Assembly (NCBI GenBank): GCA_049287025.1 | Contig: JBAQFA010000009.1 | Coordinates: forward strand, 24,802-88,801 | DNA from: Candidatus Magasanikiibacteriota bacterium | Lineage (GTDB): Bacteria > Patescibacteriota > Patescibacteriia > Magasanikbacterales > UBA922 | Direction: 5' to 3' | Length of the DNA: 64,000 nucleotides | Shown: piece after piece, positions 1 to 64,000 of the stretch | How the letters are laid out: each line of letters begins with the position of its first letter | Position numbering within the stretch: position 1 is the first letter of the stretch | The notes under the pieces: generated by a model | The model's database searches: none | What the model saw: the letters and a program-made list of their open reading frames with translations, nothing else | What the model was told of the DNA's origin: nothing | Position numbers and translations under genes: made by a program

Positions 1-1
1 T

Positions 2-226
2 ATTCATGTCCATGATGAAGAAACTGATGCGGAAATAAAAGTTATGGAAGCCATGTACGCTACCAACAAAGAATATTTGGACAAATTAAAACGCCCCGAA
101 GTCCGCGACACTATTGCCATGAGTTTACAAAATAGAAAAGTAATGGAATGGCTCACAGCCAAAGTAAAGGGTGAGGAAGTAGAGGAACACAAATGCGATC
201 ATGATCATAAACATGAAGACAAATAA
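2..226 (+). CDS. 3' end of a gene entering from upstream; C-terminal fragment, possibly trigger factor
   Basis: The frame is open from the window edge, in the same frame as ORF 44..226, and ends at a stop at 224-226. It has an acidic, His-rich tail. Resemblance to trigger-factor C-termini is weak. Confidence 0.35.
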   Translation: MHVHDEETDAEIKVMEAMYATNKEYLDKLKRPEVRDTIAMSLQNRKVMEWLTAKVKGEEVEEHKCDHDHKHEDK

Positions 227-361
227 ACACTTTAACAGAACAACACCAAAACACTCCTACAAAAGGGGTGTTTTTTTACTTCCAAGCCTGCTATAATTAA
301 AATACTGTCATTTGTCATTCCTGCGAAAGCAGAAATCCACAATCACTTACACAAAAAAATT

Positions 362-592
362 ATGAAAAAAATAACTGTAAAAATTACTCCTCGTTCCAGC
401 AAAAATGAAATTGGCGAAACCATGTCTGATGGCACTATAAAAATAAAATTAAAAGCTCCCCCAGTTGATGGCGAAGCTAATAAAGAATTAATAAAATTTC
501 TAAGTGCTGAATGGAAAATCCCCAAATCAAAAATAAAAATTGTTAAAGGCCAAACTAGTAGAAATAAAATAATTGAAATTGATAAAAACTAA
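362..592 (+). CDS. DUF167 (YggU-like) small protein
   Basis: 76 aa. The pattern ITVKITPRSSKNEI...IKIKLKAPPVDGEANKELIKFLS...VKGQTSRNK is typical of the DUF167/YggU family. Confidence 0.7.
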   Translation: MKKITVKITPRSSKNEIGETMSDGTIKIKLKAPPVDGEANKELIKFLSAEWKIPKSKIKIVKGQTSRNKIIEIDKN

Positions 593-722
593 AGTAATGA
601 AGTAATATAGTAAAAAAAATTTTGAGATTCTCTTTATTACTTCATTACTCTATTACTCTTTAATCAAAAATCCCAACAACTAGTCGGGATTATTTTTTTG
701 TTATCTGCTATCTGCACCATGA

Positions 723-1865
723 TTATTGACGAATAGGCATCACAATATACAAATACTCGTCTTTACCTTTGGGAGAAAACAAACATGGGGCGTCGCCACT
801 ATTTACTTTAAATTCTATCTCATCAGTTTCCATATGTTGGAGACCATCCAAAACATAGCGATGATTAAGTAAAATTGAATTTTCTTCGCCTTTTAGTTCA
901 ACATCAATTTCTGATGAGTGTTCACCAGTCTGAGTACTAGTAGATGAAACTCCGATTGTCCCCTCACCCACATTTAGATCAAATGAAACTGCGTTTACCC
1001 CCATAGTTGTAAAAAGACTAGCGGTTTTAATTTTATTTGTCATTTGGGCCACGGGAAAAACGGCTGTGGTTTTGAATTCACCAGGAATAATCTGGGCATA
1101 GTCTGGATATTTGCCATCAATCAATCGGGAAGTCATTTCAAAATCATCAAAGCGCAAAGCAATTTGATTTTCTGTGAGCCACAATCTTATTTTTGTTTCT
1201 CCACTCTTGGCTTTGGAAATTGTTATGAGTCTAATCATCTCATAAACTGTCCGAGCTGGTACAATAATTTTCATTTCATCACTTCCTTGTTCAATATTTA
1301 ATTTTTTTTCAGCCAAACGATAAGAATCAGTGGCTGCCATTACCAAACCTTTGTACCTATCAGCAAATAATCCAAAATAAACTCCAGCCAATTCTGGTCT
1401 GATTTCATTTTTGGCTGTGGCCACCACTACTTGACCCAAAGAATTTTTAAAATCTTCGGCATCCAAAACATAGGCATGTTGTTCTTCAATTTCTGGCATC
1501 ACTGGATATTCGTCAGCTGGTACGCCTTTTATTTTTGTGCTAGAAGAACCACAAGTAATTTTTATTTCATTTTCTACTAGTTCCATTTCTACTTGTTCGT
1601 CTGGCAAAAGATGAACAAAGTCAGTGAGAGTTTTGGCTGGCACCGTAAAACTGCCTGTATTTTCTACTTTGGCGCGCAAATTAACTTGAATGGCCATTTC
1701 CAAATTGGTTGTCATTAATTTTACTCCAGTGTCGTTTACCTGGATTAAAATATTTAACAAGATTGGTAAGTTAACTTGCTTACCCGCGACTCCACTAACC
1801 AAGTCTAGAGCATGTGATAAATTTTCTTTAGTACAAGTAAATTTCATATATTTGGACTTATGCAC
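723..1865 (-). CDS. dnaN: DNA polymerase III beta sliding clamp
   Basis: About 375-380 aa with three-domain clamp-like length. The N-terminus MKFTCTKENLSHAL..., its position next to dnaA, and the C-terminal MPIR motif fit DnaN. The true start may be the ATG at 1847 rather than the GTG at 1865. Confidence 0.95.
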   Translation of the reverse strand: MHKSKYMKFTCTKENLSHALDLVSGVAGKQVNLPILLNILIQVNDTGVKLMTTNLEMAIQVNLRAKVENTGSFTVPAKTLTDFVHLLPDEQVEMELVENEIKITCGSSSTKIKGVPADEYPVMPEIEEQHAYVLDAEDFKNSLGQVVVATAKNEIRPELAGVYFGLFADRYKGLVMAATDSYRLAEKKLNIEQGSDEMKIIVPARTVYEMIRLITISKAKSGETKIRLWLTENQIALRFDDFEMTSRLIDGKYPDYAQIIPGEFKTTAVFPVAQMTNKIKTASLFTTMGVNAVSFDLNVGEGTIGVSSTSTQTGEHSSEIDVELKGEENSILLNHRYVLDGLQHMETDEIEFKVNSGDAPCLFSPKGKDEYLYIVMPIRQ

Positions 1866-1941
1866 CTCACGTGCATTTTTTAAAATCCCCTCTGTTGTTT
1901 GTTATATATTTATATATTAAATTGATAATAGTAATAGGTGT

Positions 1942-2127
1942 TGTGGATAGTGTGCAAAAGTCGTTTTTTATTTTAGTTTTAGATAAATTTTGGTGTTAAT
2001 AATTTCTTAATAATTTTTTGTCTTCTTGTTGATAATTTTGGTTTTTATTTTTGCCCTGTTTATAACTCATTAATTATGAACAGTTTAAATTTTTATAATT
2101 ATATTCTTATCCCAAGCTTTATCCACC
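1942..2127. promoter_or_regulatory. DnaA-box-like 9-mers in the dnaA-dnaN intergenic region
   Basis: tgtggatag at 1942-1950 (reverse complement ctatccaca) and ttatccacc at 2119-2127 each match 8 of 9 positions of TTATCCACA. The spacer is very AT-rich. Confidence 0.45.
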
Positions 2128-2144
2128 GTATTTGCAATTCTAGT

Positions 2145-3527
2145 TTAGATATTATCTACGTATAATCTTTGTTTGATCGCTTCAATTTCTTGTTTTAGTT
2201 TGGCGTCATTTTCAATCTCGGTTTTTATTTTGGTATGAGCGTGCATGGCTGTAGTGTGGTCGCGTCCGCCGAGTTCATTACCAATCGCCGGGTAAGACAT
2301 TTTTAATTCTTCACGTAGTAAGAACATAATAATTTGTCTGGGATTGGAAAGTCTTTTTTCTCGGCTCTTACCAGCAATATCATCAATCGCCACGTCATAA
2401 AATTCTGATACCACACTAGTTAACTCTTTTGGAGTAAGAGAGCGTTTCATACTTTGCGCTTCAAAACTTGATAAGACAGATTTTACGCTTTCTTTAGTTG
2501 GTTCAGTATTTTTTAATTCATGAAAAGCAATAATTTTATTTAGCGCGCCTTCTAGTTCCCGGATATTACTTTGGACAGTGGCCGCGATTAAATTTATCAG
2601 TTCATCGGACAAATTATATTTTTTCTCCTGAGCTTTTGATTTCAAAATGGCTGATCTCGTTTCCAAATCTGGCGCTGCGATATCTGCAATCATCCCCCAT
2701 TCAAATCTAGAGCGTAAACGATCTTCCAAAGCTGGGATGGCTTTTGGTGGGCGATCAGAAGTAAGCACGACTTGTTTGCCTTGTTGATGTAGTTCGTTGA
2801 AAGTGTGAAAAAATTCCTCCTGAGTTTGTTCTTTGCCACCAATGAATTGAATGTCGTCAATCAAGAGTAAATCAACATTGCGATAGCGATCTTTAAATTC
2901 TTTGGCTCGGCCTTCTTTTACTGAAGTGACAAATTCATTAGTAAATTTTTCTGAAGAAACATAGAGAATTTTTGTTTGCGGATTATTTTCTAGCATTTTG
3001 TGGCCAATCGCTTGCAGAAGATGAGTCTTGCCTAATCCGACCCCACCATAGATAAATAATGGGTTGTAGGCTTCTCCTGGTCGGTTAGCAGAGGCTTGGG
3101 CAGCAGCATGAGCGAGTTCATTGCCCTTACCAACAATAAAAGTGTCAAAAGTATATTTTATATTTAGACCAAATTTACTACCCAAAGATTGATTTTTTGG
3201 CGCCGAATAAATTGGCGTGGCTGCACTAGATACATTTGGTTCAGTGGACATGGTACATTCTTTTTCTTCAATCAATTTGGAATTTTCTACTTTATATTCT
3301 ACTTTTTTTACTGGCTTACCTGTCACTCGTTCCAAAATTTTTATAATTTCTGGATGATATTTTTTTTCCAGCCAGCTCTTGGTAAAAGTATTAGGCACAC
3401 AAATAATTACCTGACCAACTTCATATTGGCCAATACCAGTATTGCGGAACCAAGTAGTAAAATTAGCTTTGGAAACTTTTAATTCAAATTCAGCGAGAAC
3501 AGCTTGCCAGATTTCGTGATTTGTCAT
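2145..3527 (-). CDS. dnaA: Chromosomal replication initiator DnaA
   Basis: 460 aa with Walker A GGVGLGKTHL and Walker B LLLIDDIQF. The C-terminal DNA-binding helix-turn-helix region contains GGRDHTTAMHA. Confidence 0.97.
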   Translation of the reverse strand: MTNHEIWQAVLAEFELKVSKANFTTWFRNTGIGQYEVGQVIICVPNTFTKSWLEKKYHPEIIKILERVTGKPVKKVEYKVENSKLIEEKECTMSTEPNVSSAATPIYSAPKNQSLGSKFGLNIKYTFDTFIVGKGNELAHAAAQASANRPGEAYNPLFIYGGVGLGKTHLLQAIGHKMLENNPQTKILYVSSEKFTNEFVTSVKEGRAKEFKDRYRNVDLLLIDDIQFIGGKEQTQEEFFHTFNELHQQGKQVVLTSDRPPKAIPALEDRLRSRFEWGMIADIAAPDLETRSAILKSKAQEKKYNLSDELINLIAATVQSNIRELEGALNKIIAFHELKNTEPTKESVKSVLSSFEAQSMKRSLTPKELTSVVSEFYDVAIDDIAGKSREKRLSNPRQIIMFLLREELKMSYPAIGNELGGRDHTTAMHAHTKIKTEIENDAKLKQEIEAIKQRLYVDNI

Positions 3528-3828
3528 AATTAGAATGATGCTAATATACGAATTGTACTAATGATACTAATAATAATTTGTATAGCATCGGTATAATTCG
3601 TATGAATTAGTATATTAGAATCGCATTATTTTTTAAAGTGAACCTATTTTAGCACATAATTATTTATTAAAAAATGGCTTAAAAAAGGCAAAAAGTGTAC
3701 ATAATGGGGACAAGCTGTGGATTGTGGGGATAAGTCATATTTGGGTGGTATGAATTGGAAGTATCTTTCTCTTGACAAAATTCCTCAAATCAATTATAAT
3801 CCTCTCACTAATTATAAATAATAATTTT
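3528..3828. other. Putative oriC / dnaA promoter region
   Basis: This AT-rich, non-coding stretch lies upstream of dnaA. It holds the DnaA-box-like sites tgtggattg (3716-3724) and gtggggataa (3724-3733). The classical rpmH/dnaA divergent arrangement is present. Confidence 0.5.
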
Positions 3829-4005
3829 ATGCCAAAAAGAACTTACCAACCAAAGAAACGTAAGAGAGCCAAATGTCATGGTTTTTTGTCTCGCATGGAA
3901 ACTAGCAATGGTAGAAATGTATTAAAGAGACGTAGAGACAAAGGCAGAAAAAAATTGACTGTTAGCGATGAGAAAAAAGGCAAGAGAACTAGAAAGACTC
4001 GCTAA
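3829..4005 (+). CDS. rpmH: 50S ribosomal protein L34
   Basis: [23 protein letters not shown] is the canonical L34 N-terminus. I place the start at the internal ATG 3829 of ORF 3772..4005. The protein has an unusually long basic C-terminal tail. Confidence 0.9.
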
Positions 4006-4028
4006 AATTAGCCAAAAATATTAATAAA

Positions 4029-4052
4029 GGCCTCGTACGTTCGAGGCTTTTG
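4029..4052 (+). terminator. Intrinsic terminator after rpmH
   Basis: The stem gcctcg/cgaggc (4030-4035 and 4042-4047) is followed by a T-run. Confidence 0.7.
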
Positions 4053-4071
4053 TGTTATACTTTAACTATAC

Positions 4072-4140
4072 GGATATCCAGATAATCCAGATTTGCAGAT
4101 ACTGCGATCCGTCAATCTGGATTATCAGTATATCTGGATA
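4072..4140. repeat. Imperfect inverted repeat upstream of rnpA
   Basis: ggatatccagataatccagatt (4072-4093) faces aatctggattatcagtatatctggata (4114-4140). It may be an operator or an RNA hairpin. Confidence 0.5.
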
Positions 4141-4157
4141 GTAAAATCGCCCAAAAT

Positions 4158-4535
4158 ATGCTAAAACCAAATAACAGACTAACAAAAATGAAAGATTTTG
4201 AGATTCTCTTTAAAGAGGGTAAGTTTGTTAATGGCACTTTATCATCATTAAAGATTTGGAAAATTGAGCCAGAAAAGTATCCTAGACGTAAATACACCCA
4301 AGATGAATTAAGAATCGGTTTTGTGGTTAGTATTAAAATTAGTAAAAAAGCCGTAGACAGAAACAGAATCAAACGGCAAATGAGAGAAGTTGTCCGTCTT
4401 TTAATTAAGGATAATAAGATAAAATCCGGTTTTCATCTGGCTTTTATTACCAAACCAGAGGTCTTGGGTAAAGAATATAAGGAAATTGAAGACGATATTA
4501 TTAAATTATTACGCCGAGCTGATATAATGTTATGA
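4158..4535 (+). CDS. rnpA: Ribonuclease P protein component
   Basis: 125 aa and basic. It sits in the conserved rpmH-rnpA-yidD order. The N-terminal L.K..RL.K..DF pattern and the IKRQMRE motif are present. Confidence 0.85.
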
Positions 4536-4795
4536 AAAATTTAGTCTACAAAATAATTTATATTTTTAGATTACCATTTCTTTGGTTGATTCGTTTGTAT
4601 CAGAAAACATTTTCACCAGATCATGGACCTTTAAAACATTTTTATCCGCATGGTTATTGTAAGTATTATCCCACCTGTAGTCAGTATGGGTATGAAGTAA
4701 TAAAGAAACGTGGAATTATAGTTGGCGGTTTAAAAACAATATGGCGGATATTGCGATGTAATCCGTGGTCAAAGGGTGGAGTTGATTTACCTTAA
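4532..4795 (+). CDS. yidD: Membrane protein insertion efficiency factor YidD
   Basis: YQKTFSP...[19 protein letters not shown]...[12 protein letters not shown] is the YidD signature. The start overlaps the rnpA stop. Confidence 0.9.
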
Positions 4796-4820
4796 AAATG
4801 TACAGACTATTCTATACAAC

Positions 4821-4862
4821 TGTGGATAACTCTGGGGATAGAGTAACCAAAAAGTGGATAAC
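4821..4862. promoter_or_regulatory. DnaA boxes downstream of yidD
   Basis: There is a perfect box tgtggataa (4821-4829, reverse complement TTATCCACA). There is also gtggataac (4854-4862, the 8/9 box agtggataa at 4853-4861) and ggggatag in between. Confidence 0.5.
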
Positions 4863-4970
4863 ATTAGGTTTGAAAGCCTAATTTTTTATTTGTATAGGCT
4901 ACTCTATACATACTTATGCACAATTAAAATGGCTTATTTTAGCTAAATTTTGCTTATTTTAGCTAAACTA

Positions 4971-4999
4971 TTGACAAAAGTGGTATTTTATGCTATACT
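4971..4999 (+). promoter_or_regulatory. Sigma70-like promoter with extended -10
   Basis: TTGACA (4971-4976), a 17-nt spacer, then tgcTATACT (-10 at 4994-4999, TG at 4991-4992). No ORF lies downstream. Confidence 0.5.
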
Positions 5000-5005
5000 A
5001 TATTC

Positions 5006-5400
5006 AGTTCCTTCAAAATATAGATATGTTCGATTCGACTTTGTCGAATGGAGCATGTTTCCATCCACTGCTTTTTTACTAGGCTAACTCTTATGAATTT
5101 GTATAAAGTAATCTATACAAATTCCTTAAAACAAAAACAAAAGTTAAAAATGAGAGTAAAAGCTAGCCTAGACAGGTGACTCCCACCTTTCATGCATCAA
5201 GGGCTTCACAGCCACACTTGATGTCGGGAGCAAACACCGCCGAGTGGTGGAGGGAATTATACCGTCCCAGTATGACGGCTTGCCTAATCGGGCGTTCTAA
5301 GAGCTTAAAAATTTGAGATCTTGGATTGCCCGAGTGGCGCGTTTCTGGGATTTAAAGGTGGCACGCCACAAAATCACCGGGGCGATTGACCACCTTTTTT
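5006..5400 (+). ncRNA. Candidate structured non-coding RNA of unknown class
   Basis: This is a promoter-to-terminator unit with no ORF. The 3' half (about 5160-5400) is locally GC-rich, with hairpins accgtc/gacggt (5261-5278) and gtgg/ccac. The closing stem aaaggtgg...ccaccttt is followed by a T-run at 5394-5401. Confidence 0.35.
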
Positions 5401-5560
5401 TATTGCAAAAATACAGACTTACAAATAATCCGACTTAACGGGTGCCAAGCCATATGGATTGGGTTGAGTATTTAAATGTTGACTTTTAATTAACATATGA
5501 TATAATGACGTTCTTATAAATATGTGGTAAAATAAAAGCATATTTTGATTAAATACATAT

Positions 5561-5947
5561 ATGACCAAGACTAAATTTACAAAGACTTTTTTGGATGAAA
5601 TAAAGAAAAATTTATTAGAAGAGAAAATTCATCTGGAATCAGAATTAGAAAAATTTGCCAAGAAAAATTCTCATGCTGAGAATGATTATGATACCACTTT
5701 TCCAGAGTACGGTGATGAAGAGGATGAAAATGCTCGCGAAGTAGCTGATTATACGGCCAATAAACCACTAGAAATTTCTTTGGAAAATACTTTGCGTGAT
5801 GTGGTCAAATCTTTAAAAAGATTGGAAGATAATACTTATGGTTTTTGTAAGTATTGTGATAATCCAATTGAAGAAAAAAGATTATTGGCTCGTCCGACTT
5901 CTAGCGCGTGTGTAAGTTGTAAAAAAACACTAACACAAGAGGCTTAA
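5561..5947 (+). CDS. DksA/TraR-family C4 zinc-finger protein
   Basis: 128 aa with a coiled-coil N-terminus. The C-terminal zinc finger reads CKYCDNPI...ACVSCKK. A TTGACT / TGaTATAAT promoter lies at 5479-5506. Confidence 0.8.
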   Translation: MTKTKFTKTFLDEIKKNLLEEKIHLESELEKFAKKNSHAENDYDTTFPEYGDEEDENAREVADYTANKPLEISLENTLRDVVKSLKRLEDNTYGFCKYCDNPIEEKRLLARPTSSACVSCKKTLTQEA

Positions 5948-5997
5948 AGTAATCACGAATGCCATACGAATTAAACTAATTAATCACGAATTGTGAT

Positions 5998-6471
5998 TTG
6001 TATATGAAAAATAAAATCCACCTAACAATTTATATTGTAATCGGTGGATTTTTTTTATTGTTGGATCAGTTGTTAAAATATTTGGCGCGGACTAATTCTG
6101 ATTTTAGTTTTTATCTTTGGAAAAATTGGTTGGGCTGGGAATATTTCCCCAATCCTGGCATTGCTTTTTCTTTACCCGTACCAAATTGGTTAGTAGTTAT
6201 TTTTACGCCAATAATTTTATTAGGATTATTTATTTGGATAAGACGAACACATAACACATATCACATATCACATATCACAAGACAGTTATCACTATTTTTT
6301 ATTATTGCTGGGGCGGTTTCAAATTACATTGATCGCGTATTATTCGGTGTCACTATAGATTATATTCGTATTCTTACTGGGGTAATAAATTTGGCGGATG
6401 TGATGATTGTGGTGGGGGTAGGGTTGTTATTGTTGGATGAAAGATTGAAGAAAATTAATATTAAACTTTAA
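5998..6471 (+). CDS. lspA: Lipoprotein signal peptidase (signal peptidase II)
   Basis: It has four TM segments and the motifs NPGIAFS and IDYI...NLADVMI. The start is probably the ATG at 6004. Confidence 0.85.
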   Translation: MYMKNKIHLTIYIVIGGFFLLLDQLLKYLARTNSDFSFYLWKNWLGWEYFPNPGIAFSLPVPNWLVVIFTPIILLGLFIWIRRTHNTYHISHITRQLSLFFIIAGAVSNYIDRVLFGVTIDYIRILTGVINLADVMIVVGVGLLLLDERLKKINIKL

Positions 6472-6475
6472 TTAT

Positions 6476-7015
6476 ATGATAGAAAATAGTAAATTATTTT
6501 TTTTGATTTTAATTCTGTTTTTAGTTGGGGTTGGCTGCGTAAGTGTTCAGCAGAATACAATAGGTGAAGGTTCTGGTGGTAAAATGGATAACGAGATTGC
6601 AGAGACTAATGCACAGCTAGGAGGAAAAGAAGAGAGTGTTTCTTCTCTTCAAGATTATTCGTATGGTTGTAAAAAACGTTTAGGTGATAATAGTCATATG
6701 AATGAACAAACAGGAAAATGTGAGTGTGATGATGGACATGTCTTCAGTATCGAAGAACCTATTAAGTGTATATCAGCGAATGATTATTGCATATTTTTGA
6801 AAGGAAAGAATTCTATTTCTAATCTAAATGGAGAAAAATATGATTGTATGTGTAAGGATGGTTATAAGATAGATTTAAGTTTGTCACCGAAGTGTATTAT
6901 AGACTGTTCCCCAATAAATGGTGTGATTGCCACAGAAGATTTGTGTGCTTGTCCTAATAATTATGACTATGACTATGGTGTAAGCAAATGTATGCCGATT
7001 GATGATTTAAAATAG
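6476..7015 (+). CDS. Cys-rich secreted lipoprotein, function unknown
   Basis: It has a signal peptide with the lipobox LVGVGC and repeated CxC / C...C spacing. I recognise no family. Confidence 0.55.
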   Translation: MIENSKLFFLILILFLVGVGCVSVQQNTIGEGSGGKMDNEIAETNAQLGGKEESVSSLQDYSYGCKKRLGDNSHMNEQTGKCECDDGHVFSIEEPIKCISANDYCIFLKGKNSISNLNGEKYDCMCKDGYKIDLSLSPKCIIDCSPINGVIATEDLCACPNNYDYDYGVSKCMPIDDLK

Positions 7016-7040
7016 GTTAATTGAGAAATTAAAAAATAAA

Positions 7041-7065
7041 ATCACCTAGGTTCAGGTGATTTTTG
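7041..7065 (+). terminator. Intrinsic terminator
   Basis: The stem atcacct/aggtgat is followed by tttt. Confidence 0.7.
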
Positions 7066-7155
7066 TTATCTGATATCTGCACAATGTGGTATAATAAATG
7101 TAATTTTTAATGTGGGCGAACGCAACTTGAAAAGGGATTCTTCGCTTCGCTCAGA

Positions 7156-8688
7156 ATGACAGACGATATGTTTACCAAAATAAATTCCGCGGCCACTCTG
7201 GGTTTGGAATGTGAACCAATAATTGTTGAAACAGATATTTCCCCGACTTTTCAAGGTTTCCAGATTATTGGGTTACCTGATATGGCGATCCAGGAAGCTA
7301 AAGAAAGAATTAGAACAGTATGGCGAAACAGTGGTCTTACTTTTCCCAATGGCCATCGCATTTTAGTTAATTTGGCGCCAGCGGATGTTCGCAAAGAAGG
7401 CTCGGCGTTTGATTTACCCATTGCCGTGGGTATGTTTACAGCCAAAGAAGGATTAGAAATAAATTTATCTGATTGTCTTTTTATTGGGGAATTGGCTCTA
7501 GATGGGAGTCTGCGTCATACCAATGGAATACTTCCTTTAGCAATTCACGCCAAAGATCGGGGTTATAAAAAAATCTTTGTGCCAGCGGTGAATGCGCGTG
7601 AAGCATCTCTCATAAAAGAAATTGAAGTTTATCCGGTAGAAAATTTTCAACAAATGATTGCGCATTTATTAGGTAATGAATTGATAATTAAACAAGAACC
7701 ACAACCTTTGACTGATTTATTTGTAGTTAGAGAAATAGAAATGGATATGGCTTATATCAAAGGCCAGGAATTTGCCAAGCGCGCTTTGGAAGTGGCCGCG
7801 AGTGGAGCACACAATATTTTATTAAATGGTCCGCCAGGGTCAGGCAAAACTTTATTGGCTAGAAGTTTACCATCAATTTTACCGCCCATGACAGAAGAGG
7901 AAGCCATTGAAGTGACCAAGATTTATTCGGTAGCGGGATTGTTGCCCCATGATCAGCCATTAATTACTGAACGGCCGTTTCGTTCACCGCATCATAGTGC
8001 GAGCGCCATGTCTCTGGTTGGTGGAGGAAAATTTCCTCGGCCAGGAGAAATTTCTTTGGCTCACCGCGGAGTTTTATTTCTTGATGAGTTTACCGAGTTT
8101 CCTAGAATTGTTTTGGAAAATTTACGCCAGCCGTTAGAAGATGGTTTTGTGACCATTGCTCGCGTGCAAAGTACGATTTCTTATCCCGCGCAATTTACTT
8201 TGGTGGCCTCACAAAATCCTTGTCCATGTGGTTATGCCACAGATCCAGATAAGCGGTGTATATGTAGCCCAATGCAAGTAGCCAATTATCAAAAGAAAAT
8301 TAGTGGGCCAATGCTTGATCGAATTGATCTTCATGTAGAAGTACCGCGCGTGGAATTTGAAAAGTTATCCAAAGATAGTTTAGCCGAGTCTTCGGCAGAA
8401 ATTCGCCTGCGAGTAGAAGAAGCCCGTGATCGACAAACTGTAAGGTTTAAAAATTGTTCAGCCAAGACAAATAGTGAAATGAAAAATAAAGAAATAAAAG
8501 AATTTTGTAAATTGGATGAACAATCACTTGATTTATTGCGTCAAGCAGTTCAGCATATGCATTTGTCAGCGCGGAGTTATCATCGGATTTTAAAATTAGC
8601 GCGAACGATTGCTGACCTGTCTAAAAGTGATAATATTTTACAAACGCATGTGGCCGAGGCTCTGCAATATCGGGCAAAAGTTGATTGA
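7156..8688 (+). CDS. comM: YifB/ComM-family Mg-chelatase-like AAA+ protein
   Basis: 510 aa with an N-terminal Lon-protease-like domain. Walker A is GPPGSGKT and Walker B is VLFLDEF. The C-terminal Mg-chelatase subunit ChlI-like region is present. The real start may be the ATG at 7168. Confidence 0.9.
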   Translation: MTDDMFTKINSAATLGLECEPIIVETDISPTFQGFQIIGLPDMAIQEAKERIRTVWRNSGLTFPNGHRILVNLAPADVRKEGSAFDLPIAVGMFTAKEGLEINLSDCLFIGELALDGSLRHTNGILPLAIHAKDRGYKKIFVPAVNAREASLIKEIEVYPVENFQQMIAHLLGNELIIKQEPQPLTDLFVVREIEMDMAYIKGQEFAKRALEVAASGAHNILLNGPPGSGKTLLARSLPSILPPMTEEEAIEVTKIYSVAGLLPHDQPLITERPFRSPHHSASAMSLVGGGKFPRPGEISLAHRGVLFLDEFTEFPRIVLENLRQPLEDGFVTIARVQSTISYPAQFTLVASQNPCPCGYATDPDKRCICSPMQVANYQKKISGPMLDRIDLHVEVPRVEFEKLSKDSLAESSAEIRLRVEEARDRQTVRFKNCSAKTNSEMKNKEIKEFCKLDEQSLDLLRQAVQHMHLSARSYHRILKLARTIADLSKSDNILQTHVAEALQYRAKVD

Positions 8689-8757
8689 CACATATCATGA
8701 ATCACATAACACATAACAAAAACACCAACTTGTCAGTTGGTGTTTGTTTGTAAATTA

Positions 8758-10122
8758 TTATTTTACATACTTCAATGGGTTCATTCTACTGCCGTTAATT
8801 CTCACTTCAAAGTGGATATGTGGACCAGTGGATCGGCCAGTAGAGCCCATGAGAGCAATGGTTTGTCCTTGAACAACTTCTTCACCAACAGACACAAACA
8901 ATCTAGAAGCATGTGCATAAACAGTTTGTATTCCACCGCCATTGTTTAGAATAATATAACAACCATAACCACTATTGTATCCGCATTGTGATTTTATAAC
9001 TGTACCAGCTTTGGTAGCATATAATGGTGTACCGACTGGACCAGCAATATCTAGACCAGTATGGCGCCAACTGTAGTATTGAGTAATTCTTCTGACTGAA
9101 GTTGGCCATAAGTAACCAGAGCCAATAGCCGTAGCTGAAGCAGGTGGAGCAGAAATATTACTCAATTGATTATATTGGCGAGTAGGTTGGGTGTAGGTAT
9201 AAACTGGTTGAGGCATTTTTCCTCCAGGAATCATAATTTCCTCACCAATTACCAAGTCAGATCCATCATCTTTTAATTTATTAAATTCTATAATTTTATC
9301 TGCTTCTGCACTGTAAGTTTTGGCAATTTTTGACAGAGTATCACCTTTTTTAATTTTATGAATAAGACCAGAAGTGGGTAAAATTTTTAATTTATCTCCC
9401 GGACGAATGTAAGAGCGGAGAGTTAGACTGTTTGACCATAATAAAGTATTGACATCAATATTATATTTTTCTGCGATAGTGCCAATTGTATCACCAGTTT
9501 CTACATTGTGAATAATAATTTCTTCTCGGCCAGTGTCATTACTACTATTTGTAATATTAGCGCCGGTAATGATATTTGGTTTGGTAATAGCTGTTCCACC
9601 CAAAGCAATACTCGCGATGTTAGTGGGTTGATTGGTAGTCTGTCCAGAAAGAGTTCGGGGTTGAATTTGAATAGCACCTTGTTGCCAGGAATTTTCCACT
9701 GGCTTGATTGTGACATTGGCAGAATCTATTGTTATTTCGGTCAAATCAAAATCTTGTTCTCCTGGTCCAACAATTTTATAAAGAATGGTGTCTCTGCCAG
9801 GGATTTTGGTGGTGTCACGAGCATAGAGACGAGTATGAGGAATAGCGATCACAAAAATAATAATAAAGAGAATAATTTGTAAAGTACCGCGTTTGCCAAA
9901 GAGCTCTATGGCTTTGCTGTTCCAAGGCATTTTTAAAATGCCCGCGTGTTTTTCTAGTTGAAATTTGGCTTTGTAAAAACGAAAGCCAATGGTATTACGA
10001 AACCAATTTAATATATAAAACAGACCATTGCCATTAATTCTTAAAAGCCAAAATAGGGCTTTTTTCAAATATGTTAGGCCACGTAGTATATAGAGGAGAA
10101 TTTTATAGCCAAGTCTTTGCAT
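8758..10122 (-). CDS. LysM-domain M23 family metallopeptidase (cell-wall hydrolase)
   Basis: It has an N-terminal TM segment and two LysM-like repeats (HNVETGDTIGTIAEKYNI..., HKIKKGDTLSKIAKTY...). The C-terminal M23 motifs are HTGLDIAGP and GSTGRSTGPHIHFEVR. Confidence 0.85.
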   Translation of the reverse strand: MQRLGYKILLYILRGLTYLKKALFWLLRINGNGLFYILNWFRNTIGFRFYKAKFQLEKHAGILKMPWNSKAIELFGKRGTLQIILFIIIFVIAIPHTRLYARDTTKIPGRDTILYKIVGPGEQDFDLTEITIDSANVTIKPVENSWQQGAIQIQPRTLSGQTTNQPTNIASIALGGTAITKPNIITGANITNSSNDTGREEIIIHNVETGDTIGTIAEKYNIDVNTLLWSNSLTLRSYIRPGDKLKILPTSGLIHKIKKGDTLSKIAKTYSAEADKIIEFNKLKDDGSDLVIGEEIMIPGGKMPQPVYTYTQPTRQYNQLSNISAPPASATAIGSGYLWPTSVRRITQYYSWRHTGLDIAGPVGTPLYATKAGTVIKSQCGYNSGYGCYIILNNGGGIQTVYAHASRLFVSVGEEVVQGQTIALMGSTGRSTGPHIHFEVRINGSRMNPLKYVK

Positions 10123-10374
10123 AAAGTAGACAATATTATGCCTATAAAATGTGATTTTGTCAATTTTTTTATCGTTGTATAAGTGATTATTTTTGGCTAA
10201 TATAAGCTATTTTTTATTATTTTTAAGCTCGGGATAACTTTTTTAAAATATTGTTTTGGTTAGCTTTTTTTGGCTGTAGCAAAATTGACTTGTTTTGAAT
10301 TATTATATATAATAATGGCGCATAAAAAAGACGACAGAAAACGTCTTTATAATATTTATTCTTAATTATTTTCT

Positions 10375-12363
10375 ATGATTACGACATTGCTCGTACTTTT
10401 GCCAGCCTTGGCTGCCATACTTTATGGTGGAATTTTAATTGGCTGGATCAACAAACAGCCGGCCGGTTCAGAAAGAATGCAGGCCATTGCTAAGGCTATC
10501 CAAGAAGGCGCCAAAGCTTATCTCGGCAGACAATACAAGACTATTGCCATGGTGGCCGTAGTAGTATTTGTTTTGCTTTGGATTTTCTTAGGATTCAAAA
10601 CCGGTTTAGGTTTTGTGGTTGGGGCAACTTTTTCGGGAATTGCTGGTTATCTTGGTATGACTATTTCCGTCAAAGCCAATGTAAGGACAGCCGAAGCAGC
10701 CAAAAAAGGTTTTAAAGAAGCTTTGGACGTAGCCGTAAAAGGTGGTTCAATTACCGGCTTGTTAGTCGTGGGTTTGGGTTTGTTTGGAGTAGGAGCATTT
10801 TATTTAATTTTCAAAGATACTAATTCTTTAATTGGTTTAGCTTTTGGTGGTTCTCTAATTTCTATTTTTGCTCGTATTGGTGGCGGTATTTTTACCAAAG
10901 CCGCTGATGTTGGCGCTGACTTGGTCGGTAAAGTAGAAAAAGGTATTCCTGAAGATGATCCTCGCAATCCAGCGGTGATTGCTGATAATGTTGGCGACAA
11001 CGTCGGTGATTGTGCAGGTATGGCTGCTGACTTATTTGAAACTTATGCTGTGACAGCTGTAGCTGCTATGGTGCTTGGTGCCCTTACTTTTAAAGGTAAT
11101 GAAGAAGCAATTATTTTCCCATTAATCTTGGGTGGAATTTCTATTATTGGTTCAATCATCGGTACATTCTTTATTAGATTAGGCAAGACAAAAAATGTCA
11201 TGAATGCGCTTTATAAGGGTTTAGTTGTGTCGGGAGTTTTATCAATGATTGGTTTTTATTTTGCTAGTACAGTTTATAGTAAATATTTAAATTTAACAGT
11301 TAGTCAATTATTCTGGAGCGGTTTTATTGGTTTAGTTTTAACTGGTCTTATGGTTTGGATTACAGAGTATTATACCTCTACCAAATATGGTCCAGTAAAA
11401 AGTATTGCCAAAGCTTCTGAGACTGGTCATGGTACCAATGTGATTGCTGGTTTGGCTGTATCCATGAAAGCGACTGCTTTGCCAGTTCTATTCATTGCGG
11501 CTGCTATGCTTGGAGCTTATAGTTTGGCTGGTCTCTATGGTGTAGCTATTGCGGCTATGGCCATGTTGTCTATGACAGGAATTGTAGTGACAATTGATGC
11601 CTATGGTCCAATTACTGACAATGCTGGTGGTATTGCGGAAATGGCTGAGCTCGGTGATGAAGTGAGAGCAGTCACTGATCCATTAGATGCCGTTGGAAAT
11701 ACTACCAAAGCTGTGACAAAAGGTTATGCGATTGCCTCAGCTGCTCTGGCCGCTCTAGTTTTATTTGCCGATTACACTCACAAATTGGCTGAGAATGGTA
11801 TTTCTACAGTTTTTAGAATTGATGATCCAAAAGTTTTGGTTGGTTTGTTTATTGGTGGCTTACTGCCATATTTATTTGGTTCATTTTTAATGGAATCAGT
11901 TGGCAAGGTGGCGGGTAAAGTAGTAGAAGAAGTTCGTCGCCAGTTCAAAGAAATTGCGGGAATAATGGAAGGCAATGCCAAACCAGATTATGCCAAGTGT
12001 GTGGACATCGTAACCAAAGGAGCAATCGGTCAAATGGTTTTACCAGCTTTGATTCCAATAGTAGCACCGATTTTAGTTGGCCTAATTTTAGGACCAGCCG
12101 CTCTTGGTGGTTTATTGGTAGGTACAATCGTGACTGGTTTGTTTGTCGCAATTTCCATGACAGCGGGTGGTGGTGCTTGGGACAATGCCAAAAAATATAT
12201 TGAAAATGGTAATTACGGTGGCAAAGGATCTTTTGCTCACCAAGCGGCTGTTACAGGTGACACAGTTGGTGATCCATACAAAGATACTGCTGGTCCAGCC
12301 ATTAATCCGATGATTAAGGTGGCGAATATAGTTGCATTGTTGATTGTGGGGTTGTTGAAATAG
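10375..12363 (+). CDS. hppA: Membrane-bound H+/Na+-translocating pyrophosphatase
   Basis: 662 aa and polytopic. The motifs are [39 protein letters not shown] and [18 protein letters not shown]. Confidence 0.95.
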
Positions 12364-12413
12364 ACACGGATTATACGGAATTAAAGGATTATACGGAAAA
12401 TAAGAAAAATTAA

Positions 12414-12447
12414 AACACTCTGCTAAATTGGCAGGGTGTTTTTTTTG
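12414..12447 (+). terminator. Intrinsic terminator after hppA
   Basis: The stem acactctgc/gcagggtgt is followed by a T8 run. Confidence 0.7.
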
Positions 12448-12471
12448 TTTAACACTTTTTAAATCGTAAAC

Positions 12472-12500
12472 TTGACTTATCATATAAAATATAGTATAAA
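12472..12500 (+). promoter_or_regulatory. AT-rich promoter driving GC-rich cassette 1
   Basis: TTGACT (12472-12477), a 17-nt spacer, then TATAAA (12495-12500). ACTTGTTGTCTGTCG follows and resembles the CTTGTTCTGACG leader of the other cassettes. Confidence 0.45.
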
Positions 12501-12616
12501 TGTATGTCCGATAGACTTGTTGTCTGTCGTTTTGGTATATAAGGCAACTTTGCTTTGTTGTTGTGTGTGCTTGAGTGAACAACCATAATCCTTGGATGGG
12601 AGGTGAGACAGGGGAA

Positions 12617-13588
12617 ATGGCAAAGGATCTTTCGGAGAGAAAATTTCGAAGCACCGTGCGGTATGTGCGACGTCTATTGGGGGGTGGGACTGGTATTGTG
12701 ACTGCTCAACAGCTTCAGAAGGCTGGAAAACGAGCTCGCGGTCCTTTCTTTGACCCCAGAGACCATGGTCTGGTTCGTCCGTTCTTGGAGCGTGGAGCCG
12801 AAGAAGGACTCTGGGTGCTTGAGAACGGCGGTGGTCGGGCTGTCGTACCTGATGGTGTGTGGGAACAGTGGGATAGTCGTGGCGAGAGACGGCGTGAGGA
12901 ACGTCAGTCACAAGTTACGGCTCAAGCAGGAACCCGGCCAGCTTCAGTGCTGGCATCACTAGAGGAGGTCTCTATGACCGACGGTACGAAGAAGGGGGTG
13001 GGCGTATCCCCGAAAAATCCTATCTGGGTTTGGCTTCGGGCCAAGAAGGGTAGGTTGGGAGAGCTCATCGAGCTGTTCCAGGGGGTCCATGATGGTGCTC
13101 CGGTTCTCGCCAAGAAGGGTGGGGCTTTGAGTTTCCATTTTGCCCGCCCGCACCTAGTTCGGGGCCTGCAGAAGCTCGGGATGGAGCAGATCGACGATGG
13201 GTCAAAGATCCTGGCCACGGTCTTCTCCTACCTCGCCACGCCTGAGCAGGGGGTATTCGAGCGTGTGGGTTCTGGTGGGTACCCCCGCTACAAGCTCGGG
13301 CCGAAAGGGCAGAAGCTCTTGACCGAGGTCAGGAGCAGGGGCTCTGAGCCCATGCCACCGCCCGTTCCGTCCACGTCACCGACCGCTGCCCCCAGCCCGG
13401 GTGACCCGTTCGCCGAGGAGGAGGCCGCTCTCGTGGCCAAGCTCGAGGCGGTCCGTGCCAAACGCCGGCGCTTCATCGTGGTCGAGGACCTCGTGGTCAA
13501 GGCCATGAAGAAGGCCGGCATCGAGGGGACAGAGCAAGTTGAGTTCCTCAAGGCGCTCGTCAAAAAGCTCGGGGGTTCCTCCGAGTAG
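12617..13588 (+). CDS. GC-rich cassette ORF 1, unknown function (ORFan)
   Basis: This is a long ORF in a compositionally foreign block; the 60-nt line starting at 13321 contains 42 G+C. GGGAGGTGA lies upstream of the ATG at 12617, and the GTG at 12575 offered by the ORF track is unlikely. The protein has a Pro-rich linker and a C-terminal helical region. I recognise no family. Confidence 0.6.
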   Translation: MAKDLSERKFRSTVRYVRRLLGGGTGIVTAQQLQKAGKRARGPFFDPRDHGLVRPFLERGAEEGLWVLENGGGRAVVPDGVWEQWDSRGERRREERQSQVTAQAGTRPASVLASLEEVSMTDGTKKGVGVSPKNPIWVWLRAKKGRLGELIELFQGVHDGAPVLAKKGGALSFHFARPHLVRGLQKLGMEQIDDGSKILATVFSYLATPEQGVFERVGSGGYPRYKLGPKGQKLLTEVRSRGSEPMPPPVPSTSPTAAPSPGDPFAEEEAALVAKLEAVRAKRRRFIVVEDLVVKAMKKAGIEGTEQVEFLKALVKKLGGSSE

Positions 13589-13795
13589 TCAAATCTCTAG
13601 GCAGTCTTGACTGCCTACGACATCGTTCTTTCAACCTGTCCCGTTCGGGACACCAAAGTCAGGGAAGTGAGTATCACTCCACATCGGAGCGTACCTTCCC
13701 TGGCGCTCCATCAAAAGAACATCTCTAGTTAGGTGTTTTTTTGTTTAACATTGATTTTACAGATTTTAAAAAAGATTTTATTTTATAAAAATTAT

Positions 13796-14560
13796 TTATT
13801 TCAAACTGTTCCACAACATCTCCCAAACAAGACGTTGGTTATCAGCATTGGCTTGGTCTTCAATAATGACTAGGATCATACTCTCCCAAGAAACAGTCAT
13901 TACTCGATTGCCATAAATAACAGTGTGACTTTTGAATGATTTACCTTCGGGTAAAAATTTTACTTCACGTAATTCTTCTGTGGCACGTCTAGCTTCTAAA
14001 ATACCGGATTTGGATTTTTCCACAATTATTTTTGCTTTAACCCCTAATGAAATTCGTTCGTTGGTTAATTTTTTATACTCTTCTGGAAAAGTTGTTAATA
14101 GTTTTTCTGATGAACCATATACCAAATTTTCTTTTAGATTTACTTTGTGTCTAATCCTGTCTAGATAAGCATTCCATACATTTTTTCTACCCTCAAAATA
14201 TAATACTTTTGGTTTGTTGGCACCTTTGTTTTGTAAAGCCTCAAGTTCTGGTATTAGATCAGCAAAAAGTTGCTCTTTGTAACGAAGTGAATCCAAAAAT
14301 TTTTCTGGTTCCATGGCCACAAAATATCTTTTTCTGCCTTTGTTAACCACATTCATTAAGCCTTTAAGAATTAATTTTTCTATAATGTCGTATGTAGTTA
14401 CTCTATGTATGCCGGCTTTTTGAGCAATTGTCTGGACTGAAGCATGACCAAGCTCTAAGGTGGCTAAGTAAATTTCGGCCTCTTTGGCATCTAGACCAAA
14501 TTGTTGTAATTGATTAGGTAAAATCATAAAATGTTGTAGGAAAAGTTCTACATTTTTCAT
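13796..14560 (-). CDS. TrmB-family winged-helix transcriptional regulator (paralog 1)
   Basis: The N-terminal FGLDAKEAEIYLATLELGHASVQTIAQKAGIHRVTTYDIIEKLILKGL matches the TrmB wHTH pattern. The gene is low-GC. The start may be the internal Met at 14527. Confidence 0.8.
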   Translation of the reverse strand: MKNVELFLQHFMILPNQLQQFGLDAKEAEIYLATLELGHASVQTIAQKAGIHRVTTYDIIEKLILKGLMNVVNKGRKRYFVAMEPEKFLDSLRYKEQLFADLIPELEALQNKGANKPKVLYFEGRKNVWNAYLDRIRHKVNLKENLVYGSSEKLLTTFPEEYKKLTNERISLGVKAKIIVEKSKSGILEARRATEELREVKFLPEGKSFKSHTVIYGNRVMTVSWESMILVIIEDQANADNQRLVWEMLWNSLK

Positions 14561-14639
14561 TATATCTATTTACAATAAATAAGTCAATCTGCTAATCTAA
14601 TGTAGTATATTATCGACATAATTAATTTAAAATAATACT

Positions 14640-15674
14640 ATGAGAAAAAAATATCTAATTTGGGCAGTTGTGGCAGTGGCCATAATAATGGTTGGCTATT
14701 TAACAATTAGTAGAATACAACAAAATTCAAATCAGTCCGTCAGCTCTAACCAAGAAAAAATACTAGATGTAAAATTAGGTTTAAGTATTCAGCCATCAAA
14801 TGGTTTGTTGTGGGTAGCAGTAGATAAAAATTTTTTTCTAGAAGAAGGTTTGAATGTACAAGTGCAAGAATTTGCCGCTGGAAAATTGGCTTTGCAAGCT
14901 ATGCTTGGTGGATCAGTGGATTTAACTACCCCGGCTGAATTTCCTGTGGTTTTGGCTAGCGTGAATGGAGAAAAACTTTCTATTCTAACCCAAGTCAATG
15001 AAACCAGCGGAGGGTTTCCTATGATTTTTCGCAAAGACAATGAGGAAACATTTAATACTTCTACTTATTTTATTAAAAAAAGAAAAATTGGCACGTCAGT
15101 TGGTGGTGGGCCAGAATATTTTACTCAAGATTTTTTTAATAAGTATCAGATTAAACCCAGCCAATATGAAATTGTCGGAATGAAACCTGAAGATTTACCT
15201 ATTGCTTTGGTAAATGGTAGTATAGATGCTATGGCAATTTTTGAACCCTTTACTCATTTTGCGATTGAACGCGCGGGAGCAGAAAATTTATTTGTTATTT
15301 ATGACGAAGATTTATATTCCGAAACCATTGTTTTAACAGGTAAAACTGATTGGGTCAAGACTCATAATGAAGAAGTGAACAGATTCATTCGGGCTTTAAA
15401 AAAGTCTTATGATTTTATTAAAAGTAATCCTGATGAGGCCATGACTTCAGTAGCACTTCATACCAAATTGGATTTGGCAACTGTAATAAGCATCTGGCCA
15501 ACTTTTACTTATGAACTTGGTTTACAGAAAAAATTAATTGCCTCTATGGAGAATGAAGCTAAGTGGGCTAGTGAAACAGGCAAAACAAAAAATGAGATAA
15601 GTGGCATAGATTTTCAGCAAATTTTATTTCCTGAACCTTTACAAGCATTGCTGCCAGGTTTGGTGAATTTATGA
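14640..15674 (+). CDS. ABC transporter substrate-binding protein (NMT1/NitT/TauT-like)
   Basis: It has an N-terminal signal anchor and type-2 periplasmic-binding-protein length. A cognate permease and ATPase follow. Confidence 0.7.
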   Translation: MRKKYLIWAVVAVAIIMVGYLTISRIQQNSNQSVSSNQEKILDVKLGLSIQPSNGLLWVAVDKNFFLEEGLNVQVQEFAAGKLALQAMLGGSVDLTTPAEFPVVLASVNGEKLSILTQVNETSGGFPMIFRKDNEETFNTSTYFIKKRKIGTSVGGGPEYFTQDFFNKYQIKPSQYEIVGMKPEDLPIALVNGSIDAMAIFEPFTHFAIERAGAENLFVIYDEDLYSETIVLTGKTDWVKTHNEEVNRFIRALKKSYDFIKSNPDEAMTSVALHTKLDLATVISIWPTFTYELGLQKKLIASMENEAKWASETGKTKNEISGIDFQQILFPEPLQALLPGLVNL

Positions 15675-16462
15675 AATTAAAGAAAATATTTTTATACATT
15701 TTACCCACTTTCATTTTTTTACTGTTTTGGGAGTGGGTCTCACGCAAAGGGCCTGTCAATCAGGTCCTTTTTCCTCCACCATCAGAAGTTGTCATTTCTT
15801 GGTTGAATTTAGTAAAAGATAATATTCTTTTACCAGATATTGAAGTAAGTTTGAAGCGTTTATTTTTTGGTTTGGTTATTGGTAGTACAGTTGCCATTAT
15901 TACTGGTTTATTAACTGGCAGAATAAAAAAAATTCATAATATTATCACACCTTTTATTCAAGCCATACGACCTTTGCCAGCCGTGGCCGTTATTCCTTTA
16001 GTAATTGTTTGGCTGGGTATTGGAGACACGGCAAAAATATTCACGATTGCCTTTGGATCATTTTTTCCTATTTGGTTAAATACTCATGTGGGTGCTGAAC
16101 AAATACCAAGGATATTTTTGTGGTCAGCCAGATTGTTAAATCTCTCCCCACTTAAACTATTTACGAAAGTGATTTTTCCAGCGGCGTTGCCCTTTATTTT
16201 AACAGGTGTTCGTACTGGGGCAGCCACAGCTTATGCTATGGTGTTTGTTTCAGAGTTGGCCGGTGCTTCCAGTGGTATTGGCTATAGAGTTGCCGTAGCT
16301 CAATTGGTTTATCGTACTGATCAGATGATGGCTGCTTTAGTTACCTTGGGAATTTTAGGAGCTTTAACTGATTTATTAATTGTTTTTATAAGCAAAAAAT
16401 TAACCCCTTGGATTAAAAATCATGAACATGAGCCAAATTATCATCAAAAATTTATCAGTTAA
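15671..16462 (+). CDS. ABC transporter permease (NitT/TauT family-like)
   Basis: 263 aa with six TM segments. It has a BPD-type inner-membrane component pattern and is start/stop coupled to its neighbours. Confidence 0.8.
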   Translation: MKLKKIFLYILPTFIFLLFWEWVSRKGPVNQVLFPPPSEVVISWLNLVKDNILLPDIEVSLKRLFFGLVIGSTVAIITGLLTGRIKKIHNIITPFIQAIRPLPAVAVIPLVIVWLGIGDTAKIFTIAFGSFFPIWLNTHVGAEQIPRIFLWSARLLNLSPLKLFTKVIFPAALPFILTGVRTGAATAYAMVFVSELAGASSGIGYRVAVAQLVYRTDQMMAALVTLGILGALTDLLIVFISKKLTPWIKNHEHEPNYHQKFIS

Positions 16463-17123
16463 ACGCGGAGAAAATTTTATTTTAAAAAATCTTGATTTGG
16501 CAATTCAAAAGGGTGAATTTGTGGCAATAGTTGGCAAGTCTGGCAGTGGCAAAACTACTTTTCTTCACACTTTGGCTGATTTTTTGCCTTTTTCTGGAGA
16601 TATTATTATCCCCTCTAATTTGGGAATGGTTTTTCAAGAGTATAGTATTTTTCCTTGGTTAACTGTGGAAAAAAATATTTCGCTTGGTTTGGATAAATAT
16701 CATCCTGATAAAAGAAAAGAAATAGTTGAAGAACATCTGGTTTTAACAGAACTGGAACACAAGCGTGATTCCTACTCAGCTGAACTTTCTGGTGGACAAA
16801 TTCAACGAGTAGCCATTGCCCGTTCACTAGCGCCCGATCCCGAGGTGTTATTAATGGATGAGCCATATAGTGCCTTAGATGCTCACACTAGATATAAAAT
16901 GCAAGAATGGCTTTTGGAAGTGTGGCAAAAGAAACAAAAAACCATAGTTTTTGTCACTCACAATATTGAGGAGGCGATATTTTTGGCTGATCGTATATTG
17001 GTTTTGAACCAGGGTAATTTTGTTCATGAATTTATTGTTCCATTTGTTAGGCCCAGGGTAGATGATATGAGATTTACAATGGAATTCAATTTACTAAATC
17101 AAAGGATTAAGTCTTTTTTGTAA
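16422..17123 (+). CDS. ABC transporter ATP-binding protein
   Basis: Walker A is GKSGSGKTT, the signature is LSGGQIQRVAIARSL and Walker B is LLMDEP. Confidence 0.9.
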   Translation: MNMSQIIIKNLSVKRGENFILKNLDLAIQKGEFVAIVGKSGSGKTTFLHTLADFLPFSGDIIIPSNLGMVFQEYSIFPWLTVEKNISLGLDKYHPDKRKEIVEEHLVLTELEHKRDSYSAELSGGQIQRVAIARSLAPDPEVLLMDEPYSALDAHTRYKMQEWLLEVWQKKQKTIVFVTHNIEEAIFLADRILVLNQGNFVHEFIVPFVRPRVDDMRFTMEFNLLNQRIKSFL

Positions 17124-17225
17124 TAAATGTAAAATGACATAAATAAACATTCTTATAAATGGGGTGTTTTTTTGTTTTCAAAAATGTGCTAGAATATAGG
17201 AGATAATTTTTATTAATCATTATAT

Positions 17226-19670
17226 ATGGGAAGACGAGGACGAGGGAGACAATCAAATTTAGACCCGGTTTTATCCCGGGGCATTTTAGCCATTGTAGTC
17301 GCGATTGCCGCCATTATTTTTGGGCTTAGTTTTTTTGGCAAAGCGGGCGCAGTGGGAATCATGCTTGATGAATATGTGTTAAGTTTTTTGTTTGGATCAA
17401 TCCGCTATACTGTACCATTTGTTATGTTGGTGCTTGCTTGGTATTTGGTGCGCGACACAGAATATAATTATCATCCTACTCACGGCATTGGCGCGATTTT
17501 ATTTTTTTTGAGTCTGGCCAGTTTTATGCATATCAAGTTTGAACCAAGTGAAATGTGGACGATGTCCCTGGATGGTTTTGGTGGTGGTATATTTGGTATG
17601 TTTGCTTGGCCACTCAAAATGTATTTGGGTGCGATTGCTGGTAAAGTAATTTTGGTCGGTATGGTGGCTGTTGGTTTCTTTTTAATTTTTAATACTTCGT
17701 TTGCGCATTTTGTTTTGATCAACAAAAAGATTTTTGCCGGCTTGGGCTGGGTTGGTAAATCAATTTTAAAATTATTTGGTTTATTTGTAGAAAAAAATAA
17801 AAAACATTTACAGGTTAACGGTGATTATGATGAAGATGGTGAAGATGTGGATGATTTGGCAGATAATGAAGACGAAGGAAACTCTTCGGCTAACGCTCAG
17901 AGTGAAGAAGAAAATATTGATGAAGATGAAAATACTAAAAAAGTTTTTGCCAAAAAAATTATTGGTTCAACTGATGATAATTCTTCTGATGAAAATAATT
18001 CTTCGGAAGACGCAAAGAGTGAAGAGGATGGTGTAGCAGCTTGGCAGAGAAATGTGGTAATAAAAAATTTACCTAATTATGATCTGTTAAATAGTAAGCG
18101 AAGTAAGCCAACGAGTGGAGACATCAAAGCTAATGCCCAAACTATTCATGATACTTTTCAAGAATTTAATATTGGCGTGGAAATGGGCGAAGTACGCGTG
18201 GGTCCGACCGTCACTCAGTATTCTCTCAAACCAGACAAAGGTATCAAACTAACTCGCATTACAACTTTGTCCAATGATTTATCTTTGGCTCTGGCCGCTC
18301 ATCCGATTAGAATTGAAGCACCAATTCCAGGCAAATCTTTAGTCGGGATTGAAGTGCCCAATTTTAAAGCTGCCATGGTGACACTCAAAGAACTTTTGGA
18401 AAGTAAAGAATTTGTAACTCGCGAACACAACTTAATGATTGCCCTGGGTAAAGATGTTTCAGGTAAAGTTTGGTTTGCGGATTTGCCCCGTATGCCTCAC
18501 CTGTTAGTAGCTGGTGCGACTGGTTCTGGTAAAACAGTATGTATCAATACAATTATCATGAGTTTACTTTATCAAAATACAGCCGAGACATTGCGTTTGA
18601 TCATGGTTGATCCAAAACGGGTAGAGTTAACACCATACAATGGTATTCCTCATTTACTTACCCCAGTCATTACCAATGTCCAAAAAACTGTTAACGCTCT
18701 CAAATGGTGTATTGGAGAAATGGATCGTCGGTTTGAATTATTTTCCAAATCCCATAGCCGTGATATTGGTTCATACAACAGCAAACATCCCAATGAAAAA
18801 ATACCTCATATTGTGTTTGTAATAGATGAACTAGCTGACTTAATGGCCTCCGCTGCGTCCGAAGTGGAAGCCGGGATTATTAGAATTGCCCAGATGGCTC
18901 GGGCAGTTGGAATTCACCTCATTGTCGCAACTCAACGCCCGTCAGTGGACATTATCACTGGTCTTATGAAGGCTAACATTCCAGCTAGAATTGCTTTTTC
19001 GGTAGCGTCTATTATTGATTCACGGACAATTTTGGATTGCCCTGGTGCAGACAAATTACTTGGCCGAGGTGATATGTTATTTTTAACTGCCGAGTTATCC
19101 AAGCCAGTGCGTGTTCAAGGAGCATTTGTTTCAGAACAAGAAGTTCATAATGTTGCGGATTATCTAAAAGGCGATGGTAAGGTAGAATATGATGAATCGA
19201 TTGTAGAAAAACCAACAGCCGGAACCATGAATATGTTTGGTGGTAGTTCTGATGACCAAGATCCTTTGTTTGAAGAATCCAGACAAGCCATTATTCAAGC
19301 TGGTAAAGCGAGTGCTTCATTTTTACAACGTCGTTTAAAAATTGGTTATGCTCGAGCCGCCAGAATTCTAGATGAATTAGAAGCAGCGGGAATTATTGGT
19401 CCAGGTGATGGCGCCAAACCACGAGAGATTTTGACCACCGAAGTTGAGGTGGAAAATAGTGATATGGGTATGGGACAAAAATTTAATGTTTTTGGTGGTA
19501 GTGAAGAAATCGTTGAAGAAACTAATAGTGATGAAGAGGTAGTTGAAGAAGAAAACAATCCAGATGAAGAAATTTTAGAAGATGGTGTTGAAAGTGAAGA
19601 AGAGAATGAAAATGATGAAGACATTGATGAGAACGAGGAAAAAAAGGAAGATGAAGTGGGGCTGTATTAA
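17226..19670 (+). CDS. ftsK: DNA translocase FtsK/SpoIIIE
   Basis: It has N-terminal TM helices and an acidic low-complexity linker. The motor domain carries GATGSGKT and VIDELADLM. A C-terminal gamma wHTH (ASASFLQRRLKIGYARAARILDELE) and an acidic tail follow. Confidence 0.95.
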   Translation: MGRRGRGRQSNLDPVLSRGILAIVVAIAAIIFGLSFFGKAGAVGIMLDEYVLSFLFGSIRYTVPFVMLVLAWYLVRDTEYNYHPTHGIGAILFFLSLASFMHIKFEPSEMWTMSLDGFGGGIFGMFAWPLKMYLGAIAGKVILVGMVAVGFFLIFNTSFAHFVLINKKIFAGLGWVGKSILKLFGLFVEKNKKHLQVNGDYDEDGEDVDDLADNEDEGNSSANAQSEEENIDEDENTKKVFAKKIIGSTDDNSSDENNSSEDAKSEEDGVAAWQRNVVIKNLPNYDLLNSKRSKPTSGDIKANAQTIHDTFQEFNIGVEMGEVRVGPTVTQYSLKPDKGIKLTRITTLSNDLSLALAAHPIRIEAPIPGKSLVGIEVPNFKAAMVTLKELLESKEFVTREHNLMIALGKDVSGKVWFADLPRMPHLLVAGATGSGKTVCINTIIMSLLYQNTAETLRLIMVDPKRVELTPYNGIPHLLTPVITNVQKTVNALKWCIGEMDRRFELFSKSHSRDIGSYNSKHPNEKIPHIVFVIDELADLMASAASEVEAGIIRIAQMARAVGIHLIVATQRPSVDIITGLMKANIPARIAFSVASIIDSRTILDCPGADKLLGRGDMLFLTAELSKPVRVQGAFVSEQEVHNVADYLKGDGKVEYDESIVEKPTAGTMNMFGGSSDDQDPLFEESRQAIIQAGKASASFLQRRLKIGYARAARILDELEAAGIIGPGDGAKPREILTTEVEVENSDMGMGQKFNVFGGSEEIVEETNSDEEVVEEENNPDEEILEDGVESEEENENDEDIDENEEKKEDEVGLY

Positions 19671-19678
19671 ATAAAATT

Positions 19679-19783
19679 GTAATTAGTAATTAGTAAATAG
19701 TAATTGTGGTGTATTCGTATAGATTTTGGATTATATATAATAATTTGGAAATATAAAATTACTATTTACAATTTACTAATTAC
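19679..19783. repeat. Long AT-rich inverted 'word' repeat (hairpin) after ftsK
   Basis: gtaattagtaattagtaaatagtaatt (19679-19705) faces aattactatttacaatttactaattac (19757-19783). Confidence 0.6.
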
Positions 19784-19818
19784 AAAACAACTTCAATATA
19801 GAATTTTGTTTTGTAATT

Positions 19819-20493
19819 ATGACTTCAGTTTTTCACAAAAAGAAATTAACAACACCTCGTCGGGTGTGTTTGCGTTTAAAAGAAGCGAGAATAAAAGCTG
19901 ATATTAGTTTGGAAGAAATTTCTAGAAAAACAAAAATTGATAAAAAACATTTACAAGCTTTGGAAGAGTGTCGGTTTAGAGATTTACCAGAAGCAGTTAT
20001 TTACCAAAAGAATTTTGTAAAAAAATATATTGAAGCACTCGGATTAGATTCAACTCCTTTTTTGTCCCAATATGATAGTGAAGAAAAAGTTAATAAAAAG
20101 AAAAAACATCCTCACTGTGCTATTAAAGAAAATTTTTTATCGCAACTGCCAATGCTTGGAAAATATTTTGTTATGATTTTGGTGGTGGCGATTTTGGCAA
20201 TTTATTTAATTTTTCAAGTGCGAAATATTATTGAACCACCTTTGCTCGAAGTTTTTTCACCACAAGATGGCTATGTGACTAGTGACTCGGTACTACCTGT
20301 TCGAGGTAAGACTGATAAAGGAGTAGAAATTTACGTTAACGGTAAAATGATTGGAGTAAATGAACAGGGAAATTTTGAGGAAAAAATTGATTTGAATTTA
20401 GGTGTGAATACTTTTATTATTTCGGCAAAAAAGAAACATGGTAAAGTGACAGAAATAACTCGGTATGTGGTTTATAAAGATACAGGTAATTAA
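19819..20493 (+). CDS. RodZ-like HTH membrane protein
   Basis: It has an N-terminal XRE-type HTH (RLKEARIKADISLEEISRKTKIDKKHLQALE), a single TM segment and an extracytoplasmic beta-rich C-terminus. Confidence 0.55.
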   Translation: MTSVFHKKKLTTPRRVCLRLKEARIKADISLEEISRKTKIDKKHLQALEECRFRDLPEAVIYQKNFVKKYIEALGLDSTPFLSQYDSEEKVNKKKKHPHCAIKENFLSQLPMLGKYFVMILVVAILAIYLIFQVRNIIEPPLLEVFSPQDGYVTSDSVLPVRGKTDKGVEIYVNGKMIGVNEQGNFEEKIDLNLGVNTFIISAKKKHGKVTEITRYVVYKDTGN

Positions 20494-20666
20494 TTATTGT
20501 TTGTTGAAGTGAATTAAAATGTAGAGGAGTAAGGAATTAGGATAAGAAGCGGGAAAATTTTCTCGCCTCTAATTCCCAATTCCTAAATCCTGGTAGTTGT
20601 TGACACTTGTTTTACAAACCGGTATTATATAGGGTGAGGGAGGAAAAAACCTCACTTTTTTAATCA

Positions 20667-21737
20667 ATGAATAATAAAAATATGCCAAAAAAAGAAGAAG
20701 ATATTAAATTAGGGGCGGCTCAGACTGCGATTGACCAAATTAAAGAAAAATATGGTGATGGAGCGATTATGAGATTTAGTGAATCACGCGCTATGGATGT
20801 GCCAGCTGTCTCCACTGGTTCAATCTCTCTTGATATTGCTCTTGGTGTCGGTGGTATGCCTAGAGGTAGAATTATAGAAGTATTTGGTCCAGAAGCCAGT
20901 GGTAAGACTACACTAGCACAACACATTGTATCTGAAGTACAAAAATTGGGGGGAATTGCTGCTTTTGTGGATGCCGAACACGCTCTAGACCCAGATTATG
21001 CTAGAAAGATTGGGGTGGATGTGGATAATTTATTAATTTCCCAACCTGACACTGGTGAACAAGCTCTGGAAATCGTGGAAACATTGGTTCGTTCTAATGC
21101 TGTGGATATTGTGGTGATTGACTCTGTCGCCGCTCTTGTACCAAAAGCAGAAATAGAAGGAGAAATGGGAGACTCACACATGGGTTTACAAGCTCGTTTG
21201 ATGAGTCAAGCTTTGCGCAAGTTGACTGGGATTGTTAGTAAAACAAAAACAATTGTGATTTTTATTAATCAGATCAGACATAAGATTGGTGTGTTTTTTG
21301 GCAATCCAGAAACGACAACTGGTGGTAATGCTCTAAAATTTTATTGTTCTGTACGGGTAGAAGTGCGTCGAGCTGCTCAGATTAAACAAGGTGATAAAAT
21401 TATTGGCAATCGGGTAAAAGTAAAAGTCGTAAAAAATAAAGTAGCCGCTCCATTCCGCACCACTGAATTTGATATCATGTATAATGAAGGCATCTCTCTA
21501 TCTGGAGATTTATTAGATACTGGTGTATTGCACAGAGTGATTAGTAAATCTGGTAATAGTTATGCTTATGGTGAAGAAAAACTTGGTGTTGGTAGAGAAA
21601 AAGCTAAACAATATTTACGAGAAAAGCCAGAATTGATGACAGAGGTTAAAGCCAAGATTTGGGAAGTGGTAAAAGCTGGTGAAGCTCCAGATGAGGAACA
21701 AGGTAATATTACTGATGATGTGAGTGTGGAAGAATAA
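20667..21737 (+). CDS. recA: Recombinase RecA
   Basis: [33 protein letters not shown] and FINQIR are canonical RecA motifs. Confidence 0.97.
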
Positions 21738-21780
21738 ATTCATGAAGCATGAAGTATATAACATGTAACATAAAATAATT

Positions 21781-21806
21781 AAAAAGCGGGCTTAAACCCG
21801 CTTTTT
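21781..21806. terminator. Bidirectional intrinsic terminator (recA / ychF)
   Basis: aaaaagcgggcttaaacccgcttttt is a perfect GC stem flanked by an A-run and a T-run. Confidence 0.8.
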
Positions 21807-21836
21807 GTTATGTGATATGTGTCTCGTGTTATGTGT

Positions 21837-22913
21837 TTAAGTCGCCACATGGAAATATACCGTATCACCATCCTTAACAATATAATCTTTTCCTTCCAAT
21901 CTTAATTTTCCAGAAGTTTTGATTCCACTCCAACCACCATGTTCAACAAAATCTTTCCAATCACACACATCAGCTTTGATATAACCTTTTATAAAATCAG
22001 TATGAATCACCCCAGCCGCTTCTGGACCTTTGGCGCCAGACTTCACTGTCCAAGCTCTAGTTTCTGGTTCGCCACTGGTTAAAAATGTGACAAGGTTTAG
22101 TAATTTATAACTTTCAGTAATCAATTTATCCAAACCACTTTTTTCCATACCTAGCTCTTTCATATATTCTTTTAATTCTTCGCCATTCAGATCAGCTAGT
22201 TCTGCTTCCAATTTAGCACAGACAATAATTTGTGGAATACCTTCTTCTATCTGCGGAATTTGGGCATTCAAATTTGAAGTTTCATCTACATTTATTACAT
22301 AGAGCATGGGTTTCATAGTGAGCAAGTGCATGTCTTTCATTATGAGCATCTCATCTTCAGTGTATTCAAGCGCGCGCGCTGGTTTGCCAGCTTCTAGTTG
22401 TTTAAAAACTTTTTCTAAAACATCAATTTCTTTTTGCGCATCTTTCAAAGCTGTCCCCTTGGCGTTCTTTTTCGTTTTATCTAGGCGCTTACTCACAGTT
22501 TGCCAGTCGGCTAGGACTAATTCAAGATTTATTACCCCAGCATCTTCAGTTGGATCTACTTTGCCCGCCACGTGAATAATATTGTTATCAGTAAAATTTC
22601 TTACTACCTGAACAATAGCATCAGTTTCCCGAATGTGAGACAAAAATTGATTACCTAGGCCTTCACCTTCACTAGCGCCTTTGACTAGACCAGCAATATC
22701 ATAAAATTCTATGGCTGTTGGGATAATTTTTTTTGATTTAGAAACTTGAGCCAGTTTTTCCAACCGTTCATCTGGTACCTCAACAATCCCGATATTTGGT
22801 TCAATCGTACAAAAAGGATAATTTTGAGCATCAGCTTGTTTGCTACGAGTGAGAGCGTTGAATAGAGTAGATTTTCCTACATTGGGTAGGCCGACGATTC
22901 CAAGTGATAACAT
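21837..22913 (-). CDS. ychF: Ribosome-binding ATPase YchF
   Basis: The G1 motif is GIVGLPNVGKSTLFNALT. The protein is 358 aa with a C-terminal TGS-like domain. Confidence 0.95.
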   Translation of the reverse strand: MLSLGIVGLPNVGKSTLFNALTRSKQADAQNYPFCTIEPNIGIVEVPDERLEKLAQVSKSKKIIPTAIEFYDIAGLVKGASEGEGLGNQFLSHIRETDAIVQVVRNFTDNNIIHVAGKVDPTEDAGVINLELVLADWQTVSKRLDKTKKNAKGTALKDAQKEIDVLEKVFKQLEAGKPARALEYTEDEMLIMKDMHLLTMKPMLYVINVDETSNLNAQIPQIEEGIPQIIVCAKLEAELADLNGEELKEYMKELGMEKSGLDKLITESYKLLNLVTFLTSGEPETRAWTVKSGAKGPEAAGVIHTDFIKGYIKADVCDWKDFVEHGGWSGIKTSGKLRLEGKDYIVKDGDTVYFHVAT

Positions 22914-22940
22914 AAATTTTATAATTATTTAAAAAATTTT

Positions 22941-23834
22941 TTATTTAGTTTTTGTAAGATAGTATTGCAATGGTGCTAGAATTACATTGGTAGCGACAAT
23001 ATATGCCACGACACCAAGCAAAGCCGTTGAATCAAAACTATTTAGGGCAAGTACCGTTGCCAAACCAGTATTTTTATAAAAATTAGTGATTGACCAGGTA
23101 ATTTTTTCTTCTTTGCTTCGGCCAAATAAATTTCCCAAAATGATTTGGATAATTGCAATCAATAAAATAATTAGTAATGCTATTAAAAAAGAATGATTTT
23201 GCCAGGAAATTAAATAAGCTACTGGCGCTATTCCACCCCAATTAAGCATCGCTACAAAAATGGTATTGGATGATGTAATATATTTTTCCAAAAATTTATT
23301 CCATTTAAAATATTTAATAATTTCTGCCAAAATAATCGGAATAATCACTAACTTAAACACCAACCAAAACATTGATAAAATATTTATATCAATTACTTTG
23401 TGCACAAAAAGCCAGACAGTTGCTGGTATCAAAATTGGTGCTAGTAAATGTGCCAATGTAGTCGTGATTAATGCTTTGGTTGGTTGACCTTTGAAGATTA
23501 TAGAAAAAGCGACTACCGAAATTCCACAAGGTAGAGCAGCCGTTAATATCAGACCGAGATAAATATCTGAATTAAGATGAAGAAATTTTTGACAGAGAAA
23601 AATTAAAAAAGTTGAAAATAAATAAATATTTATTAAAACTAAGACATAACGCCACCAATCATGTTTAAAATTTTTTAGTTCCTTCAAATCAATTTTAAGT
23701 GAACTTAAGGTCATCATGACCATAAGAATTATTGTCAGCCAATTTTTAAATATTAGACCCGGAGCCTGCCAAACATAGCCCAAAATTATTGAGAATAAAA
23801 TTATCAGCCAAAAATATTTTTGTGTAAAATTCAT
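22941..23834 (-). CDS. Polytopic membrane transporter, bile acid:Na+ symporter (BASS/SBF)-like
   Basis: 297 aa with about 9-10 TM segments. LPCGISV and GLATVLAL-type segments resemble the SBF family. The assignment is tentative. Confidence 0.55.
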   Translation of the reverse strand: MNFTQKYFWLIILFSIILGYVWQAPGLIFKNWLTIILMVMMTLSSLKIDLKELKNFKHDWWRYVLVLINIYLFSTFLIFLCQKFLHLNSDIYLGLILTAALPCGISVVAFSIIFKGQPTKALITTTLAHLLAPILIPATVWLFVHKVIDINILSMFWLVFKLVIIPIILAEIIKYFKWNKFLEKYITSSNTIFVAMLNWGGIAPVAYLISWQNHSFLIALLIILLIAIIQIILGNLFGRSKEEKITWSITNFYKNTGLATVLALNSFDSTALLGVVAYIVATNVILAPLQYYLTKTK

Positions 23835-23932
23835 AAGATAATAATATGGGCATATTTTAGGTCTTTTTTAATTAAAAGTCAAACAAAAATCCCCCTCTTT
23901 TTTAAAAAAAGAGGGGGATTTAGGTAATATAA

Positions 23933-26299
23933 TTATTTTTCTAAGACGGGGTGTTGGCCAAACTGACCACGTAGAGCCGAGACTATTTGGCCAGTATAAT
24001 CTGGATTTTTCTGAGATTGCTTTCTAAATTTGAGTGATTCTTCAATTACTTTGGTCTTTATTTTCATGGCCTTGGCAGTTTTAATGGTCCACTCGCCTTC
24101 TCCAGAATGAGATACTTTACCACTAATTTTTTCTAAATTAGTACCGTAAGTATGAAAGGCTTCATGGAGCCAACCAACCAGACGGGATTCAATTACACTA
24201 CCCTCATTATATATGTCAGCAATGCGGTGTAGATCTAGTTTATAATCAGACTTTTTTAGAACATTAAATCCCTCGCCAATGGCTTGCATCATGCCATACT
24301 CAATTCCATTGTGAATCATTTTTACAAAGTGGCCAGCACCAGCGCCAGAAAAAAACTGATAACCATTCACTTGAGACATGTCTTTAAAAATTGGTTCACA
24401 ATGTTCAAATAATTTTTTCTCCCCGCCGATCATAATGCAGGCGCCATTTCTCGCTCCACCTGGACCACCCGATACCCCAGCATCGAGAAATTTAATACCC
24501 AGCTTTTTTAATTTATTGGCTCGAACAGTCGTATCTTTAAAATATGAATTACCGCCGTCAATAATGATGTCGCCTTTATCTAATTTTTTTACTATTCCTT
24601 CTTTACCAAACAAAGTCTCATCAATTGGTTTGCCATTGGGAAGCATGAGCCAGATAATGCGTGGGCTAGGTAATTTTTTTATCATGTCTTCTAATGAATA
24701 TACCGCGTTCAAATTTTCTTTGGCCATTTGTCTGGTCACTTCAGCGGTGCGATTATAACCAACTACATACCAACCCTTGTCAATTAATCTTCTGGCAAGA
24801 TTGCCACCCATTTTTCCTAAACCAATAATACCAATGCGTTTATTTAGTTTATGTTTTTCTTCTTCTAGAAAATTTTTCGCAGTTTTCGTAATTTCAAAAG
24901 TATCTGGTTTGTAAGTATGGAGTGGAGTTAAATTATTTTTCCAAGCATTAATAATTGGATCAACCACACGCCACATTTGAGCAATTTCGGCATTTCTCAT
25001 AAACCAAGTTTGATTACCAGCAATAGTGTCATGGAGTAATTTGGCGTATTCTTCTACATAGGGCAATTTGGTTTTATTTTTATGCAACATAAAAACAAAT
25101 TCTCGTTTTTCCAATTGCATATCAAAACCAGGTTTTCTTTGCCAAAATTGAATTTTTATTTCTTGCGTGGGGTGAAGTTTAAAAATTATTTTATTTTGCA
25201 CTGGACCAGCCGGTGGGCAAATGCAGGGTTCTGGGTGGCGGAAAGTGACGACAATTTCTTTTTTCACTTGTCCCATCCGTTTGCCACTTTCAATTGTAAT
25301 GGGTACGCCAGTCCAACGCGGTGAATCAAGTTCGGTCTGCCAACGGAAATATGTTTCCACATTAGAATTTTTATTTACCCCAGTAATATTTTTATAACCA
25401 TCATATTGGGCGCGGAAAGTTTTGGTTTTTATATCTTGCAAGCTAGGTTTAATTAATTGTTTCAAAACTTCTGCCCGAGCATTGCGCACTTCTTTGTCAG
25501 TATAGTTAATTGGATGCTCCATAGTTAAGAGCGCGAGAATAGACAGCAAATGGTTTTGTCCGACATCACGCAAAGCCCCGACACTTTCATAAAACGATCC
25601 TCTGGTTTCTACTCCAATTTCCTCCCACAGTTTCATACTAATTCTTTCAATATGCTTGTTGTTCCAAGCGTTTTCAAATAAGCCATTAGAAAAACGGAAA
25701 TTTAATATTCCCTGAACCATTTCTTTACCAAAATAGTGATCAATTCTATAAATTTGTTCACGTTTAAAAACTGATAAAGTTTTTTCTAATTCTTTGGCAG
25801 AGGCACCATCATCACCAAACGGTTTTTCTACAATCACTCTAGCCCAACCAGTACTGTCATCACAGGGCAGATTTAATTTGGTTTCTTTCAATCCCTTGGC
25901 AATCGGTTTGATCATGGCTGGTGGAACAGCTAAGTAATACAATTTGTTAGCACAAATCCCCCATTGATCCTGAATATTTTGAATGTGGCTTTTTAATTCA
26001 GTATAATCTTGCAATTGGGAAAAATCGCCTTGTTCATAATGAAAGAGTTTTAAAAATTTTTCAATTGGTTGTCGGGTTTTAACAAATTCTTTTTCTTTTA
26101 AAATATTAAAAACATGGGTTCTAAATTCTTCATCACTCATTGCTCGGCGGGCAAATCCTAAGACATCAAAATGAACTGGAAGTTTTTTTTGTTTGTATAA
26201 AAAATATAATGAAGGGACAATTTTTTTTGTCATAAGGTCGCCAGTGGCACCAAAAACAGTAAAAATTGTTGGAACATTATCAAAGTATGGTTGTTTCAT
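23933..26299 (-). CDS. zwf: Fusion protein: glucose-6-phosphate dehydrogenase (N-terminal) + 6-phosphogluconate dehydrogenase-like (C-terminal)
   Basis: The N-terminal ~480 aa carry the GATGDL NADP-binding site and RIDHYFGKE, close to the G6PD signature RIDHYLGKE. The C-terminal ~300 aa start with the Rossmann fold IGIIGLGKMGGNLARRL and carry the 6PGDH-like GGNSYF and HFVKMIHNGIEYG. It is one uninterrupted 788-aa ORF. Confidence 0.85.
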   Translation of the reverse strand: MKQPYFDNVPTIFTVFGATGDLMTKKIVPSLYFLYKQKKLPVHFDVLGFARRAMSDEEFRTHVFNILKEKEFVKTRQPIEKFLKLFHYEQGDFSQLQDYTELKSHIQNIQDQWGICANKLYYLAVPPAMIKPIAKGLKETKLNLPCDDSTGWARVIVEKPFGDDGASAKELEKTLSVFKREQIYRIDHYFGKEMVQGILNFRFSNGLFENAWNNKHIERISMKLWEEIGVETRGSFYESVGALRDVGQNHLLSILALLTMEHPINYTDKEVRNARAEVLKQLIKPSLQDIKTKTFRAQYDGYKNITGVNKNSNVETYFRWQTELDSPRWTGVPITIESGKRMGQVKKEIVVTFRHPEPCICPPAGPVQNKIIFKLHPTQEIKIQFWQRKPGFDMQLEKREFVFMLHKNKTKLPYVEEYAKLLHDTIAGNQTWFMRNAEIAQMWRVVDPIINAWKNNLTPLHTYKPDTFEITKTAKNFLEEEKHKLNKRIGIIGLGKMGGNLARRLIDKGWYVVGYNRTAEVTRQMAKENLNAVYSLEDMIKKLPSPRIIWLMLPNGKPIDETLFGKEGIVKKLDKGDIIIDGGNSYFKDTTVRANKLKKLGIKFLDAGVSGGPGGARNGACIMIGGEKKLFEHCEPIFKDMSQVNGYQFFSGAGAGHFVKMIHNGIEYGMMQAIGEGFNVLKKSDYKLDLHRIADIYNEGSVIESRLVGWLHEAFHTYGTNLEKISGKVSHSGEGEWTIKTAKAMKIKTKVIEESLKFRKQSQKNPDYTGQIVSALRGQFGQHPVLEK

Positions 26300-26542
26300 A
26301 AATTAGTAATTAGGTTTTAGTAAAACATTCTAATATGGTATGTAATATTATACTTTTATTTTTATCTACAATCAATATGTGGATATGGCATTAGTTGTCC
26401 TTACTTTTTGTAACCAATCCCGATTTTATCGGGACAAACAGTTTCGCCCCCGGACCCCCTTGGTGAGTTTGCTTGGTTTTAATTAATAATAAACCTTACA
26501 AGGTTTATTATGTGTTTCGTGGTTTGTGGTTTGTGGTTTGTG

Positions 26543-27505
26543 TTATTCTACAATTGCTTTCATTTCTTTATTAAATACAGCACTAGCTCGTTTCATGTAA
26601 TCTTCTATATTATCAGCAAAGTATGGTGGATATTGACTTTGAATTTTTCCAATTACATAATAGACTACTGCCATGAGAGTGGCATAGTTGGCATTATTTG
26701 GTAATGGGAAATACAGACGATTTTTTTCTAAGCCGTAATGTTTGTTTTCAATACCAAAACTAATAAATAATTCCGTGTCAGACATAACAACATTTTTGGC
26801 GTGCATACTTTGATCTATAGTAAAAACCCTGCCAGACACTTTTGGTTGAAGGAGTTCATCAAACTTGGTTAAAAACATGTCGCGTATAGCATCAAACCTA
26901 CTCTCAACTAAAATATAGTAAGAATCAAACTTGGAAAAATTGTTAGGGATTAAAGGGTTAATTTTTGTTTTTAAAAAATTATAAATATCTTCAGCGCTTT
27001 CTCCAGTATGTCCTATGATCATCCCCATATAAGTGCTCGTGTTGTAAGTATAAGGTTCTTTGTTTTTCGGAAAGACAAATACTTTGTCGTCATCCAAATA
27101 TTCTTTGGCTGGAGCTTTTGGATTGTTTGTTAGGAGTCTGGTTTCAATATTTTTTTCTTTAAAAAATCTGGCCATCTCAATGGCATGTTTGTCACCAGAA
27201 GCCGAAATCAAAATTATTCCATCAATTCCTTTTATATTCTCAAATTTTTGTTTATAGTCACTCTCATTGGCAAGTATGGCATCACTATTTTCAAATAATA
27301 TTTTGCCAGTAAAAAAAGCATTCACACTACCCACTACCATTGGTCTTTTGTAATTACCCAGATTAAGCTTTGGTACACCTTGAGAGATGAATAATTCTAG
27401 TGCTCCCATGACTGCTACATCTAAATTCGGAATATTTTTTAAAGTAAAATTTTGCATGGTTTGTAAATTTGTCATATTTCTATATTTATTATTTAACCCT
27501 ACCAT
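26543..27505 (-). CDS. SIS-domain-like protein (putative sugar-phosphate isomerase/binding)
   Basis: MVVGSVNAFFTG...IDGIILISASGDKHAIEMARFFKEKNI resembles a SIS fold. The assignment is tentative. Confidence 0.45.
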   Translation of the reverse strand: MVGLNNKYRNMTNLQTMQNFTLKNIPNLDVAVMGALELFISQGVPKLNLGNYKRPMVVGSVNAFFTGKILFENSDAILANESDYKQKFENIKGIDGIILISASGDKHAIEMARFFKEKNIETRLLTNNPKAPAKEYLDDDKVFVFPKNKEPYTYNTSTYMGMIIGHTGESAEDIYNFLKTKINPLIPNNFSKFDSYYILVESRFDAIRDMFLTKFDELLQPKVSGRVFTIDQSMHAKNVVMSDTELFISFGIENKHYGLEKNRLYFPLPNNANYATLMAVVYYVIGKIQSQYPPYFADNIEDYMKRASAVFNKEMKAIVE

Positions 27506-27584
27506 TATATATCTTATAACTATATATGAAAAGTGTGGATACTTGATTTATTTTTTTATATATGGTATTATGTTTGTGATTTAT

Positions 27585-27658
27585 GGGCCGTTAGCTCAGC
27601 TGGCTAGAGCGCTTCCATGGCATGGAAGAGGTCGCAGGTTCAATTCCTGTACGGTCCA
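27585..27658 (+). tRNA. tRNA-Ala (GGC)
   Basis: A cloverleaf can be drawn. The acceptor is gggccgt/acggtcc with G3:U70. The anticodon arm is cttcc-atGGCat-ggaag and the T-arm is gcaggttcaattcctgt. Confidence 0.9.
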
Positions 27659-27853
27659 CAATATGAGGGGGTATCTTTACTTTATTAGGAGCTGTAATTG
27701 TAAAAGACCTTTACTATCCACTAAATCACTTTTTATAGTGATTTTTTATTTAGGTTTATATATATTATTGTACGACGCATATATATAGCTTTAATTAGTG
27801 TAATAAAACTAAAATTACTACTTAACTACCTATTTTATCCCCTATTTGTTCTT

Positions 27854-28082
27854 TGTGGAACAATTTCAGTGAACAGTGGCCAGTATGCAGTATTCATAAA
27901 ATACTAAATTATAAAAAATACGTTAGTTTTATTGTAGACTGAAAATTTGGTGTTGTTGTTCTTGCGATCTGATTTGTTGGGAAGCATATTTATAATTAAT
28001 ATGTTCTATGTGGAACAATTATTTATGGTTTATACACAGATAGTGGCACTTATACACAAAAATATCCACTTTTGTGGATATT
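27854..28082. promoter_or_regulatory. Cluster of DnaA-box-like 9-mers in an ORF-free gap
   Basis: tgtggaaca occurs twice (27854-27862, 28009-28017) and ttatacaca occurs twice (28030-28038, 28050-28058). The palindrome atatccac-tttt-gtggatat lies at 28062-28081. Each matches 7-8 of 9 positions of TTATCCACA. Confidence 0.35.
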
Positions 28083-28107
28083 TGTATAGGATATTGTAGA
28101 CAATAAT

Positions 28108-28172
28108 ACAAAATACAATATACACGGAGCAAAATACAAAATCTATGTTGTTGTTTGTATATTGTATTTTGT
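28108..28172. repeat. Perfect 17-bp inverted repeat (palindromic element, second copy at 53548-53626)
   Basis: acaaaatacaatataca (28108-28124) faces tgtatattgtattttgt (28156-28172). Confidence 0.7.
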
Positions 28173-28177
28173 TTTTG

Positions 28178-28248
28178 TGGACCTAGGCAGAATCGAACTG
28201 CCGTCTCAGCAATGCGAATGCTATATATTACCACTATACTATAGGCCC
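28178..28248 (-). tRNA. tRNA-Ala (CGC)
   Basis: The reverse complement reads gggcctatagtatagtggtaa...tagca-ttCGCat-tgctg...ggcagttcgattctgcc-taggtcc-a, with G3:U70. Confidence 0.85.
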
Positions 28249-28254
28249 GCTTAG

Positions 28255-28326
28255 TGCCCCCAGCATGAATTGAACACACATCTTGTCCTTAGGACGGACC
28301 TGTTCTATCCGTTGAACTATGGGGGC
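28255..28326 (-). tRNA. tRNA-Arg (CCT)
   Basis: The reverse complement reads gccccca-ta-gttcaacggatagaac-...gtcc-gtCCTaa-ggac...gtgttcaattcat(g)c-tgggggc-a. There is one mismatch at the top of the anticodon stem. Confidence 0.8.
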
Positions 28327-28373
28327 ATAATTTGTTAGACAATCTTATCACTTCTTTTTCTTTTTGGCAAGCC

Positions 28374-29123
28374 TTATTTTATCTCTGGGCAATGATCCCA
28401 CATAAATTTAAACCAGGTTTTATAGCTAGTGGCCAGTGGACGACTAATATTTACAAAAATGGTAATATCGTCACTAATCTTTGTTATTCCGGCGCCAGTA
28501 AAAGACACAACATGATCACCAAAAATGTCTACCATTGAAGGCGTAGAATATTCTTTAGGTAGGTATTTGTAAGGTTTACCTACGGCTTTTGGTACATGAG
28601 GAGCTTGTTTTAGTACTTCAAAATCAAATAAATGTTTATATTTAATACCTCGACGATCCGCATCAACTAAAAATTTATCCAAAAAGGTATTGAGTCTTGG
28701 GTCGAACCAGGCTCCCTTGGCGCCAATACAATAAACATCTTCTTTAGTAGATAATACATCACGAAGAAAATTTTTAAATCCTTCCAGACCTTTATATATG
28801 TAGGCAGCCTCTAAAACAGGATGTTTTTGGTATTCGTGCATCAAGTGTGGCATTTCTTTTTCTAGCCTAGTACGTTTTTCATCAACCAGTTCCATTAGCT
28901 TGGCTGGTTCCACTGGTTTAAATAAAGTGTCGCCATGCCCAATAACTTGAAACACTAAACCTTTTTCAATTAAGCGATTCATTGAGTCATAAATATTCCG
29001 GCGATGAATTTTACTTTTTTTTGAAATATTAGAAACCGTAGTTTGTTTTTCTTGTAAAAGTGTTTCGTAAATTTTGGCTTCGTTTATTGACAATCCTAGT
29101 TCTGTTAAAATTTGGCTATACAT
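28374..29123 (-). CDS. TrmB-family wHTH transcriptional regulator (paralog 2)
   Basis: The N-terminus is LGLSINEAKIYETLLQEKQTTVSNISKKSKIHRRNIYDSMNRLIEKGLV. The gene is low-GC and divergent from GC-rich cassette 2. Confidence 0.8.
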   Translation of the reverse strand: MYSQILTELGLSINEAKIYETLLQEKQTTVSNISKKSKIHRRNIYDSMNRLIEKGLVFQVIGHGDTLFKPVEPAKLMELVDEKRTRLEKEMPHLMHEYQKHPVLEAAYIYKGLEGFKNFLRDVLSTKEDVYCIGAKGAWFDPRLNTFLDKFLVDADRRGIKYKHLFDFEVLKQAPHVPKAVGKPYKYLPKEYSTPSMVDIFGDHVVSFTGAGITKISDDITIFVNISRPLATSYKTWFKFMWDHCPEIK

Positions 29124-29170
29124 AGCAAAAATATATTAAAGTGGTGTGAAGCCACACCACGTGGTGGTAT

Positions 29171-29198
29171 TTGCCACTCTTTATATATTATATATAAT
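29171..29198 (+). promoter_or_regulatory. Promoter of GC-rich cassette 2
   Basis: TTGCCA (29171-29176), a 16-nt spacer, then TATAAT (29193-29198). GCCTTGTT follows and is the shared start of the leader. Confidence 0.45.
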
Positions 29199-29296
29199 GC
29201 CTTGTTACTTTGCAAGCCGCTGCTGTGCATAAAAGCTAGATGGTGAGCGGGTAATAAGGGGTTCTTTGATAAAACAATTTGAGAAGCGAGGGACAA

Positions 29297-29479
29297 ATGG
29301 AAACTGGAGAAAGGCAAGATGAAGTTACTTGTTTGAAGAAAGAGTTGGAACATGACAAAGATGAGATATATTATTTGCGTTTGGCTATCCTTAATTTGAA
29401 TAGGAAAAAGGAGTATGTCAGAATGCAAAGGATGTTCCGTGGTGGAGAAGCTGTTCTCGACATGTGGGCGCGCTATTAA
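29297..29479 (+). CDS. Small coiled-coil protein, unknown function (cassette 2, first ORF)
   Basis: 60 aa. GAGG lies 5 nt upstream of the ATG at 29297. The sequence is charged with heptad-like spacing. I recognise no family. Confidence 0.4.
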   Translation: METGERQDEVTCLKKELEHDKDEIYYLRLAILNLNRKKEYVRMQRMFRGGEAVLDMWARY

Positions 29480-29515
29480 CACGGGAGAGGGCTGAAAAAG
29501 CCTAAGGAGGACCTC

Positions 29516-30103
29516 ATGCGTACAATGTTAGTCGCGTTGCTGTCGCTGGTGCTGTTTTCAAGTATTGCTCAGGCCGAAACCTACAACACCAGGTTGCTCC
29601 TGCACGGTCACAAGACCGTCGGTGAGGGATTCGGAGTCGCGGGTTGGGTGATTGCGCCCAACATCACAAGCGTACCGAACAAGTGGGTAACCCTCGTCGG
29701 CCCGTGCTACGATGGACAGGGGTGGGGTGTAGAATTGTTGGCAGGAGCGGTTGTTTCTGGTGGCGAGAGCAAGTTTCTTGTAGATGTCAGAATAACGTTC
29801 ACTCCAAAATTCTTCGGCATCCCCTTGAACACCTGGCACAACTTCCAGTGGATTCGAACCGGAGGCTCTGGCACGGGTTACTGGTATGGACAGGTTGACT
29901 GGGTGTTGCCACTCGGACTTGGACTTCTCGGTACAGAAACCGAGAACACGTTCAACGTGAGTGGCAATGACTGGTCAGTCGCGCCTCACGTCGTGATCTC
30001 TTTCGGTGATCACTTCGCGCTAGTGTTCGCTCCACAAGCTCATTTCAATGCACGTGGCTACACTGGCACGCAAGCGTGGGTTCGTACGGTCGTGAGTCAC
30101 TAG
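29516..30103 (+). CDS. GC-rich secreted protein, unknown function (cassette 2)
   Basis: AAGGAGG lies 5 nt upstream of the ATG. The Sec signal peptide is MRTMLVALLSLVLFSSIAQA/ET. The mature part is Gly/Trp/Val-rich with an alternating, beta-like pattern. The 60-nt line starting at 29581 contains 36 G+C. Confidence 0.7.
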   Translation: MRTMLVALLSLVLFSSIAQAETYNTRLLLHGHKTVGEGFGVAGWVIAPNITSVPNKWVTLVGPCYDGQGWGVELLAGAVVSGGESKFLVDVRITFTPKFFGIPLNTWHNFQWIRTGGSGTGYWYGQVDWVLPLGLGLLGTETENTFNVSGNDWSVAPHVVISFGDHFALVFAPQAHFNARGYTGTQAWVRTVVSH

Positions 30104-30177
30104 TCGTTCTTTTATAGGGGGGAGGACTTACTTGAGACTAGTCATCTCACGTGGACCGGCACGTAAAAATCCGGGAT

Positions 30178-30197
30178 TCTAGTTAGTACTAAGTAGA
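30178..30197. repeat. 20-bp near-perfect palindrome TCTAGTTAGTACTAAGTAGA (cassette 3' boundary)
   Basis: The half-sites tctagttag and ctaagtaga match at 8 of 9 positions. An identical copy lies at 31851-31870 and a half-site lies at 13725-13733. A hairpin-and-T-run terminator follows at 30202-30232. Confidence 0.7.
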
Positions 30198-30254
30198 TAT
30201 CAAAAAACCACGCCTCATCGGCGGGTTTTTTGTTTACTTTGGGTAATTTATGAT

Positions 30255-31049
30255 TTATTTTTTCTTTTTGGCAAGTTGAGAGAGTGGTACGGCCGTATTC
30301 CAAGCTAGTTCATATAGCGCTTTTAGAATTTTTACCAAAGATGTACTTTCTATCATTACACCAATTTTGTGTGGTTTATGAGTGACGAAGACAATTTTTG
30401 ATTCAAAAATATTAATTTCACCAAAAAAGTCCTCAATTCCTGGTAGTTGATTAGGTTTAAGCCATTTAATATGAGTATAAGTCATTGATCCTTTATAATT
30501 CGTCATCCAAGTTCTAGCTGTAGGTGTATCCAAAGCAATAATACGTTCATGAATTTTACGTTTACTGCGTTCACGATTATAGCCTTCACCCCAAGTTTTG
30601 AATTCCGGCCAACTCCAGCCTTCAAAATCGGCAATAGAAAGAATTTCGGTTTTTGAATCTAAGCTCTCCCAATAAATATTTTTTAAACCCTGGGTACCTT
30701 CTTGATATTTGATAACTGGCTTTTCGGCAAACTTATAAATCGAAAATAATTTTGGTAAAACTTTTTCTACATTTAATAATTTATCTTCCCATTGCTTTTT
30801 TTTGTTTTTAATATGTTGAACCAGACGCCCTGGATTTTCCGAAGTATAAATCATTTTCGATCCTTTGCCAGTCGCGCGATCTACCAAACCATACCAACCT
30901 AACTTTTCCAAAGCATAATAACCAAGCGTTCGGTTGATACCAGCTTTTTTGGTTATCTCGGCTACAGTAGCAGGACCAAGTTCGAGCAAGGCTAAATATA
31001 CTTTGCCTTCGGTTTCATCTAAACCTAATTGACTGATTAAATCTTTCAT
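30255..31049 (-). CDS. TrmB-family wHTH transcriptional regulator (paralog 3)
   Basis: LGLDETEGKVYLALLELGPATVAEITKKAGINRTLGYYALEKLGWYGLV. It is clearly homologous along its full length to the ORFs 31929..32732 and 48975..49763. Confidence 0.85.
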   Translation of the reverse strand: MKDLISQLGLDETEGKVYLALLELGPATVAEITKKAGINRTLGYYALEKLGWYGLVDRATGKGSKMIYTSENPGRLVQHIKNKKKQWEDKLLNVEKVLPKLFSIYKFAEKPVIKYQEGTQGLKNIYWESLDSKTEILSIADFEGWSWPEFKTWGEGYNRERSKRKIHERIIALDTPTARTWMTNYKGSMTYTHIKWLKPNQLPGIEDFFGEINIFESKIVFVTHKPHKIGVMIESTSLVKILKALYELAWNTAVPLSQLAKKKK

Positions 31050-31164
31050 GTTTTTATTCTACTATATATTTGGAAATGTGTCAAATCTATTTAACAGAAA
31101 ATTATTTATATAGCAAAATACTTTATAATTAGCCAAATATTAATAATTAACTAATAAAACAATA

Positions 31165-31193
31165 TTGACAGTTATTGTAAAATGTGGAATAAT
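31165..31193 (+). promoter_or_regulatory. Promoter of GC-rich cassette 3 with an operator-like palindrome just downstream
   Basis: TTGACA (31165-31170), a 17-nt spacer, then TGgAATAAT (-10 at 31188-31193). GTTCTAGAAT-gaaa-ATTCTGGAAC follows at 31198-31221 with a 9/10 inverted repeat. Confidence 0.55.
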
Positions 31194-31301
31194 AAGTAGT
31201 TCTAGAATGAAAATTCTGGAACCAAATTGATTGGGAGTGTCTGAACACTCTGTATATATGGTCTGGCGTTCTTTACACACGTGCTAGTTGGAGGGAACAT
31301 C

Positions 31302-31727
31302 ATGAAAAGGTGCATCAAGGCTCCGGGAATTAACGCTTTCAGTGGCGAGGGTGAAGTGGGGAAGTTAGAAGATGTCCCCGGAAAACAAGGTTGCCTTCCA
31401 TTTGATCCTAGTCCGGCCGTAGGGGGTTGGATGAAGGACGACAATTGTAAAGTGGAGGCACCACCAGAGGGGTGCACGCTCGAAGTGCCCGAAACGATCC
31501 TATGCCCCAATGGAAAAAACATCCCAGCTGGAAAGTACAAGGTGGGAAAACTGCCTGATGACAAGATTCTGCATCGCTATCATGATCACGTTCTGCCCCT
31601 CACCGATGAGAAGGGGGTCACCCGGCATTATTGCATTGAAAGTTCCGGTAGGCATGTCGACTGGTCGGGATGCGTCTGCATCTTGATTCGTGTGGAGACG
31701 CGCGAAGAGCGACTGCTGATTCAGTAG
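31302..31727 (+). CDS. GC-rich Cys-rich protein, unknown function (cassette 3)
   Basis: GGAGGG lies 6 nt upstream of the ATG at 31302, and the GTG at 31281 from the ORF track is rejected. 141 aa with 8 Cys. I recognise no family. Confidence 0.65.
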   Translation: MKRCIKAPGINAFSGEGEVGKLEDVPGKQGCLPFDPSPAVGGWMKDDNCKVEAPPEGCTLEVPETILCPNGKNIPAGKYKVGKLPDDKILHRYHDHVLPLTDEKGVTRHYCIESSGRHVDWSGCVCILIRVETREERLLIQ

Positions 31728-31792
31728 CCATAAATTAAGGGGGGCAAGACGTAGTCTGGATTCGTCAACCAGTCCACCTGCCGGAGAGGTAG

Positions 31793-31818
31793 GCGTAGGC
31801 CGGCGCGTGAGCTCGGCA
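31793..31818 (+). repeat. Conserved cassette 3' motif GCGTAGGCCGGCGCGTGAGCTCGGCA (REP-like)
   Basis: Near-identical 26-mers occur at 31793-31818, 33336-33361, 34176-34201, 34799-34824 and on the minus strand at 47677-47702. Each lies within 100 nt downstream of a GC-rich ORF stop. Confidence 0.85.
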
Positions 31819-31850
31819 CCGTGCGCCCGACACATTCAAAACGGGCAAAT

Positions 31851-31870
31851 TCTAGTTAGTACTAAGTAGA
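31851..31870. repeat. Second copy of palindrome TCTAGTTAGTACTAAGTAGA + terminator
   Basis: It is identical to 30178-30197. The hairpin aaaaaaccacgc...gcgcggtttttt follows. Confidence 0.7.
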
Positions 31871-31928
31871 TAACAAAAAACCACGCCCTATCAGCGCGGT
31901 TTTTTGTTTGTTTTGAATAATTTATAAA

Positions 31929-32732
31929 TTATTTTTTCTTTTTACTAGTTTTAGCAAGCGGTGTAGCTGTAATCCACGCCAGTTCAAAAATCGCTTTTAA
32001 AATATTAGATAAAGCCGTGCTTTCTATAATTATGCCAATAGGGATTGGTTTCTTGAATAAAGCCATCATTACTTTATTATCATAAATATTAATTTCACCA
32101 CCTAAATCTTTGATAGTTGGTACTTGTTCGGGTTTTATCCAGCGATAATTAATATATTTTTTTGATCCTTGATAATGTTTCATCCAATCTCTTCCTTCGG
32201 GTGTATCTAAAACCAAAACGCGTTCAGAAATTTTTCTTTTACTACGTTCGCGGGTATATTCTTTGCCCCATTTAAAAAGATTAAACTCTGGTGTATACCA
32301 AGCTTGCAAATCCAAGACTGATAAAATTTCTGATTTGGCTTCTAAAGTTTCCCAATAAATATTTTTGGCACCCTCAACACCTTCTTGAAATCTAACGCTG
32401 GGTTTTTCGGCCACGGTATAGAGTAAATAAAAATCTGGCAATTGTGATTCTAATTCTTTTTCTTTTCTTTCCCAAGTATTAATTTTTGATTTTACAAAAT
32501 GTTTTAAATTTTTGGGATCTTTGGCTACAAATTGAATGCGTTTCTTTTGTCCAGAAGAACGATTGACTAGGCCAAACCAACCAAGTTTTTCTAGGGCATG
32601 ATAACAAAGGGTGTGACCAATGCCAGCTTTGCGGGCAATGGCGCTGGCGCCAGAAGGTCCAAGTTGTAAAAGGGCAATATAGACTTTGGCTTCTGTTTCT
32701 TCAAAGCCAATGCTTTTAAGAATTTCTAACAT
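31929..32732 (-). CDS. TrmB-family wHTH transcriptional regulator (paralog 4)
   Basis: IGFEETEAKVYIALLQLGPSGASAIARKAGIGHTLCYHALEKLGWFGLV. The C-terminus LKAIFELAWITATPL...KKKK parallels that of paralog 3. Confidence 0.85.
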   Translation of the reverse strand: MLEILKSIGFEETEAKVYIALLQLGPSGASAIARKAGIGHTLCYHALEKLGWFGLVNRSSGQKKRIQFVAKDPKNLKHFVKSKINTWERKEKELESQLPDFYLLYTVAEKPSVRFQEGVEGAKNIYWETLEAKSEILSVLDLQAWYTPEFNLFKWGKEYTRERSKRKISERVLVLDTPEGRDWMKHYQGSKKYINYRWIKPEQVPTIKDLGGEINIYDNKVMMALFKKPIPIGIIIESTALSNILKAIFELAWITATPLAKTSKKKK

Positions 32733-32875
32733 AGAATTTTATTTTAGAATTTATTAGATATATTTATTATAACACAAAAATAAATTTATTTCAATATCAA
32801 ATTGAAAATAATTACTAGATTGTAAATTTTTATTTAAAATAAGCCAAAAATGGTTTATTTATTTTAAATTGAGTA

Positions 32876-32904
32876 TTGACATACTCCATAATCTAATGCA
32901 TAAT
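32876..32904 (+). promoter_or_regulatory. Promoter of GC-rich cassette 4
   Basis: TTGACA (32876-32881), a 17-nt spacer, then CATAAT (32899-32904). The architecture matches the minus-strand promoter at 48721-48749. Confidence 0.55.
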
Positions 32905-32906
32905 TA

Positions 32907-32946
32907 CTTGTTCTGACGATCGAGGATTGGCCTTGAGAGTTGGACG
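32907..32946 (+). promoter_or_regulatory. Conserved cassette 5' leader (CTTGTTCTGACGATCGAGGAT..CCTTGAGAGTTGGACG)
   Basis: It matches 48718-48679 (minus strand) at 37 of 40 positions and is closely similar to 48294-48258 (minus strand). It contains the hairpin TCGAGG-N5-CCT(C/T)GA. The C-to-T change keeps a G:U pair, and the loops differ. Confidence 0.7.
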
Positions 32947-32963
32947 CTAACTGGGAGGGCATC

Positions 32964-33311
32964 ATGGCCGAAGAGCACGAGGTACGGTGTGATAACTGCG
33001 CCCACCACCACGTAGGAAGCGGGGGTTGTTTCGGCAAAGTAGAGAGCAGGTTCCCCATGTACGATTTTCATAGAGGAGTAAAATACTGCATGTGGGGGGG
33101 GACCCCCAGCCGAATTGTGACCTTTTCTAGATTGAAGGGGTGCCCGCTGGGTGTGGAGTTTGTGCCACTCCGCTGGTGTGGTACCTGTGGCAACTTGGTC
33201 CAAACGGACCAAGGGTGTGCTCACCGGTTGGAGGGTTGCGAGGACCCCAGCTACAGGTGCTGGAAGATTCACCCCGACCTCAAGGAGGGTATGAGACAAC
33301 AGTACCTCTAG
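32964..33311 (+). CDS. GC-rich Cys/His-rich protein, unknown function (cassette 4, ORF a)
   Basis: GGGAGGG lies 4 nt upstream of the ATG at 32964. 115 aa with CDNCAHHH, CGTCG and other Cys pairs that suggest metal binding. I recognise no family. Confidence 0.65.
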   Translation: MAEEHEVRCDNCAHHHVGSGGCFGKVESRFPMYDFHRGVKYCMWGGTPSRIVTFSRLKGCPLGVEFVPLRWCGTCGNLVQTDQGCAHRLEGCEDPSYRCWKIHPDLKEGMRQQYL

Positions 33312-33335
33312 ACTACCCACCTATGGGTTAAACAG

Positions 33336-33447
33336 GCGTAGGCCGACGCGTGAGCTCGGCATTCCATTTTTGTCCAAAATATTATTTTTTGCATAAAGAT
33401 GGAGGCGCTCTTTAAAAACAAACAATCCGCACTGGTGGTGTTGGTTG
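33336..33447 (+). repeat. Inter-cassette junction repeat, copy A (~112 nt)
   Basis: The 3' motif is followed by the AT hairpin ccatttttgtcc...gcataaagatgg (33364-33402). CGCTCTTTAAAAACAAACAA and CACTGGTGGTGTTGGTTG follow that. It aligns along its full length with 34176-34285. Confidence 0.8.
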
Positions 33448-33480
33448 AAGAGATATAGTTCTGACTTAACGGAGGCTAGA

Positions 33481-34149
33481 ATGGGATACGACCCAAACCA
33501 AATGGCCCAAAGGTATTTGAGGGTCGACTGGGCCGACGTGAAGGGCTATGCCGCTTACGCGGTAGAGTCCACGTTCGGGGACCAAGTACCACCACCCATA
33601 AAAAGGAGACTCGAGGTATTGGACGGTATAAGGGACAAGGAAGGTCCCGAAGCCGCCTGTCTCGAGGCAGCAAGGATCGAATGTGAATGCCAAGTCGTTC
33701 AGGAGAAAAGAACTGAACGACGGCAGTGGAGAACGGGAGACGACCCATACAAATATGGGTCTTCGTTCTCTTCGAAGTTTGTCATCATAGATTATAATGG
33801 TGAAAAAAGATTCTACATCGCTCATAATTGGCATATGCAGGCCGTTTTCGTTTTCGCCAAAATTCTGGTGGATAGAAATAAAAAAGTCGATTTTCACGTT
33901 CTGGGTGGGGGGTGGTTCCGTGCTAATCATCCCCTAACTGTTGGCGGTTTTAGCGGTGATTTTAGCTCGTTCAAAATCTCTGACTTGAGTGAGGCGTTGG
34001 GTGGGCTTGAATTCACCGACAAAGATCCCGGTGATTGGCGCACGAATTCCATGCGTGCCACCCATATTGATTGGGCTTTTATCGAAAAAGCCCGTGACTC
34101 CTCTGAGAAATACAGGGAGGTATGGAAACGGATCTTTGAGGAGGAATAA
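33481..34149 (+). CDS. Unknown-function protein (cassette 4, ORF b)
   Basis: AGTTCTGAC (33457-33465) precedes GGAGG, which lies 5 nt upstream of the ATG at 33481. The TTG at 33445 from the ORF track is rejected. 222 aa. I recognise no family. Confidence 0.6.
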   Translation: MGYDPNQMAQRYLRVDWADVKGYAAYAVESTFGDQVPPPIKRRLEVLDGIRDKEGPEAACLEAARIECECQVVQEKRTERRQWRTGDDPYKYGSSFSSKFVIIDYNGEKRFYIAHNWHMQAVFVFAKILVDRNKKVDFHVLGGGWFRANHPLTVGGFSGDFSSFKISDLSEALGGLEFTDKDPGDWRTNSMRATHIDWAFIEKARDSSEKYREVWKRIFEEE

Positions 34150-34175
34150 TAGACGTAATCTGATTTCGTCAATCA

Positions 34176-34285
34176 GCGTAGGCCGGCGCGTTAGCTCGGC
34201 ATTCCATCTTTGTATAAAAATAATTTTATATAAAGATGGTTGTCGCTCTTTAAAAACAAACAACTAACACTGGTGGTGTTGGTTG
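34176..34285 (+). repeat. Inter-cassette junction repeat, copy B (~110 nt)
   Basis: See copy A. The hairpin ccatctttgtat...atataaagatgg lies at 34204-34239. Confidence 0.8.
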
Positions 34286-34339
34286 GTGATATATAAAAAG
34301 GACTGGTGGCGGACACAACCCTTGGAGAAGGAGTTGAAA

Positions 34340-34759
34340 ATGAGTACTGTCAAGATACTCATCATCGACGACGGTGATGAGAAAGTCGATCGACTGAAAG
34401 GTTATGATCGACTTGGCCACCTCCATGGTGTGGAGGTGGTACGCCGATGGAATTTTAATTCGGCTCTTAAGGAAGGGCCGTACGCGTTTAATGATTTGGA
34501 GCAAACAAAGTTTGACGTGATTATTTTGGACTTTACACTGCCAATGGACAGATTCGGTCATGAGATCTTGGATAAAATTAGACACAGTCCCAGGTTTATT
34601 ATTAACGAAAGAACGGTAGTAATTGGCATTTCCACAGAGTGGAAACGTCTATTACAATATGATTTCGGTTTGAATCTTGCGATCTACAAGGAGGAAACGA
34701 TGGCTGACGAACTGGAAACAGCCATCAAGTCCTTCGTCGCCACTGGCAAAGTCAAATAA
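34340..34759 (+). CDS. Stand-alone CheY-like receiver (REC) domain protein (cassette 4, ORF c)
   Basis: AAGGAG lies 6 nt upstream of the ATG at 34340. KILIIDDG, the putative phospho-acceptor in DVIILDFTLP, and VVIGIST fit a receiver fold. There is no output domain, and no kinase lies in the window. Confidence 0.65.
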   Translation: MSTVKILIIDDGDEKVDRLKGYDRLGHLHGVEVVRRWNFNSALKEGPYAFNDLEQTKFDVIILDFTLPMDRFGHEILDKIRHSPRFIINERTVVIGISTEWKRLLQYDFGLNLAIYKEETMADELETAIKSFVATGKVK

Positions 34760-34798
34760 TTTGGGGAGGGAAAGACGAAGCTTGGGATTTGTCACCCA

Positions 34799-34824
34799 AC
34801 GTAGGCCGGCGCGTGAGCTCGGCA
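34799..34824 (+). repeat. Cassette 3' motif copy (ACGTAGGCCGGCGCGTGAGCTCGGCA), end of the array
   Basis: It matches the 26-mer consensus at 25 of 26 positions. It is preceded by AGACGAAGCTTGGGATTTGTCACCCA, which resembles the sequence preceding the copies at 31793 and 34176. Confidence 0.8.
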
Positions 34825-34959
34825 ATCTCCTTTTTCGCGAAAGAAAGAGCAAAAAAGATCCAGTAAAACTGGGCTTTTTTGTTTGTGGATAAAATAGTTG
34901 ACAATGTGTCTAATATCGTGTATAGTATATAATATATTATAAACTATATACTATAAACT

Positions 34960-35460
34960 ATGAAAACAGACACTACTGACAAAATTTTAGAGTATATTAA
35001 AGAAAAAGGACAGGTTAAACCAAAAGATATAATTAATTATATTGGTTTTGGTGCGCCTGCTGTTTTTAGACAATTAAAAAAACTCATAAGTGAAGGTAAG
35101 ATAGAAAAAAGTGGCACTCCACCAATGGTTTATTATCATTTTCCGATTGACATAAAAGATATAGAGGTTAACGAAAAGAAAATTTTTGATATAAAAATAA
35201 ATTTAAAAGAATTTGGTATTCATCTTTCAGATAGAGAATCAGCCAAAAGATCGTTATTGTTTATTAAGATGAGGTATAAGAAAATTATTGATAATGTCAA
35301 TAAAATTGAAATTAATTTTGAGGATATAAAAGTACTAGGACCTGGCTGGGCTGACGAATTTATTTCTAATTTATCAAAAGAGTATCCAGGAAAGATAGTT
35401 TTGTTGCCTAGTAATAATGCTAGCATAAAAGCTTCGTTACAATTTATTAATATAAAATAA
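34960..35460 (+). CDS. wHTH + STAS-like (DUF4325-like) protein
   Basis: The N-terminal winged helix is ILEYIKEKGQVKPKDIINYIGFGAPAVFRQLKKLISEGKIEK. The C-terminal ~80 aa resemble DUF4325. The assignment is tentative. Confidence 0.5.
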   Translation: MKTDTTDKILEYIKEKGQVKPKDIINYIGFGAPAVFRQLKKLISEGKIEKSGTPPMVYYHFPIDIKDIEVNEKKIFDIKINLKEFGIHLSDRESAKRSLLFIKMRYKKIIDNVNKIEINFEDIKVLGPGWADEFISNLSKEYPGKIVLLPSNNASIKASLQFINIK

Positions 35461-35484
35461 TTTAACATAATTAATTGTTATTTT

Positions 35485-35799
35485 ATGAGCATTGTTTTTC
35501 TTGATGATGATGTGGAAAATTTTATTTATAGTCTAGAAAATAAAACAAAAGCTAAGGTTTTGCGAACGTTGGATTTGCTAGAAGAGTTTGGTTATAATCT
35601 GGGCATGCCACATACAAAAAAGATTAAAAATAATCTTTTTGAATTGAGAGTATTGGGTAGAAATCAGGTGCGATTATTTTATACATTTTTAAAACCAAAT
35701 ATAATTGTTTTGTGTGGCTTTAGAAAGAAGACTCAGAAAATTCCTAGTCATGAATTGGAGAAAGCCCTGCATAAATTAAAGTTGCTTGACAAGATATAA
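35485..35799 (+). CDS. HigB/Gp49-like (RelE/ParE superfamily) toxin
   Basis: 104 aa. The pattern ...LEEFGYNLGMPHTKKIKNNLFELRV...VRLFYTF...IIVLCGFRKKTQKIP is typical of phage Gp49/HigB-type toxins. The antitoxin gene follows immediately. Confidence 0.7.
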   Translation: MSIVFLDDDVENFIYSLENKTKAKVLRTLDLLEEFGYNLGMPHTKKIKNNLFELRVLGRNQVRLFYTFLKPNIIVLCGFRKKTQKIPSHELEKALHKLKLLDKI

Positions 35800-35822
35800 C
35801 ATATATGTTATATTATAAATGT

Positions 35823-36095
35823 ATGAAAAATTACAATAAAATTAAATCAGAAATATTAAAAGACCCTAAGTTCAAAAAAGTCTATGACGATCTTGAGCCA
35901 GAATTTGAATTGGCTCGGCAAATTATTAAAAAGCGTTTGGAATTAGGTTGGTCTCAGTCAGAATTGGCTAGAAAAATGGGTACCAAGCAGTCGGCTATTG
36001 CCAGGTTGGAGTCTGGCGGATATAATCCAAGTATGGCTTTTTTGCAAAAAACAGTTAAGGCATTAAAGGCCGATTTACAGATAATTATTAGTTAA
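35823..36095 (+). CDS. XRE-family HTH antitoxin (HigA-like)
   Basis: The HTH is LGWSQSELARKMGTKQSAIARLESG. I chose the start ATG at 35823 (MKNYNK...). Confidence 0.7.
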   Translation: MKNYNKIKSEILKDPKFKKVYDDLEPEFELARQIIKKRLELGWSQSELARKMGTKQSAIARLESGGYNPSMAFLQKTVKALKADLQIIIS

Positions 36096-36098
36096 ATT

Positions 36099-37187
36099 AT
36101 GCAAAATACATTACTTATAATCCTGGCTTTTTTATTACTCGGAGCCATTGCTCTAATATTTTTGTTATACAGAAAAATGGAAAAAGTTGGTCAGCCAAAA
36201 GAAGGTGAACAAAATATGTTCTTACTTTTGCAACAACAAATGCAAGAGCTGAACAAAACCATGGATCAGAAAATGTCTGACACTCACAAGGTCTTGGGAG
36301 AAAATCAGTTGAATATAAATAAAACAATGCAGACCCAATTTGCCCAAAGTAGCAAAATCATTACTGATATCACAGAAAAATTAACTAGTCTAGATAAAAC
36401 TAATCAACAAGTGATTGGATTTTCGGCACAACTATCAAATTTGGAAAAAGTTTTGAAATCACAAAAGCAAAGAGGAAATTTAGGTGAGGCAGGATTAAAA
36501 ATGGTTTTGGAAAATATGATGCCACCAGGCAGTTTTCAACTGCAATATGAATTTCCCGATGGTGATACAGTTGATGCCCTGATAATAACCAAGGAAGGGA
36601 ATATTCCAATAGATGCTAAGTTTTCTTTGGAAAATTATCAACGACTGATAGATTTGGTGGATGAATCTCAACGTGAAAAATTGGAAACAGAATTTAAAAA
36701 TGATTTGAAAAAAAGAATTGATGAAACTTCTAAATATATTAAACCAAAAGATGGCACTTTGGAATTTGCATTTATGTTTATCCCGAGTGAAGCCATATAT
36801 TATGACTTACTTGTTAATGAAGTGGGGGCGGTAAAAGTAAATACGCGAAATTTAATTGATTATGCTTTTAATGAACGCAAGGTCATTATTGTTTCACCCA
36901 CAACTTTTGCTGCTTATCTCCAAACAGTCTTACAAGGTCTGCGGGCTTTCAAAATAGAAGAAGGAGCCAAGGAAATTAAAAAGAATGTAGAAGTCTTAGG
37001 CAAGCATTTACTGGCTTATGAAGATTTTATGAAGAAATTGGGTGTAAGCATGACCACGACAGTTAATCATTATAATACGGCTTATAAAGAATTGGGGAAG
37101 ATTGACAAAGACGTGGTGAGGATTACTGAGGGTGAGAAAAAGATGGAGCCAGTATTACTTGATAAACCAAAGATTGAAAATGATTAA
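36099..37187 (+). CDS. rmuC: DNA recombination protein RmuC
   Basis: It has an N-terminal TM segment, a long coiled coil, and a C-terminal RmuC nuclease-like region (FAFMFIPSEAIYYD...VIIVSPTTFAAYL). Confidence 0.8.
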   Translation: MQNTLLIILAFLLLGAIALIFLLYRKMEKVGQPKEGEQNMFLLLQQQMQELNKTMDQKMSDTHKVLGENQLNINKTMQTQFAQSSKIITDITEKLTSLDKTNQQVIGFSAQLSNLEKVLKSQKQRGNLGEAGLKMVLENMMPPGSFQLQYEFPDGDTVDALIITKEGNIPIDAKFSLENYQRLIDLVDESQREKLETEFKNDLKKRIDETSKYIKPKDGTLEFAFMFIPSEAIYYDLLVNEVGAVKVNTRNLIDYAFNERKVIIVSPTTFAAYLQTVLQGLRAFKIEEGAKEIKKNVEVLGKHLLAYEDFMKKLGVSMTTTVNHYNTAYKELGKIDKDVVRITEGEKKMEPVLLDKPKIEND

Positions 37188-37204
37188 TATTTAATTAATT
37201 TTTT

Positions 37205-37753
37205 ATGTCAGAAGAAAACAATCTTGAAGAAAAAAAAGAAGAAATTATAGTTCCACCAGTCGTGGTAGCTACAGAACAAAAAGTAGAGGAGAAAATTAAA
37301 AGTGGTGGTTTTTTAAATAGCGGTTGGTGGCCGTTTTTTAGTTGGTTATTATTTTTTGGAATTTTTTGGGGAGTATTTATTTATTTAAAACCAGTGGCCA
37401 GTGATATTGTAAATAGTAAGGCCTTGGAAATTTTTACAAAATATAGCCAATATGTCGGTGTCGTGTTTGGTTTATTATCCATGGTGATTATTTATATTTT
37501 ATTTGGTTTAAAAAAATTGATTTTAAAAGCCAGATTAAATTTTATTAATGCGATAATTTTGGCTTTGGCTTATTTACCTTGGTATTTATTTGCGCGATAT
37601 TTAATTTTATACGAAAAACGCTATACTGATATTGGTCGCGGAGTAATTACGTATGTGGCTGGACCATTAAAAATGGCAGTACTGGTTGTGTTCGTGTTGG
37701 CCGGGGTGTGGTTGATTATTAGTTTGTTATTAAATTTAAAAAAAAGTAAATAA
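37205..37753 (+). CDS. Integral membrane protein, unknown function
   Basis: 182 aa with four predicted TM helices. Confidence 0.5.
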   Translation: MSEENNLEEKKEEIIVPPVVVATEQKVEEKIKSGGFLNSGWWPFFSWLLFFGIFWGVFIYLKPVASDIVNSKALEIFTKYSQYVGVVFGLLSMVIIYILFGLKKLILKARLNFINAIILALAYLPWYLFARYLILYEKRYTDIGRGVITYVAGPLKMAVLVVFVLAGVWLIISLLLNLKKSK

Positions 37754-37754
37754 T

Positions 37755-39149
37755 ATGAAAAAAATATTTTTATATACCTTCATAATTATTGCGCCATTAT
37801 TTTTAACGGGGTGTGTAGGAGATTTACAATCACTGTTGTGTGATTTTTTACCAGATTCTGATCATTGTTTTCAATCGGCCGCGATTCAAGAAGGGCAAGT
37901 AGAAGAATGTGAAAAAGTATCAGGTGAAAATTTTAAAGACACTGGTTCTAATCCACCACGCGACAAATGTTATTTATTAATTGCTGAAAATACGGGCAAT
38001 CTTGATGCTTGTAAACAAATAAAAGGCGGACCAATGTCGTATACTCAAGAGGAATGTATCTTGGGTGCGAGTATAAAGAATGAAGATCCAGCTGGGTGTA
38101 AAATGTTGACTGGTTCTGCGGCGGCACAGTGTAGAAAAGAGCTTGGGGTTAAAATTGATGCTGTCAAAGTAATTGAAGTAGACAAACAAATTGAAGAAAT
38201 AAAAAATTATTTGAAAGATGGTTCGGATCCAGATTTGGAAAAACAACTTAAAGGTTTGGAACAAAGACGCGAAGATATGTTGGGGGTGTTAACCAAGGCC
38301 AATAAGGATGAGTATGAAAAATTATCAGACCCGATTAGTCAAGAAATAATTGGGGACTTTGCCGTGGGTGATATTGACTCAGCGACTAAAAATAAATTAT
38401 TAGAATTTAACAAAAAATTAAAAGATAGTGGGGTGAAAATGAGCACTGAACAATATGAATCTATTCGCGATTATTTGGCTTATGTAAATAATCCAGATAA
38501 TGATATTGAAAATATGGATGGTAGTGGTATGACGAAAGATCGTTGGAATGAAAAAGTGGGGAATGCGGTAGACAAATTAAAATTTTGGAAAACTAATCCC
38601 AGTGAAGCCGAGAAGGGTTGGGATGAACAATTGCGTTTTTATGAAAGAATGCTAGAAAGACAGGCTGCTATAAATCAAGGTATGACAGAGTTGCAGGAAG
38701 ATTTTAATCGTAATATGGGTATGGTGTATGACGCGGCTGGAAATAAAATAGTGGATGTGGCCAAGGATGCTTTTATTGAAAAGTTTTTTGGAGAAATTAC
38801 GGGCAAGACTGTAGGTTGGACAACAATGGTTGTGGGAGAAGCGATTGATACGGTGAAGGCCGAAGCCAAATCAATGGAATTTCGTGGTTTAGCCAGAGCC
38901 TATGATTTGGGCATGGCTGAAGAAGTTGGTAAATTTGGTGGTGATGTAGAAAAAGCTCATGCGGAAGTGGTAAAGAAAATGATGGCTAATCCATATGAAT
39001 ACGAAGATGGCAATCCTTATGCCAAATATGGTAATATTTTGGAAAACAAAGATTGTGATGGATCAAATCCTCATTGTGTGAATAAAGAAGTGTTTTGGAA
39101 AGCTATGAAGAAATCATATAAATATCAACATCAGAGTAGTGGTAGTTAA
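37755..39149 (+). CDS. Lipoprotein, unknown function
   Basis: The signal peptide carries the lipobox LFLTGC. 464 aa with a Cys-rich N-terminal part and a helical C-terminal part. Confidence 0.55.
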   Translation: MKKIFLYTFIIIAPLFLTGCVGDLQSLLCDFLPDSDHCFQSAAIQEGQVEECEKVSGENFKDTGSNPPRDKCYLLIAENTGNLDACKQIKGGPMSYTQEECILGASIKNEDPAGCKMLTGSAAAQCRKELGVKIDAVKVIEVDKQIEEIKNYLKDGSDPDLEKQLKGLEQRREDMLGVLTKANKDEYEKLSDPISQEIIGDFAVGDIDSATKNKLLEFNKKLKDSGVKMSTEQYESIRDYLAYVNNPDNDIENMDGSGMTKDRWNEKVGNAVDKLKFWKTNPSEAEKGWDEQLRFYERMLERQAAINQGMTELQEDFNRNMGMVYDAAGNKIVDVAKDAFIEKFFGEITGKTVGWTTMVVGEAIDTVKAEAKSMEFRGLARAYDLGMAEEVGKFGGDVEKAHAEVVKKMMANPYEYEDGNPYAKYGNILENKDCDGSNPHCVNKEVFWKAMKKSYKYQHQSSGS

Positions 39150-39279
39150 TTACCCAAACTTGACAATTAGCCTAGAATAATATATAATCCGAGCAATCTT
39201 AAATTATGGTTCTCAGCTGTAATTTAGGAAGGCTCTCAAATAATTAAAATTTATAATTTAAAATTGAAAATTTACAAGT

Positions 39280-39540
39280 ATGCCTAATAAACAATCAGCC
39301 AAAAAGGCTTTACGTCAAACAAAAAAGAGAACAGAATTGAATCTTAAAGTAAAAGATACTTATAAGAAAGCAGTCAAAACTATTAACAAAGCAGTGGAAG
39401 CTGGAGAAAAAGAATTGAAAGAACAATTGAGATTAGCGCAAAAAGCTCTTGATAAAGCAGCTAAACGTGGAGTGATTAAGAAAAATACCGCTGGTCGGAA
39501 ATTGAGTCGTTTGGCAAAGAAGGTAAAGAATGTAAAATAA
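39280..39540 (+). CDS. rpsT: 30S ribosomal protein S20
   Basis: MPNKQSAKKALRQTKKRTELN is the canonical S20 N-terminus. Confidence 0.9.
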   Translation: MPNKQSAKKALRQTKKRTELNLKVKDTYKKAVKTINKAVEAGEKELKEQLRLAQKALDKAAKRGVIKKNTAGRKLSRLAKKVKNVK

Positions 39541-39546
39541 AACATT

Positions 39547-39591
39547 AAAAAACAGTAGAGCCGTAGCAATGCTACGGCTCTACTGTTTTTT
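39547..39591. terminator. Bidirectional terminator (rpsT / holA)
   Basis: The 16-bp stem acagtagagccgtagc/gctacggctctactgt is flanked by an A-run and a T-run. Confidence 0.85.
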
Positions 39592-39602
39592 AAATGGTTT
39601 GA

Positions 39603-40574
39603 TTAAATAGATAATCTTCCAACAAACAAATCTAATAATAAGTCTGCCTGACCCTGACCAGTTTTTATTTTTTTATCAAAATCTAATAGAGACTGGTAAA
39701 TATTTTTTAGGGTTTGAAGATTATATTTTTTTACAAATGGCAGAGATTTTTTTACTACAAACGGATGCAATTCTAATTTACTGGCCATAATATTGCTACC
39801 AATATTATCCTCGCGGTCAAACAAATCACGCATTTCCAAAAGAATTCTAAACTGACGTAAGACCATAGAAAAAACATAATGGGGATCTTTGCCAATTTTG
39901 TATTGCTCGCGAATCATTTTGTAAACTTGCTTGGATTGGCCAGCGACAATTGCATCTACTAGATTAAATATATTGTCATCAGCACTGGCTTCTAAAAATA
40001 AGTTGACATCTTCAGTTTGAATTTCTTCATTACCTTTGTAAGCTAGCAGTTGTTCAATTAGAGAATTTATTAGCCAAATGTCGCCTTTGGTATTTTGGAC
40101 TAAGAGTTGCAAAGCATGAGAACTGATTTTTCCATTTTTTTCTTTAATTTCAGTGTCAATCCAGGCAGATAATTTGGCGCCAATAAGAGCAGGAAATTCT
40201 TGAGCATATTTTTCTTTTTCTAAACGTTCATAAAATTCCTTGGCCACTTTAGTTTTTGGTTTGCCTTCACCTTCCCAAAAAATATAAACATTATCTTCGG
40301 GTAAGTTTTTTTCTTCCACTCGTTTGAGAATTTGTTCTTGTAGATCACCTTTTTTGGTAGCCGATAACAAATTTTCTAATACTACCATACGTTTTTCGGC
40401 CAAGAATGGCATGGACAAAATTTGTTCCATAATCAAACCCGGTTCTTCTTTTTCACAATCCAAAATTGTCACATTCAAACCTTGGGGGTCGCGATCAATT
40501 TTAAATTTTTCAATCATTTTTTTTAATTGTTTGCGACTGCGAAAAGTGTCAGCGCCGTACAAGAAGATTATCAT
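39603..40574 (-). CDS. holA: DNA polymerase III delta subunit
   Basis: 323 aa. The N-terminus IIFLYGADTF and the length and helical C-terminal domain are typical of HolA. Confidence 0.75.
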   Translation of the reverse strand: MIIFLYGADTFRSRKQLKKMIEKFKIDRDPQGLNVTILDCEKEEPGLIMEQILSMPFLAEKRMVVLENLLSATKKGDLQEQILKRVEEKNLPEDNVYIFWEGEGKPKTKVAKEFYERLEKEKYAQEFPALIGAKLSAWIDTEIKEKNGKISSHALQLLVQNTKGDIWLINSLIEQLLAYKGNEEIQTEDVNLFLEASADDNIFNLVDAIVAGQSKQVYKMIREQYKIGKDPHYVFSMVLRQFRILLEMRDLFDREDNIGSNIMASKLELHPFVVKKSLPFVKKYNLQTLKNIYQSLLDFDKKIKTGQGQADLLLDLFVGRLSI

Positions 40575-40753
40575 ATTTTTTTTGTAATCCCGATCCCGAC
40601 TAAGTCGGGAGAGGGATCCCTTTTTAATGCATTTTAACTTGTAATATAAAGAATTTTATTTAGTTAGATGTTTTTTGTTTTGAAAAGGGATTCTTCACTT
40701 CCTCTTCCACTTCATTTCACTCAGTGTCAGAGTCCGTTCAGAATGACAGACGG

Positions 40754-43429
40754 TTATTTAAGTTCTCCCCACCTAGTACCAATATCCACATGGACTTCGA
40801 CTGGGACATTTAATTTTACCACATTTTCCATAGCTTCTTTTACAATTTTACCTACATCTTCAGCCAAACTTTTTTCTACTTCCAAAACAATTTCATCATG
40901 AACTTGTAATATCATTTTTACCTTGTCTTTGGGAAACTGTGTACTTTGAGCGGTTAACTGTGAATCAATTTCTATCATGGCCATTTTCATCAAATCAGCG
41001 GCTGTACCCTGGATAGGCATATTAATAGCCATGCGTTCGCCAGCATTTCGCAATTGAAAATTATCTGATTGTAATTCTGGTACGTATCTTTTTCTGCCAA
41101 ACAAAGTCTCTACATAACCATCTTTATGAGCAAGTTTTAGAGTATCATCAAGATATTTTTTTACACCACTAAAATTTTCAAAATATTTTTTTATAAAATC
41201 TTTGGCTTCCCAATTGGTAATACCAGTCCGAGAAGCGAGACCAAACGCACCCATACCATAGAGAACACCAAAATTTACTTCCTTTGCTGCTCTCCTCATT
41301 TCTTTGGTCACTTTTTCCAGTTTAACTCCGTTGATAACAGCGGCGGTGGCAGTATGAATATCTTTGTTTTGTTTGAAAATTTCAATCATTTTTTCATCTC
41401 TGGCGAGTGAAGCCACAATACGAAGTTCAATTTGAGAATAATCAGCCACGACCAAGACATTGCCAGGCTCAGCAATAAAAGCATTGCGAATTTCTTTGCC
41501 AAGTTCGGTTCTAATCGGAATGTTTTGCAAATTTGGATCAGAACTAGATAGTCTGCCAGTAGTAGTGACAGCTTGATTAAAAGTAGTGTGGATGCGATTA
41601 GTTTTTGGATTGATTAATTTTGGTAAAACATCTACATAAGTACTCTGTAATTTGGCTAACTCGCGATGTTCACGAATCATATCAATAATGGGATGGATAC
41701 CAGATAATTTATCTAGTTCTGACTCGGCTGTGGAATAACCAGTCTTACCTTTTTTTATACCCTCAGCCGGTAGGCCCATTTTTTCAAACAAAATATCTCT
41801 GAGTTGAGTTGATGAGGCGACATTGAATTCTTCGCCAGCTTCCTTATAGATTTTTTTGGTGACTTTATCAATCGCTTTGGCCACGTCTTTGGAAAGTTGA
41901 TTTAAAACCGGGACATCAACGGCTATACCATTTAATTCCATGTCTGCTAATATGGGAATTAGTTTCATTTCTACGTTGTTAAATAAACCAATGTCACTTT
42001 CTTCTTCTAAAGCTTTTTTTTGTTTAGAATAAATTTGTAAAATAATATCTAGCTCTCTAGCTACTAGATTTGGATCCACTCCAAACAAACTGCTTTGGTC
42101 TGAACCAGTCGGTAAATCAATCCCAAGTTCACGTAGAGCAATGGAACGTAAATCATGATTGCGGTTGCTGGAGTTGATTAGATAGGAGGCGATCATGACA
42201 TCGAACAACACAGAAAACACATCAACAGAACAACACCTCAACACTTTAACCAATTGCTTCAAATCATGTCCAACTATAATTTTATTTTTATCTTGAAAAA
42301 TTTTAAAAATATCTCTGCTTGGTTTTTCTATATAATAATTATTTTTGGCAGTAGAAAAAACTATACCAACCAATTCTCCATCCAGAATATTTTTTCCATT
42401 CAAGACCTCTTTACAAGCAATAATATTTTCGTTTTCTAATTCTTTAATTATATTCTCAATATTATTCTTGTCAGCAACTACAAGCTTCTTGGCTTTTGTT
42501 TTTTTTATGTTGGTCTGTTGTTCTGTTGACGTGTCTTTTTGTGTATATCCAGGAATCCTTTTTAACATGGAAAAGAACTCAAACTTTTTGAATAAGTCAG
42601 CTACAGTATTGATATCAAATTCATGAGTAATACAGTTTTCTAATTTAAAATCTAGATCAGGGACGTCGCGGATAATTGTAGCTAATTCATGGCTCATAAA
42701 GGCGTTTGTTTCGTCTTCTTCTAATTTTTTTACCACACCAGGTTTTAGAGTGGAATCTTCTTTATAATTTTTGTAAATTTCATTTATTCCACCAAATTTG
42801 GTAATAAGTTCAACCGCGGTTTTTTCACCAATGCCATTAACCCCAGGGATATTATCTGAAGTGTCTCCGCGCAAAGCTTTATAATCTACAATTCTTTCCG
42901 GTCCAAAGCCATATTTTTTCTTTACTTCTTCACTGTCATACATAACAATGTCGCTCATACCTTTTCTCAAAGCATATACCTTTGTATTTTTACCAACAAT
43001 TTGTAACAAGTCCATGTCGCCAGTGACCACAATGTTTTCTATATCTGGATTTTTGTTTTCCAGGATTTTTGTAACCGTGCCTATTACATCATCAGCTTCA
43101 TAGCCTGGTTTAACATAAATAGGGATATTAAAAGCCTCAACGATTTTATAACAAAGCGGAATTTGGTCGTAAAGTTCTTGATCAGCTCTGACACGAGTTG
43201 CTTTATAATCTTTGTAAACCTTGTCACGAAAAGTGCCACCAGCCACATCAAAACTAACCGCGATATAATCTGGTTTCAAATCAGCCATGACTTTTAGAAG
43301 CATGGAAGTAAAACCATAAACAGCGTTGATCATAGTACCATCTTTGGCAGTCAATGGTGGTAGGGCGTGATAAGCACGGTGGACTATGGCGTTGCCGTCT
43401 ATTATTACAAATTTTTTTTCTCCGGACAT
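40754..43429 (-). CDS. polA: DNA polymerase I
   Basis: 891 aa with an N-terminal 5'-3' exonuclease (GDTSDNIPGV). The C-terminal pol domain motifs are DYSQIELR, RRAAKEVNFGVLYGM and QVHDE. Confidence 0.95.
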   Translation of the reverse strand: MSGEKKFVIIDGNAIVHRAYHALPPLTAKDGTMINAVYGFTSMLLKVMADLKPDYIAVSFDVAGGTFRDKVYKDYKATRVRADQELYDQIPLCYKIVEAFNIPIYVKPGYEADDVIGTVTKILENKNPDIENIVVTGDMDLLQIVGKNTKVYALRKGMSDIVMYDSEEVKKKYGFGPERIVDYKALRGDTSDNIPGVNGIGEKTAVELITKFGGINEIYKNYKEDSTLKPGVVKKLEEDETNAFMSHELATIIRDVPDLDFKLENCITHEFDINTVADLFKKFEFFSMLKRIPGYTQKDTSTEQQTNIKKTKAKKLVVADKNNIENIIKELENENIIACKEVLNGKNILDGELVGIVFSTAKNNYYIEKPSRDIFKIFQDKNKIIVGHDLKQLVKVLRCCSVDVFSVLFDVMIASYLINSSNRNHDLRSIALRELGIDLPTGSDQSSLFGVDPNLVARELDIILQIYSKQKKALEEESDIGLFNNVEMKLIPILADMELNGIAVDVPVLNQLSKDVAKAIDKVTKKIYKEAGEEFNVASSTQLRDILFEKMGLPAEGIKKGKTGYSTAESELDKLSGIHPIIDMIREHRELAKLQSTYVDVLPKLINPKTNRIHTTFNQAVTTTGRLSSSDPNLQNIPIRTELGKEIRNAFIAEPGNVLVVADYSQIELRIVASLARDEKMIEIFKQNKDIHTATAAVINGVKLEKVTKEMRRAAKEVNFGVLYGMGAFGLASRTGITNWEAKDFIKKYFENFSGVKKYLDDTLKLAHKDGYVETLFGRKRYVPELQSDNFQLRNAGERMAINMPIQGTAADLMKMAMIEIDSQLTAQSTQFPKDKVKMILQVHDEIVLEVEKSLAEDVGKIVKEAMENVVKLNVPVEVHVDIGTRWGELK

Positions 43430-43616
43430 AAGAAGTAAGACTTAGGACATAGGATTATTATGGGAGTATTGTAGCATTAAAAGAGTAAGGAATAAAGAGT
43501 AAGGAATAAGGAATAAAAATTAAAGGCTTACTGGGCTCACAAAGCTGACAAGGCTTACTAAAATTAAACTAAAATGTGATATAAATTTAACAAAAATCCG
43601 CCGAAGAGGCGGATTG

Positions 43617-43688
43617 AGGTACCGGTGGGAATCGCACCCACGCATAGAGGTTTTGCAGACCTCTGCCTTACTGCTTGGCTACGGTACC
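43617..43688 (-). tRNA. tRNA-Cys (GCA)
   Basis: The reverse complement reads ggtaccg-ta-gccaagcagtaaggca-gaggt-ctGCAaa-acctc-...gtgggtgcgattcccac-cggtacc-t. The U73 discriminator fits a Cys tRNA. Confidence 0.85.
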
Positions 43689-43796
43689 GTATGTAAATTT
43701 TCAAAATGATTATAACAGGGTTTGTATTTTTTTTCAAGGGGTTAAAAACCCGCCTGTTGGCGGGTTGTTTAATGTTATTTGTTATCTGAATTCTGA

Positions 43797-44390
43797 TTAG
43801 AAGATTTCCATTTCAATTCTTTTCACGCCAAATTGTTTGGCTTCACTATATTCTGGTAACCAGACATCAACACGACCATGGCCATAGCGGGCGTTCATTC
43901 TATCGCGAACAATAAAAATTTTGTCGCCATAGATTTCAGGAAATTTGACCTGAGTACCCATAGGTAGGAAGTTGGCAGCAATTGTATTGCCAAAACCCTG
44001 TTCTTCGTATTGTTTACACAAATTATGACCATTGGCAGTAATACAAGGAGTTGAGTCAGTTTGTCCAACCAAACTATTATAAGCAGTGGCGACGACTTCT
44101 ACTGTTTTTACTGGTTTTTTGTCTTCAGCTATTGGAAAATTGACTGGTTCAGTAGAAGTATCAGACCTGAATATATCTATAAAAGGAGTAAGAATAGATT
44201 GAGCTTCTACAGTTTGAATAGGTAAAGCAGAGACAAAGACTGATATAGCTACCGCCACGGAGATTGACATCTTCAAAGTCTTATGATAAATTGTACTTTT
44301 GAAAATATTCATACTTGGATTAAAAAATCCTGAGGTTAACTCAGGAATTGAATTACGCGATATATTACCATGTTTTTGGTTATTTGTCAA
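43797..44390 (-). CDS. 3D-domain (MltA/RlpA-like) cell-wall protein
   Basis: It has an N-terminal signal anchor. The C-terminal sequence VATAYNSLVGQTDSTPCITANG...GTQVKFPEIYGDKIFIVRDRMNARYGHGRVDVWL fits the 3D-domain pattern. Confidence 0.65.
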   Translation of the reverse strand: MTNNQKHGNISRNSIPELTSGFFNPSMNIFKSTIYHKTLKMSISVAVAISVFVSALPIQTVEAQSILTPFIDIFRSDTSTEPVNFPIAEDKKPVKTVEVVATAYNSLVGQTDSTPCITANGHNLCKQYEEQGFGNTIAANFLPMGTQVKFPEIYGDKIFIVRDRMNARYGHGRVDVWLPEYSEAKQFGVKRIEMEIF

Positions 44391-44488
44391 CCCTATGAAT
44401 GGTGGGGTAAAATGTGGTATAATGTATTTAGACTTGTTTTTTTGCTAAAATAAGGTAAATTTATCATAAAAAGTTATACACACTAATT

Positions 44489-47476
44489 ATGTCTGAAATC
44501 AAACCAAAACGTCGAGTTTATGGTTATACCAATAATCATGATGAAAAAATTAACAAAATAGTTCATGGTTATAACAAACCTGTACAGACTAAAATTAATC
44601 ATCCTAATAATAAAAAATGGCTAAAAATAGCAGTTTTACCTTTTCTTGTTATTGGATGGATATTCAAATTTTTGTGGTTTTTGTGGACAAAAAGACCAAG
44701 ATTGTCTCAATCAATAAAGAAAAAACTGCGCGCTAAATTGGGCTGGGTGATTTTAACATGTATAGTAATAGGATTTTTATTAGCGACTATTTTGGTAGCT
44801 TGGGCAAGTAAAGATTTACCTGACCCAGACAAATTGACCGACAGAAAAGTGGCCCAGAGTACCAAAATTTATGATCGAACGGGGGAACATATCCTCTATG
44901 AGGTGTTTGCTGATCAAAAAAGAACCATGGTGACATTGGATAAGATTCCTAAAAATTTAGTTAATGGTGTAATTGCTACTGAAGACAGTCAATTTTATGA
45001 GCACCATGGCGTTAGAATTACTAGTTTTATTCGCGCAGTTGTATACGGTGTGTTTACTAGCAAACAAATTGGTGGGACTTCTACTCTTACTCAACAATTG
45101 GTAAAGAACGCGATTTTAACCACAGAAAGAAGTTATATAAGAAAGTTAAAAGAAATAATTTTGTCTTTGCGTTTGGAACAAAAATATAGTAAAGACCAAA
45201 TTTTACAGATTTATTTTAATGAAATTCCTTATGGTTCTACCAACTATGGTGTACAGTCAGCGGCGCATAGTTATTTTGGTAAAGATGTTTCAGAATTAAA
45301 TCTCCAAGAATGTGCTACTTTGGCTGGTTTGCCACAAGCCCCCTCTCGTTTTCTTGGTGATCCAGAAGCTTTAAAACAACGTCGAGATTTTGTTTTGGGT
45401 AGAATGTTTGCCGAAGGCTATATTACCGAAGAAGAAAAAAACAAGGCTCAAGCTGAACCAATAACTTTGGAAAAAAGATTTGGAGAAATTAAAGCGCCAC
45501 ATTTTGTTTTGTATGTACGTCAACAATTGGTAGATATGTATGGTGAACAGACCGTAGATACTGGTGGATTAAAAGTTTATACCACTTTGGATTGGGGAAA
45601 ACAAGAATCAGCCGAAAAAGCGGTGAAAGAACAATCAGAAAAATTATTTGAAGCGGCTAAAGCTAATAATGCGTCTTTGGTAGCACTAGATCCAAAGACT
45701 GGTCAAGTATTGGCCATGGTGGGCTCGCGTGATTTTTATGATGACAGTATTAGTGGACAGTTCAATGTTGCCACTTTGGGCAAGCGTCAGCCTGGGTCTT
45801 CATTCAAACCAATTATTTATACGGCCGCTTTTGAAAAAGGTTATACTCCAGATACTTTGTTGTGGGATGTAAAAACTAATTTTGCGGTGTCAGGTAATTC
45901 TTATGAACCACAAAATTATGATTTGAAAGAACGTGGACCAGTGAGAATGCGCGAAGCTTTGCAAGGTTCTTTGAACATCCCCGCTGTTCAAACCTTATAT
46001 TTAGTTGGCGCAAAAAAAGGCGTAGAGTTTGCCGAACGATTGGGTTACACCACCCTTAGTGAAGGTGAATTTGGTTTGTCTCTAGTCTTGGGTGGTGGTG
46101 AAGTAAAATTGATTGAACATACCAATGCTTTTGCTGTGTTTGCTAATAATGGTGTAAAACAGAATTATAATAGTATTATGAAAGTGGAGGACAATGACGG
46201 AGGAATTTTGTATGAATGGAAACAAAAAAAAGGTGAGCGGATTTTGGATGAAAAAATTTCAGCGACAATTTCTAATGTACTTAGTGATGATGAAGCTAGA
46301 GCATCTGTTTTTGGTGCGGGCGGAGTTCTTACTTTACCCGATAGAAAAGTAGCCGTAAAAACTGGTACGACAAATAACTATGTGGATGCTTGGACAGTTG
46401 GGTATACGCCAAATTTGGTTGCCGGAGTTTGGGTGGGTAGAACAGACAATAAACCAATGAATAAAGGTGATGGTGGTAGTAGATTGGCGGCGCCGATTTG
46501 GAAACAATTTATGGTGGATGCTTTGAAAGATATGCCTATAGAAAATTTTCCTGACATGCCAGCCAATGATGCCCAAAAACCAATTTTGCGTGGTTCAATT
46601 GGCGGGGGTATTACTTTGCCGATTGATAAAATTACGGGCAAGATTGCCACTAGTTCAACACCACAACAATATATTGTAGAGAGAAAATATTTACCAGCTC
46701 ATTCTATACTATATTATGTAAATAAAGATGACCCACGCGGAGATCCACCACAAAACCCTAGTGATGATCCACAATATGCCATTTGGGAACAGGCAATTCA
46801 AGATTGGGTAGCGAGAAAAAAAGCTGAGAATCCAGATTGGAGTATTAGTTTTGAAGAACCACCGACTGAATATGATGATCTTCATTCTTTGGAACAAGCG
46901 CCGACTTTGGAAATTATTTATCCACAAGTTAGTAGCACACTTTATTCTCGACAATTGGATACAGATATACGAGCGACAGCGGAGCGCGGAGTAAGTAAAG
47001 TGAGTTATAAAATTGATGATAAAAATATTGCCACGATAAAAGATTATCCATTTAATCTTAGTTATAATTTGCGCGAGTTTGCCCCGGGTTGGCATACTTT
47101 GACTGTGACAGTGGAAGATGATATTGGTAATCGACGACAAGAACAGGTGCCATTCAATCTAGATGCCGAAGAAGAACCACCAGCAATTTATTTTTCTGAA
47201 AAAGATATAACACTCCAGGCCAGTGATTTTCCTCGGACATTTTTTATGAACCATTTTCGGATTAATGAAATTAGCGCCGTGGCAATTTACAAAAGACAAA
47301 ATGACAATAATACTCTGATTGCTAGTGTAAATGATTTTTCTAATTTGTTTAATAATCAAGTAATGTTTAGATGGGACGAAACGCCAGCGCCAGGGGAGTA
47401 TGAATTAATTGCGGAAATAAAATTGAAAGATGGAAGTGTGAGGGAGAGTGGAAGACTCCACGTTGTTATTGAATAA
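44489..47476 (+). CDS. Class A penicillin-binding protein (transglycosylase/transpeptidase) with long C-terminal extension
   Basis: The GT51 motifs are ATEDSQFYEHHG and GGSTLTQQLVKN. The transpeptidase motifs are SSFKP, SLN and KTGTT. A ~300-aa extra C-terminal beta-rich region follows. Confidence 0.9.
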   Translation: MSEIKPKRRVYGYTNNHDEKINKIVHGYNKPVQTKINHPNNKKWLKIAVLPFLVIGWIFKFLWFLWTKRPRLSQSIKKKLRAKLGWVILTCIVIGFLLATILVAWASKDLPDPDKLTDRKVAQSTKIYDRTGEHILYEVFADQKRTMVTLDKIPKNLVNGVIATEDSQFYEHHGVRITSFIRAVVYGVFTSKQIGGTSTLTQQLVKNAILTTERSYIRKLKEIILSLRLEQKYSKDQILQIYFNEIPYGSTNYGVQSAAHSYFGKDVSELNLQECATLAGLPQAPSRFLGDPEALKQRRDFVLGRMFAEGYITEEEKNKAQAEPITLEKRFGEIKAPHFVLYVRQQLVDMYGEQTVDTGGLKVYTTLDWGKQESAEKAVKEQSEKLFEAAKANNASLVALDPKTGQVLAMVGSRDFYDDSISGQFNVATLGKRQPGSSFKPIIYTAAFEKGYTPDTLLWDVKTNFAVSGNSYEPQNYDLKERGPVRMREALQGSLNIPAVQTLYLVGAKKGVEFAERLGYTTLSEGEFGLSLVLGGGEVKLIEHTNAFAVFANNGVKQNYNSIMKVEDNDGGILYEWKQKKGERILDEKISATISNVLSDDEARASVFGAGGVLTLPDRKVAVKTGTTNNYVDAWTVGYTPNLVAGVWVGRTDNKPMNKGDGGSRLAAPIWKQFMVDALKDMPIENFPDMPANDAQKPILRGSIGGGITLPIDKITGKIATSSTPQQYIVERKYLPAHSILYYVNKDDPRGDPPQNPSDDPQYAIWEQAIQDWVARKKAENPDWSISFEEPPTEYDDLHSLEQAPTLEIIYPQVSSTLYSRQLDTDIRATAERGVSKVSYKIDDKNIATIKDYPFNLSYNLREFAPGWHTLTVTVEDDIGNRRQEQVPFNLDAEEEPPAIYFSEKDITLQASDFPRTFFMNHFRINEISAVAIYKRQNDNNTLIASVNDFSNLFNNQVMFRWDETPAPGEYELIAEIKLKDGSVRESGRLHVVIE

Positions 47477-47676
47477 TTTTTGGTTTGATGACTGTTTACG
47501 TACTAATTACGAAACTTACGAATCTACGAAACTACCATTGTTAAATTGCCACATTGTTAAATTGTTAATGATACACACAGAAGAAAGTCTGTTAATGTAA
47601 ATTTTACGGAAATTAAACAAAAAATCCCTTCCTAAATGGTTGGGATTTTTTTGTCTCGTTTGTCGACAAGTCGAGA

Positions 47677-47702
47677 TGCCGAGCTCACGCGCCGGCCTAC
47701 GC
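47677..47702 (-). repeat. Cassette 3' motif copy (minus strand)
   Basis: The reverse complement GCGTAGGCCGGCGCGTGAGCTCGGCA is an exact match to the copy at 31793. On the minus strand it is followed by the terminator hairpin atccc...gggat and a T-run (about 47615-47652). Confidence 0.85.
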
Positions 47703-47784
47703 CTATTTAATCCATAGATGGAGTGCCACTTTTGAATGTGTGTGGCGCACAGTGAAGAGGTGTGGAACAAGCCGGCCATGTTTA

Positions 47785-48228
47785 TCAGATTTTGAATTCC
47801 TGATAAATCCTGGCCAGCACCTTTGCAGCCGTATGAACTCGTTCCAGGATGTTCGTGAGTGCGTCGGAGAATTCGTGCCACTCCCAGACAGTCTCTTCCC
47901 CGTCACTTTTCAGGTTGTAGCTACCCATCATGGCGGCAAACACTTGGTAGGCGTTAACGCTTCGGCCTGTTTTTTCCCCACGCAGTATACTGCCGTGTAT
48001 GTGTTGCGCGTAGTTTTCAAGCCACTCAACCAAATCTTCGTTCCCCTCTATTTTCTGTAGAAGCTGGTCTGCGATTTGATCAACGCTTTCCTTACAACAC
48101 TCTTCATCTGCGTCAAGTCGTAAGTACAGGCAAACGATGGCGATCAGATTGGGTGGAAGGTCATAGCATCCCTCAGGATAAGTCCTGAGCATAGGCTCGC
48201 CTTCTCCCCAGCTAGAAAGGTAGAGCAT
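47785..48228 (-). CDS. Unknown-function acidic helical protein (cassette 5, ORF b)
   Basis: AGGAGG lies 6 nt upstream of the ATG at 48228. 147 aa. I recognise no family. Confidence 0.6.
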   Translation of the reverse strand: MLYLSSWGEGEPMLRTYPEGCYDLPPNLIAIVCLYLRLDADEECCKESVDQIADQLLQKIEGNEDLVEWLENYAQHIHGSILRGEKTGRSVNAYQVFAAMMGSYNLKSDGEETVWEWHEFSDALTNILERVHTAAKVLARIYQEFKI

Positions 48229-48257
48229 CACTCACCTCCTTGTTTACAAAGAACGTT

Positions 48258-48294
48258 GTCCAACTTTCGAGGTACATCCTCGATTGTCAGAACT
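48258..48294 (-). promoter_or_regulatory. Conserved cassette 5' leader copy (AGTTCTGACAATCGAGGATGTACCTCGAAAGTTGGACA)
   Basis: This is the third copy of the leader, at an internal (intercistronic) position. The hairpin is TCGAGG-atgta-CCTCGA. Confidence 0.7.
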
Positions 48295-48385
48295 TCCTCC
48301 ATCTTTATACAAAAAATATTTTGGACAAAGATGGAAGGCCCGGCGCTTTGTTGACGCGCGGCCGGGCGAAGCGTGGCGGAGTGTG
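48295..48385 (-). repeat. Inter-cassette junction, short version
   Basis: On the minus strand, the GC hairpin gcccggc...gccgggc occupies the place of the 3' motif. The AT hairpin ccatctttgtccaaaatattttttgtataaagatgg (48334-48299) follows and is nearly identical to 33364-33402. It then runs straight into AGTTCTGAC. Confidence 0.7.
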
Positions 48386-48652
48386 TTACTCCTTGGGTGT
48401 GGAGAGGTGGAGAAAGTGGCGGATTTTTTGCCAGAAGATTTTGTTGGCTTCTATTCCGGCTTCCTTTTTCGCTCGAGCCTCCCTGATGCCCTTGTTCCTT
48501 TCGAGGCCACACTGGGGGCAGTAGGACATGTGAGGTAAGAGTTCATTTCCACACAGGCATTGTGGAAGAGCAACTCTCTTTACACCACAATATTGACAGA
48601 ACTCTGAGTATCCCACGTGACTACACATCGGGCACAGCCTACTCTCAAGCAT
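48386..48652 (-). CDS. Double zinc-ribbon protein (cassette 5, ORF a)
   Basis: GGAGG lies 5 nt upstream of the ATG at 48652, and the TTG at 48685 from the ORF track would fall inside the conserved leader. CPMCSH...CQYCG and CLCG...CPQCG form two Cys4 ribbons. The C-terminal tail is basic. Confidence 0.65.
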   Translation of the reverse strand: MLESRLCPMCSHVGYSEFCQYCGVKRVALPQCLCGNELLPHMSYCPQCGLERNKGIREARAKKEAGIEANKIFWQKIRHFLHLSTPKE

Positions 48653-48678
48653 TTCTTCCTCCAGAGTGTAAGGAATTT

Positions 48679-48718
48679 CGTCCAACTTTCGAGGCCCATC
48701 CTCGATCGTCAGAACAAG
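48679..48718 (-). promoter_or_regulatory. Conserved cassette 5' leader copy
   Basis: The reverse complement is CTTGTTCTGACGATCGAGGATGGGCCTCGAAAGTTGGACG. Confidence 0.7.
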
Positions 48719-48720
48719 GA

Positions 48721-48749
48721 ATTGTAGATTATTTATGAGTAATTGTCAA
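48721..48749 (-). promoter_or_regulatory. Promoter of GC-rich cassette 5
   Basis: The reverse complement reads TTGACA (48749-48744), a 17-nt spacer, then TACAAT (48726-48721). TAAGTAGTTC at 48753-48762 also occurs at 31193-31202. Confidence 0.55.
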
Positions 48750-48974
48750 GATTAAGTAGTTCAAAAATGTATATAAAATAGGCTAAAATAAGCTAAATAA
48801 TTATTAACACATATAATTTTGTCGGGATGATTTGACATATATTGTTATATATGTTATATTAGTTATGGTTTAAAACATTATTTTGTTTGCTAAAGTGGTT
48901 AATTGTAGGAAAGATTCACCCTTCGGGTATCTTCGACCTCTCCGCCAGTCGGCGGATCGGAATGAACTAAAAAA

Positions 48975-49763
48975 ATGGAAAAAAATAATTTAGAAAAATT
49001 AATAGATTTGGGTCTACAAGAAAATGAAGCCAAAATATATTTGGCTTTGTTGGAATTGGGAAAAGGCAATGTGACCGAAATTAGTCGGCGCGCAGGATTG
49101 AACCGGACGACGGGTTATGATATTTTGGAACGTCTTGGTTTACATGGTATGGTGAACCGCGCCAGAGTGGGTAGTAAAAAAATTATTTATGTGGCCGAAC
49201 CGCCATCACATTTGCGTCAGTACTTGGAAGACAAAAAACGCGCCATGGAAAGACGGATGGAAGAATTAAATGATTTGTTGCCAGATTTGCAATCACTTTA
49301 TAAAACTGATATTAAACCAGTTATAAAATTTGCCGAAGGGAAAAGTGAAATGCAAAAATTGTATTTGAATGTTTTGGATGCGAAGAGTGAAGTTTATTCA
49401 ATTCTTAATTTAAAAGGTTATGCCGAAGTTTTTGATGAACTGGGTGCTTATCAATCCAAAGAACGACATAAAAAAGGCATAAAAGAAAAAGTTTTGGCTA
49501 TAAAAAATGATACCGCTCTGTGGTGGTATAATAAAACTTATAAAAATAAAACTGCCAAGGATAAAAAGTTAACCGAATATCGCTGGCTAGAAGATGCGGA
49601 AAAGTATTCTACCGCCGGAGAAGTAAATATTTTTGATGATAAAGTAATTGGTGTATTATCCAAACCAAGTGAAAATGTGGCATTTGAAATTCAATCACAG
49701 ACATTTGCGGATTTTTTGAAATTAGTTTTTGAAATGGCGTGGAAGAATAGTGAACAAAAATAA
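48975..49763 (+). CDS. TrmB-family wHTH transcriptional regulator (paralog 5)
   Basis: LGLQENEAKIYLALLELGKGNVTEISRRAGLNRTTGYDILERLGLHGMV. It is homologous to paralogs 3 and 4 and divergent from cassette 5. Confidence 0.85.
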   Translation: MEKNNLEKLIDLGLQENEAKIYLALLELGKGNVTEISRRAGLNRTTGYDILERLGLHGMVNRARVGSKKIIYVAEPPSHLRQYLEDKKRAMERRMEELNDLLPDLQSLYKTDIKPVIKFAEGKSEMQKLYLNVLDAKSEVYSILNLKGYAEVFDELGAYQSKERHKKGIKEKVLAIKNDTALWWYNKTYKNKTAKDKKLTEYRWLEDAEKYSTAGEVNIFDDKVIGVLSKPSENVAFEIQSQTFADFLKLVFEMAWKNSEQK

Positions 49764-49908
49764 AATAATAATTGTACATAAATTTTACGAAAATTAAACA
49801 AAAATTTTACAAATCATTTTAACAAATTTATAAAATATTAATACAATTCTAAATATAAAAAAGATTAATTTGTTTTGTTAAATTTATTTTATTTTTAATT
49901 TAGGGGGT

Positions 49909-52900
49909 ATGAAATATAAAATGCCTGTCCGCAATGTATTTCGCATTTTAGCGAATAAAGGCGGGTCTGTCATAATATCCATATTTTTTGTTATGGGTAT
50001 TTTTTTAATTATCAATTTAGCACGATCGGAAAATACTGATATTGTGATAAATGAAATTTGCCCCACCGGTTGTGCCGTGTCTGGTCACCAGTGGATTGAA
50101 ATATATAATAAAGGGGATGTTGCGGTTGATTTGAGTGGTTGGAAATTTTGGGAAGGAGAAACAAACCATGGATTAGATATTTCATCATCTAGTTTGGAAC
50201 AAGATTTTTTAATTGAACCAGGAGAATATGCCATTATTGCCCAAAATGATTTGTATTTTTTTGAGGATCATCCAGATGTTACATCCACTATATTTGATAG
50301 TTCGTGGGGAACATTGAATAAGGGTGGGGAATTGATTGGAATGAAAGATAATAATGGTGATTTGTTAGAAGAATTTATATATAAAGCAATTAATAATTTT
50401 TCTTTAGAAAGAAAAGATGCTAATGAATTAATTACAGATGAAAATAATTGGCTAGAACATCCAGATAGTAATTCTGTGGGCCAAGTAAATTATTGGAGTG
50501 GGTACACGGATGACACAGGACACGGAGATACGGAAGATGAGGAGGACACGGAAGATGATGGAGATACAGAGGGCGATGATGAAACAACGACATCTACTCC
50601 ACCCATTGCCACTTCAACTGATGCGGTTTTAGTTATAAATGAATTTGTCAGTGATCCAGATGAAGGACAAAATGAGTGGATTGAATTATATAATATTGGC
50701 ACTTCTACTATTGATTTGGATGGTTGGACATTGTCTGATGGAGTTGGAGTGATATCTTCACCAACTGGTACGATTGATGCTAATGGATTTTTTGTGATTG
50801 AATTATCTTCAACCAAACTAAATAATTCTGGAGATATTATAATTTTAAAAAATTTAAATGAAGAAACAGTTGATCAGGTGTGTTTTGGTAATTGGATTGA
50901 AGGTTGTTTACCCGAAGCGACCAGTGCTCCAGACAAAGGCAATTCTATTGCTAGAATTGTTGACGGCGGGGATACAAATAATGATAAAAATGATTGGCAA
51001 GAAACAACTACGCTGACAAAGGGTTTAATTAATATAATTACTGCACCAGTGGTCAATCCACCGCCATCGGGTGGTGGTGGCGGAGGAGGTGGAACAGAAA
51101 TTGTTTATTATAATGCCGGGGAAATTATTATTAATGAAATTAATTCTGATCCAGGCGATGGTGAAGATGAATTTGTTGAATTGTATAATAAAACTAGTGA
51201 TAGTATTAGTTTGGACAATTGGTGGCTAGAAGATGGGAGCGAAACCAAAACAAAATTAAGTGGCAGTATTAATGCTCGTGGTTTTTTTGTAATAGAAAAA
51301 CCGAGTGGCAATCTAAACAATGCTGGAGATTTGTTAGCCTTATTTTCTCCAGATGGTAAAGAAATTGACAAAGTATCTTATGGTACATGGGATGATGGTA
51401 ATATAAATGATAACGCCCCAGCCCCAGAAGATCCATTAAGTCTAGTGCGTAAAGTGGATGGTCAGGATTCGGATAATGATTACTATGATTTTGTTTTAAC
51501 TTCATCTATTACCAAAGGCAAGAGTAATAAAATTTCTGCCGTGTTGGAAGATGGAGAAATTTTGGAACAAATAATTGGTTCTAGTAAAATTATTCTTAAT
51601 GAAATTTTTCCCAATCCAAAAGCGAGTGACAATGATGAAGAATTTATTGAATTAAAAAATATTGGAGAAGAAACAGTGAATCTAAAAGATTGGCAATTGA
51701 GTGATTCAACCGCTAGAAAATATAAAATTACCCAAGGCAGTATTCCGGCTGGTGGTTATATAGTTTTTAAACGCATTATGACGGGTATTGCTCTTAATAA
51801 TACTGGCGGGGAAGAAATAAAATTATTTTTACCTAGTGGTAGTTTGGTTGATAGTGTAAAATATTCTGGTAGTGCAGATGATAATATTTCTTATGCGCAA
51901 CTGGAAGATGGTGGTTGGAAATGGACTACAAAATTAACTCCAGGCAAGGATAATATTATTGAAGGTAAAGCAGCTTTGCCAATAATTTCGATTGATGTAG
52001 ATACAGAAGTGGCTGTAGGTGAGTCAGTGGTTTTTGATGCGTCAGACACGACTGATCCAGATGGTGAGAAGATGACTTTTGTTTGGAATTTTGGTGATGG
52101 CGAAGACGATACTGGTGATGTGGTGGAACATAGTTTTAATACCGAGGGAGTCTATACTGTAATTTTAAATGTGACAAATAAAAATGGAGCAATAGCAGAA
52201 AAGAAAATAATTATTACGGTAAAAAATAAATTAAGTTTTGTGGGTGGTTATTATCAAGCTGATGATGTAAGTAAGATTGAAATTTCAGAAATTTTACCCA
52301 ATCCTATAGGCAGTGATACTACGGAATTTGTTGAATTGTATAATCCGACTGATAAGGATATTGATTTGGGTGGAATAAAAATTGATGATGAAGAAGGTGG
52401 TTCACGTGCTTATACTATTCCAGATAAGACAATTATTCCTGCCGGTGTTTATCTAGTATTCGGTCGACAAGATACAAAACTAGCCTTGAATAATACGAGT
52501 GATTCAGTTCGTTTATTATATCCAGATGGGACAATTTTTAAAGAAGTAAGATTTGATGATGTGTCTGAAGGGGCAAGTTATATCCAAGATGAGAATGATA
52601 GTTGGCAATGGACAAGCGCAATTACTCCTGGTGAAGAAAATATTGATACTTTGGTAGTGGAAAAGGCAACTACTAGAACACTGAGTAAATCAAAAGGAAT
52701 AAAACCAATAATTAATACCACTTTGGAAAAATTGCGCGATGAAGATATTGGTGACAAAGTAAGAGTGACTGGGGTCGTGGCTGTAGAACCAGGAGTTTTG
52801 GCTTCACAGTATTTTTACATTGTCGGTTCACCAGGCGTACAGGTGTATATGTACAAAAAAGATTTCCCTGATTTAAAAGTGGGAGATAGGATTGAAATTA

Positions 52901-53469
52901 GTGGAGAAATTTCCGAGAGTTATGGTAATACCAGAATAAAATTAGCCAGCAAAGATGATATTAAAAAGATTGATCACCCGGGTGATCCAGAGCCATTGAT
53001 AGTGGAAGTGGCCGATGTGCAAGAACAGATGGAAGGCTGGCTCGTGCAAGTGAGTGGAGAAGTTACAGAAATAAAAGGTTCATATATGTATGTGGACGAT
53101 GGGACTGAGGAGGTACAAGTTTATTTTAAACGTGGAGCCAATATTAATAAAAAGATTTATCAAGTGGGGGATATAGTAAATGTAAAAGGTTTGGTGGCAC
53201 AAACAAAAGCGGGGTATCAGATTTTACCACGGTCGCAAAGTGATATAGAAAAAACAGGCGTAGCCGAAGATGCTGTGATCCAGATTGCGGCGAGTGAAGA
53301 AGAAGGAAAAAAAGAAGTAGCGGAAAAATATTTAACAGCTACGGCTGGTGGATTGACTTCACTTTTGTTTGGTTTGTTTGCCAAAGCACGAGGAAAAATG
53401 GCTTTGGGTTTTGTAAAAAAAGTTGGCGTGGTGGCAGTGGATGTCATAAAGAGGAGGACGAAAGGGTAA
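49909..53469 (+). CDS. Giant surface protein: multiple lamin-tail-domain (LTD)-like repeats + PKD-like domain + OB-fold-like region + C-terminal TM anchor
   Basis: There are five repeats of the pattern (V/I)INE(I/F)...EF(I/V)ELYN...(I/V)(D/S)L.GW.L.D. The PKD-like segment is FDASDTTDPDGEKMTFVWNFGDG. A poly-Gly linker is present, and N- and C-terminal hydrophobic segments flank the protein. Confidence 0.75.
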   Translation: MKYKMPVRNVFRILANKGGSVIISIFFVMGIFLIINLARSENTDIVINEICPTGCAVSGHQWIEIYNKGDVAVDLSGWKFWEGETNHGLDISSSSLEQDFLIEPGEYAIIAQNDLYFFEDHPDVTSTIFDSSWGTLNKGGELIGMKDNNGDLLEEFIYKAINNFSLERKDANELITDENNWLEHPDSNSVGQVNYWSGYTDDTGHGDTEDEEDTEDDGDTEGDDETTTSTPPIATSTDAVLVINEFVSDPDEGQNEWIELYNIGTSTIDLDGWTLSDGVGVISSPTGTIDANGFFVIELSSTKLNNSGDIIILKNLNEETVDQVCFGNWIEGCLPEATSAPDKGNSIARIVDGGDTNNDKNDWQETTTLTKGLINIITAPVVNPPPSGGGGGGGGTEIVYYNAGEIIINEINSDPGDGEDEFVELYNKTSDSISLDNWWLEDGSETKTKLSGSINARGFFVIEKPSGNLNNAGDLLALFSPDGKEIDKVSYGTWDDGNINDNAPAPEDPLSLVRKVDGQDSDNDYYDFVLTSSITKGKSNKISAVLEDGEILEQIIGSSKIILNEIFPNPKASDNDEEFIELKNIGEETVNLKDWQLSDSTARKYKITQGSIPAGGYIVFKRIMTGIALNNTGGEEIKLFLPSGSLVDSVKYSGSADDNISYAQLEDGGWKWTTKLTPGKDNIIEGKAALPIISIDVDTEVAVGESVVFDASDTTDPDGEKMTFVWNFGDGEDDTGDVVEHSFNTEGVYTVILNVTNKNGAIAEKKIIITVKNKLSFVGGYYQADDVSKIEISEILPNPIGSDTTEFVELYNPTDKDIDLGGIKIDDEEGGSRAYTIPDKTIIPAGVYLVFGRQDTKLALNNTSDSVRLLYPDGTIFKEVRFDDVSEGASYIQDENDSWQWTSAITPGEENIDTLVVEKATTRTLSKSKGIKPIINTTLEKLRDEDIGDKVRVTGVVAVEPGVLASQYFYIVGSPGVQVYMYKKDFPDLKVGDRIEISGEISESYGNTRIKLASKDDIKKIDHPGDPEPLIVEVADVQEQMEGWLVQVSGEVTEIKGSYMYVDDGTEEVQVYFKRGANINKKIYQVGDIVNVKGLVAQTKAGYQILPRSQSDIEKTGVAEDAVIQIAASEEEGKKEVAEKYLTATAGGLTSLLFGLFAKARGKMALGFVKKVGVVAVDVIKRRTKG

Positions 53470-53547
53470 AAAACTCACCCCCTAACCCCCTCTCTTAAAA
53501 ATAGAGGGGGGAAAAAGACAAAATCAAAAAAATTTGCTATAATGTAA

Positions 53548-53626
53548 ACAATATACAAAATACAAATAATAATATTAAAAAATATTTTGTATTTTGTTAC
53601 GTGTATATTGTATTTTGTTTTTATGG
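53548..53626. repeat. Palindromic AT-rich element, second copy
   Basis: tgtatattgtattttgtttttatgg (53602-53626) matches 28156-28180 at 24 of 25 positions. The nested inverted arms acaatataca / tgtatattgt and acaaaatacaaa / tttgtattttgt are present. Confidence 0.65.
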
Positions 53627-55317
53627 ACAACATTTTTCTCCAAATTTCAGTCTTAATGGGAATCACAGTTAGTATTGCACTCATAATGCGTCTGCTTCGT
53701 CAGCCATTAATTGTCGCCTATATTATAGCTGGTCTAGTAGCTGGACCATTATTTTTAAATTTGCTTGGCCACAGTGAAGAATTTTTTAATACCTTTGCCA
53801 AGTTTGGGATTGTTCTCTTGTTGTTTTTGGTAGGTTTGAGTTTGAATTTTACTTATATAAAAAGAATGGGAAAGAAAGTTGTAATTGGTGGTGGTGTTCA
53901 ATTTATTTTGACTTCAATCATTGGAGTAGGGGTGGTAATGTTGTTAGGTTTTAGTTTTCAATCATCATTATTTTTATCAATCGCAGTCGCTTTTTCTAGC
54001 ACGATTATTGTAACCAAATTGTTGGCTGACAAAAAAGATTTGGAAACAGTTTATGGTCGCTATACTATTGGCGTGTTGTTGGTCCAAGACATTATTGCGG
54101 TTTTGTTAATGGTATTTTTTAATACTCCTGATGTCCAAGGCGATATTTGGTATAAGACTTTATTTATTATTTTGAGTAAGGGCTTTATTTTGTTGAGCGT
54201 GGTTTATATCATGGCAAAATTTTTATTACCAAAATTAATGGATCGAGTGGCGCGTAATGGTGAGTTATTATTTATTTTTACGATTGCTTGGTGTTTTGGG
54301 GTGGCGAGTATAGTTTATCTGGGTGGATTTAGTATAGAGATTGGAGCGATTATTGCGGGTATTTCTCTTGGCACTTCACCATATCAACCAGAGATTAGCA
54401 GTCGACTTCGTCCTTTGCGAGATTTTTTCTTAGTATTATTTTTTATTGTGCTTGGTAGCGAATTACAATTTAGTGATATTGGTCGGGCAATTTTTCCAGC
54501 GATTATTTTATCAATGTTTATTTTAATTATTGATCCGATTATTTTATTTTTTGCCATGAGGCGGATTAATTATACTAGACGCAATTCTTTTTTGGCCAGT
54601 ATTACGGCGGCTCAGGTAAGTGAGTTTGGATTTATTATAATTTTTACGGCTAGTGGACTAGGTTATTTACAAGGGGTAGAATTGGCAGTATTAACTTTGA
54701 CCGCTCTAATCACGATTATTGTTTCTTCATATCTTATTACTTACAATGAAAAAATTTATCAATGGCTTTTACCATTTTTTATTCTTTTTGGAAAAGATAA
54801 AGCCACTATGCAAGAAGAAGTAAAAGAAACTTACCAAGTATTTGTTTTTGGTTATCATCGGATTGGTTGGAAAGTATGTGAAGCTTTGGCACGTAAAAAA
54901 ATAAAATATGCGGTGATTGATTATAACCCAGACGCGATCACTCGACTCAAACAGCGTAATATTCCAGCTTTTTTTGGTGATGTGGCTGATGTAGAATTTT
55001 TATCAGAATTGCCATTAGAAAAAGCCGATATGATTATTTCTACTATTCCTACAGCCGATGATCAAATGACTATGATAAAACATATAAGAAAGATGACTAA
55101 TAAAACGGTTATTATTGCTAATCTATATTATAATGATCATTTGGATGATTTGTATGAAGCTGGGGCTAATTATGTGATGATGCCCCACCTACTTGGTGGA
55201 CAATGGATAGCCGAAGTTTTGCATAATCATGCTTGGAGCAAATCAACTTTTGAAAAATTAAAAAAAGAACAACGAGAGGAAATGAAGTTGAGATTTACAG
55301 TAGGGGTGCATGAATAG
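53623..55317 (+). CDS. CPA2-family cation:proton antiporter (Kef-type) with C-terminal RCK/TrkA-N domain
   Basis: It has about 12 TM helices followed by the Rossmann fold VFVFGYHRIGWKVCEAL. I chose the start at the ATG at 53623 (MDNIFLQ...). Confidence 0.8.
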   Translation: MDNIFLQISVLMGITVSIALIMRLLRQPLIVAYIIAGLVAGPLFLNLLGHSEEFFNTFAKFGIVLLLFLVGLSLNFTYIKRMGKKVVIGGGVQFILTSIIGVGVVMLLGFSFQSSLFLSIAVAFSSTIIVTKLLADKKDLETVYGRYTIGVLLVQDIIAVLLMVFFNTPDVQGDIWYKTLFIILSKGFILLSVVYIMAKFLLPKLMDRVARNGELLFIFTIAWCFGVASIVYLGGFSIEIGAIIAGISLGTSPYQPEISSRLRPLRDFFLVLFFIVLGSELQFSDIGRAIFPAIILSMFILIIDPIILFFAMRRINYTRRNSFLASITAAQVSEFGFIIIFTASGLGYLQGVELAVLTLTALITIIVSSYLITYNEKIYQWLLPFFILFGKDKATMQEEVKETYQVFVFGYHRIGWKVCEALARKKIKYAVIDYNPDAITRLKQRNIPAFFGDVADVEFLSELPLEKADMIISTIPTADDQMTMIKHIRKMTNKTVIIANLYYNDHLDDLYEAGANYVMMPHLLGGQWIAEVLHNHAWSKSTFEKLKKEQREEMKLRFTVGVHE

Positions 55318-55578
55318 AAAAGTTGTAAAGTTAAAAGTTATAAAGTTTCTAAAGTAAAAAAATTACCTCTAAACATAGAGGTAATTTTTTATTGACATTG
55401 TCGACCTGTAGATACTATACTTGAACTATATAATAATGTACTAAATAACTTGGAGTTGGTGACTAAATGGAATACTTCAGTTAAAGATTTTTGCAAACAA
55501 GAGATCAGGACTAACACACTTGCTTTTAGATAAAAAGTGGCTTAAAATAGGGTTATATAATGTTTAATCACTTAAAAT

Positions 55579-55761
55579 ATGAACTCACAAGACACTTATA
55601 GCCAAAAAGACAACCACACAGATGTTGCCGAAACACTACCAAATACTAACAACACACCAAGTGATAACCAACCAACAAACAGCCCAAACCAGCAAGTGGT
55701 GGCAAATGACGGAACTACTGTAACTTTAGGCCAAAATGGCCATTCTCATAAGACCAAATAA
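55579..55761 (+). CDS. Small low-complexity (N/T/Q/P-rich) ORF, doubtful
   Basis: 60 aa. I recognise no family and see no RBS. Confidence 0.25.
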   Translation: MNSQDTYSQKDNHTDVAETLPNTNNTPSDNQPTNSPNQQVVANDGTTVTLGQNGHSHKTK

Positions 55762-55813
55762 CTATAGGGCGATTTTCATTGAACTGTAGTTAATATAATA
55801 ATACTATAGTTCT

Positions 55814-56224
55814 ATGATTGATAATCAAACAAAAGAGAAATTCATCGAATTAAGAGCACAAGGAAAAAGTTATAACACAATCTCTAAAGAGATTGGTGTA
55901 AGCAAACCCACACTTATTCAGTGGAGTAGAGAGTTTGTGGACGAAATTTCCAATCTTAAAGCAATAGAATTTGAAGATTTACAAGAAAAGTATTATATAC
56001 ACAAAAGAAAAAGAATAGAAATTTTTGGCACACAACTGGAAGCCATAAAGCAGGAACTTTCTTCAAGAGATCTAAAAACAATTTCAACTGAAAGGCTTTT
56101 GGATTTATTGGCTAAATTTACGACGGTATTGAAAGCAGAAGAAACAACTATAAACTTTACTACAAAAGTCAGTCCCGTTGATGATTATTTAGATCTATCA
56201 GTTGTAAAAAATTGGATTGGATAA
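55814..56224 (+). CDS. HTH-domain protein (resolvase/terminase-small-subunit-like HTH)
   Basis: FIELRAQGKSYNTISKEIGVSKPTLIQWSREF is a typical three-helix HTH. A coiled coil follows. Confidence 0.55.
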   Translation: MIDNQTKEKFIELRAQGKSYNTISKEIGVSKPTLIQWSREFVDEISNLKAIEFEDLQEKYYIHKRKRIEIFGTQLEAIKQELSSRDLKTISTERLLDLLAKFTTVLKAEETTINFTTKVSPVDDYLDLSVVKNWIG

Positions 56225-56341
56225 AATATTACCAAAACTTTACTATTTTTTGACCGAGATATTCAAAGAAAGTATATATTGCTTTTATCTCGTTTTTATG
56301 ATAATATAGCGGTACTAAACATTCAGTAGACTTATAATTTT

Positions 56342-57085
56342 ATGAGTAATAAATATAACAAAAATTTCATTGGAAAGGTTGCTTTTCGTTTAGATTTCTC
56401 CGAAAATGTTGCAATTGGTTCATTGAAAGATCTTCATGAAGAAATAAATGATGTTTTTTCAATAAAAGAAGAAAAAGAGAGTGTGACAGGGTTTGTTCAA
56501 TTAGATTTTAAGAGCGGTGAAATGAGAAATGAAACTGAAAAAATGGCTTCTTGGTTATTTAGCAATACAGAAAAAAATAAAAGAATGGAAATAAATTCGA
56601 GATTTTTGTATTTAGAATATGATAAATACAATGAAAAAACTGAACTATTTGACGATATAAAAAATGTAGTTCAAAAATTCATATCAAAATATAATATAAA
56701 AACTTTTAATCGTATTGGTTTAAGATTTATAAACGAAATAAAGTTACAAGAAAGTGAGCAACTGGATTGGACTAAATATATTGACAAAAACCTAATTGCT
56801 AATCTTATTTTTGTTAAAGATCAAAATAAAAAATTAGCTCGTGCAATGAGTGCCTTAGTTTTCAAAGAAGAAAAAGGTGATATAAATTTTAATTTTGGTA
56901 TTTGGAATAGTGAGTATCCAAACGAGGTTAACAGAAAGGAATTTGTATTAGACTATGATTGTTTTTCAAATTTAGGAATTTCTGATGATGAAGTTTTAGA
57001 ACGCACAGAGCAGTTTCATTCATATATTGAAAAACTATTTGAAGCAAGTATAACGGAAGAATTTAGAGGATTGTTAAATAAATAA
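56342..57085 (+). CDS. Hypothetical protein (possibly TIGR04255-like)
   Basis: 247 aa. The N-terminal ...KVAFRLDF and overall size recall the TIGR04255 family. This is not verifiable here. Confidence 0.45.
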   Translation: MSNKYNKNFIGKVAFRLDFSENVAIGSLKDLHEEINDVFSIKEEKESVTGFVQLDFKSGEMRNETEKMASWLFSNTEKNKRMEINSRFLYLEYDKYNEKTELFDDIKNVVQKFISKYNIKTFNRIGLRFINEIKLQESEQLDWTKYIDKNLIANLIFVKDQNKKLARAMSALVFKEEKGDINFNFGIWNSEYPNEVNRKEFVLDYDCFSNLGISDDEVLERTEQFHSYIEKLFEASITEEFRGLLNK

Positions 57086-57088
57086 AAT

Positions 57089-57289
57089 ATGAATAATAAT
57101 TACTCGCAACAGTCTGCCCAGACAGCAGGTTCAAATGACTCTGGTTATTTTGCAAAACAAAATAATTCTACAGTAACGAGTGATTATATAACTAAAACCA
57201 AGGAAACAGCTGAATTTGTAGTTGTTAATGGTTCAGGTTATTCACAAAGACAGGCAAGAATTGTGAAAAGTAAATATGTTAGAAAGTAA
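57089..57289 (+). CDS. Small hypothetical protein
   Basis: 66 aa, tightly packed between neighbours and overlapping the next ORF by 14 nt. Confidence 0.35.
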   Translation: MNNNYSQQSAQTAGSNDSGYFAKQNNSTVTSDYITKTKETAEFVVVNGSGYSQRQARIVKSKYVRK

Positions 57290-57854
57290 TATTAAATCTT
57301 TTTATAAAAAACACAGCAAGGAGCGATTTTGCCAAGGTGATATTTTGAGAGATGTAAAAGTTTCAATTGACATTCCAATCGAATGGCAACAATCAGAGGG
57401 TAATACCACAGATTATGATTTACCGTATTGTGTTATTATGACACAAGATTGTGACTTGGATAGAGATTTCGAAAGTAAAAAAGGTGAAAAACTCACAAAC
57501 AACGACAAACATTTACCGACAATTTTAGTTTGTCCAGCATATCGTGATCTTCCTTTTTATGAGGGTAAACATCTTGTAGGCTGGAAAATGCAGGAATACA
57601 AAGGCAAGGCATTAGAAAAAATACAAAAAAACGATGAAATAAACAGGTGCCACTTTCTAAAAGGTGACAGTACCTTACAAATACCAAATCTTGTAATTGA
57701 CTTCAAACATTTCTACACATTGCCAACAAGTATACTTTATGAACAATACAACGATATTTATTTAGCAACTATAAATGAATTATTCAGAGAGAGGCTATCA
57801 CAACGTTTCGCTAATTATTTATCGAGATTTGGTTTGCCAGAATTAAAATCATAG
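57276..57854 (+). CDS. Hypothetical protein with a CVIMTQDCDLDRD motif
   Basis: 192 aa. I recognise no family with confidence. Confidence 0.45.
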   Translation: MLESNIKSFYKKHSKERFCQGDILRDVKVSIDIPIEWQQSEGNTTDYDLPYCVIMTQDCDLDRDFESKKGEKLTNNDKHLPTILVCPAYRDLPFYEGKHLVGWKMQEYKGKALEKIQKNDEINRCHFLKGDSTLQIPNLVIDFKHFYTLPTSILYEQYNDIYLATINELFRERLSQRFANYLSRFGLPELKS

Positions 57855-57910
57855 ATAAAGATTTTATAAAATACGATAATATATAACCAGCTGATAAAGC
57901 TGGTTTATTA

Positions 57911-57939
57911 TTGCTAAATAAACATCAGTATGGTAAAAT
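57911..57939 (+). promoter_or_regulatory. Promoter with extended -10 driving the structured RNA
   Basis: TTGCTA (57911-57916), a 17-nt spacer, then TGgTAAAAT (-10 at 57934-57939). Confidence 0.5.
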
Positions 57940-57945
57940 CATAAT

Positions 57946-58097
57946 GCTAACCCACAACTTAATATACACAAGAATGAATGAGGTTCTCCTCATCTTTTGT
58001 CCGTTTGCGACCAGAGATGGGGTAGCAACCTTCCACAAACGGGCATTCTTGTGTTCGCAAAGTGGGTTAGCAGGTATGCTATCCCTTTTTTGTTTTT
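57946..58097 (+). ncRNA. Riboswitch-like structured RNA / sRNA (unknown class) with overlapping terminator
   Basis: P1 pairs gctaacccac (57946-57955) with gtgggttagc (58062-71). P2 pairs cacaagaatg (57967-76) with cattcttgtg (58044-53). P3 is the hairpin atgagg-ttct-cctcat (57978-93). P4 pairs ccgtttg (58001-07) with caaacgg (58036-42). The terminator gggttagc-aggtat-gctatccc plus a T-run (58064-58096) shares the 3' strand of P1. Confidence 0.55.
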
Positions 58098-58228
58098 AAT
58101 TTAATAAAAGATTACACAGTCTTTTACAATTTTACACAAAAATTGGACAAAATTGGACAAAAATCATTCAAGTTCATACACAAATTACGGGTTTCACATT
58201 AACCCGACTAATTATTAACATAGATTAT

Positions 58229-58744
58229 ATGAAAAAATGTCAGTTTTGTGCTGAAGAAGTGCAAGATGAAGCCATAGTATGTAAACACTGTGGCAAAGAA
58301 TTAAATAAGCAGGCTGTAAAAAAGAAGGAGTATAATTGGACATTTCGCAAAATTAGTTGTGCGGTTATATTAGTCCCAGTAGTCTTGATTTTTGTAATTA
58401 CCATGGCGGGCGGATGCAATAATTCTAAATCAACCCCAACAGATAGTGCATTATCAAACGTGGGCGTTGGACAGGAAGGTTTCTTACGTACGAGTGATAC
58501 TGGTGCGGATGTTTTGTTAGCTACTTCAGAAAAATCATTTGATGATTTAATTAATGCATCGGTTGCAAAAGATACAATTGGTATGGCACAAATTGTCCTT
58601 AATGGTAATGCTTTTTACATCCCTTATAACACAAAAGTATTAGTGATCGAGTCTTCTTTTGCTAAAAGAAAAGTACGTATTTTGGAAGGTGAGAAAGTAG
58701 GCGAAACTGGTTGGATACCCTATGAGTTTGTTGTTGCAAAATAA
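58229..58744 (+). CDS. Zinc-ribbon membrane protein
   Basis: It has an N-terminal CQFCAEEV...CKHCG ribbon, one TM segment and an extracytoplasmic beta-rich (SH3-like?) C-terminus. Confidence 0.55.
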   Translation: MKKCQFCAEEVQDEAIVCKHCGKELNKQAVKKKEYNWTFRKISCAVILVPVVLIFVITMAGGCNNSKSTPTDSALSNVGVGQEGFLRTSDTGADVLLATSEKSFDDLINASVAKDTIGMAQIVLNGNAFYIPYNTKVLVIESSFAKRKVRILEGEKVGETGWIPYEFVVAK

Positions 58745-58804
58745 TGGAAAACAAACAAAAAACCTGCTATATTAATAGTAGGTTTTTTTATTAAAATAAA
58801 TATT

Positions 58805-60442
58805 ATGACAACCACACAAGATTTGTACAAAATGATCGGAACTGCACAACAGCAGGAAGAAGATAAGGATGACGTTTCAAAATATCGATACGTTATTTAT
58901 GCTCGAAAATCTACAGATGATAAAGAAAAACAAATCAGATCATTAGGTGATCAAATTAAAGAATGTAAGGATTATGCTGAAAGAAATGGACTTAGATGTT
59001 TACCGAAACCAATAACGGAGTCAGAGTCTGCCAAGGAACCAGACATAAGGCCAGAGTTTAAGAAATTAATTGATGACATTAAAAAAGCTAAATATGATGG
59101 TATTTTGGCTTGGCATCCAGACCGTTTGGCCAGAAATATGAAGGATGCTGGAGAGATAATAGATCTGTTGGATAAAAAGATAGTGAAAGACCTAAAATTC
59201 GTAACATTTACGTTTGAGAACAATACAATGGGTAAAATGTTGTTAGGGATGGCTTTCGTGCTGTCTAAGCAGTATTCTGACGCTTTAAGTGATAATGTAA
59301 AACGAGGAACAAGTAGAAGTATTGAAGAAGGTAGATGGTTGAACAAAGCTAAACATGGTTATTATAAAGATCGTAATCAAATACTGCATCCAGATGGTAG
59401 ATTTTTTAATCTGATTGAGAATATTTTTAGGATGAGAATAGATAATAAAAGTTTGGATGATATAGCTGATTATTTGAATGAAAATAGATATTGTTGTGCC
59501 CCACCTTCTAAGAATGAAGCTGACCGTAGCCCATTTCAAATGACCAAACAGATCGTCTCTAAAATTGTGAGAGACCCATTTTACACTGGCATTCTTAAGT
59601 ATGGAGAAAACAAGGTTGATTTAACTGAAATTTATGACTTTACTCCTGCTGTAAGTGTGGATGATTTTCTGAAAATAAACAACTTTTCTGATATTGAAAA
59701 AGCTCTAAAATTAACTGGAAAAATTTATAAAGACAACGCAATCAAGGCAGATTTGATGAGAGGAATGATAATTTGTGGTGAATGTGATGGAAGTATGACA
59801 TCTGGAATTACTCCTAAAAAAACAAAAAATGGTAAAACTAATTATTTTTATTACAGATGTGATAACCCTGTTTGTAAAAATAAAGGTAAGTCTATAAGGG
59901 CAAAAGTAATTATTGACTTTGCCTGTCAATATTTGGAAAAAAACAAATTTACCTCTCATTCTATATATGGGCATTATATCCAAGAAATGAAAAAAGTTGT
60001 AATGGAAAAAGAGAGGTCTCTCATACAAAAAATTCGTTCATTGACGGAGACCAGAGTACACAAAAAAAATCAATTTGAAAAGACAAAAAAATCTCTTATA
60101 CAAGAGACTGACGAAGACATCAAGGGTTTTTTTAAGGAAGATTTGAAACAATTAGAAAAGGACATCAATAATTTAGAAACCGAAATAGATGAATTGAAAG
60201 ATGAGAAAGAAAGAAATAATAGCGTCACGCTGACTTACTCAGAATACCTTGAACTGTTCAATAATTTAGCTGAGCGTATTAAAAAAATAGGCGTTATGGA
60301 AGACCTAAATTTTATAATGAAAAAAATCTTCTTGAACTTTACTATAAAAGAGGGAAAAGTGGCTCTATATACACTAAACTCCCCATTCGGGGAGTTCGTG
60401 AAAGACCGTATTGTCTTGACATGTCGGGGTGAAAGGACTTGA
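58805..60442 (+). CDS. Large serine recombinase (resolvase/invertase N-domain + recombinase domain + zinc ribbon + coiled coil)
   Basis: The catalytic-Ser region is YVIYARKSTDDKEKQIRSLGDQ. WHPDRLARN is present. The Cys4 cluster is CGECDG...YYRCDNPVC. The C-terminal coiled coil is long. Confidence 0.85.
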   Translation: MTTTQDLYKMIGTAQQQEEDKDDVSKYRYVIYARKSTDDKEKQIRSLGDQIKECKDYAERNGLRCLPKPITESESAKEPDIRPEFKKLIDDIKKAKYDGILAWHPDRLARNMKDAGEIIDLLDKKIVKDLKFVTFTFENNTMGKMLLGMAFVLSKQYSDALSDNVKRGTSRSIEEGRWLNKAKHGYYKDRNQILHPDGRFFNLIENIFRMRIDNKSLDDIADYLNENRYCCAPPSKNEADRSPFQMTKQIVSKIVRDPFYTGILKYGENKVDLTEIYDFTPAVSVDDFLKINNFSDIEKALKLTGKIYKDNAIKADLMRGMIICGECDGSMTSGITPKKTKNGKTNYFYYRCDNPVCKNKGKSIRAKVIIDFACQYLEKNKFTSHSIYGHYIQEMKKVVMEKERSLIQKIRSLTETRVHKKNQFEKTKKSLIQETDEDIKGFFKEDLKQLEKDINNLETEIDELKDEKERNNSVTLTYSEYLELFNNLAERIKKIGVMEDLNFIMKKIFLNFTIKEGKVALYTLNSPFGEFVKDRIVLTCRGERT

Positions 60443-60497
60443 ACCTTCGGCCTCCTGGTCCCAAACCAGGCGCTCTAGCCAACTGAGCTACACCCCG
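60424..60497 (-). tRNA. tRNA-Pro (TGG)
   Basis: The reverse complement reads cggggtg-ta-gctcagttggctagagc-g-cctgg-ttTGGga-ccagg-...gaaggttcaagtccttt-caccccg-a. Confidence 0.9.
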
Positions 60498-60541
60498 TTA
60501 AAGTTATAAAGTTGAAAGTTTTAAAGTTCAAAAAAATAACT

Positions 60542-60616
60542 TGGTGCCGAGGGCCAGGATCGAACTGGCGACACGTGGATTTTCAGTCCACTGCTCTACC
60601 ACTGAGCTACCTCGGC
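60542..60616 (-). tRNA. tRNA-Phe (GAA), CCA encoded
   Basis: The reverse complement reads gccgagg-ta-gctcagtggtagagc-a-gtgga-ctGAAaa-tccac-gtgtc-gccagttcgatcctggc-cctcggc-acca. Confidence 0.9.
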
Positions 60617-60624
60617 TTGTTTTG

Positions 60625-60698
60625 TGGACCTGAGGAGATTCGAACTCCTGACCCCCTGCTTGCAAAGCAGGTGCTCTAGCCAGCTGAGCTACAGGCCC
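60625..60698 (-). tRNA. tRNA-Ala (TGC)
   Basis: The reverse complement reads gggcctg-ta-gctcagctggctagagc-a-cctgc-ttTGCaa-gcagg-...caggagttcgaatctcct-caggtcc-a, with G3:U70. Confidence 0.9.
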
Positions 60699-60825
60699 TT
60701 TTTTAAAAACCCAAAACAAAAGTGGGGATATTATAGCAACTAGTGATATTTTTGTCAATCTTATTCTCATTTATCAGTTTTTATGGTAAAATATAAACAA
60801 TTATTAATAAATTATAAAAATAATT

Positions 60826-61239
60826 ATGGAATATTTATATTTTACTTTACAGATTTTATTAGCCATAGTTTTGGGTGGAGTATTAGGTTGGCAAAGAGAA
60901 AAAATTGGTAAGCCTGCTGGTCCACGTACTTATGCTTTGGTGGCTGCTGGGTCAGCTTTGTTTACTCTTTTATCTCTTTCGGCTTTTGGCACAGTCAATA
61001 CAGTACAGGTGGCCGCACAAATTGTGACAGGTGTGGGTTTTCTTGGGGCGGGAATAATCATTCATCGCGATGGTGGAATTGTAGAGGGTCTCACTACAGC
61101 AGCTGGTTTTTGGGCAGCCGCTGCTATTGGTATGGCAGTGGGGGCTGGTTGGTTGATTCAAGCGGGGATAGCTACTTTATTATTACTAATTATTTTATCT
61201 ATTGATGATCATAAATTTTTAAGAAAGAAAAAGAGATAG
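60826..61239 (+). CDS. MgtC/SapB-family membrane protein
   Basis: 137 aa with 4-5 TM segments. LGWQREKIGKPAGPRTYALV...GVGFLGAGIII is typical of the MgtC N-domain. Confidence 0.8.
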   Translation: MEYLYFTLQILLAIVLGGVLGWQREKIGKPAGPRTYALVAAGSALFTLLSLSAFGTVNTVQVAAQIVTGVGFLGAGIIIHRDGGIVEGLTTAAGFWAAAAIGMAVGAGWLIQAGIATLLLLIILSIDDHKFLRKKKR

Positions 61240-61303
61240 ATTTTAGCTTATTGACAAAAAGTGAACTTATTGTTAAAATAAATTCACTTTTTTATTTAAA
61301 CAA

Positions 61304-61477
61304 GCGGGTATCACCCTCCTTCGTCCATCCTTCGCTAATGCTTCGGAGGACTACGGATGGGCAAGTATAACGGTTATTACCTGCCCGACATGCCTGATGG
61401 CAATCAAGGTAGGTGGGTCCGAGTTTTCTCCCGCCCCGAGGGCGGGATCCCTCTGTGGAGGGACAAACTCATGAAAG
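61304..61477 (+). pseudogene. Mosaic tRNA-Gly-like sequence: tRNA-Gly 5' two-thirds interrupted by three GC-rich insertions, no T-arm
   Basis: The segments gcgggtatca / tataacggttatta / tccgagttttc / aaactcatgaaag are collinear with tRNA-Gly 61578-61625. They are separated by structured inserts of about 51, 38 and 35 nt. Confidence 0.5.
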
Positions 61478-61501
61478 AAAATTAATTTTACAATTTAACA
61501 C

Positions 61502-61577
61502 GCGGGTATCATATATGTTCCATATATAATACTCCTCGTTCGGAAGAGCGAAAATAAATTTTCTCTCTTCACTCACT
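61502..61577 (+). repeat. Second partial copy of the tRNA-Gly 5' end (gcgggtatcatata) plus unique spacer
   Basis: The 14 nt at 61502-61515 are identical to 61578-61591, after which the sequences diverge. Confidence 0.6.
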
Positions 61578-61649
61578 GCGGGTATCATATAACGGTTATT
61601 ATCCGAGTTTTCCAAACTCGTGAAAGGAGTTCGACTCTCCTTACCCGCT
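61578..61649 (+). tRNA. tRNA-Gly (TCC)
   Basis: gcgggta-tc-atat-aacggtta-ttat-c-cgagt-ttTCCaa-actcg-tgaa-aggag-ttcgact-ctcct-tacccgc-t. A terminator hairpin follows at 61657-61690. Confidence 0.85.
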
Positions 61650-61730
61650 CATTGTCAAACTTCGCTTAAACAGCGGAGTTTTTATATTTTTATCTATATG
61701 ATATAATTGAATCAAATTAGTTTTATAAAT

Positions 61731-62006
61731 ATGAAAAAAATAATTTTACCAGTTTTTATCGTTATAATAATGCTTTCAGCAGTGGTAATATTAAACATTC
61801 ACGTAATTAAATATAATCGACACTTAGTTCCGGAACCACTATATAAATATTTTACAGATAGTAAACTTCGTGTAGAATATAAAAAATATAAAATTTGTGA
61901 TTCATATACCAGTAAAGAAATTTGCACCTCTCAGCCGAGTTGTACATGGGCCAATTTTTGGTTTGATGGAATGGAAAAAGCAGAAGAATATTGTTCGACC
62001 AAATAG
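61731..62006 (+). CDS. Small secreted/membrane-anchored Cys-containing protein
   Basis: It has an N-terminal hydrophobic anchor (MKKIILPVFIVIIMLSAVVIL) and 4 Cys in the C-terminal half. I chose the start ATG at 61731. Confidence 0.45.
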   Translation: MKKIILPVFIVIIMLSAVVILNIHVIKYNRHLVPEPLYKYFTDSKLRVEYKKYKICDSYTSKEICTSQPSCTWANFWFDGMEKAEEYCSTK

Positions 62007-62117
62007 ATTAAGTAACCATCATATAGGTTCTAACATCTTCTACCAAGGAACTTAAAAACAAAACAGGGTATTACTCCTGTTTTGTTGATTTTATAAATAA
62101 CTAAACCAATTATTTTT

Positions 62118-62651
62118 TTAAGCTGAGACAAAGAACACATCTTCATTTTTTTCAATTGTTTTTTCACAAACCAATGTTAGTGAATCAATTACTTTATCTA
62201 GGTCATTTAAGAATGTTTTATCCAGATTATTTAATAATTCTTTTAGTTTTTTTATTTCTTCTACTGTCCAATAACCAACCGTTGTTTCATATTGATCACC
62301 CATTTGGTGAAAGCGTTCGCCATCAGTCACGCGTCGGCCTTCTGTAATGTAACTTAGTAAATCAGTTAATTCTTGATCCACGTTTGGGTTAGAAATCAAT
62401 TTTTCTATTAGATCCCAATAAGCTTGGTTAGTCCAATTATCATCAATATTTTCATGATCTATAAATTCCAATAAATACGCTGGATAATAATCAATTCCGT
62501 CAATATTGCCCTCATCAATAATTTGGTCAATAAATTGACTACCTTCTGGATCATCGCCAATTAGTTTGTCCTTTACATCTTCTCTTTTTGAACCAATTAA
62601 AGATTTTAAATCATCTAATTTGAGAGAATAGAAACTAACGCTTGAGCTCAT
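62118..62651 (-). CDS. Acidic hypothetical protein
   Basis: 177 aa and Asp/Glu-rich. It may be DUF1877-like; I cannot recognise it with confidence. Confidence 0.45.
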   Translation of the reverse strand: MSSSVSFYSLKLDDLKSLIGSKREDVKDKLIGDDPEGSQFIDQIIDEGNIDGIDYYPAYLLEFIDHENIDDNWTNQAYWDLIEKLISNPNVDQELTDLLSYITEGRRVTDGERFHQMGDQYETTVGYWTVEEIKKLKELLNNLDKTFLNDLDKVIDSLTLVCEKTIEKNEDVFFVSA

Positions 62652-62972
62652 ATGAATTAGTATTAAGAATAATATAGAATTATTATAACTTTTTAATGTA
62701 ATGTCGTCAATTTAGCGTAATTTTTTACTGTATAAAAATATCCCCTTTTAGATTGACAGGATATTTTTGTGGTCATATACTATTAATATATACTAAATTG
62801 GTATGAATTTAATCAATAATCTTTGTTTTGAAAAATGCTTATCATTTTTTAGGCCAAAGGTCGATGATAATTAACTAGACCGCTATATATCTAAAAATAA
62901 TAGAATAATTGTAATTTTTAATAAAACATGAGTAATAGAATATGGCGGTCTAAAATTAATAAATATAAACAT

Positions 62973-64000
62973 ATGAAAACAGAATTATTCAGGAAAGCCA
63001 AATTTTCCAGCTCATTGCTAAAAGTAGTTATGTCTCTTGTTTTAGTGGCATCTCCCTTTTCGTTAGTGGGTTCAGCTCTAGCCGCTCCAGTAGATAGCTC
63101 GGTGCCAGCCACATCAATAACAACGCCAACTAATAATAGTACGGTTTCTGGTGTAGTTGCTGTTTCAGCTTCAGCTACAGATGTTTATTCATCTTGTGTT
63201 GTTACGGTTTCTGGGCAATCGTACGATGTGTCATCATTAAAATCTGACCATTCTGGTGGTGATATTTTTGTTTGTGGAACAGATATGACAGCTGTTTACC
63301 AGGCAGTTCATGGTACAAGTGTAAGTCGTATAGCATCATTTTTGATTCCGTCAACCTATAATGGTGTTACACAAGTTGAGTTATATGTTGATAATAGTTT
63401 AGTATCAACTGATGTTTCTACCCCATACTCATTTTCTTTGGACACAACATCACTATCCAATGGCGTTCACGTACTTACCGCCAAGGCTTATGACCAGGCT
63501 GGTAATGTTGGTACTTCAACCAATGTTTCTGTCACAGTTAATAATGCAGTAGTCACACCAGTTTTAACAAGTGTTAGTTTGAATCCAGCAACATCATCGG
63601 TTGTAGTGGGAGGCACTCAACAATATACAGCTGTAGCTAAGGATCAAAATGGCGTAGCTTTATCACCTCAACCTACAATTACCTATACTTCTAGCGATAC
63701 AGCCAAAGCTACTGTTAATGCGAGTGGCTTAGCAACAGGCGTAGCAACTGGTACTGTGACTGTGATGGCTACTAGTGGTTCAGTTTCAAGTACAGCGAGT
63801 TTGACAGTGACATCTGCGCCACCAAATCGAGTTTTGACTACTGTTGTGGTGACACCAACAACTACAGGTTTATCAGTTGGAGATAGTCAACAATTGACAG
63901 TCACTGCACTTGATCAGTTTGGTGAACCAATTACGGTTGCTTTGTTATGGAGTTCAAGTAATCCTTCCGTAGCTACAGTTGATTCTAATGGTAGGGTGAC
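62973..64000 (+). CDS. Secreted protein with bacterial Ig-like (Big_2-type) repeats, 3'-truncated by window end
   Basis: This ORF is absent from the ORF track because it has no stop within the window. Manual translation from the ATG at 62973 gives the signal peptide MKTELFRKAKFSSSLLKVVMSLVLVASPFSLVGSALA/AP. Repeats such as VTSVSLNPATSSVVVGGTQQYTAVAKDQNG...YTSSDTAKATVNASGLATGVATGTVTV follow. Confidence 0.7.
   Translation, partial: MKTELFRKAKFSSSLLKVVMSLVLVASPFSLVGSALAAPVDSSVPATSITTPTNNSTVSGVVAVSASATDVYSSCVVTVSGQSYDVSSLKSDHSGGDIFVCGTDMTAVYQAVHGTSVSRIASFLIPSTYNGVTQVELYVDNSLVSTDVSTPYSFSLDTTSLSNGVHVLTAKAYDQAGNVGTSTNVSVTVNNAVVTPVLTSVSLNPATSSVVVGGTQQYTAVAKDQNGVALSPQPTITYTSSDTAKATVNASGLATGVATGTVTVMATSGSVSSTASLTVTSAPPNRVLTTVVVTPTTTGLSVGDSQQLTVTALDQFGEPITVALLWSSSNPSVATVDSNGRV

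What the first reader, a model, noticed from the sequence alone, without database searches (positions are those of the whole stretch)
4971..5400. ORF-free promoter-to-terminator unit (~400 nt) where yidC would be expected, with a GC-rich structured 3' half
Downstream of rpmH-rnpA-yidD, many bacteria encode yidC. This genome instead has a 760-bp non-coding gap. The gap contains a perfect DnaA box (4821-4829) and a tandem repeat of gcttattttagctaaa. It also contains a strong extended -10 promoter (4971-4999). A transcript-sized region from there ends in the hairpin aaaggtgg...ccaccttt followed by T7 (about 5354-5401). The 3' 240 nt are far more GC-rich than their surroundings. They show local hairpins and a duplicated CCGAGTGG word (5240-5247 and 5330-5337). 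The size and the location next to rnpA would fit RNase P RNA, tmRNA or 6S RNA. However, I cannot find their universal motifs, namely GAGGAAAGTCC and a T-loop followed by CCA.
Basis: partly seen in the sequence, partly recalled or inferred. Interest (0 to 1): 0.5.

Follow-up and report, generated by a model that had tools for sequence, protein, structure and literature searches.

The report
New structured RNA gene beside dksA
The gap holds a real gene for a roughly 395-base folded non-coding RNA that matches no described RNA family, is conserved across Candidatus Magasanikbacteria just upstream of a DksA-like gene, and has a strong promoter placed next to a conserved cluster of DnaA-binding sites.

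Summary
Window 4971-5401 (+) is a promoter-to-terminator unit encoding a ~395-nt RNA with no conserved ORF. It is not RNase P RNA, tmRNA, 6S or SRP RNA: Rfam 15 gives only chance hits, ARAGORN finds nothing, and the fold does not fit those families.

Homologues occur in more than 55 Ca. Magasanikbacteria loci. All lie on the same strand immediately upstream of a dksA/traR-like gene and lspA, which have their own promoter. The upstream neighbour varies, so the rnpA/yidD/"missing yidC" context is incidental.

A 38-sequence alignment supports about eight helices, including two long-range helices that tie the AT-rich 5' half to the GC-rich 3' half. 90% of cells are paired against 41-50% in slid controls, and 71 of 83 pairs show compensatory changes.

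All 40 loci where the promoter was located carry DnaA boxes at about -115/-150, a 21-fold enrichment. GC skew in two relatives shows this cluster is not the origin.

In this clade the 3' end also has competing pairings (Pe, C, X, terminator) that look like an attenuator.

Best reading: a new lineage-specific structured ncRNA gene, probably trans-acting and DnaA-controlled. A cis-acting attenuator of dksA-lspA is the main rival. Function is inferred, not shown.

The parts
4800..4970 (.). Conserved upstream control region. It holds DnaA boxes at 4821-4829 (perfect), 4853-4861 and 4914-4922 (one mismatch each), the inverted repeat TTTGTATAGGCTACTCTATACA at 4888-4911, and two copies of the TTTAGCTAAA palindrome motif at 4932-4967.
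   Evidence: In all 40 relatives where the promoter was located, boxes lie about -95 to -200 from the -35 element: 7.3 per kb against 0.35 per kb background. The inverted-repeat motif occurs only twice in the 64 kb window.
4971..4999 (+). Promoter of the RNA gene: TTGACA, 17 nt, TG-n-TATACT (extended -10). The predicted start is about 5006.
   Evidence: Nearly the same promoter (TTGACAAAA...TGTGCTATACT) is found 160-220 nt upstream of the conserved 3' domain in 39 of 40 distinct homologues.
5006..5401 (+). The RNA, about 395 nt from predicted start to the end of the U-run.
   Evidence: Fold z = -10. Homologues found by nhmmer and by covariance model in more than 55 loci. Consensus structure with covariation. 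No conserved ORF.
5028..5054 (+). Hairpin Pa (5028-5038 pairs with 5044-5054). It follows the conserved unpaired 5' tail GUUCCUUCAAAA (5007-5018).
   Evidence: helix 1: 8 of 9 pairs show changes on both sides. No consistent partner was found for the 5' tail.
5060..5255 (+). Long-range helix A (5060-5072 pairs with 5243-5255). It closes a three-way junction and contains the invariant core ACUGC/GUGGU (family consensus ACUAC/GUGGU) with an invariant U.G pair.
   Evidence: helix 2: 13 pairs, 91% of cells paired, 7 with compensatory change.
5077..5173 (+). Long-range helix B (5077-5092 pairs with 5158-5173). It encloses a variable hairpin (5097-5122, a second copy of the inverted-repeat motif) and the single-stranded A/C-rich tract AAAACAAAAACAAAAGUUAAAA (5128-5149).
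   Evidence: helix 3: all 13 pairs covary (for example UUCGAGCU/AGCUCGAA and UUUCGGACU/AGUCCGAAA). The A-rich tract is conserved. It sits at the 5' end in L094 and is absent in the short variants.
5175..5238 (+). Hairpin Pc. Closing pairs GGUG/CACC (5175-5178 with 5235-5238), then UCCC/GGGA, an internal loop, and an apical stem (5194-5199 with 5219-5224).
   Evidence: helices 4-6. GGU/ACC changes to GGC/GCC in two of the 38 sequences; from reading the alignment these are L117 and L090.
5264..5351 (+). Helix C (GUCCCA 5264-5269 pairs with UGGGAU 5346-5351). It encloses the variable hairpin Pd (5288-5308 with 5313-5333). A competing local hairpin Pe is CCGUC/GACGG (5262-5279).
   Evidence: helices 7-9. 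From reading the alignment, C covaries as GUCGU/ACGAC, GUUAC/GUAAC and AGCCA/UGGCU. Cognate against non-cognate duplex energy is -11.1 against -7.9 kcal/mol.
5341..5401 (+). 3' platform: an intrinsic terminator (5355-5367 pairs with 5381-5396, then U7). An alternative hairpin X forms when CUGGGAUUU (5344-5353) pairs with the terminator loop AAAUCACCGG (5370-5380).
   Evidence: Terminator: helices 10-12. X: (permutation p about 0.001 for the variable part). X is absent in about 10 divergent members.
5479..5506 (+). Separate promoter of the downstream operon (TTGACT, 16 nt, TATAAT with TG).
   Evidence: A TTGCCAAA-N17-TATAAT element lies between the RNA terminator and the dksA-like start codon in most relatives.
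5561..6471 (+). The constant downstream neighbours: a DksA/TraR-type zinc-finger protein (5561-5947, 128 aa) and lipoprotein signal peptidase LspA (5998-6471).
   Evidence: Pfam zf-dskA_traR and Peptidase_A8. 579 homologues with E <= 1e-5; the listed hits that carry a source name are Magasanikbacteria.

Best explanation
Window 5006-5401 (+) is a stand-alone gene for a stable, highly structured non-coding RNA of about 395 nt. It is the first described member of a lineage-specific family of Ca. Magasanikbacteria (candidate phyla radiation).

Shown:
- It has its own near-consensus extended -10 promoter and its own intrinsic terminator.
- Its fold is conserved by compensatory substitutions: hairpin Pa; a three-way junction of long-range helices A and B with hairpin Pc; helix C enclosing the variable hairpin Pd; and a terminator hairpin.
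- It is single-copy.
- It always lies directly upstream of, and co-oriented with, a separately promoted dksA-like-lspA operon.
- Its promoter is always preceded by a cluster of DnaA boxes that is not the replication origin.

Inferred:
- The RNA is made at a high level under control of DnaA occupancy, that is, replication or growth status.
- It works mainly in trans as a protein-binding scaffold or regulator. The sequence-invariant part of helix A, the junction and, in most members, an exposed A/C-rich single strand would be the recognition surfaces.
- In the clade that includes this genome, the 3' end carries a cascade of mutually exclusive pairings (Pe, C, X, terminator). This could also let a fraction of transcripts read through into dksA-lspA.
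For: - Independent unit: promoter, terminator, and a second conserved promoter between the terminator and the dksA-like gene.
- Promoter conservation in 39 of 40 homologues.
- Structure: RNAalifold finds 48 pairs, 39 of them with compensatory change. For the curated 83-pair structure, 90.1% of cells are paired against 41-50% when slid, 71 pairs show double changes, and the covariation score is 0.416 against 0.09-0.14 (slid) and 0.216 (shuffled, 0 of 500 reaching it).
- Strand: z = -10 on the + strand against -2.4 on the minus strand.
- Family size and synteny: nhmmer finds full-length hits in 38 of 61 dksA loci with enough upstream sequence. Covariance model R1 hits 54 of 80 dksA loci and gives one hit in the window. 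Most remaining loci carry a divergent subfamily with the same promoter, helices and terminator layout.
- The upstream neighbour varies.
- No conserved ORF.
- No Rfam family. No phage or plasmid match. No paper found.
- DnaA boxes: 7.3 per kb against 0.35 per kb, in 40 of 40 loci where the promoter was located. The cluster is not the origin: GC skew has the same sign on both sides in L163 and L166, and no dnaA lies within 10 kb in L166.
Against: - There are no expression data, so promoter, transcript ends and stability are predictions.
- Only the downstream neighbour is fixed, which is what a cis-regulatory leader would show.
- The competing 3' pairings resemble an anti-terminator and terminator.
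- Two relatives (L131, L157) keep the strong promoter, the first bases and a mini-terminator in front of dksA without the RNA body. That hints that upstream transcription itself matters for dksA.
- The A-rich tract and helix B are dispensable in some members.
- No partner protein or target has been identified.
- Complementarity to the dksA 5' UTR is no better than in non-cognate controls.
Confidence: 0.5

Rival explanations
1. A cis-acting transcription attenuator (a riboswitch-like or protein- or RNA-sensing leader). The large 5' domain (Pa, A, B, Pc) senses a signal and decides between hairpin Pe and helix C. That choice decides between anti-terminator X and the terminator. The result gates read-through from a strong, DnaA-linked promoter into dksA-like-lspA.
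For: - The position immediately upstream of the dksA-like gene, on the same strand, is invariant while the upstream gene varies.
- Four consecutive mutually exclusive pairings exist. Reading the sequences used, L123 and L149 show linked changes in all three partners of the shared segment (CCUUA / UAAGG / CUUAGG).
- X is predicted in about 28 of 38 members, and it would form before the terminator's 3' arm is transcribed.
- Cognate complementarity of the variable part exceeds non-cognate (p about 0.001).
- The promoter plus mini-terminator is retained in front of dksA where the RNA body is lost.
Against: - A conserved promoter (TTGCCA-N17-TATAAT) lies between the terminator and the gene.
- The spacer varies from about 55 to 260 nt and takes up repeat insertions.
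- X and Pe are missing in the divergent members and in the second subfamily, while the core fold persists.
- No known aptamer or T-box matches. The T-box UGGN is GGCGG in most members.
- The promoter strength and size are more typical of a stable RNA gene.
Confidence: 0.3
2. A very divergent version of a universal housekeeping RNA: RNase P RNA, tmRNA, 6S RNA or SRP RNA.
For: - The size fits RNase P RNA or tmRNA, and the promoter is strong.
- RNase P RNAs of candidate phyla radiation bacteria are known to be diverged and sometimes score below Rfam cut-offs (PMC8172020).
- No RNase P, tmRNA, SRP or 6S gene was detected anywhere in the 64 kb window.
- There is local resemblance to RNase P strings in this one sequence (GAGCAAAC-ACCGCCGAGUGG, GGAGGGAA...GUCCC).
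Against: - No hit at E<=10 on 406 nt.
- No CR-I or CR-V and no interleaved P2/P4 pairing. The resembling strings lie inside helices Pc and A and are not conserved in relatives.
- The 5' and 3' ends do not pair.
- ARAGORN is negative, and there is no T-arm/CCA end and no tag ORF.
- The multi-branched fold is incompatible with the 6S hairpin and with the SRP domain IV motif.
- Some lineages reduce or lose the RNA, which would be unexpected for an essential RNA.
Confidence: 0.06
3. An origin-associated transcript. The DnaA-box cluster would be oriC, and the strong outward transcription, or the RNA itself as in ColE1 RNA II, would help open or prime the origin.
For: DnaA boxes, AT-rich repeats and inverted repeats lie directly upstream. 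In the window the unit lies within about 3 kb of the GC-skew switch and of dnaA.
Against: - In L163 and L166 the GC skew keeps the same sign for 10 kb on both sides of the RNA gene, and L166 has no dnaA within 10 kb.
- Only 9 of 80 dnaA loci have the RNA within 7 kb.
- Separate DnaA-box clusters lie next to dnaA and between dnaA and dnaN.
- The orientation of upstream genes is mixed.
Confidence: 0.04
4. A small protein-coding gene or genes hidden in the gap.
For: Mechanical ORFs of 30-46 aa exist on the + strand.
Against: ORF starts, ends and frames are not conserved among 38 homologues. Substitutions are compensatory in stems, and insertions and deletions fall in helix tips.
Confidence: 0.01

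Closest known systems
Orphan large structured bacterial ncRNAs (raiA motif RNA, OLE, ROOL, GOLLD, HEARO)
   Same: A lineage-restricted, several-hundred-nucleotide RNA with many covarying helices and invariant junction nucleotides. It has its own promoter and terminator, a conserved gene neighbourhood and no known function. raiA likewise sits upstream of, but is independent from, a fixed neighbour gene (my own knowledge of that literature).
   Different: There is no sequence or structure match to any of them in Rfam 15. The host lineage differs (candidate phyla radiation). The fold differs, and so does the neighbour (dksA-like-lspA). The promoter is attached to a DnaA-box cluster.
6S RNA and mycobacterial Ms1 (abundant RNA-polymerase-binding regulatory RNAs)
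   Same: Likely abundant, strongly promoted, stand-alone structured RNA. No 6S gene was detected in the 64 kb window, which covers only part of the genome. It is adjacent to a factor of the RNA polymerase secondary-channel family. Ms1 shows that such RNAs need not look like 6S (my own knowledge).
   Different: There is no 6S-type long hairpin with a central bubble. The RNA is twice the size of 6S. There is no Rfam 6S or Ms1 match. Binding to RNA polymerase is untested.
Transcription attenuators: T-box leaders, riboswitch expression platforms and the trp-type 1:2/2:3/3:4 hairpin cascade
   Same: A chain of mutually exclusive hairpins ends in an intrinsic terminator, and a large structured domain lies upstream. 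The size is similar to T-box leaders. In Bacillus subtilis the T-box-controlled ileS lies just upstream of ylyA (dksA-like)-lspA (my own knowledge).
   Different: A conserved promoter separates it from the gene. There is no T-box or other known aptamer signature. The switch elements are absent from part of the family.
Bacterial RNase P RNA
   Same: Size of about 400 nt, a strong promoter and a GC-rich core in an AT-rich genome. Its neighbour in this one genome is rnpA.
   Different: It has none of the defining elements (CR-I and CR-V forming P4, P1 between the ends, P2/P4 knot). There is no Rfam hit. The linkage to rnpA is not conserved.
DnaA-box clusters outside oriC that control promoters or DnaA activity (Bacillus subtilis DnaA-box clusters; E. 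coli datA and DARS; DnaA-regulated promoters such as dnaA, nrdAB and mioC)
   Same: Two to six closely spaced consensus DnaA boxes lie at a fixed distance from a promoter and away from the origin.
   Different: Here the controlled unit is a structured ncRNA gene, and the boxes are flanked by a lineage-specific inverted repeat. Regulation by DnaA is inferred, not shown.

Membership tests
Bacterial RNase P RNA (Rfam RF00010/RF00011) | Match to the covariance model | tested here: not met
   No hit at the gathering score in 64 kb, nor at E<=10 on 921 nt or 406 nt. Caveat: candidate phyla radiation members can score very low (PMC8172020).
Bacterial RNase P RNA (Rfam RF00010/RF00011) | CR-I (GAGGAAAGUCC) and CR-V (ACAGAAnnCGGCUUA) forming the P4 pseudoknot, interleaved with P2 | tested here: not met
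   No CR-V string in any of 168 sources. CR-I-like strings are chance or lie in helix B (L043). The covariation-supported helices are all nested.
Bacterial RNase P RNA (Rfam RF00010/RF00011) | P1 helix between the 5' and 3' ends | tested here: not met
   The 5' tail has no consistent partner. The 3' end is an intrinsic terminator.
tmRNA | Detection by ARAGORN or Rfam; a tRNA-like domain with T-arm and an acceptor end ...CCA | tested here: not met
   ARAGORN finds 8 tRNAs and no tmRNA. Rfam gives none. The T-arm/CCA pattern is absent from all loci.
tmRNA | A conserved tag reading frame | tested here: not met
   No ORF is conserved in position or frame.
6S RNA | A single long irregular hairpin of about 180-200 nt with a large central bubble; Rfam 6S models | tested here: not met
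   No Rfam hit. The fold is multi-branched, with a three-way junction and two further domains.
6S RNA | Binding to the RNA polymerase holoenzyme and product-RNA synthesis | not testable with these tools
   This needs biochemistry.
SRP RNA (small or large bacterial type) | Domain IV helix 8 motif with a GNRA loop and conserved symmetric and asymmetric loops; Rfam models | tested here: not met
   No Rfam hit. The apical loops of Pc and Pd are variable.
T-box leader or known riboswitch | Match to a known aptamer or T-box model; a conserved UGGN bulge | tested here: not met
   No hit at E<=10. The window's GGUGG is GGCGG in most members.
Transcription attenuator (generic) | Mutually exclusive anti-terminator and terminator | tested here: inconclusive
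   The alternative hairpin X is predicted in about 28 of 38 members. Cognate energy is -9.3 against -7.7 non-cognate, and the variable part gives p about 0.001. X is absent in divergent members.
Transcription attenuator (generic) | It is the 5' leader of the regulated gene, with no promoter in between | tested here: not met
   A conserved TTGCCA-N17-TATAAT promoter lies between the terminator and the dksA-like gene in most loci.
Group I intron or intron-split tRNA gene (common in Patescibacteria, PMC13011429) | RF00028 core with a P3/P7 pseudoknot; flanking tRNA halves | tested here: not met
   No RF00028 hit. No tRNA-like ends were seen by ARAGORN or by reading the alignment. All supported helices are nested.
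Known orphan large ncRNAs (raiA, OLE, ROOL, GOLLD, HEARO) | Match to the family's Rfam model | tested here: not met
   No hits.
Chromosomal replication origin (oriC) element | A DnaA-box cluster located at the GC-skew switch | tested here: not met
   The skew keeps its sign across the locus in L163 and L166. Separate clusters lie at dnaA and between dnaA and dnaN.

The most novel reading that the evidence does not exclude
The RNA is a DnaA-controlled, RNA-polymerase-directed regulatory RNA. It would be a functional counterpart of 6S or Ms1 in a lineage where no 6S RNA has been identified, and it would act together with the adjacent DksA-like secondary-channel factor. Replication-initiation status, read through the DnaA boxes, would then be passed on to global transcription. 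Its built-in 3' switch would additionally set dksA-lspA expression.
Probability: 0.1. Interest if true: 0.85.

Novelty: categorically new. Interest (0 to 1): 0.66.

Why it matters
Large structured bacterial RNAs with strong covariation and no known function are rare, and several have led to new biology. This one comes from the candidate phyla radiation, where almost nothing is known about regulatory RNA.

It comes with concrete handles for experiments. There is a defined gene with a predicted start and end, and a testable eight-helix fold with an invariant core. The partner locus is fixed: a DksA-like RNA polymerase factor and LspA. The promoter is tied to DnaA boxes, and a candidate termination switch is present.

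The result also corrects annotation practice. A GC-rich island in an AT-rich candidate phyla radiation intergenic region next to rnpA is not automatically RNase P RNA. The covariance model built here could annotate hundreds of metagenome-assembled genomes.

Tried and rejected
- Rfam at the gathering score and at E<=10 on two nested ranges gave only chance hits to snoRNA, miRNA and sRNA models.
- ARAGORN found no tmRNA.
- String searches for RNase P CR-I and CR-V, the tmRNA T-arm/CCA end and the SRP motif in all 1.5 Mb fetched found nothing relevant. The one CR-I-like string inside a homologue (L043) is the 3' strand of helix B.
- The local resemblance of the window sequence to the RNase P J11/12-P12 region and to the T-box sequence was rejected. 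Those bases lie in covarying helices and are not conserved.
- A pairing partner for the conserved 5' tail was not found consistently.
- An all-against-all column covariation scan gave no further stacked helix beyond the curated set. Isolated high-scoring pairs look like phylogenetic noise.
- The origin hypothesis was rejected from GC skew and gene context in L163 and L166 and from the separate clusters at dnaA. Upstream gene orientation was uninformative, 15 against 17.
- Antisense pairing of the RNA with the dksA 5' UTR gave no cognate advantage. A first attempt timed out.
- A mobile-element origin is unsupported: no similarity in phage or plasmid collections.
- The group I intron or split-tRNA idea from PMC13011429 has no support (and Rfam).
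- Eight literature searches found no description.
- Distribution outside Magasanikbacteria and the presence of canonical rnpB, ssrA, ffs and ssrS in the same genomes could not be tested.
Full report
**What is there**

The window comes from a Candidatus Magasanikbacteria genome of the candidate phyla radiation. Its DnaA is 100% identical to that of MAG UBA11710.

The local gene order is dnaN(-), dnaA(-), rpmH, rnpA, yidD, a 765-bp gap, a DksA/TraR-type zinc-finger gene, and lspA.

- A perfect DnaA box at 4821-4829, plus two one-mismatch boxes.
- The repeated GCTTATTTTAGCTAAA motif at 4932 and 4952.
- TTGACA-17-TGcTATACT at 4971-4999.
- A G+C island at 5150-5400, 48-56% against about 30%.
- The hairpin AAGGUGG...CCACCUU followed by U7 at 5355-5401.

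The + strand of 5006-5405 folds far better than shuffles (z = -10.0). The minus strand of the 3' half does not (z = -2.4).

Rfam 15 finds only tRNAs in the 64 kb window at gathering scores. At E<=10 on 921 nt and on 406 nt it returns only chance hits to snoRNA, miRNA and sRNA models. ARAGORN finds no tmRNA.

One paper reports that RNase P RNAs of candidate phyla radiation bacteria can fall below Rfam thresholds (PMC8172020). I therefore also tested the defining anatomy. There is no CR-I/CR-V pair, no pairing between the 5' and 3' ends, and no interleaved P2/P4 helices.

**Relatives**

A genome scan with DnaA gave 80 Magasanikbacteria loci. nhmmer with the 3' domain found homologues in only a few of them.

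In every case the RNA lay 75-160 nt upstream of a dksA-like gene followed by lspA, on the same strand. The upstream gene differed: yidD, a hypothetical gene after dnaN, or a ~375-aa ORF with a GTPase-like N-terminus that I read as YchF, a name not verified by a family search.

A metagenome scan with an alignment of the DksA-like protein gave 80 more loci. Results on those loci:
- Iterated nhmmer found the RNA upstream of the gene in 38 of the 61 loci that had enough upstream sequence.
- A covariance model of the core, R1, hit 54 of 80 loci. It gave exactly one hit in the window, at 5058-5259.
- Most remaining loci carry a more divergent subfamily with the same promoter, about 330-360 nt and a terminator. 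It shares the Pc closing pairs and a B-like helix. From reading the alignment it also has an A-rich loop and the linker plus GCGGUUGGGGG strand.
- Three loci (L131, L144, L157) lack the RNA body. L131 and L157 still keep the strong promoter, the first bases and a mini hairpin with a U-run.

The link to rnpA, yidD and a 'missing yidC' is therefore incidental. The link to dksA-like-lspA is the conserved one.

**Transcription unit**

In 39 of 40 distinct homologues, a near-consensus promoter (TTGACAAAA...TGTGCTATACT) lies 160-220 nt upstream of the conserved G+C-rich domain. This gives RNAs of 311-489 nt. The AT-rich 5' half is therefore part of the RNA.

Between the terminator and the dksA-like start codon, most loci have a second conserved promoter, TTGCCAAA-N17-TATAAT. 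In the window this is TTGACT-16-TGaTATAAT at 5479-5506. The spacer varies from about 55 to 260 nt and picks up short repeats. The RNA is thus an independent gene.

**Structure**

On a MAFFT alignment of 38 full-length members, RNAalifold predicts hairpin Pa, two long-range helices (A and B), hairpin Pc and the terminator. 39 of its 48 pairs show compensatory changes.

I added helix C and hairpin Pd from a column-pair scan. The resulting 83-pair nested structure scores as follows:

| Measure | Structure | Slid 1-3 columns | Shuffled |
|---|---|---|---|
| Cells paired | 90.1% | 41-50% | 77.5% |
| Pairs with changes on both sides | 71 of 83 | 28-42 of 83 | about 46 |
| Cells with changes on both sides | 439 | 76-126 | about 138 |
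| Covariation score | 0.416 | 0.09-0.14 | 0.216 (0 of 500 shuffles reach the observed value) |

Window coordinates of the helices:

| Element | Coordinates |
|---|---|
| Pa | 5028-5038 with 5044-5054 |
| A | 5060-5072 with 5243-5255 |
| B | 5077-5092 with 5158-5173 |
| Pc | 5175-5184 with 5226-5238; apical stem 5194-5199 with 5219-5224 |
| C | 5264-5269 with 5346-5351 |
| Pd | 5288-5308 with 5313-5333 |
| Terminator | 5355-5367 with 5381-5396, then U7 |

Helices A, B and Pc form a three-way junction.

The core of helix A (ACUAC/GUGGU in the family consensus) is invariant in sequence, including a U.G pair present in all 38 sequences.

Helix B closes a loop that holds a variable hairpin and a conserved single-stranded A/C-rich tract, AAAACAAAAAYAAAAG (window 5128-5149). 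That tract sits at the 5' end in L094. It is lost together with helix B in short variants such as L099.

No ORF is conserved.

**A possible switch at the 3' end**

The segment CCUGGGAU plus the next 5-7 nt (window 5341-5354) can pair in two ways. It can pair with GUCCCAG to form helix C. Alternatively it can pair with the loop of the terminator to form a hairpin, X, whose own loop is the terminator's 5' arm. X and the terminator cannot coexist sterically, which is my inference from connecting loops of 0-3 nt.

The 5' strand of C is itself competed for by a local hairpin, Pe (CCGUC...GACGG, 5262-5279). Read from the alignment, Pe covaries as CUGUC/GACAG, CCGUU/AACGG and CAUCC/GGAUG.

The logic would run as follows:
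- Pe formed, so no C, so X forms, so no terminator: read-through.
- Pe open, so C forms, so no X, so the terminator forms: termination.

Support for this:
- Reading the sequences used, L123 and L149 change all three partners of the shared segment together.
- Cognate duplexes are more stable than non-cognate ones:

| Pairing | Cognate (kcal/mol) | Non-cognate (kcal/mol) |
|---|---|---|
| C | -11.1 | -7.9 |
| X | -9.3 | -7.7 |

- The variable part of X is more complementary in cognate pairs (permutation p about 0.001, not corrected for phylogeny).

Against it, X and Pe are absent from about ten divergent members and from the second subfamily. The switch is therefore an elaboration in one clade and not a defining feature of the family.

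**The promoter is attached to DnaA boxes**

In all 40 loci where the RNA promoter could be located, the 400 nt upstream contain 1-6 DnaA boxes with at most one mismatch. They typically lie at about -147 and -115 from the -35 element. The density is 7.3 per kb against 0.35 per kb in the rest of the loci.

The boxes are flanked by an inverted repeat, TTTGTATAC-N-CTATACAAA, and by a GGCTAA..TTAGCC / TTTAGCTAAA palindrome.

In the window the GC-skew switch lies at about 2-4 kb, next to dnaA. The cluster could therefore have been part of oriC. In relatives it is not:
- L163 and L166 show the same skew sign for 10 kb on both sides of the RNA gene.
- L166 has no dnaA within 10 kb.
- Only 9 of 80 dnaA loci have the RNA within 7 kb.
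- Separate box clusters, without the inverted repeat, lie upstream of dnaA and between dnaA and dnaN.

I conclude that this is a non-origin DnaA-box cluster serving the RNA promoter. Regulation by DnaA is inferred and has not been shown.

**What it most likely is and does**

Shown: an independent, single-copy, structurally constrained RNA gene with a conserved promoter, terminator, neighbour and DnaA-box cluster.

Inferred, about 0.5: a stable trans-acting RNA, serving as a scaffold or regulator, whose synthesis follows DnaA status.

The main rival, about 0.3, is a cis-acting attenuator of dksA-lspA. It is favoured by the one-sided synteny, the hairpin cascade and the promoter-terminator remnants in RNA-less relatives. 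It is disfavoured by the intervening conserved promoter, the variable spacer and the absence of the switch in part of the family. The two readings are not mutually exclusive.

The remaining rivals are unlikely: a divergent housekeeping RNA (about 0.06), an origin transcript (about 0.04) and a micro-protein (about 0.01).

Pairing with the dksA 5' UTR is not supported.

**Novelty**

There is no Rfam family, no phage or plasmid similarity, and no paper in eight full-text searches. By the membership tests it belongs to none of the families considered.

In kind it resembles the orphan large ncRNAs such as raiA and OLE.

It is a new family. Its function remains to be established, and its range outside Magasanikbacteria is untested.

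Noticed in passing
window 5097-5122 and 4888-4911: The motif TGTATA-N8-TATACA occurs only twice in 64 kb: once upstream of the RNA promoter and once as the variable hairpin inside the RNA (loop of helix B). Several relatives (L003, L004, L133, L152) also carry it inside the RNA. It could be an operator present at three sites, or a small mobile palindrome.
   Followed up: partly
L131:2301-3000 and L157:360-1059: Two relatives without the RNA body keep the strong TTGACA...TGTGTTATACT promoter, the GUUCAU-type start and a short hairpin with a U-run directly in front of the dksA-like gene's own -10 element.
   Followed up: partly
window 6248-6279 (inside lspA, 5998-6471): A tandem heptamer, CACATAT x 4.6 at 96% identity, lies within the lspA reading frame. 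A 7-nt period is not a multiple of three, so copy-number slippage would shift the frame.
   Followed up: no
window 4066-4145: Between the rpmH terminator and rnpA lies a set of ATCCAGAT / ATCTGGAT direct and inverted repeats. Similar short repeated words (TACGGAT, TACTAAT, TACGAAT) fill the spacer between the RNA terminator and the dksA promoter in many relatives.
   Followed up: no
window 3534-3618: Tandem 9-mers (AATGATACT x 4.8) and 10-mers (GTATAATTA x 3.1) lie immediately upstream of the dnaA start in the dnaA-rpmH divergent region. Three one-mismatch DnaA boxes lie in the dnaN-dnaA spacer at 1942-2127. This is the probable oriC region.
   Followed up: partly
window 12001-14000: A 2-kb stretch with 49% G+C stands out in a genome of about 35% G+C. 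It overlaps ORFs at 10375-12363(+) and 12575-13588(+). It may be foreign or unusually constrained DNA.
   Followed up: no
L094:181-300: This member lacks helix B but carries the A/C-rich tract (AAAAAAUAAAAACAAAAGUAAA) near its 5' end instead. This suggests the tract is a position-independent functional module.
   Followed up: partly
window 4001-4012: The palindromic word GCTAAAATTAGC, found upstream of the RNA promoter in many relatives, also occurs at the 3' end of rpmH in the window.
   Followed up: no

Follow-up and report, generated by a model that had tools for sequence, protein, structure and literature searches.

A 1.4-kb, 60% G+C segment of a Magasanikbacteria (CPR) chromosome with 36% G+C was found to be a real insertion, absent from a sister species. 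It occupies positions 12400-13773 (1374 bp, no strand assigned) of the analysed window, i.e. the whole 64-kb stretch of DNA under study, and in the sister species 29 bp of a bidirectional terminator are present at this place. We consider it probable that the segment is a recently acquired, self-contained, moron-like cassette, lodged in the terminator shared by two convergent genes, hppA and TrmB1.

The left neighbour of the island, hppA (10375-12363, + strand), encodes an H+-translocating pyrophosphatase (Pfam H_PPase, E 3e-272), and the right neighbour, TrmB1 (13796-14560, - strand), a TrmB-family protein (Pfam TrmB, E 2e-13), which confirms the location between hppA and a convergent TrmB gene proposed in the first-pass annotation of this DNA. 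The surroundings also include ABC transporter, FtsK and RecA genes, contain no phage genes and lie approximately 10 kb from dnaA; TrmB1 and an NMT1/ABC transporter operon form a divergent pair. The same annotation had envisaged an empty site, with hppA directly followed by the TrmB gene, and this arrangement is present in the sister Magasanikbacteria species (loci L084-L087; ~86% nt identity to the window), in which the two genes converge across a spacer of 86 bp and the TrmB1 ortholog (P0004, 94% aa identity) directly adjoins hppA. Both genomes have the gene order FtsK-ABC-permease-NMT1-TrmB-hppA-LysM/M23. In a blastn comparison, positions 10783-14424 of L084 corresponded to 12399-8755 of the window, and positions 2805-10753 to 21736-13774; since the flanks are A/T tracts, the boundaries of the insert are accurate to about +/-10 nt. 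The junction alignment revealed that the bidirectional terminator of the sister species is intact, without a deletion scar, and the 20.7 kb examined there contain no GC-rich 500-bp window. These empty-site relatives were retrieved via TrmB1; species-representative genomes retrieved via hppA reached at best 77% identity, with no conserved downstream synteny. The island gene is absent from more distant TrmB1 loci, and in L102 a TrmB1 ortholog (73% identity) is accompanied by a different cassette of 51-53% G+C, which converges on the TrmB1 3' end. Both neighbours pre-existed, TrmB1 lying outside the inserted segment and, on these sequence comparisons, being older than it.

Across 12600-13700, 100-nt windows contain 52-74% G+C, compared with 23-45% in the flanks and 36.1% in the whole window. 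Among 1000-nt windows of the 64 kb, the richest begins at 12654 (60.6%; the runner-up, at 32921, has 51.1%), in agreement with the earlier description of this block as the most GC-rich. The count of 42 G+C reported there for the 60-nt line at 13321 is exact, and the following line (13381) contains 45. The G+C content of the island ORF is 60.5% (GC3 0.66), and that of the neighbouring genes 34-41% (GC3 0.25-0.30). The encoded protein differs from the host in its content of Arg (9.0 vs 2.7%), Ile (2.2 vs 8.3%) and Asn (0.6 vs 4.4%), which indicates the amino-acid usage of a GC-rich genome. The host-like promoter and host-like terminator predicted to enclose the block were both located. These data support the view that the island is compositionally foreign, while its promoter and terminator are in the style of the host genome.

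The 323-aa ORF (ATG 12617 to stop 13588, + strand) has a G+C content of 0.68/0.475/0.66 at the three codon positions. Periodicity is also present in its N-terminal part (0.73/0.52/0.44), where a 133-codon open frame arises in 0.2% of shuffled sequences, and the predicted folds of the coding part of the island are not more stable than those of shuffles (z = -0.85 and -2.1). A structured leader RNA at 12536-12975 was considered and rejected, the z-score being only -2.1 and coding periodicity being present there. Taken as sequence statistics, these properties establish that the ORF is coding. They also bear on two other readings of the block. GC-rich islands of AT-rich genomes are often structured RNAs, and the block could be mainly a structured non-coding RNA with a by-product ORF, as its strongly structured 3' UTR and the spurious ORFs on both of its strands might suggest; or it could be an assembly or binning chimera, given that two assemblies break at 12567-12582. 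The codon periodicity and open frame, the existence of protein homologs with a confident fold, and the lack of an Rfam match argue against the former: at gathering thresholds, Rfam searches of the whole window returned only tRNAs, and in E-value mode the region 12380-13800 gave only sub-threshold noise at the hppA terminator. The contaminant join contemplated in the first-pass annotation is contradicted by contigs from three other assemblies (L090, L089 and L001), which are 100% identical to the window. One of them, the Logan contig L090 from a separate sequencing run, passes from hppA through the island into TrmB1 across both junctions, so the island is not a chimera. Both readings are extremely improbable and, for practical purposes, refuted.

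An alternative internal start (ATG 12974, preceded by GAGGAGG) yields the 204-aa protein annotated by NCBI. This is the only version annotated there, and the N-terminal 119 aa have no homolog, showing no likeness to the distant relative P0003, the C-terminal half of the same protein or anything in the fetched loci; the true start is accordingly uncertain. For the C-terminal ~200 aa, two distantly related proteins, P0002 and P0003 (37-40% identity), were identified; their detection required an exhaustive HMMER search of 1.84 billion representative proteins. A word-indexed search of 5.8 billion protein clusters returned the island protein itself only, and the family has just three database members. 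No relatives were detected in viral contigs or JGI metagenome contigs, and no donor of the cassette was found in any of the protein searches, these contigs included. The protein has no Pfam match even at E <= 10, and NCBIfam, PHROGs and PADLOC also returned none; PDB sequences yielded no meaningful match. The earlier designation of the product as an ORFan thus holds for the N-terminal 119 aa, but not for the C-terminal part, with its two homologs and predicted winged helix.

The polarity of the event (gain or loss) was judged from composition and from one syntenic outgroup. The gene might instead be ancestral at this locus and have been deleted in the sister species, its high G+C content reflecting selection on the protein or RNA; the homologs are likewise GC-rich, which may point to a constraint intrinsic to the family, and only one syntenic outgroup is at hand. 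Such a history is very improbable in view of the unscarred terminator of the sister species, GC3 and amino-acid usage far from those of the host, the absence of the gene from more distant TrmB1 loci, and the extreme rarity of the family, with only two relatives (38% identity) among 1.84 billion proteins and none beyond itself in the cluster search.

Structure prediction, applied along with the profile search, assigned the conserved core (residues ~129-241 of the 323-aa protein; 13001-13339, + strand) to the winged-helix fold. The predicted helices, beta hairpin "wing" and trailing helix gave top structural matches that were all winged-helix proteins (6-22% identity); a single-sequence AF2 model of the protein was unusable (pLDDT 49). 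The fold class is taken as established; in the predicted conserved part, the winged-helix domain is joined by a proline-rich linker to a C-terminal domain that is small and helical. The predicted fold resembles that of MarR/PadR/ArsR/TrmB-like regulators and of MukF, Cdc6/ORC and TubR, but the protein belongs to no named sequence family and differs from them in its extra N-terminal 119 aa, the linker and the C-terminal helical domain. Its most likely role is that of a transcription factor that binds DNA, or else of a sigma-associated factor.

The only full-length homolog, P0003, from a Parcubacteria MAG, is an ECF sigma factor (residues 1-181: TIGR02937, 101.9 bits, and Pfam Sigma70_r2/r4_2) followed by a C-terminal extension of 445 aa, for which neither Pfam nor NCBIfam has a family. 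C-terminal extensions are known from other ECF sigma factors, e.g. those of the ECF41/42 type. The island protein aligns only to residues 412-570 of P0003, i.e. to a domain within the extension. Unlike P0003, it has no match to sigma-70 regions 2 and 4 (Pfam, NCBIfam), and is equivalent to one part of the extension occurring as a separate protein. The P0003 gene is located in a three-cassette island of 58-61% G+C within a Parcubacteria contig (L083) of 36-40% G+C; the homologs are GC-rich wherever found, and all occur in CPR contigs.

Within the insert, the first element is a terminator, T1 (12412-12450, + strand; AAAACACTCTGC-TAAATT-GGCAGGGTGTTTTTTTTGTTT), identified in a terminator scan as a 14-pair stem followed by a T-run. 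T1 now ends hppA; it lies inside the inserted segment and, beyond A/T tracts, is not alignable to the terminator of the relative. It is followed by a sigma-70-type promoter, TTGACT-N17-TATAAA (12472-12500, + strand), recovered by a regex match exactly as described previously; it has the same form as the promoters of TrmB1 and hppA (TTGACT-17-TATAAT). Next comes a leader hairpin or palindrome with a T-run (12505-12534, + strand; TGTCCGATAGAC-TTGTT-GTCTGTCGTTTTG), which is terminator-like in the scan, folds with z = -3.85 and is a candidate attenuator or operator. The string ACTTGTTGTCTGTCG, reported earlier from the 5' UTR, is indeed present at 12515, whereas its proposed likeness to the CTTGTTCTGACG leader has no statistical support: the island contains no match to that leader at <=2 mismatches, a stringency at which chance matches are already expected. 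The window contains a single copy of the leader motif TGTCCGAYAG-N-GTCGTTTTG (0 expected); a second copy precedes the homologous gene in L083, and no others were found in the window or in the loci compared at that stage. Nine matches to the motif in viral contigs were dismissed as chance level, all being in unrelated, promoterless, GC-rich coding contexts. The island promoter is alignable to that of the homologous L083 cassette, the promoter and leader aligning over ~70 nt.

The ORF is followed by a 3' UTR with three hairpins (13596-13704, + strand; 13596-13620, 13637-13652 and 13658-13704), which appear in both the MFE and centroid structures. The MFE of the region 13586-13750 is -57.9 kcal/mol (z = -5.79), none of 200 shuffles being as stable, and the terminator hairpin comes after these structures. 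All three hairpins named in the first-pass annotation are present in this fold. Terminator T2 (13712-13743, + strand; CAAAAGAACATCT-CTAGTT-AGGTGTTTTTTTG) forms a 13-pair hairpin with a T-run. Its loop and stem ends contain TCTAGTTAG (13724-13732), which had been taken for one half of a palindrome preceding the T-run; the 9-mer is there, but it represents only the first 9 nt of the palindrome and lies in the T2 loop. The layout of T2 is the same as that of the L083 cassette terminators. Only two orthologous 3' UTRs (L083 cassette 1 and L082) are available, and they are alignable to the island over the last hairpin and terminator only. Terminator likeness as evidence of cassette homology was dropped, since the motif CAAAANNACATC..GGTGTTTTTTTG also has one match in viral contigs, an unremarkable terminator of a phage contig that is AT-rich. 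The regulatory shell (promoter, leader and terminator) is conserved over a phylum-level distance.

The borders of the island carry a direct repeat, composed of a terminator T-tract and GTTTAACA. A repeat search detected an exact 15-nt repeat (12440-12454 and 13736-13750), which was lengthened by eye, with GTG, to 18 nt; the left copy (12437-12454, + strand) reads GTGTTTTTTT(T)GTTTAACA, and the right copy (13733-13750) overlaps T2. Of the 19 TTTTTTGTTT sites in the window, only this pair is followed by AACA. The repeat is partly generic terminator sequence, and it carries modest weight as a recombination scar, given the 19 occurrences of TTTTTTGTTT and the presence of the terminator motif in an unrelated AT-rich phage contig. 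Moreover, the junction alignment places no copy of the repeat in the empty site, so a target-site duplication is not demonstrable.

The repeat nevertheless raises the question of a dedicated site-specific or repeat-mediated cassette system, integron- or PeSL-like, whose units would excise as circles and integrate via terminator/promoter repeats. In T4-like phages, PeSL modules (a promoter plus a stem-loop) flank ORFans, and recombination between them inserts, deletes and replaces genes; such recombination and ORFan-carrying mini-circles are documented (PMC2839356). The island resembles these arrangements in its left terminator-promoter module, its promoter-proximal stem-loop and the repeat at both borders, although this is short and terminator-generic. 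A comparable direct repeat of 19 nt (a terminator T-tract plus downstream bases) flanks cassette 2 of L083, cassettes stand in tandem both in L083 (three) and in the window (three units at 32.9-34.9 kb, with ~115-nt repeats between them), and distant genomes share conserved modules of a promoter and a stem-loop. Nevertheless, there is no sequence relationship to PeSL modules, and the island resides in a cellular rather than a phage genome, where mini-circles or repeated exchanges would be hypothetical. Integron cassettes are comparable in being single-ORF units, often ORFans, that can stand in arrays and have a structured element at the 3' end. The island differs from them in that (i) no IntI or attI was found near it among the scanned ORFs, (ii) it has its own promoter, which integron cassettes usually lack, (iii) its 3' end consists of three unrelated GC hairpins and an intrinsic terminator, rather than an R''-L''/L'-R' attC with a GTTRRRY core, and (iv) it was inserted into a terminator that separates two housekeeping genes. 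Neither the island nor its immediate surroundings encode a recombinase. A large serine recombinase (58805-60439), 45 kb away beside a tRNA cluster, was the sole recombinase detected in the window, and no tyrosine recombinase was detected among the scanned window ORFs, those adjoining the island included. Since neither an R/L box arrangement of the attC type nor a circular form nor a second integration site was observed, and the repeats are mostly generic terminator sequence missing from the empty site, we regard a dedicated system as unlikely.

The first-pass annotation had interpreted the island as a divergent member of a cassette family present elsewhere in the window. On this reading the island would be controlled by, or move with, a TrmB paralog. 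This family is real and also occurs in another metagenome (L101). Its features are a leader, ACTTGTTCTGACGATCGAGGAT..CCTCGAAAGTTGGAC, a GC-rich ORF, a 3' 24-mer, GTAGGCCGGCGCGTGAGCTCGGCA, and in places the palindrome TCTAGTTAGTACTAAGTAGA; the 3' motif GTAGGCCGNCGCGTKAGCTCGGCA has five copies in the window (31795, 33338, 34178, 34801 and 47677), and the 24-mer has none in viral contigs. The island is built on the same general plan, its GC-rich ORF being enclosed by a promoter and a terminator that are AT-rich and running up to a convergent TrmB gene, and each of the three copies of TCTAGTTAG in the window (0.30 expected) lies just before a terminator abutting a TrmB gene. However, even with three mismatches the 24/26-mer has no match in 12400-13773, as already stated for the canonical 26-mer. 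The family leader at <=2 mismatches was found at 32906 and 48707 only (plus L101), a count within chance at that stringency, and not in the island. The divergent TrmB2/3-type gene upstream of the promoter is also missing; hppA is there instead, and TrmB1 is downstream and convergent. In the sister species TrmB1 adjoins hppA although no island is present, and its identity to the TrmB paralogs linked to cassettes in the window is no more than 23-27%, which is at odds with its being part of the element. What remains in common is the 9-mer, the beginning of the palindrome that precedes the terminators at 30.2 and 31.9 kb; it may be chance or a remnant, and by our estimate (~0.5 expected) one such match between two UTR sets of a few hundred nt is close to chance. 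The promoter, leader and protein are homologous instead to the Parcubacteria cassette, which has no TrmB neighbour. Membership of the island in the 24-mer, GTTCTGACGATCGAGG-leader, divergent-TrmB family is therefore not supported, and we consider this origin improbable.

The closest parallel to an acquired, self-contained cassette is provided by the morons of HK97/HK022-type phages, extra genes with their own promoter and terminator and an atypical G+C content that points to horizontal transfer, located between genes that are adjacent in a relative (PMC3594210). Similarly, the island lies between genes that are 86 bp apart in L084-L087 (1374 bp replacing 29 bp), has its own predicted promoter (12472-12500) and factor-independent terminator (13712-13743), and differs in G+C content from its neighbours (60.5% vs 34-41%). 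Morons are, however, defined in (pro)phage genomes, and the island is placed among housekeeping genes of a CPR chromosome; neither PHROG matches nor relatives in viral contigs link it to viruses. Most transfers recorded in a study of genomic islands and transferred genes of Patescibacteria were between Patescibacteria (PMC12455944), and the confinement of the island homologs to CPR contigs fits this pattern. Like the genes of that study, the island was acquired by a CPR genome and is atypical in composition; it differs in being a single gene with an exactly resolved empty site and a conserved regulatory shell, promoters not being mentioned in that paper.

These observations suggest the following scenario. 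A unit comprising, in order, T1, the sigma-70-type promoter, the leader hairpin/palindrome with its T-run, the 323-aa ORF, the three-hairpin 3' UTR and T2 would have been inserted into the shared terminator between hppA and TrmB1, its source possibly being a GC-rich pool that uses CPR-type transcription signals, e.g. another CPR lineage or its element. Entry may have occurred by recombination at the A/T tracts of the terminators. T1, carried in by the insert, would now terminate hppA transcription, and T2 probably also stops the convergent TrmB1 transcript. The internal start may give rise to a 204-aa isoform. The palindromic leader may serve as the gene's own operator (autoregulation) or as a transcription attenuator, and the most plausible role of the 3' hairpins is to protect the mRNA from 3' exonucleases and to make termination more efficient.

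A single acquired gene is in itself unsurprising to a specialist, and the island can be viewed as a fairly ordinary, though instructive, case of horizontal gene gain. Its value is that a gene gained by a streamlined CPR genome can be followed to the base pair by comparison with the empty site. The acquisition was a complete transcription unit, and counterparts of its promoter, leader and protein core are present in an island, equally GC-rich, of a CPR genome that is only distantly related. In addition, a new and very rare family of winged-helix proteins with a link to ECF sigma factors is defined here. More speculatively, the CPR/Patescibacteria may maintain a pool of autonomous, GC-rich, single-gene cassettes that move between lineages of phylum rank (Magasanikbacteria, Parcubacteria) into intergenic terminators via terminator repeats and build tandem arrays. 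The conserved regulatory shell of each cassette would combine a CPR-type promoter and a stem-loop close to it with stabilising hairpins at the 3' end and a terminator of the GGTGTTTTTTTGT type. Examples would be the 12.4-13.8 kb island, the island of L083 with its three cassettes, the L102 cassette and the 24-mer arrays of the window. Such a pool, which we put forward tentatively, would be a cellular, chromosomal counterpart of phage morons and PeSL cassettes, delivering winged-helix/ECF-sigma regulators and ORFans. If the pattern is general, a GC-rich block enclosed by an AT-rich promoter and terminator could be used as a signature for cataloguing cassettes in MAGs. It would also mean that ultra-small symbiotic bacteria swap ready-to-express regulatory genes as modular cassettes, which would help to explain their compositionally odd ORFans and variable TrmB/sigma-type regulators.

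The GC-rich segment located at 12400-13773 separates a H+-pyrophosphatase gene (hppA; 10375-12363, + strand) from a gene encoding a TrmB-family regulator (TrmB1; 13796-14560, - strand) in a Candidatus Magasanikbacteria/Magasanikiibacteriota MAG; dnaN and dnaA lie near the start of the window. The mean G+C content of the window is 36.1%. Each 100-nt stretch within 12600-13700 reaches 52-74%, and the flanks fall to 23-28% (12400-12550 and 13700-13850). The 1000-nt stretch starting at 12654 (60.6% G+C) is the richest of the 64 kb, the second-best having 51.1%. The 42 G+C counted in the first-pass annotation for the 60-nt line at 13321 are correct, and the following line contains 45.

Three other assemblies match the window at 100% identity: (i) an NCBI contig (L001; window 12582-18236), (ii) a Logan contig (L089; 12567-14818) and (iii) a Logan contig from a separate sequencing run (L090; 11778-13902), which extends from inside hppA, through the entire island, into TrmB1. 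A chimeric or contaminant join, previously named as the finding that would discredit the island, is therefore excluded. L089 and L001, which are independent assemblies, begin at most 15 nt apart (12567-12582) in the 5′ UTR of the island, right after the GT-rich run GTTGTTGTGTGTGC. Possible reasons are differences between strains or a loss of coverage where the GC content jumps.

A TrmB1 ortholog (94% identical) is encoded by another Magasanikbacteria genome, present in NCBI, JGI, ENA and Logan assemblies. The gene order of this sister species (FtsK-ABC-permease-NMT1-TrmB-hppA-LysM/M23 peptidase) matches that of the window, with approx. 86% nucleotide identity, and its convergent TrmB and hppA genes are separated by a spacer of only 86 bp, i.e. 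the empty site whose existence had been proposed as a check. The blastn alignment breaks where 1374 bp of the window (12400-13773) replace 29 bp of the relative, comprising the stem-loop of a bidirectional terminator. No 500-bp stretch above 45% G+C is present in the sister locus (20.7 kb). The island is real DNA and an insertion. An 18-nt tandem repeat (GGATTATACGGAA, two copies; 12365-12398) directly following the hppA stop codon predates the insertion, since it is kept in the sister species (L084 10780-10815).

The empty site also reveals that TrmB1 was the neighbor of hppA before the insertion. This gene forms a divergent pair with the NMT1/ABC transporter operon and is not part of the inserted DNA, so the proposed link between the island and TrmB does not hold. 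In the locus of a 73%-identical TrmB1 relative (L102 830-2040), a different unit (51-53% G+C) converges on the TrmB 3′ end. It has a promoter and a terminator of its own and consists of an HD-domain gene that seems to be broken into two ORFs (148 and 126 aa). What lies 3′ of TrmB1 thus varies within this group, and insertions may land there repeatedly. The 64 kb contain at least five TrmB-family paralogs (13796-14560, 28374-29123, 30255-31049, 31929-32732 and 48975-49763), and in the sister species extra TrmB genes (L084 1979-2728 and 17391-18137) occupy regions in which its synteny with the window is lost; in both genomes, TrmB genes seem to be markers of variable regions.

The insert begins with a new terminator (T1; 12412-12450), which now ends hppA. 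It is followed by a promoter (TTGACT-N17-TATAAA; 12472-12500) of the form found in the TrmB1 and hppA promoters of this genome, and by a leader hairpin (12509-12529; fold z = -3.85) preceding TTTTGG; the promoter-leader stretch (12472-12540) includes the palindrome CGATAGAC..GTCTGTCG. The ORF (12617-13588; 323 aa) is succeeded by a 3′ UTR of approx. 120 nt with three hairpins and by the terminator hairpin T2 (13712-13743). The minimum free energy of 13586-13750 is -57.9 kcal/mol, compared with -35.7 +/- 3.8 for shuffled sequences (z = -5.8). The promoter, the leader string ACTTGTTGTCTGTCG (12515), the three 3′ hairpins and the string TCTAGTTAG (13724) had all been read correctly in the first-pass annotation. 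Judging from these predicted signals, the unit carries all elements for autonomous transcription, and it provides terminators to both convergent neighbors, having displaced their original shared terminator.

An 18-nt direct repeat, GTGTTTTTTT(T)GTTTAACA, is located at 12437-12454 and 13733-13750. Both copies lie within the inserted DNA and the sequence is absent from the empty site, therefore a target-site duplication cannot be claimed. The repeat is partly generic: TTTTTTGTTT is found 19 times in the window, and terminators of the AAAACAC...GGTGTTTT type are the house style of this genome. The junctions and the bracketing repeats suggest integration at the A/T tracts of the terminator.

The ORF is coding; its start position is uncertain. 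In the NCBI annotation the gene begins at ATG 12974, downstream of GAGGAGG, and is limited to the final 204 codons; a 204-aa isoform is possible. The 119 codons ahead of this ATG lack any homolog. They show strong codon-position periodicity (0.73/0.52/0.44), a 133-codon open frame ahead of 12974 was seen in just 0.2% of shuffles, and RNA structure is not notable in this part (z = -2.1; C-terminal part z = -0.85). For these reasons the 323-aa reading is likely. The G+C contents of the three codon positions of the whole ORF are 0.68/0.475/0.66 (GC3 of host genes, 0.25-0.30), and the protein differs from those of the host in its content of Arg (9.0 vs 2.7%), Ile (2.2 vs 8.3%) and Asn (0.6 vs 4.4%). 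This composition is of the type found in GC-rich genomes, which indicates a long-standing, unameliorated foreignness of the protein.

No match to the protein was found in profile libraries or PDB sequences, and a word-indexed protein search returned only the protein itself. An exhaustive HMMER search of 1.84 billion representatives revealed two relatives, P0002 and P0003, so the 323-aa protein is not the strict ORFan that had been proposed. P0002 is encoded by a 778-bp metagenome fragment (63% G+C); its upstream bases stay in frame, which identifies it as a truncated longer gene. P0003 (626 aa) originates from a Candidatus Parcubacteria MAG; its residues 412-570 align with residues 116-282 of the island protein (37% identity, E = 2e-23), and residues 1-181 constitute an ECF sigma factor. 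We consider that the island carries a new, very rare winged-helix family. GC3 climbs from 5′ to 3′ along both the window ORF (0.42 to 0.84) and the P0003 gene (L083 6322-8202), whose opening pair of 300-nt blocks has 0.59 and 0.47 and whose last block has 0.84; the two genes share this polar gradient.

In the Parcubacteria contig (L083), P0003 is part of a block of three consecutive genes with 58-61% G+C, encoding the sigma fusion, a PNP_UDP_1 enzyme and a third protein without a family match; the remaining genes have 36-40% G+C (GC3 0.25-0.35). All three cassette genes possess their own AT-rich upstream region, GC-rich hairpin and ...ACATCAG-loop-CTGGTGTTTTTTTGT terminator. Approx. 70 nt of promoter and leader can be aligned between the window island and the P0003 cassette (CTTGAC...TATAGTATAAA...TGTCCGAYAG...GTCGTTTTG). 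The window contains a single copy of the leader motif (0 expected), and the only other place among the loci searched that has it is the P0003 cassette; each of the two leaders folds as a hairpin with a U-run after it. The second L083 cassette is flanked on both sides by a 19-nt direct repeat, GTGTTTTTTTGTTGTAAAT, which parallels the 18-nt repeat of the window island. The similarity of the terminators was dropped as a sign of homology, as an AT-rich phage contig with no relation to these loci has the motif too, in an ordinary terminator. Right after cassette stop codons of L083 (8205-8245 and 9368-9400) and of the metagenome fragment L082 (680-715), a strong Shine-Dalgarno sequence precedes a 7-8-codon mini-ORF, followed by a GC hairpin and terminator. 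The peptides (MARSPPM*, MAREPPK* and MRARAPPV*) are conserved, with a Pro-Pro motif; no such mini-ORF is present in the window island.

The window contains other GC-rich ORFan units (29.4-30.2, 31.25-31.9 and 32.9-34.85 kb, + strand; 47.6-48.75 kb, - strand), most of which have (i) a leader ACTTGTTCTGACGATCGAGGAT..CCTCGAAAGTTGGAC, (ii) a 24-mer, GTAGGCCGNCGCGTKAGCTCGGCA, in the 3′ UTR (5 copies) and (iii) a divergent TrmB2/3-type gene. A single-cassette version of this design is found in JGI contig Ga0172370_10012775 (L101 8100-8800). The leader and 24-mer of this family could be RNA motifs or operator sites. The island had been regarded as a divergent member, but none of the three features is present at 12.4-13.8 kb (the 24-mer not even at 3 mismatches). 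The sole common string, TCTAGTTAG in the T2 loop, is a 9-mer whose sharing between UTR sets of such size is, by our own estimate, close to chance expectation. Membership is therefore rejected, and a weaker statement is retained: in general type, the island is a GC-rich, self-expressed cassette like the others. Many products of the 24-mer family are Cys-rich or zinc-ribbon-like, and repeats of approx. 115 nt lie between the cassettes of the 33-35 kb array. The 47.6-kb array ends in a 38-bp terminator, AAAAAATCCC..GGGATTTTTTGTTTAA (47615-47652), that matches a non-syntenic terminator of the sister species (L084 436-473) at 100%, against only approx. 86% identity for the remainder of the two genomes. 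Taken together, the original observation is confirmed; of its interpretation, the insertion and the empty site stand, and the family membership, TrmB link and strict ORFan status do not.

No recombinase is encoded near the island. Among the ORFs scanned, the sole hit of this kind is a large serine recombinase (58805-60439, + strand; Resolvase, Recombinase and Zn_ribbon_recom domains), adjoined by a tRNA-Pro/Phe/Ala cluster (60423-60698), with small unannotated ORFs upstream (55.8-58.7 kb); this region is possibly an integrated element. Elsewhere in the window, a 788-aa ORF (23936-26299, - strand) combining glucose-6-phosphate dehydrogenase (G6PD_N/C) with 6-phosphogluconate dehydrogenase NAD-binding and C-terminal domains appears to be a fused zwf-gnd gene.

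The product of the island is predicted to be a winged-helix DNA-binding protein, which may act as a stand-alone transcription factor or, given the sigma fusion in P0003, as a partner of an ECF sigma factor. The conserved palindromic leader might be its own operator (autoregulation) or an attenuator, and the 3′ hairpins would protect the mRNA and reinforce termination. The source was probably GC-rich, with CPR-type signals.

Like a phage moron (PMC3594210), the island adds a gene between two that are neighbors in a relative, departs from its surroundings in GC content and is equipped with a promoter and a terminator of its own. These are the three features by which morons are defined, but the island lies outside any phage. 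A further resemblance is to the PeSL cassettes of T4-like phages, promoter/stem-loop modules by which ORFans are shuffled (PMC2839356), but the island has no sequence similarity to them. The island differs from integron cassettes in having its own promoter and no IntI, attI or attC architecture. In Patescibacteria, both genomic islands and horizontal transfer, chiefly among members of the group, have already been reported (PMC12455944). That CPR lineages share a pool of these cassettes, which would move by means of terminator repeats, seems to us rather unlikely. We consider the island to be a chromosomal, CPR-borne variant of a moron-like acquired cassette.

What the first reader, a model, noticed from the sequence alone, without database searches (positions are those of the whole stretch)
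28374..34900. Tandem array of [TrmB-like regulator <-> GC-rich ORFan cassette] modules with conserved non-coding ends
There are three consecutive modules: 28374-30240, 30255-31920 and 31929-34890. Each has a low-GC TrmB-family wHTH gene on the minus strand. Divergently from it, an AT-rich sigma70-type promoter drives one to three ORFs of strikingly foreign composition. Direct counts show this: 36 G+C in the 60-nt line starting at 29581, against 16 G+C in the line starting at 30361 inside the adjacent regulator gene. The payload ORFs are unrelated to each other and I recognise no family for most of them. Despite that, their untranslated ends are shared between modules. The shared elements are the 5' (C)TTGTT / AGTTCTGAC leader, the 3' 26-mer GCGTAGGCCGGCGCGTGAGCTCGGCA, a ~110-nt junction repeat, and the palindrome TCTAGTTAGTACTAAGTAGA followed by a terminator. 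Conserved flanks around unrelated payloads, each wired to a paralogous regulator, amount to cassette logic. Yet no integrase, transposase or reverse transcriptase lies in or next to the array. Two more copies exist in this window, at 12.5 kb and 47.6-49.8 kb. I know of no described system with this architecture.
Basis: partly seen in the sequence, partly recalled or inferred. Interest (0 to 1): 0.92.

Follow-up and report, generated by a model that had tools for sequence, protein, structure and literature searches.

The report
GC-rich swappable gene modules with TrmB regulators
In an AT-rich, ultra-small (CPR, Magasanikbacteria-type) bacterium, a set of TrmB-type regulator genes each sits back-to-back with a self-contained, GC-rich gene unit; the unit's non-coding ends are conserved but its protein content is swapped between related genomes, and I found no published description of such an arrangement.

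Summary
Three tandem modules (28374-34890), a fourth at 47.6-49.8 kb and a looser fifth at 12.5-14.6 kb each pair a low-GC TrmB-family gene with a GC-rich transcription unit. Every 300-nt window with GC >= 0.47 lies in these five units, apart from one tRNA cluster.

Syntenic loci from at least five independent assemblies show the same architecture, which excludes chimeric assembly. They also show cassette behaviour:
- one to three modules lie between the same tRNA genes and rmuC;
- module order differs between genomes;
- four unrelated payloads occupy the TrmB3-type slot, three of them between the same 5' leader and 3' element.

The GC-richness is not recent transfer. Four-fold sites are saturated between lineages, yet payload GC3 stays at 0.5-0.8 beside regulators at about 0.25-0.35.

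The 3' 26-mer has the format of a GTAG-tagged REP hairpin with a GNRA loop, but it occurs only at payload 3' ends. Leaders carry 5' stem-loops, with compensatory changes. The regulators model as TrmBL2-like. Payload P1 models as a KdgM-like 12-stranded beta-barrel, and P3b and P5 have no homologues.

No integrase, transposase, reverse transcriptase or attC site was found. The most likely reading is regulator-gated accessory-gene expression modules exchanged by homologous recombination through conserved untranslated ends. Function is unknown.

The parts
28177..28326 (-). tRNA-Ala(CGC) and tRNA-Arg(CCU), immediately downstream of TrmB1 on the same strand. They form the conserved left anchor of the array. 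tRNA-Ala(GGC) lies at 27585-27659 (+).
   Evidence: ARAGORN and Rfam. The same tRNAs follow the terminal TrmB gene in L010, L006, L014, L013, L007 and L015.
28374..29123 (-). TrmB1, a TrmB-family wHTH regulator (249 aa, GC 0.35)
   Evidence: PF01978, E = 6e-16. It is 90% identical to the L014 orthologue, with dN/dS 0.07.
29124..29515 (+). Module 1 divergent promoter region and long leader. It contains the palindrome GTGGTGTGAAGCCACACCAC (29141-29160), the payload promoter (29171-29198) and a small ORF (29297-29479) that is absent from L014.
   Evidence: the L014 intergenic region is.
29516..30103 (+). P1: a secreted protein of 195 aa that models as a 12-stranded beta-barrel (GC 0.54, GC3 0.62)
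30104..30240 (+). Module 1 3' UTR: hairpins, the palindrome TCTAGTTAGTACTAAGTAGA (30178-30197) and an intrinsic terminator
30255..31049 (-). TrmB2 regulator (264 aa)
   Evidence: PF01978, E = 2e-13. It is 96% identical to L010 TrmBa, with dN/dS 0.02.
31165..31301 (+). Module 2 payload promoter (TTGACA-17-AATAAT) and a structured leader of about 100 nt with two stem-loops
   Evidence: From the -10 box to the ATG (about 130 nt) it is 95% identical to L012, with a compensatory U-A to C-G change in hairpin 2, while the CDS is about 73% identical.
31302..31727 (+). P2: a Cys-containing protein of 141 aa (GC 0.53)
   Evidence: Homologues occur in L010 and L012. dN/dS is 0.26. No Pfam, PHROG or PADLOC hit.
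31728..31915 (+). Module 2 3' UTR mosaic. In order: small hairpin; the GTAG-tagged 26-mer (31793-31818); hairpin B with loop ACACAUUCAAAA (31826-31845); the palindrome (31851-31870); and a terminator (31875-31906).
   Evidence: The same 3' UTR is attached to a different payload in L012_a.
31929..32732 (-). TrmB3 regulator (267 aa), modelled as TrmBL2-like
   Evidence: PF01978, E = 4e-15. It has 73 homologues; the named ones are CPR lineages apart from one 'Fimivivens' record, and most are unnamed. The model has pLDDT 90 and Foldseek matches TrmBL2 (5bpd) at E = 2e-13.
32733..32963 (+). Module 3 control region and leader. In order: candidate operator TTTCAAT-N5-ATTGAAA (32789-32807), overlapping the TrmB3 -35 box; the invariant AATAAGCC box (32838-32848); the payload promoter (32876-32904); and the 5' leader hairpin UCUGAC-GA-UCGAGG-loop-CCUUGA-GA-GUUGGA (32912-32944).
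   Evidence: Footprint across six genomes.
32964..33311 (+). P3a: a Cys-rich protein of 115 aa, probably zinc-binding (GC3 0.68)
   Evidence: It is 48% identical to L010 Pb and weakly similar to the L009 86-aa protein. Unrelated ORFs replace it in L006, L012 and L013.
33312..33480 (+). Junction 1. In order: the 26-mer (33336-33361), an AT-rich perfect hairpin (33364-33402), a 5' hairpin (33428-33443), and GTTCTGAC followed by a Shine-Dalgarno site.
33481..34149 (+). P3b: an ORFan of 222 aa, bounded by the direct junction repeats
   Evidence: An exhaustive HMMER search of 1.84 billion representatives returned only the protein itself. L009, which has P3a-like and P3c-like genes, lacks it.
34150..34339 (+). 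Junction 2. In order: the 26-mer (34176-34201), the AT-rich hairpin (34204-34239), and the 5' hairpin CAACAC-UGGUG-GUGUUG. It is 87-89% identical to junction 1.
   Evidence: The same junction occurs in L012_a.
34340..34759 (+). P3c: a stand-alone receiver-like (REC) protein of 139 aa
   Evidence: Weak Response_reg match, E = 3e-4, below the Pfam cut-off. A homologue occurs in L009 at 31% identity.
34760..34890 (+). Module 3 3' end. In order: the 26-mer (34799-34824), the hairpin CTCCTTTTTCGCGAAAGAAAGAG (34827-34849) and a terminator (34859-34880).
   Evidence: The same trailer occurs in L010/L001.
47620..48974 (-). Module 4 payload unit, listed 5' to 3' on the minus strand:
- promoter at about 48755-48727;
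- leader hairpin, 48713-48681;
- P4a, a double zinc-ribbon protein of 88 aa, 48652-48386;
- junction with the AT hairpin (48334-48299) and a second leader copy (48291-48259);
- P4b, 147 aa, 48228-47785;
- hairpin B, 47746-47725;
- the 26-mer, 47702-47677;
- terminator.
48975..49763 (+). TrmB4 regulator (262 aa), divergent from module 4
   Evidence: PF01978, E = 3e-16. It is 37% identical to TrmB2 and TrmB3.
12460..14560 (.). A loose fifth unit. It is a GC-rich unit (57% over the transcript, up to 67% in 300-nt windows) with its own promoter and terminator, carrying ORF 12617/12975-13588 (+). TrmB5 (13796-14560, -) is convergent with it and divergent from an ABC-transporter operon (14640-17120). 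The unit lacks the shared leader and the 26-mer.
   Evidence: P5 has no homologue in 5.8 billion proteins.

Best explanation
The modules are regulator-gated expression units for accessory proteins, in a CPR (Magasanikbacteria-type) chromosome.

How each module is built. A TrmB-family regulator of the TrmBL2 type has a winged helix, a long helix and a PLD-like C-domain. It is transcribed divergently from an extremely AT-rich control region (16-19% GC). That region holds a near-consensus sigma70 promoter for a self-contained unit. The unit runs: 5' stem-loop at or near the start site, strong Shine-Dalgarno site, one to three small ORFs, 3' hairpins, intrinsic terminator.

What the regulator does (inferred). 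It most likely autoregulates and gates the unit through palindromic or invariant boxes in the intergenic region (TTTCAAT-N5-ATTGAAA; AATAAGCC). It may also act through the palindromic leader.

What the end elements do (inferred). They are the 5' hairpin, the GTAG-tagged GNRA hairpin (REP-like), hairpin B and the AT-rich intercistronic hairpin. As RNA they most likely protect and process the transcripts. As DNA they are short conserved tracts, through which RecA-mediated homologous recombination replaces, inserts or deletes payloads. The incoming DNA would come from other modules or other strains. No dedicated recombinase is needed.

The GC-richness. The whole transcribed span is held at about 50-60% GC by a persistent, unit-specific force. 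That force is selection on the mRNA (structure, stability, codon choice) or GC-biased gene conversion.

Shown: the anatomy, conservation of the ends, compensatory changes, payload replacement, purifying selection on payloads, and long-term maintenance of GC.

Inferred: regulation by the adjacent TrmB paralogue, the RNA-level roles of the hairpins, recombination as the exchange mechanism, and the cause of the GC bias.

Payload functions are mixed: a KdgM-like beta-barrel, a REC-like protein, zinc-ribbon proteins and ORFans. They probably serve cell-surface or host-interaction roles and signalling.
For: Association with composition.
- Five of five TrmB paralogues in the window lie next to a GC-rich unit, and no GC-rich unit lies anywhere else.
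- The divergent layout, with small Pfam-less ORFs opposite the TrmB gene, recurs in every TrmB3-homologue locus examined. The TrmB1-P1 pair is kept even at 36% P1 identity and in a different genomic context.

Regulator.
- The model (pLDDT 90) matches TrmBL2 over its full length.
- Archaeal TrmBL2 sites are AT-rich (PMC11840125), like the 16-19% GC intergenic regions here.

Control region. The operator-like palindrome and the AATAAGCC box are largely conserved across the TrmB3-type intergenic regions (exact palindrome in W and L012, one change in L006; TAAG-CA core invariant in all six), although synonymous sites are saturated.

Leaders.
- The module 3 leader (about 36 nt) is nearly unchanged between the window, L010 and L006 (3 variable positions), and differs at 3 further positions (2 of them in the stem, both G-U compatible) in L012.
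- The module 2 leader region (about 130 nt, from the -10 box to the ATG) is 95% identical to L012's, against about 73% for its CDS. It carries a compensatory U-A to C-G change.
- Changes in the module 3 and L012 leader stems are G-U compatible.

3' elements.
- The one variable pair in the 26-mer stem shows G-U, A-U and G-C, and never a mismatch.
- The stem of hairpin B covaries (CCGG/CCGG, CCCG/CGGG, GCCAC/GUGGC) around a conserved loop.

Payload replacement.
- TrmB3 is 90% identical between the window and L006, with identical flanks, yet the payloads have no similarity (E = 0.15).
- Four unrelated payload families occupy the TrmB3-type slot.
- The module 2 3' UTR is attached to another payload in L012_a.
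- Arrays hold 1-3 modules and module order differs.
- P3b lies between direct junction repeats.

Payloads are coding. dN/dS is 0.17-0.34, and by direct reading a GGAGG-like Shine-Dalgarno site precedes all 8.

GC is maintained. Four-fold sites are 26-42% identical between lineages, and whether a site is G/C in one lineage is independent of the other. Payload GC4 is 0.5-0.77 against 0.24-0.42 for the regulators.

RecA is encoded in the window.
Against: - No experiment or expression data links any TrmB paralogue to its neighbouring unit.
- Modules 3 and 4 share a leader although their regulators are only 37% identical. The leader is therefore not a paralogue-specific operator.
- TrmB5 is convergent with its GC-rich neighbour and more plausibly controls the ABC transporter.
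- The conserved tracts are short (26-130 nt) for efficient homologous recombination.
- Some homology breakpoints coincide with the transcription start (window 31213). A transcript-based or site-specific mechanism would also predict this.
- Folding z-scores of single leaders are modest, -1.2 to -3.6.
- Covariation rests on a few events.
- The cause of the GC bias is untested.
- The L012 contig has frameshifts, so protein comparisons that use it are weak.
Confidence: 0.45

Rival explanations
1. The units are non-autonomous mobile cassettes. The GTAG-tagged hairpin, and perhaps the 5' hairpin, would be recognition sites for an enzyme encoded elsewhere in the genome: a RAYT or IS200/IS605-type Y1 (HUH) transposase, or another site-specific recombinase. 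That enzyme would excise and insert the units as single-stranded DNA.
For: - The 26-mer has the GTAG-REP format: an unpaired GTAG, a GC-rich bulged stem of 7 bp and a short loop flanked by GC. G-T pairing occurs in the stem, and the element lies downstream of ORFs.
- Units are delimited by hairpins at both ends.
- Payloads change between constant ends.
- P3b behaves as an insertable unit with an 840-nt period.
Against: - No Y1_Tnp, integrase or RT domain in the window ORFs tested, nor in the gene lists of about 10 related loci.
- The 5' and 3' hairpins are unrelated in sequence, unlike the left and right ends of IS200/IS605 elements.
- All 12 copies are single, in gene orientation, and lie only at payload 3' ends. 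None is dispersed and none forms a REP dimer.
- The element is missing from modules 1 and 5 and from more distant relatives that still have the architecture.
- The stem variation is G-U compatible on the sense strand, which fits an RNA role.
Confidence: 0.15
2. These are ordinary paralogous regulator-target pairs made by tandem duplication, and nothing is exchanged. Payload differences would reflect very fast divergence plus gene gain and loss. The shared untranslated ends would be conserved only because they are regulatory.
For: - TrmB2 and TrmB3 are 49% identical, and their 3' parts plus the upstream terminators still align as DNA (D1 and D2).
- TrmB1-P1 is a stable, vertically inherited pair.
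- The P2, P3a and P3c families are shared between genomes at their expected slots.
- Payloads evolve fast (dN 0.2-0.8).
Against: - TrmB3 is 90% identical and its flanks are identical between the window and L006, while the CDS is unalignable and a different length. This cannot be divergence in place.
- Four unrelated families occupy one slot.
- The same 3' UTR sits on different payloads and behind different promoters.
- The order of the TrmB2 and TrmB3 modules is inverted between the window and L010.
- The homology break lies exactly at the start of the transcribed unit.
Confidence: 0.2
3. The exchange goes through RNA. The unit of exchange is the transcript, so a reverse transcriptase copies the mRNA and the cDNA recombines back through the shared leader and trailer.
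For: - The boundaries of the GC-rich, exchangeable segment coincide with the predicted transcription start and terminator.
- The conserved ends look like RNA structures.
Against: - No RT in the window or in any related locus. No poly-A or primer-like features.
- Polycistronic units with internal junction repeats are explained just as well by DNA recombination.
- Nothing explains a GC bias arising from reverse transcription.
Confidence: 0.05
4. The GC-rich blocks are contaminant or chimeric assembly, or freshly acquired foreign DNA from a GC-rich donor.
For: The composition jumps sharply, from 16-35% to 50-67% GC within tens of bases. P1 has the fold of a protein family typical of diderm bacteria.
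Against: - The same AT/GC junctions, leaders and 3' elements occur in independent assemblies: the NCBI MAG, UBA11710, several JGI metagenomes, and ENA and Logan assemblies.
- Synonymous sites are saturated between lineages while GC stays high.
- P5 and P3b have no homologue anywhere, and all P1 homologues lie in the same lineage.
- There is no DNA match to phage or plasmid collections and none of the 26-mer in viral contigs.
Confidence: 0.02

Closest known systems
TrmB family regulators, especially archaeal TrmBL2 (PDB 5bpd/5box)
   Same: - N-terminal PF01978 winged helix.
- Length of about 260 aa.
- Predicted full-length architecture of winged helix, long helix and PLD-like C-domain.
- Divergent or adjacent placement next to the regulated genes, as for archaeal TrmB and its ABC-transporter operon (the archaeal case is from my own knowledge).
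- AT-rich binding regions, as reported for TrmBL2.
   Different: - These are bacterial (CPR) proteins.
- There are five paralogues within 64 kb, each tied to its own GC-rich unit.
- No ligand domain has been shown.
- TrmBL2 is a genome-wide chromatin protein rather than a local partner of a cassette.
GTAG-tagged REP elements / BIMEs (Di Nocera et al. 2013, PMC3733652)
   Same: - An unpaired GTAG head, a GC-rich stem and a short loop flanked by GC (the format of family GTAG-3).
- G-T pairs in the stem.
- Position downstream of ORFs.
- Mosaic combination with other short hairpins in the 3' regions.
   Different: - Only about 1 copy per payload ORF, always single and in gene orientation.
- Confined to the cassette units rather than dispersed.
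- No RAYT nearby.
- The host is a 36% GC CPR bacterium, outside the 8 phyla reported.
- Limited to the closest relatives.
Integron gene cassettes and CALINs (clusters of attC sites lacking an integrase)
   Same: Unrelated, often ORFan, small genes of atypical composition, arranged in tandem. Each is followed by a conserved structured element, and cassette content varies between relatives.
   Different: - No IntI and no attC core pairs (0 in the modules).
- Each module has its own promoter, leader and regulator, whereas integron cassettes are promoterless.
- Exchange breakpoints lie at the transcript ends.
Phage 'morons' and acr-aca type loci (from my own knowledge)
   Same: A promoter- and terminator-bounded unit whose composition differs from that of its neighbours. 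Variable small ORFans are linked to a conserved helix-turn-helix regulator.
   Different: - The context is core chromosome, not prophage: dnaA, dnaN, recA, polA and ftsK are in the window.
- No phage similarity.
- The composition is maintained over long divergence.
- The untranslated ends are shared.
KdgM/NanC small outer-membrane porins (for payload P1 only)
   Same: - Signal peptide.
- About 170 mature residues.
- A C-terminal aromatic or Leu residue in the family alignment.
   Different: - No sequence-level match to any Pfam family and about 11% identity to the structures.
- The model confidence is moderate (pLDDT 71).
- From my own knowledge, CPR bacteria are not known to have an outer membrane. 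The target membrane is therefore unknown.

Membership tests
TrmB family transcriptional regulators | N-terminal TrmB-type winged helix-turn-helix (PF01978) scoring above the curated cut-off | tested here: met
   All five paralogues score 50-59 bits against a cut-off of 25.6.
TrmB family transcriptional regulators | Overall fold of winged helix, dimerising helix and C-terminal PLD-like/TrmB-type domain | tested here: met
   The AlphaFold model has pLDDT 90. Foldseek matches TrmBL2 over its full length at E = 2e-13. The C-domain matches Nuc (PLD family) and the TrmB sugar domain 2f5t.
TrmB family transcriptional regulators | Sequence-specific or filament-type DNA binding that controls the neighbouring genes, with or without a sugar ligand | not testable with these tools
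   There are only candidate sites: TTTCAAT-N5-ATTGAAA and the AATAAGCC box, largely conserved across six genomes.
GTAG-tagged REP elements | An unpaired terminal GTAG next to a GC-rich stem (5-13 bp) with a short loop | tested here: met
   The element reads GTAG-GCCGG-C-GC-GUGA-GC-UCGGC in 12 copies. The format is as described.
GTAG-tagged REP elements | Extragenic position, mostly downstream of coding regions; G-T pairs that suggest an RNA role | tested here: met
   All copies lie 20-70 nt after payload stop codons. The variable pair is G-U, A-U or G-C.
GTAG-tagged REP elements | High copy number dispersed over the genome, commonly as head-to-head or tail-to-tail dimers | tested here: not met
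   There are 5 copies in 64 kb, all single, in gene orientation and only inside the modules. The related loci show the same pattern. The whole genome was not available.
GTAG-tagged REP elements | An associated RAYT (Y1 transposase) gene | tested here: inconclusive
   None was found in the window ORFs tested or in the related loci (and the gene lists). The rest of the genome was not seen.
Integron / CALIN | IntI tyrosine recombinase with attI | tested here: not met
   No integrase domain in the window or in the related loci (same calls as above).
Integron / CALIN | attC sites: an imperfect palindrome bounded by RYYYAAC ... GTTRRRY | tested here: not met
   No core pair lies inside the modules; there are 6 in the whole window.
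Diversity-generating retroelement | A reverse transcriptase plus a template/variable repeat pair | tested here: not met
   No RT domain. No payload-internal repeat pair appears in the repeat scan.
Prophage moron / phage or plasmid island | Location within phage or plasmid DNA, or similarity to it | tested here: not met
   No meaningful PHROG hit. No blastn hit in the phage or plasmid collections. The 26-mer motif is absent from viral contigs. The neighbours are core genes.
KdgM/NanC porin family (payload P1) | 12-stranded transmembrane beta-barrel with a signal peptide | tested here: met
KdgM/NanC porin family (payload P1) | Sequence membership (a Pfam KdgM-type profile) and residence in an outer membrane | tested here: not met
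   No Pfam family matches at E <= 0.1. The envelope type of the organism cannot be tested here.

The most novel reading that the evidence does not exclude
A CPR lineage would have a distinct class of 'hard-cased' transcription units.

In this reading, whole transcripts are kept GC-rich and capped by 5' and 3' hairpins. Their mRNAs would then escape AU-directed RNases, or be read only under particular conditions. The tRNAs for G/C-ending codons, tRNA-Arg(CCU) and tRNA-Ala(CGC/GGC), always sit directly behind the terminal TrmB gene and could support that translation.

The same conserved ends would act as universal adaptors. Any payload could then be swapped between modules and strains without a recombinase. 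That would be a recombinase-free analogue of an integron, with one TrmBL2-like gatekeeper per slot.
Probability: 0.15. Interest if true: 0.88.

Novelty: new variant of a known kind. Interest (0 to 1): 0.74.

Why it matters
- CPR/Patescibacteria have tiny genomes and few regulators. Their accessory genes, and how they interact with hosts, are poorly understood. Here a large share of the local regulator repertoire is devoted to small, fast-evolving and often unique proteins held in exchangeable units. This points to a dedicated system for variable surface, effector or signalling functions.
- Single transcription units hold GC3 at 0.5-0.8 in a 36% GC genome across saturating divergence. This gives a clean natural test of what sets local base composition in bacteria: selection on mRNA or GC-biased conversion.
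- If payloads really are exchanged through conserved untranslated ends without a recombinase, that would be a new and simple route to cassette-like gene turnover.
- A predicted KdgM-like beta-barrel in a lineage thought to lack an outer membrane is a separate lead on how these epibionts might contact or permeabilise host envelopes.

Tried and rejected
- Known RNA families. Rfam at gathering score over the whole window, and at the E-value threshold over the array, gave only tRNAs and weak terminator-like hits.
- Protein families. Pfam, PHROGs and PADLOC on all payloads gave nothing, apart from a weak REC-like match and a zinc-ribbon match.
- Integron. No attC cores and no integrase.
- DGR, retron or RT-based system. 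No RT and no template/variable repeat pair.
- Prophage or plasmid origin. No DNA or PHROG similarity, and no hit to the 26-mer motif in viral contigs.
- Recent transfer from a GC-rich donor. P5 and P3b have no homologue in 5.8 billion and 1.84 billion proteins. Synonymous sites are saturated while GC is kept.
- Chimeric assembly. The same junctions occur in at least five independent assemblies.
- A dedicated AGG/tRNA-Arg(CCU) link. AGG is 13 times more frequent in window payloads. However, this matches the general shift from A to G at third positions plus higher Arg use, and the P1 homologues in L014 and L015 contain no AGG. I kept it only as a side note.
- Motif scans of the genome and metagenome collections returned only one locus each. 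The 26-mer is therefore confined to a narrow clade. Wider comparison had to go through TrmB and P1 protein homologues.
- A covariance model of the 3' element was not built. A fuzzy search allowing up to 5 errors had already found no further copies in the 11 sources it scanned (it also missed the known L006 copy, so it is not fully sensitive).

Full report
**What the window is.** The window is 36% GC and carries core genes: dnaA, dnaN, recA, polA, ftsK, an H+-pyrophosphatase and a class A PBP. Exact-sequence look-ups name the source as a 'Candidatus Magasanikiibacteriota' MAG, a CPR/Patescibacteria lineage, with a contig of 148.6 kb.

**1. Checking the observation.**
- Genes. Three TrmB-family genes lie on the minus strand, at 28374-29123, 30255-31049 and 31929-32732 (PF01978, E = 1e-13 to 1e-16). 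Each is divergent from one to three plus-strand ORFs: P1 29516-30103, P2 31302-31727, P3a 32964-33311, P3b 33481-34149 and P3c 34340-34759.
- Other modules. A fourth module lies inverted at 47.6-49.8 kb, with TrmB4 at 48975-49763, P4a at 48386-48652 and P4b at 47785-48228.
- The fifth unit. At 12.5-14.6 kb a very GC-rich unit lies next to TrmB5 (13796-14560). The two are convergent, and TrmB5 is divergent from an ABC-transporter operon. The shared leader and 26-mer are absent, so this is only a loose relative.
- Composition. The hand counts (36 and 16 G+C) are exact. Payload GC3 is 0.49-0.68 against 0.25-0.29 for the regulators. All 300-nt windows with GC >= 0.47 lie in the five units, except one over a tRNA cluster.
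- Shared elements. The 26-mer occurs five times with at most 1 mismatch, where none is expected. The palindrome occurs twice. The leader and junction repeats are as described.
- Promoters. Near-consensus sigma70 promoters precede each unit, and divergent promoters serve the TrmB genes.

**2. Related genomes.** Scanning public collections for the 26-mer gave one genome locus (Ca. Magasanikbacteria UBA11710, L001) and one metagenome contig (L002). Viral contigs gave none. Homologues of TrmB3 (73 proteins; most are unnamed, and the named ones are CPR lineages apart from one 'Fimivivens' record) and of P1 (12 proteins) gave further loci, L003 to L015.

The array lies between tRNA-Arg(CCU)/tRNA-Ala(CGC) and a wHTH-DUF4325 gene plus rmuC. 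Its content differs from genome to genome:

| Genome | Array content |
|---|---|
| Window | TrmB1-P1; TrmB2-P2; TrmB3-P3a/b/c |
| L010 (UBA11710 type) | TrmBc-Pc1/Pc2; TrmB3 type-Pb; TrmB2 type-Pa1/Pa2 (module order inverted) |
| L006/L002 | one module only, TrmB3 type-Px |
| L014 | one module, TrmB1-P1 homologue |
| L012 | three modules |
| L009 | TrmB3 type, then a P3a-like and a P3c-like gene, no P3b |
| L013, L007 | one module each |

The same AT/GC junctions therefore occur in NCBI, JGI, ENA and Logan assemblies. This rules out a chimeric assembly.

**3. Cassette behaviour.**
- The clearest case. TrmB3 is 90% identical between the window and L006. The promoter region aligns, and the 36-nt leader and the roughly 45-nt 3' element are nearly identical. 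The coding sequence between them does not align, and the proteins are unrelated (E = 0.15).
- One slot, several payloads. L012_b has the same leader and a 26-mer variant around yet another ORF, and L013 carries a fourth. The window, L010 and L009 share the P3a family.
- Portable 3' ends. The 110-nt 3' UTR of window module 2 is attached to a different payload and promoter in L012_a.
- Break at the transcript start. TrmB2 is 96% identical between the window and L010. Nucleotide homology stops at about window 31213, the start of the transcribed unit, and resumes at the 26-mer. L010 has a different leader, an extra ORF and a P2 homologue only 33-44% identical (33% in the BLASTP local alignment; 44% in the global alignment).
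- An insertable unit. P3b is bounded by direct junction repeats 840 nt apart and is absent from L009.
- No enzyme. No integrase, transposase or RT domain was found in the window ORFs tested, and none appears in the gene list of any related locus. No attC core pairs lie in the modules.

**4. The GC-richness is maintained, not imported.**
- Synonymous divergence between these genomes is at or near saturation for all genes (dS about 1 or more).
- At four-fold sites, orthologous payloads are only 26-42% identical. Whether a site is G/C in one lineage is independent of the other. Even so, payload GC4 is 0.5-0.77 while adjacent regulators and rmuC sit at 0.24-0.42.
- P1 homologues have GC3 of 0.81 (L014) and 0.56 (L015) in genomes of 36% GC.
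- P5 and P3b have no homologue in 5.8 billion and 1.84 billion proteins. All P1 homologues are in the same lineage.
- Payload dN/dS is 0.17-0.34, so they are real genes under purifying selection. All eight have GGAGG-type ribosome-binding sites (read directly).
- The GC-rich domain spans the whole predicted transcript, 3' UTRs included at 52-54% GC. The promoter regions are 16-19% GC for modules 2 and 3, and 29-35% for modules 4 and 1.
- Conclusion: a persistent, unit-specific force acts. It is either selection on the RNA or GC-biased conversion. I could not tell which.

**5. The non-coding ends.**
- The 26-mer folds as GTAG + GCCGG-C-GC-GUGA-GC-UCGGC, a bulged 7-bp stem with a GNRA loop. Its one variable pair shows G-U, A-U and G-C, and never a mismatch.
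- This is the format of GTAG-tagged REP elements, family GTAG-3: an unpaired GTAG, a GC-rich stem, a short loop flanked by GC, G-T pairs, and a position downstream of ORFs (PMC3733652). From memory, it even shares GTAGGCCGG...CGGCA with the E. coli REP.
- Unlike REPs, all 12 copies found are single, in gene orientation and only at payload 3' ends.
- A second 3' hairpin has a covarying stem (CCGG/CCGG, CCCG/CGGG, GCCAC/GUGGC) around a conserved loop, ACACAUUCAAAA.
- Leaders start with a stem-loop. Modules 3 and 4 share UCUGAC-NA-UCGAGG-N5-CCUCGA-NA-GUUGGA, and both observed stem changes are G-U compatible.
- The module 2 leader region (about 130 nt, from the -10 box to the ATG) is 95% identical between the window and L012, against about 73% for the CDS. 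It has one compensatory U-A to C-G change.
- Between cistrons lies a perfect AT-rich hairpin of 15-17 bp, plausibly a processing site.
- No Rfam family matches.

**6. The proteins.**
- Regulator. The TrmB3 model (54-sequence alignment, pLDDT 90) matches the archaeal chromatin protein TrmBL2 over its full length (E = 2e-13). Its C-domain is PLD-like and also resembles the TrmB sugar domain. TrmBL2 sites in Thermococcus are AT-rich.
- Control region. Footprinting of six TrmB3-type intergenic regions leaves three conserved blocks: a TTTCAAT-N5-ATTGAAA palindrome over the TrmB3 -35 box, an AATAAGCC box upstream of the payload promoter, and the TTGACA box.
- Other payloads. P3c is weakly REC-like and P4a is a double zinc ribbon. 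P2, P3a and Px are Cys-rich.

**7. Interpretation.** The best-supported reading (confidence 0.45) is a family of regulator-gated expression modules for accessory proteins. Their conserved transcript-end elements would serve RNA stability and processing. They would also act as homology arms for RecA-dependent payload exchange. I rank the rivals as follows:
- ordinary duplicated regulator-target pairs with fast divergence (0.2), contradicted by the slot replacements;
- non-autonomous cassettes moved by a RAYT-like or other recombinase encoded elsewhere (0.15), which fits the REP-like format although no enzyme was seen;
- RNA-mediated exchange (0.05);
- artefact or recent transfer (0.02).

**8. 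Novelty.** Each ingredient has a precedent: TrmB regulators, REP-like hairpins, variable islands next to tRNA genes, moron-like units. I found no description of the combination in the paper library. The combination is one TrmBL2-like paralogue per slot, transcript-wide GC maintenance in an AT-rich genome, and payload exchange between conserved untranslated ends without a recombinase. I rate it a new variant of known kinds, with a real chance that it is something more distinct. Function remains unknown, and all mechanistic steps beyond the anatomy are inference.

Noticed in passing
window 27585-27659, 28177-28326; L010 12910-13087 and 14039-14113; L006 3915-5483; L014 3822-5972; L015 5473-5911; L007 6933-7155; L013 4478-4549: tRNA-Arg(CCU) and tRNA-Ala(CGC), usually with tRNA-Ala(GGC), lie directly downstream of the terminal TrmB gene on the same strand in all seven loci where ARAGORN found tRNA genes (none were found in L009 and L012). 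This includes L015, whose wider context differs. In the window, the AGG codon occurs at 25.6 per 1000 in payloads against 2.0 per 1000 in background genes. That fits the general GC shift, and the P1 homologues in L014 and L015 contain no AGG.
   Followed up: partly
window 29516-30103 (P1) and homologues P0076-P0086: This is a secreted protein that models as a 12-stranded KdgM/NanC-like beta-barrel, and its relatives have an OMP-like C-terminal Phe or Leu. It sits in a CPR lineage that is generally thought to lack an outer membrane. It could insert into a host membrane or into an unrecognised envelope layer.
   Followed up: partly
window 13796-17120: TrmB5 is divergent from an ABC-transporter operon: a substrate-binding protein at 14640-15671 (identified only by its appearance, not tested), a permease and an ATPase. 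This resembles the classical pairing of archaeal TrmB with a sugar ABC transporter. It suggests this paralogue has a conventional target rather than the neighbouring GC-rich ORF.
   Followed up: partly
window 34960-36095; L010 6211-7248; L014 8984-10093: The right border of the array is a conserved wHTH + DUF4325 (STAS-like) gene next to rmuC. It is one fused 166-aa ORF in the window, but separate genes of 252 and 89 aa in L010 and L014. Only the window also has a Gp49 (HigB-like) toxin and HTH antitoxin pair, inserted at 35485-36095.
   Followed up: no
L006 4960-5130 (minus strand as displayed): A GC-rich stretch of about 170 nt lies between tRNA genes, with no ORF and no Rfam match at gathering score. 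It may be an unannotated structured RNA.
   Followed up: partly
L014 3923-4558: Another GC-rich ORF (211 aa, GC 0.55, GC3 0.59) lies between the tRNA genes in a 36% GC genome, with no TrmB gene directly beside it. It may be a further payload-type unit.
   Followed up: no
window 49909-53469: This is a 1186-aa protein with repeated lamin-tail-domain (LTD) modules. The repeats appear at the DNA level as families D3, D6 and D8. The gene lies directly downstream of TrmB4.
   Followed up: no
L012 1564-2369 and 4926-5709: The TrmB genes on this contig are split by frameshifts, and the P2 homologue has several indels relative to the window. This is either a decaying array or an error-prone assembly, so protein-level comparisons that use L012 are unreliable.
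   Followed up: partly
L004/L005 (GIY-YIG at 9358-9609 and 6640-6891), L010 13775-14035: A small GIY-YIG protein (83-86 aa) lies near the TrmB and tRNA region in several relatives. The window ORFs I scanned showed no counterpart.
   Followed up: no
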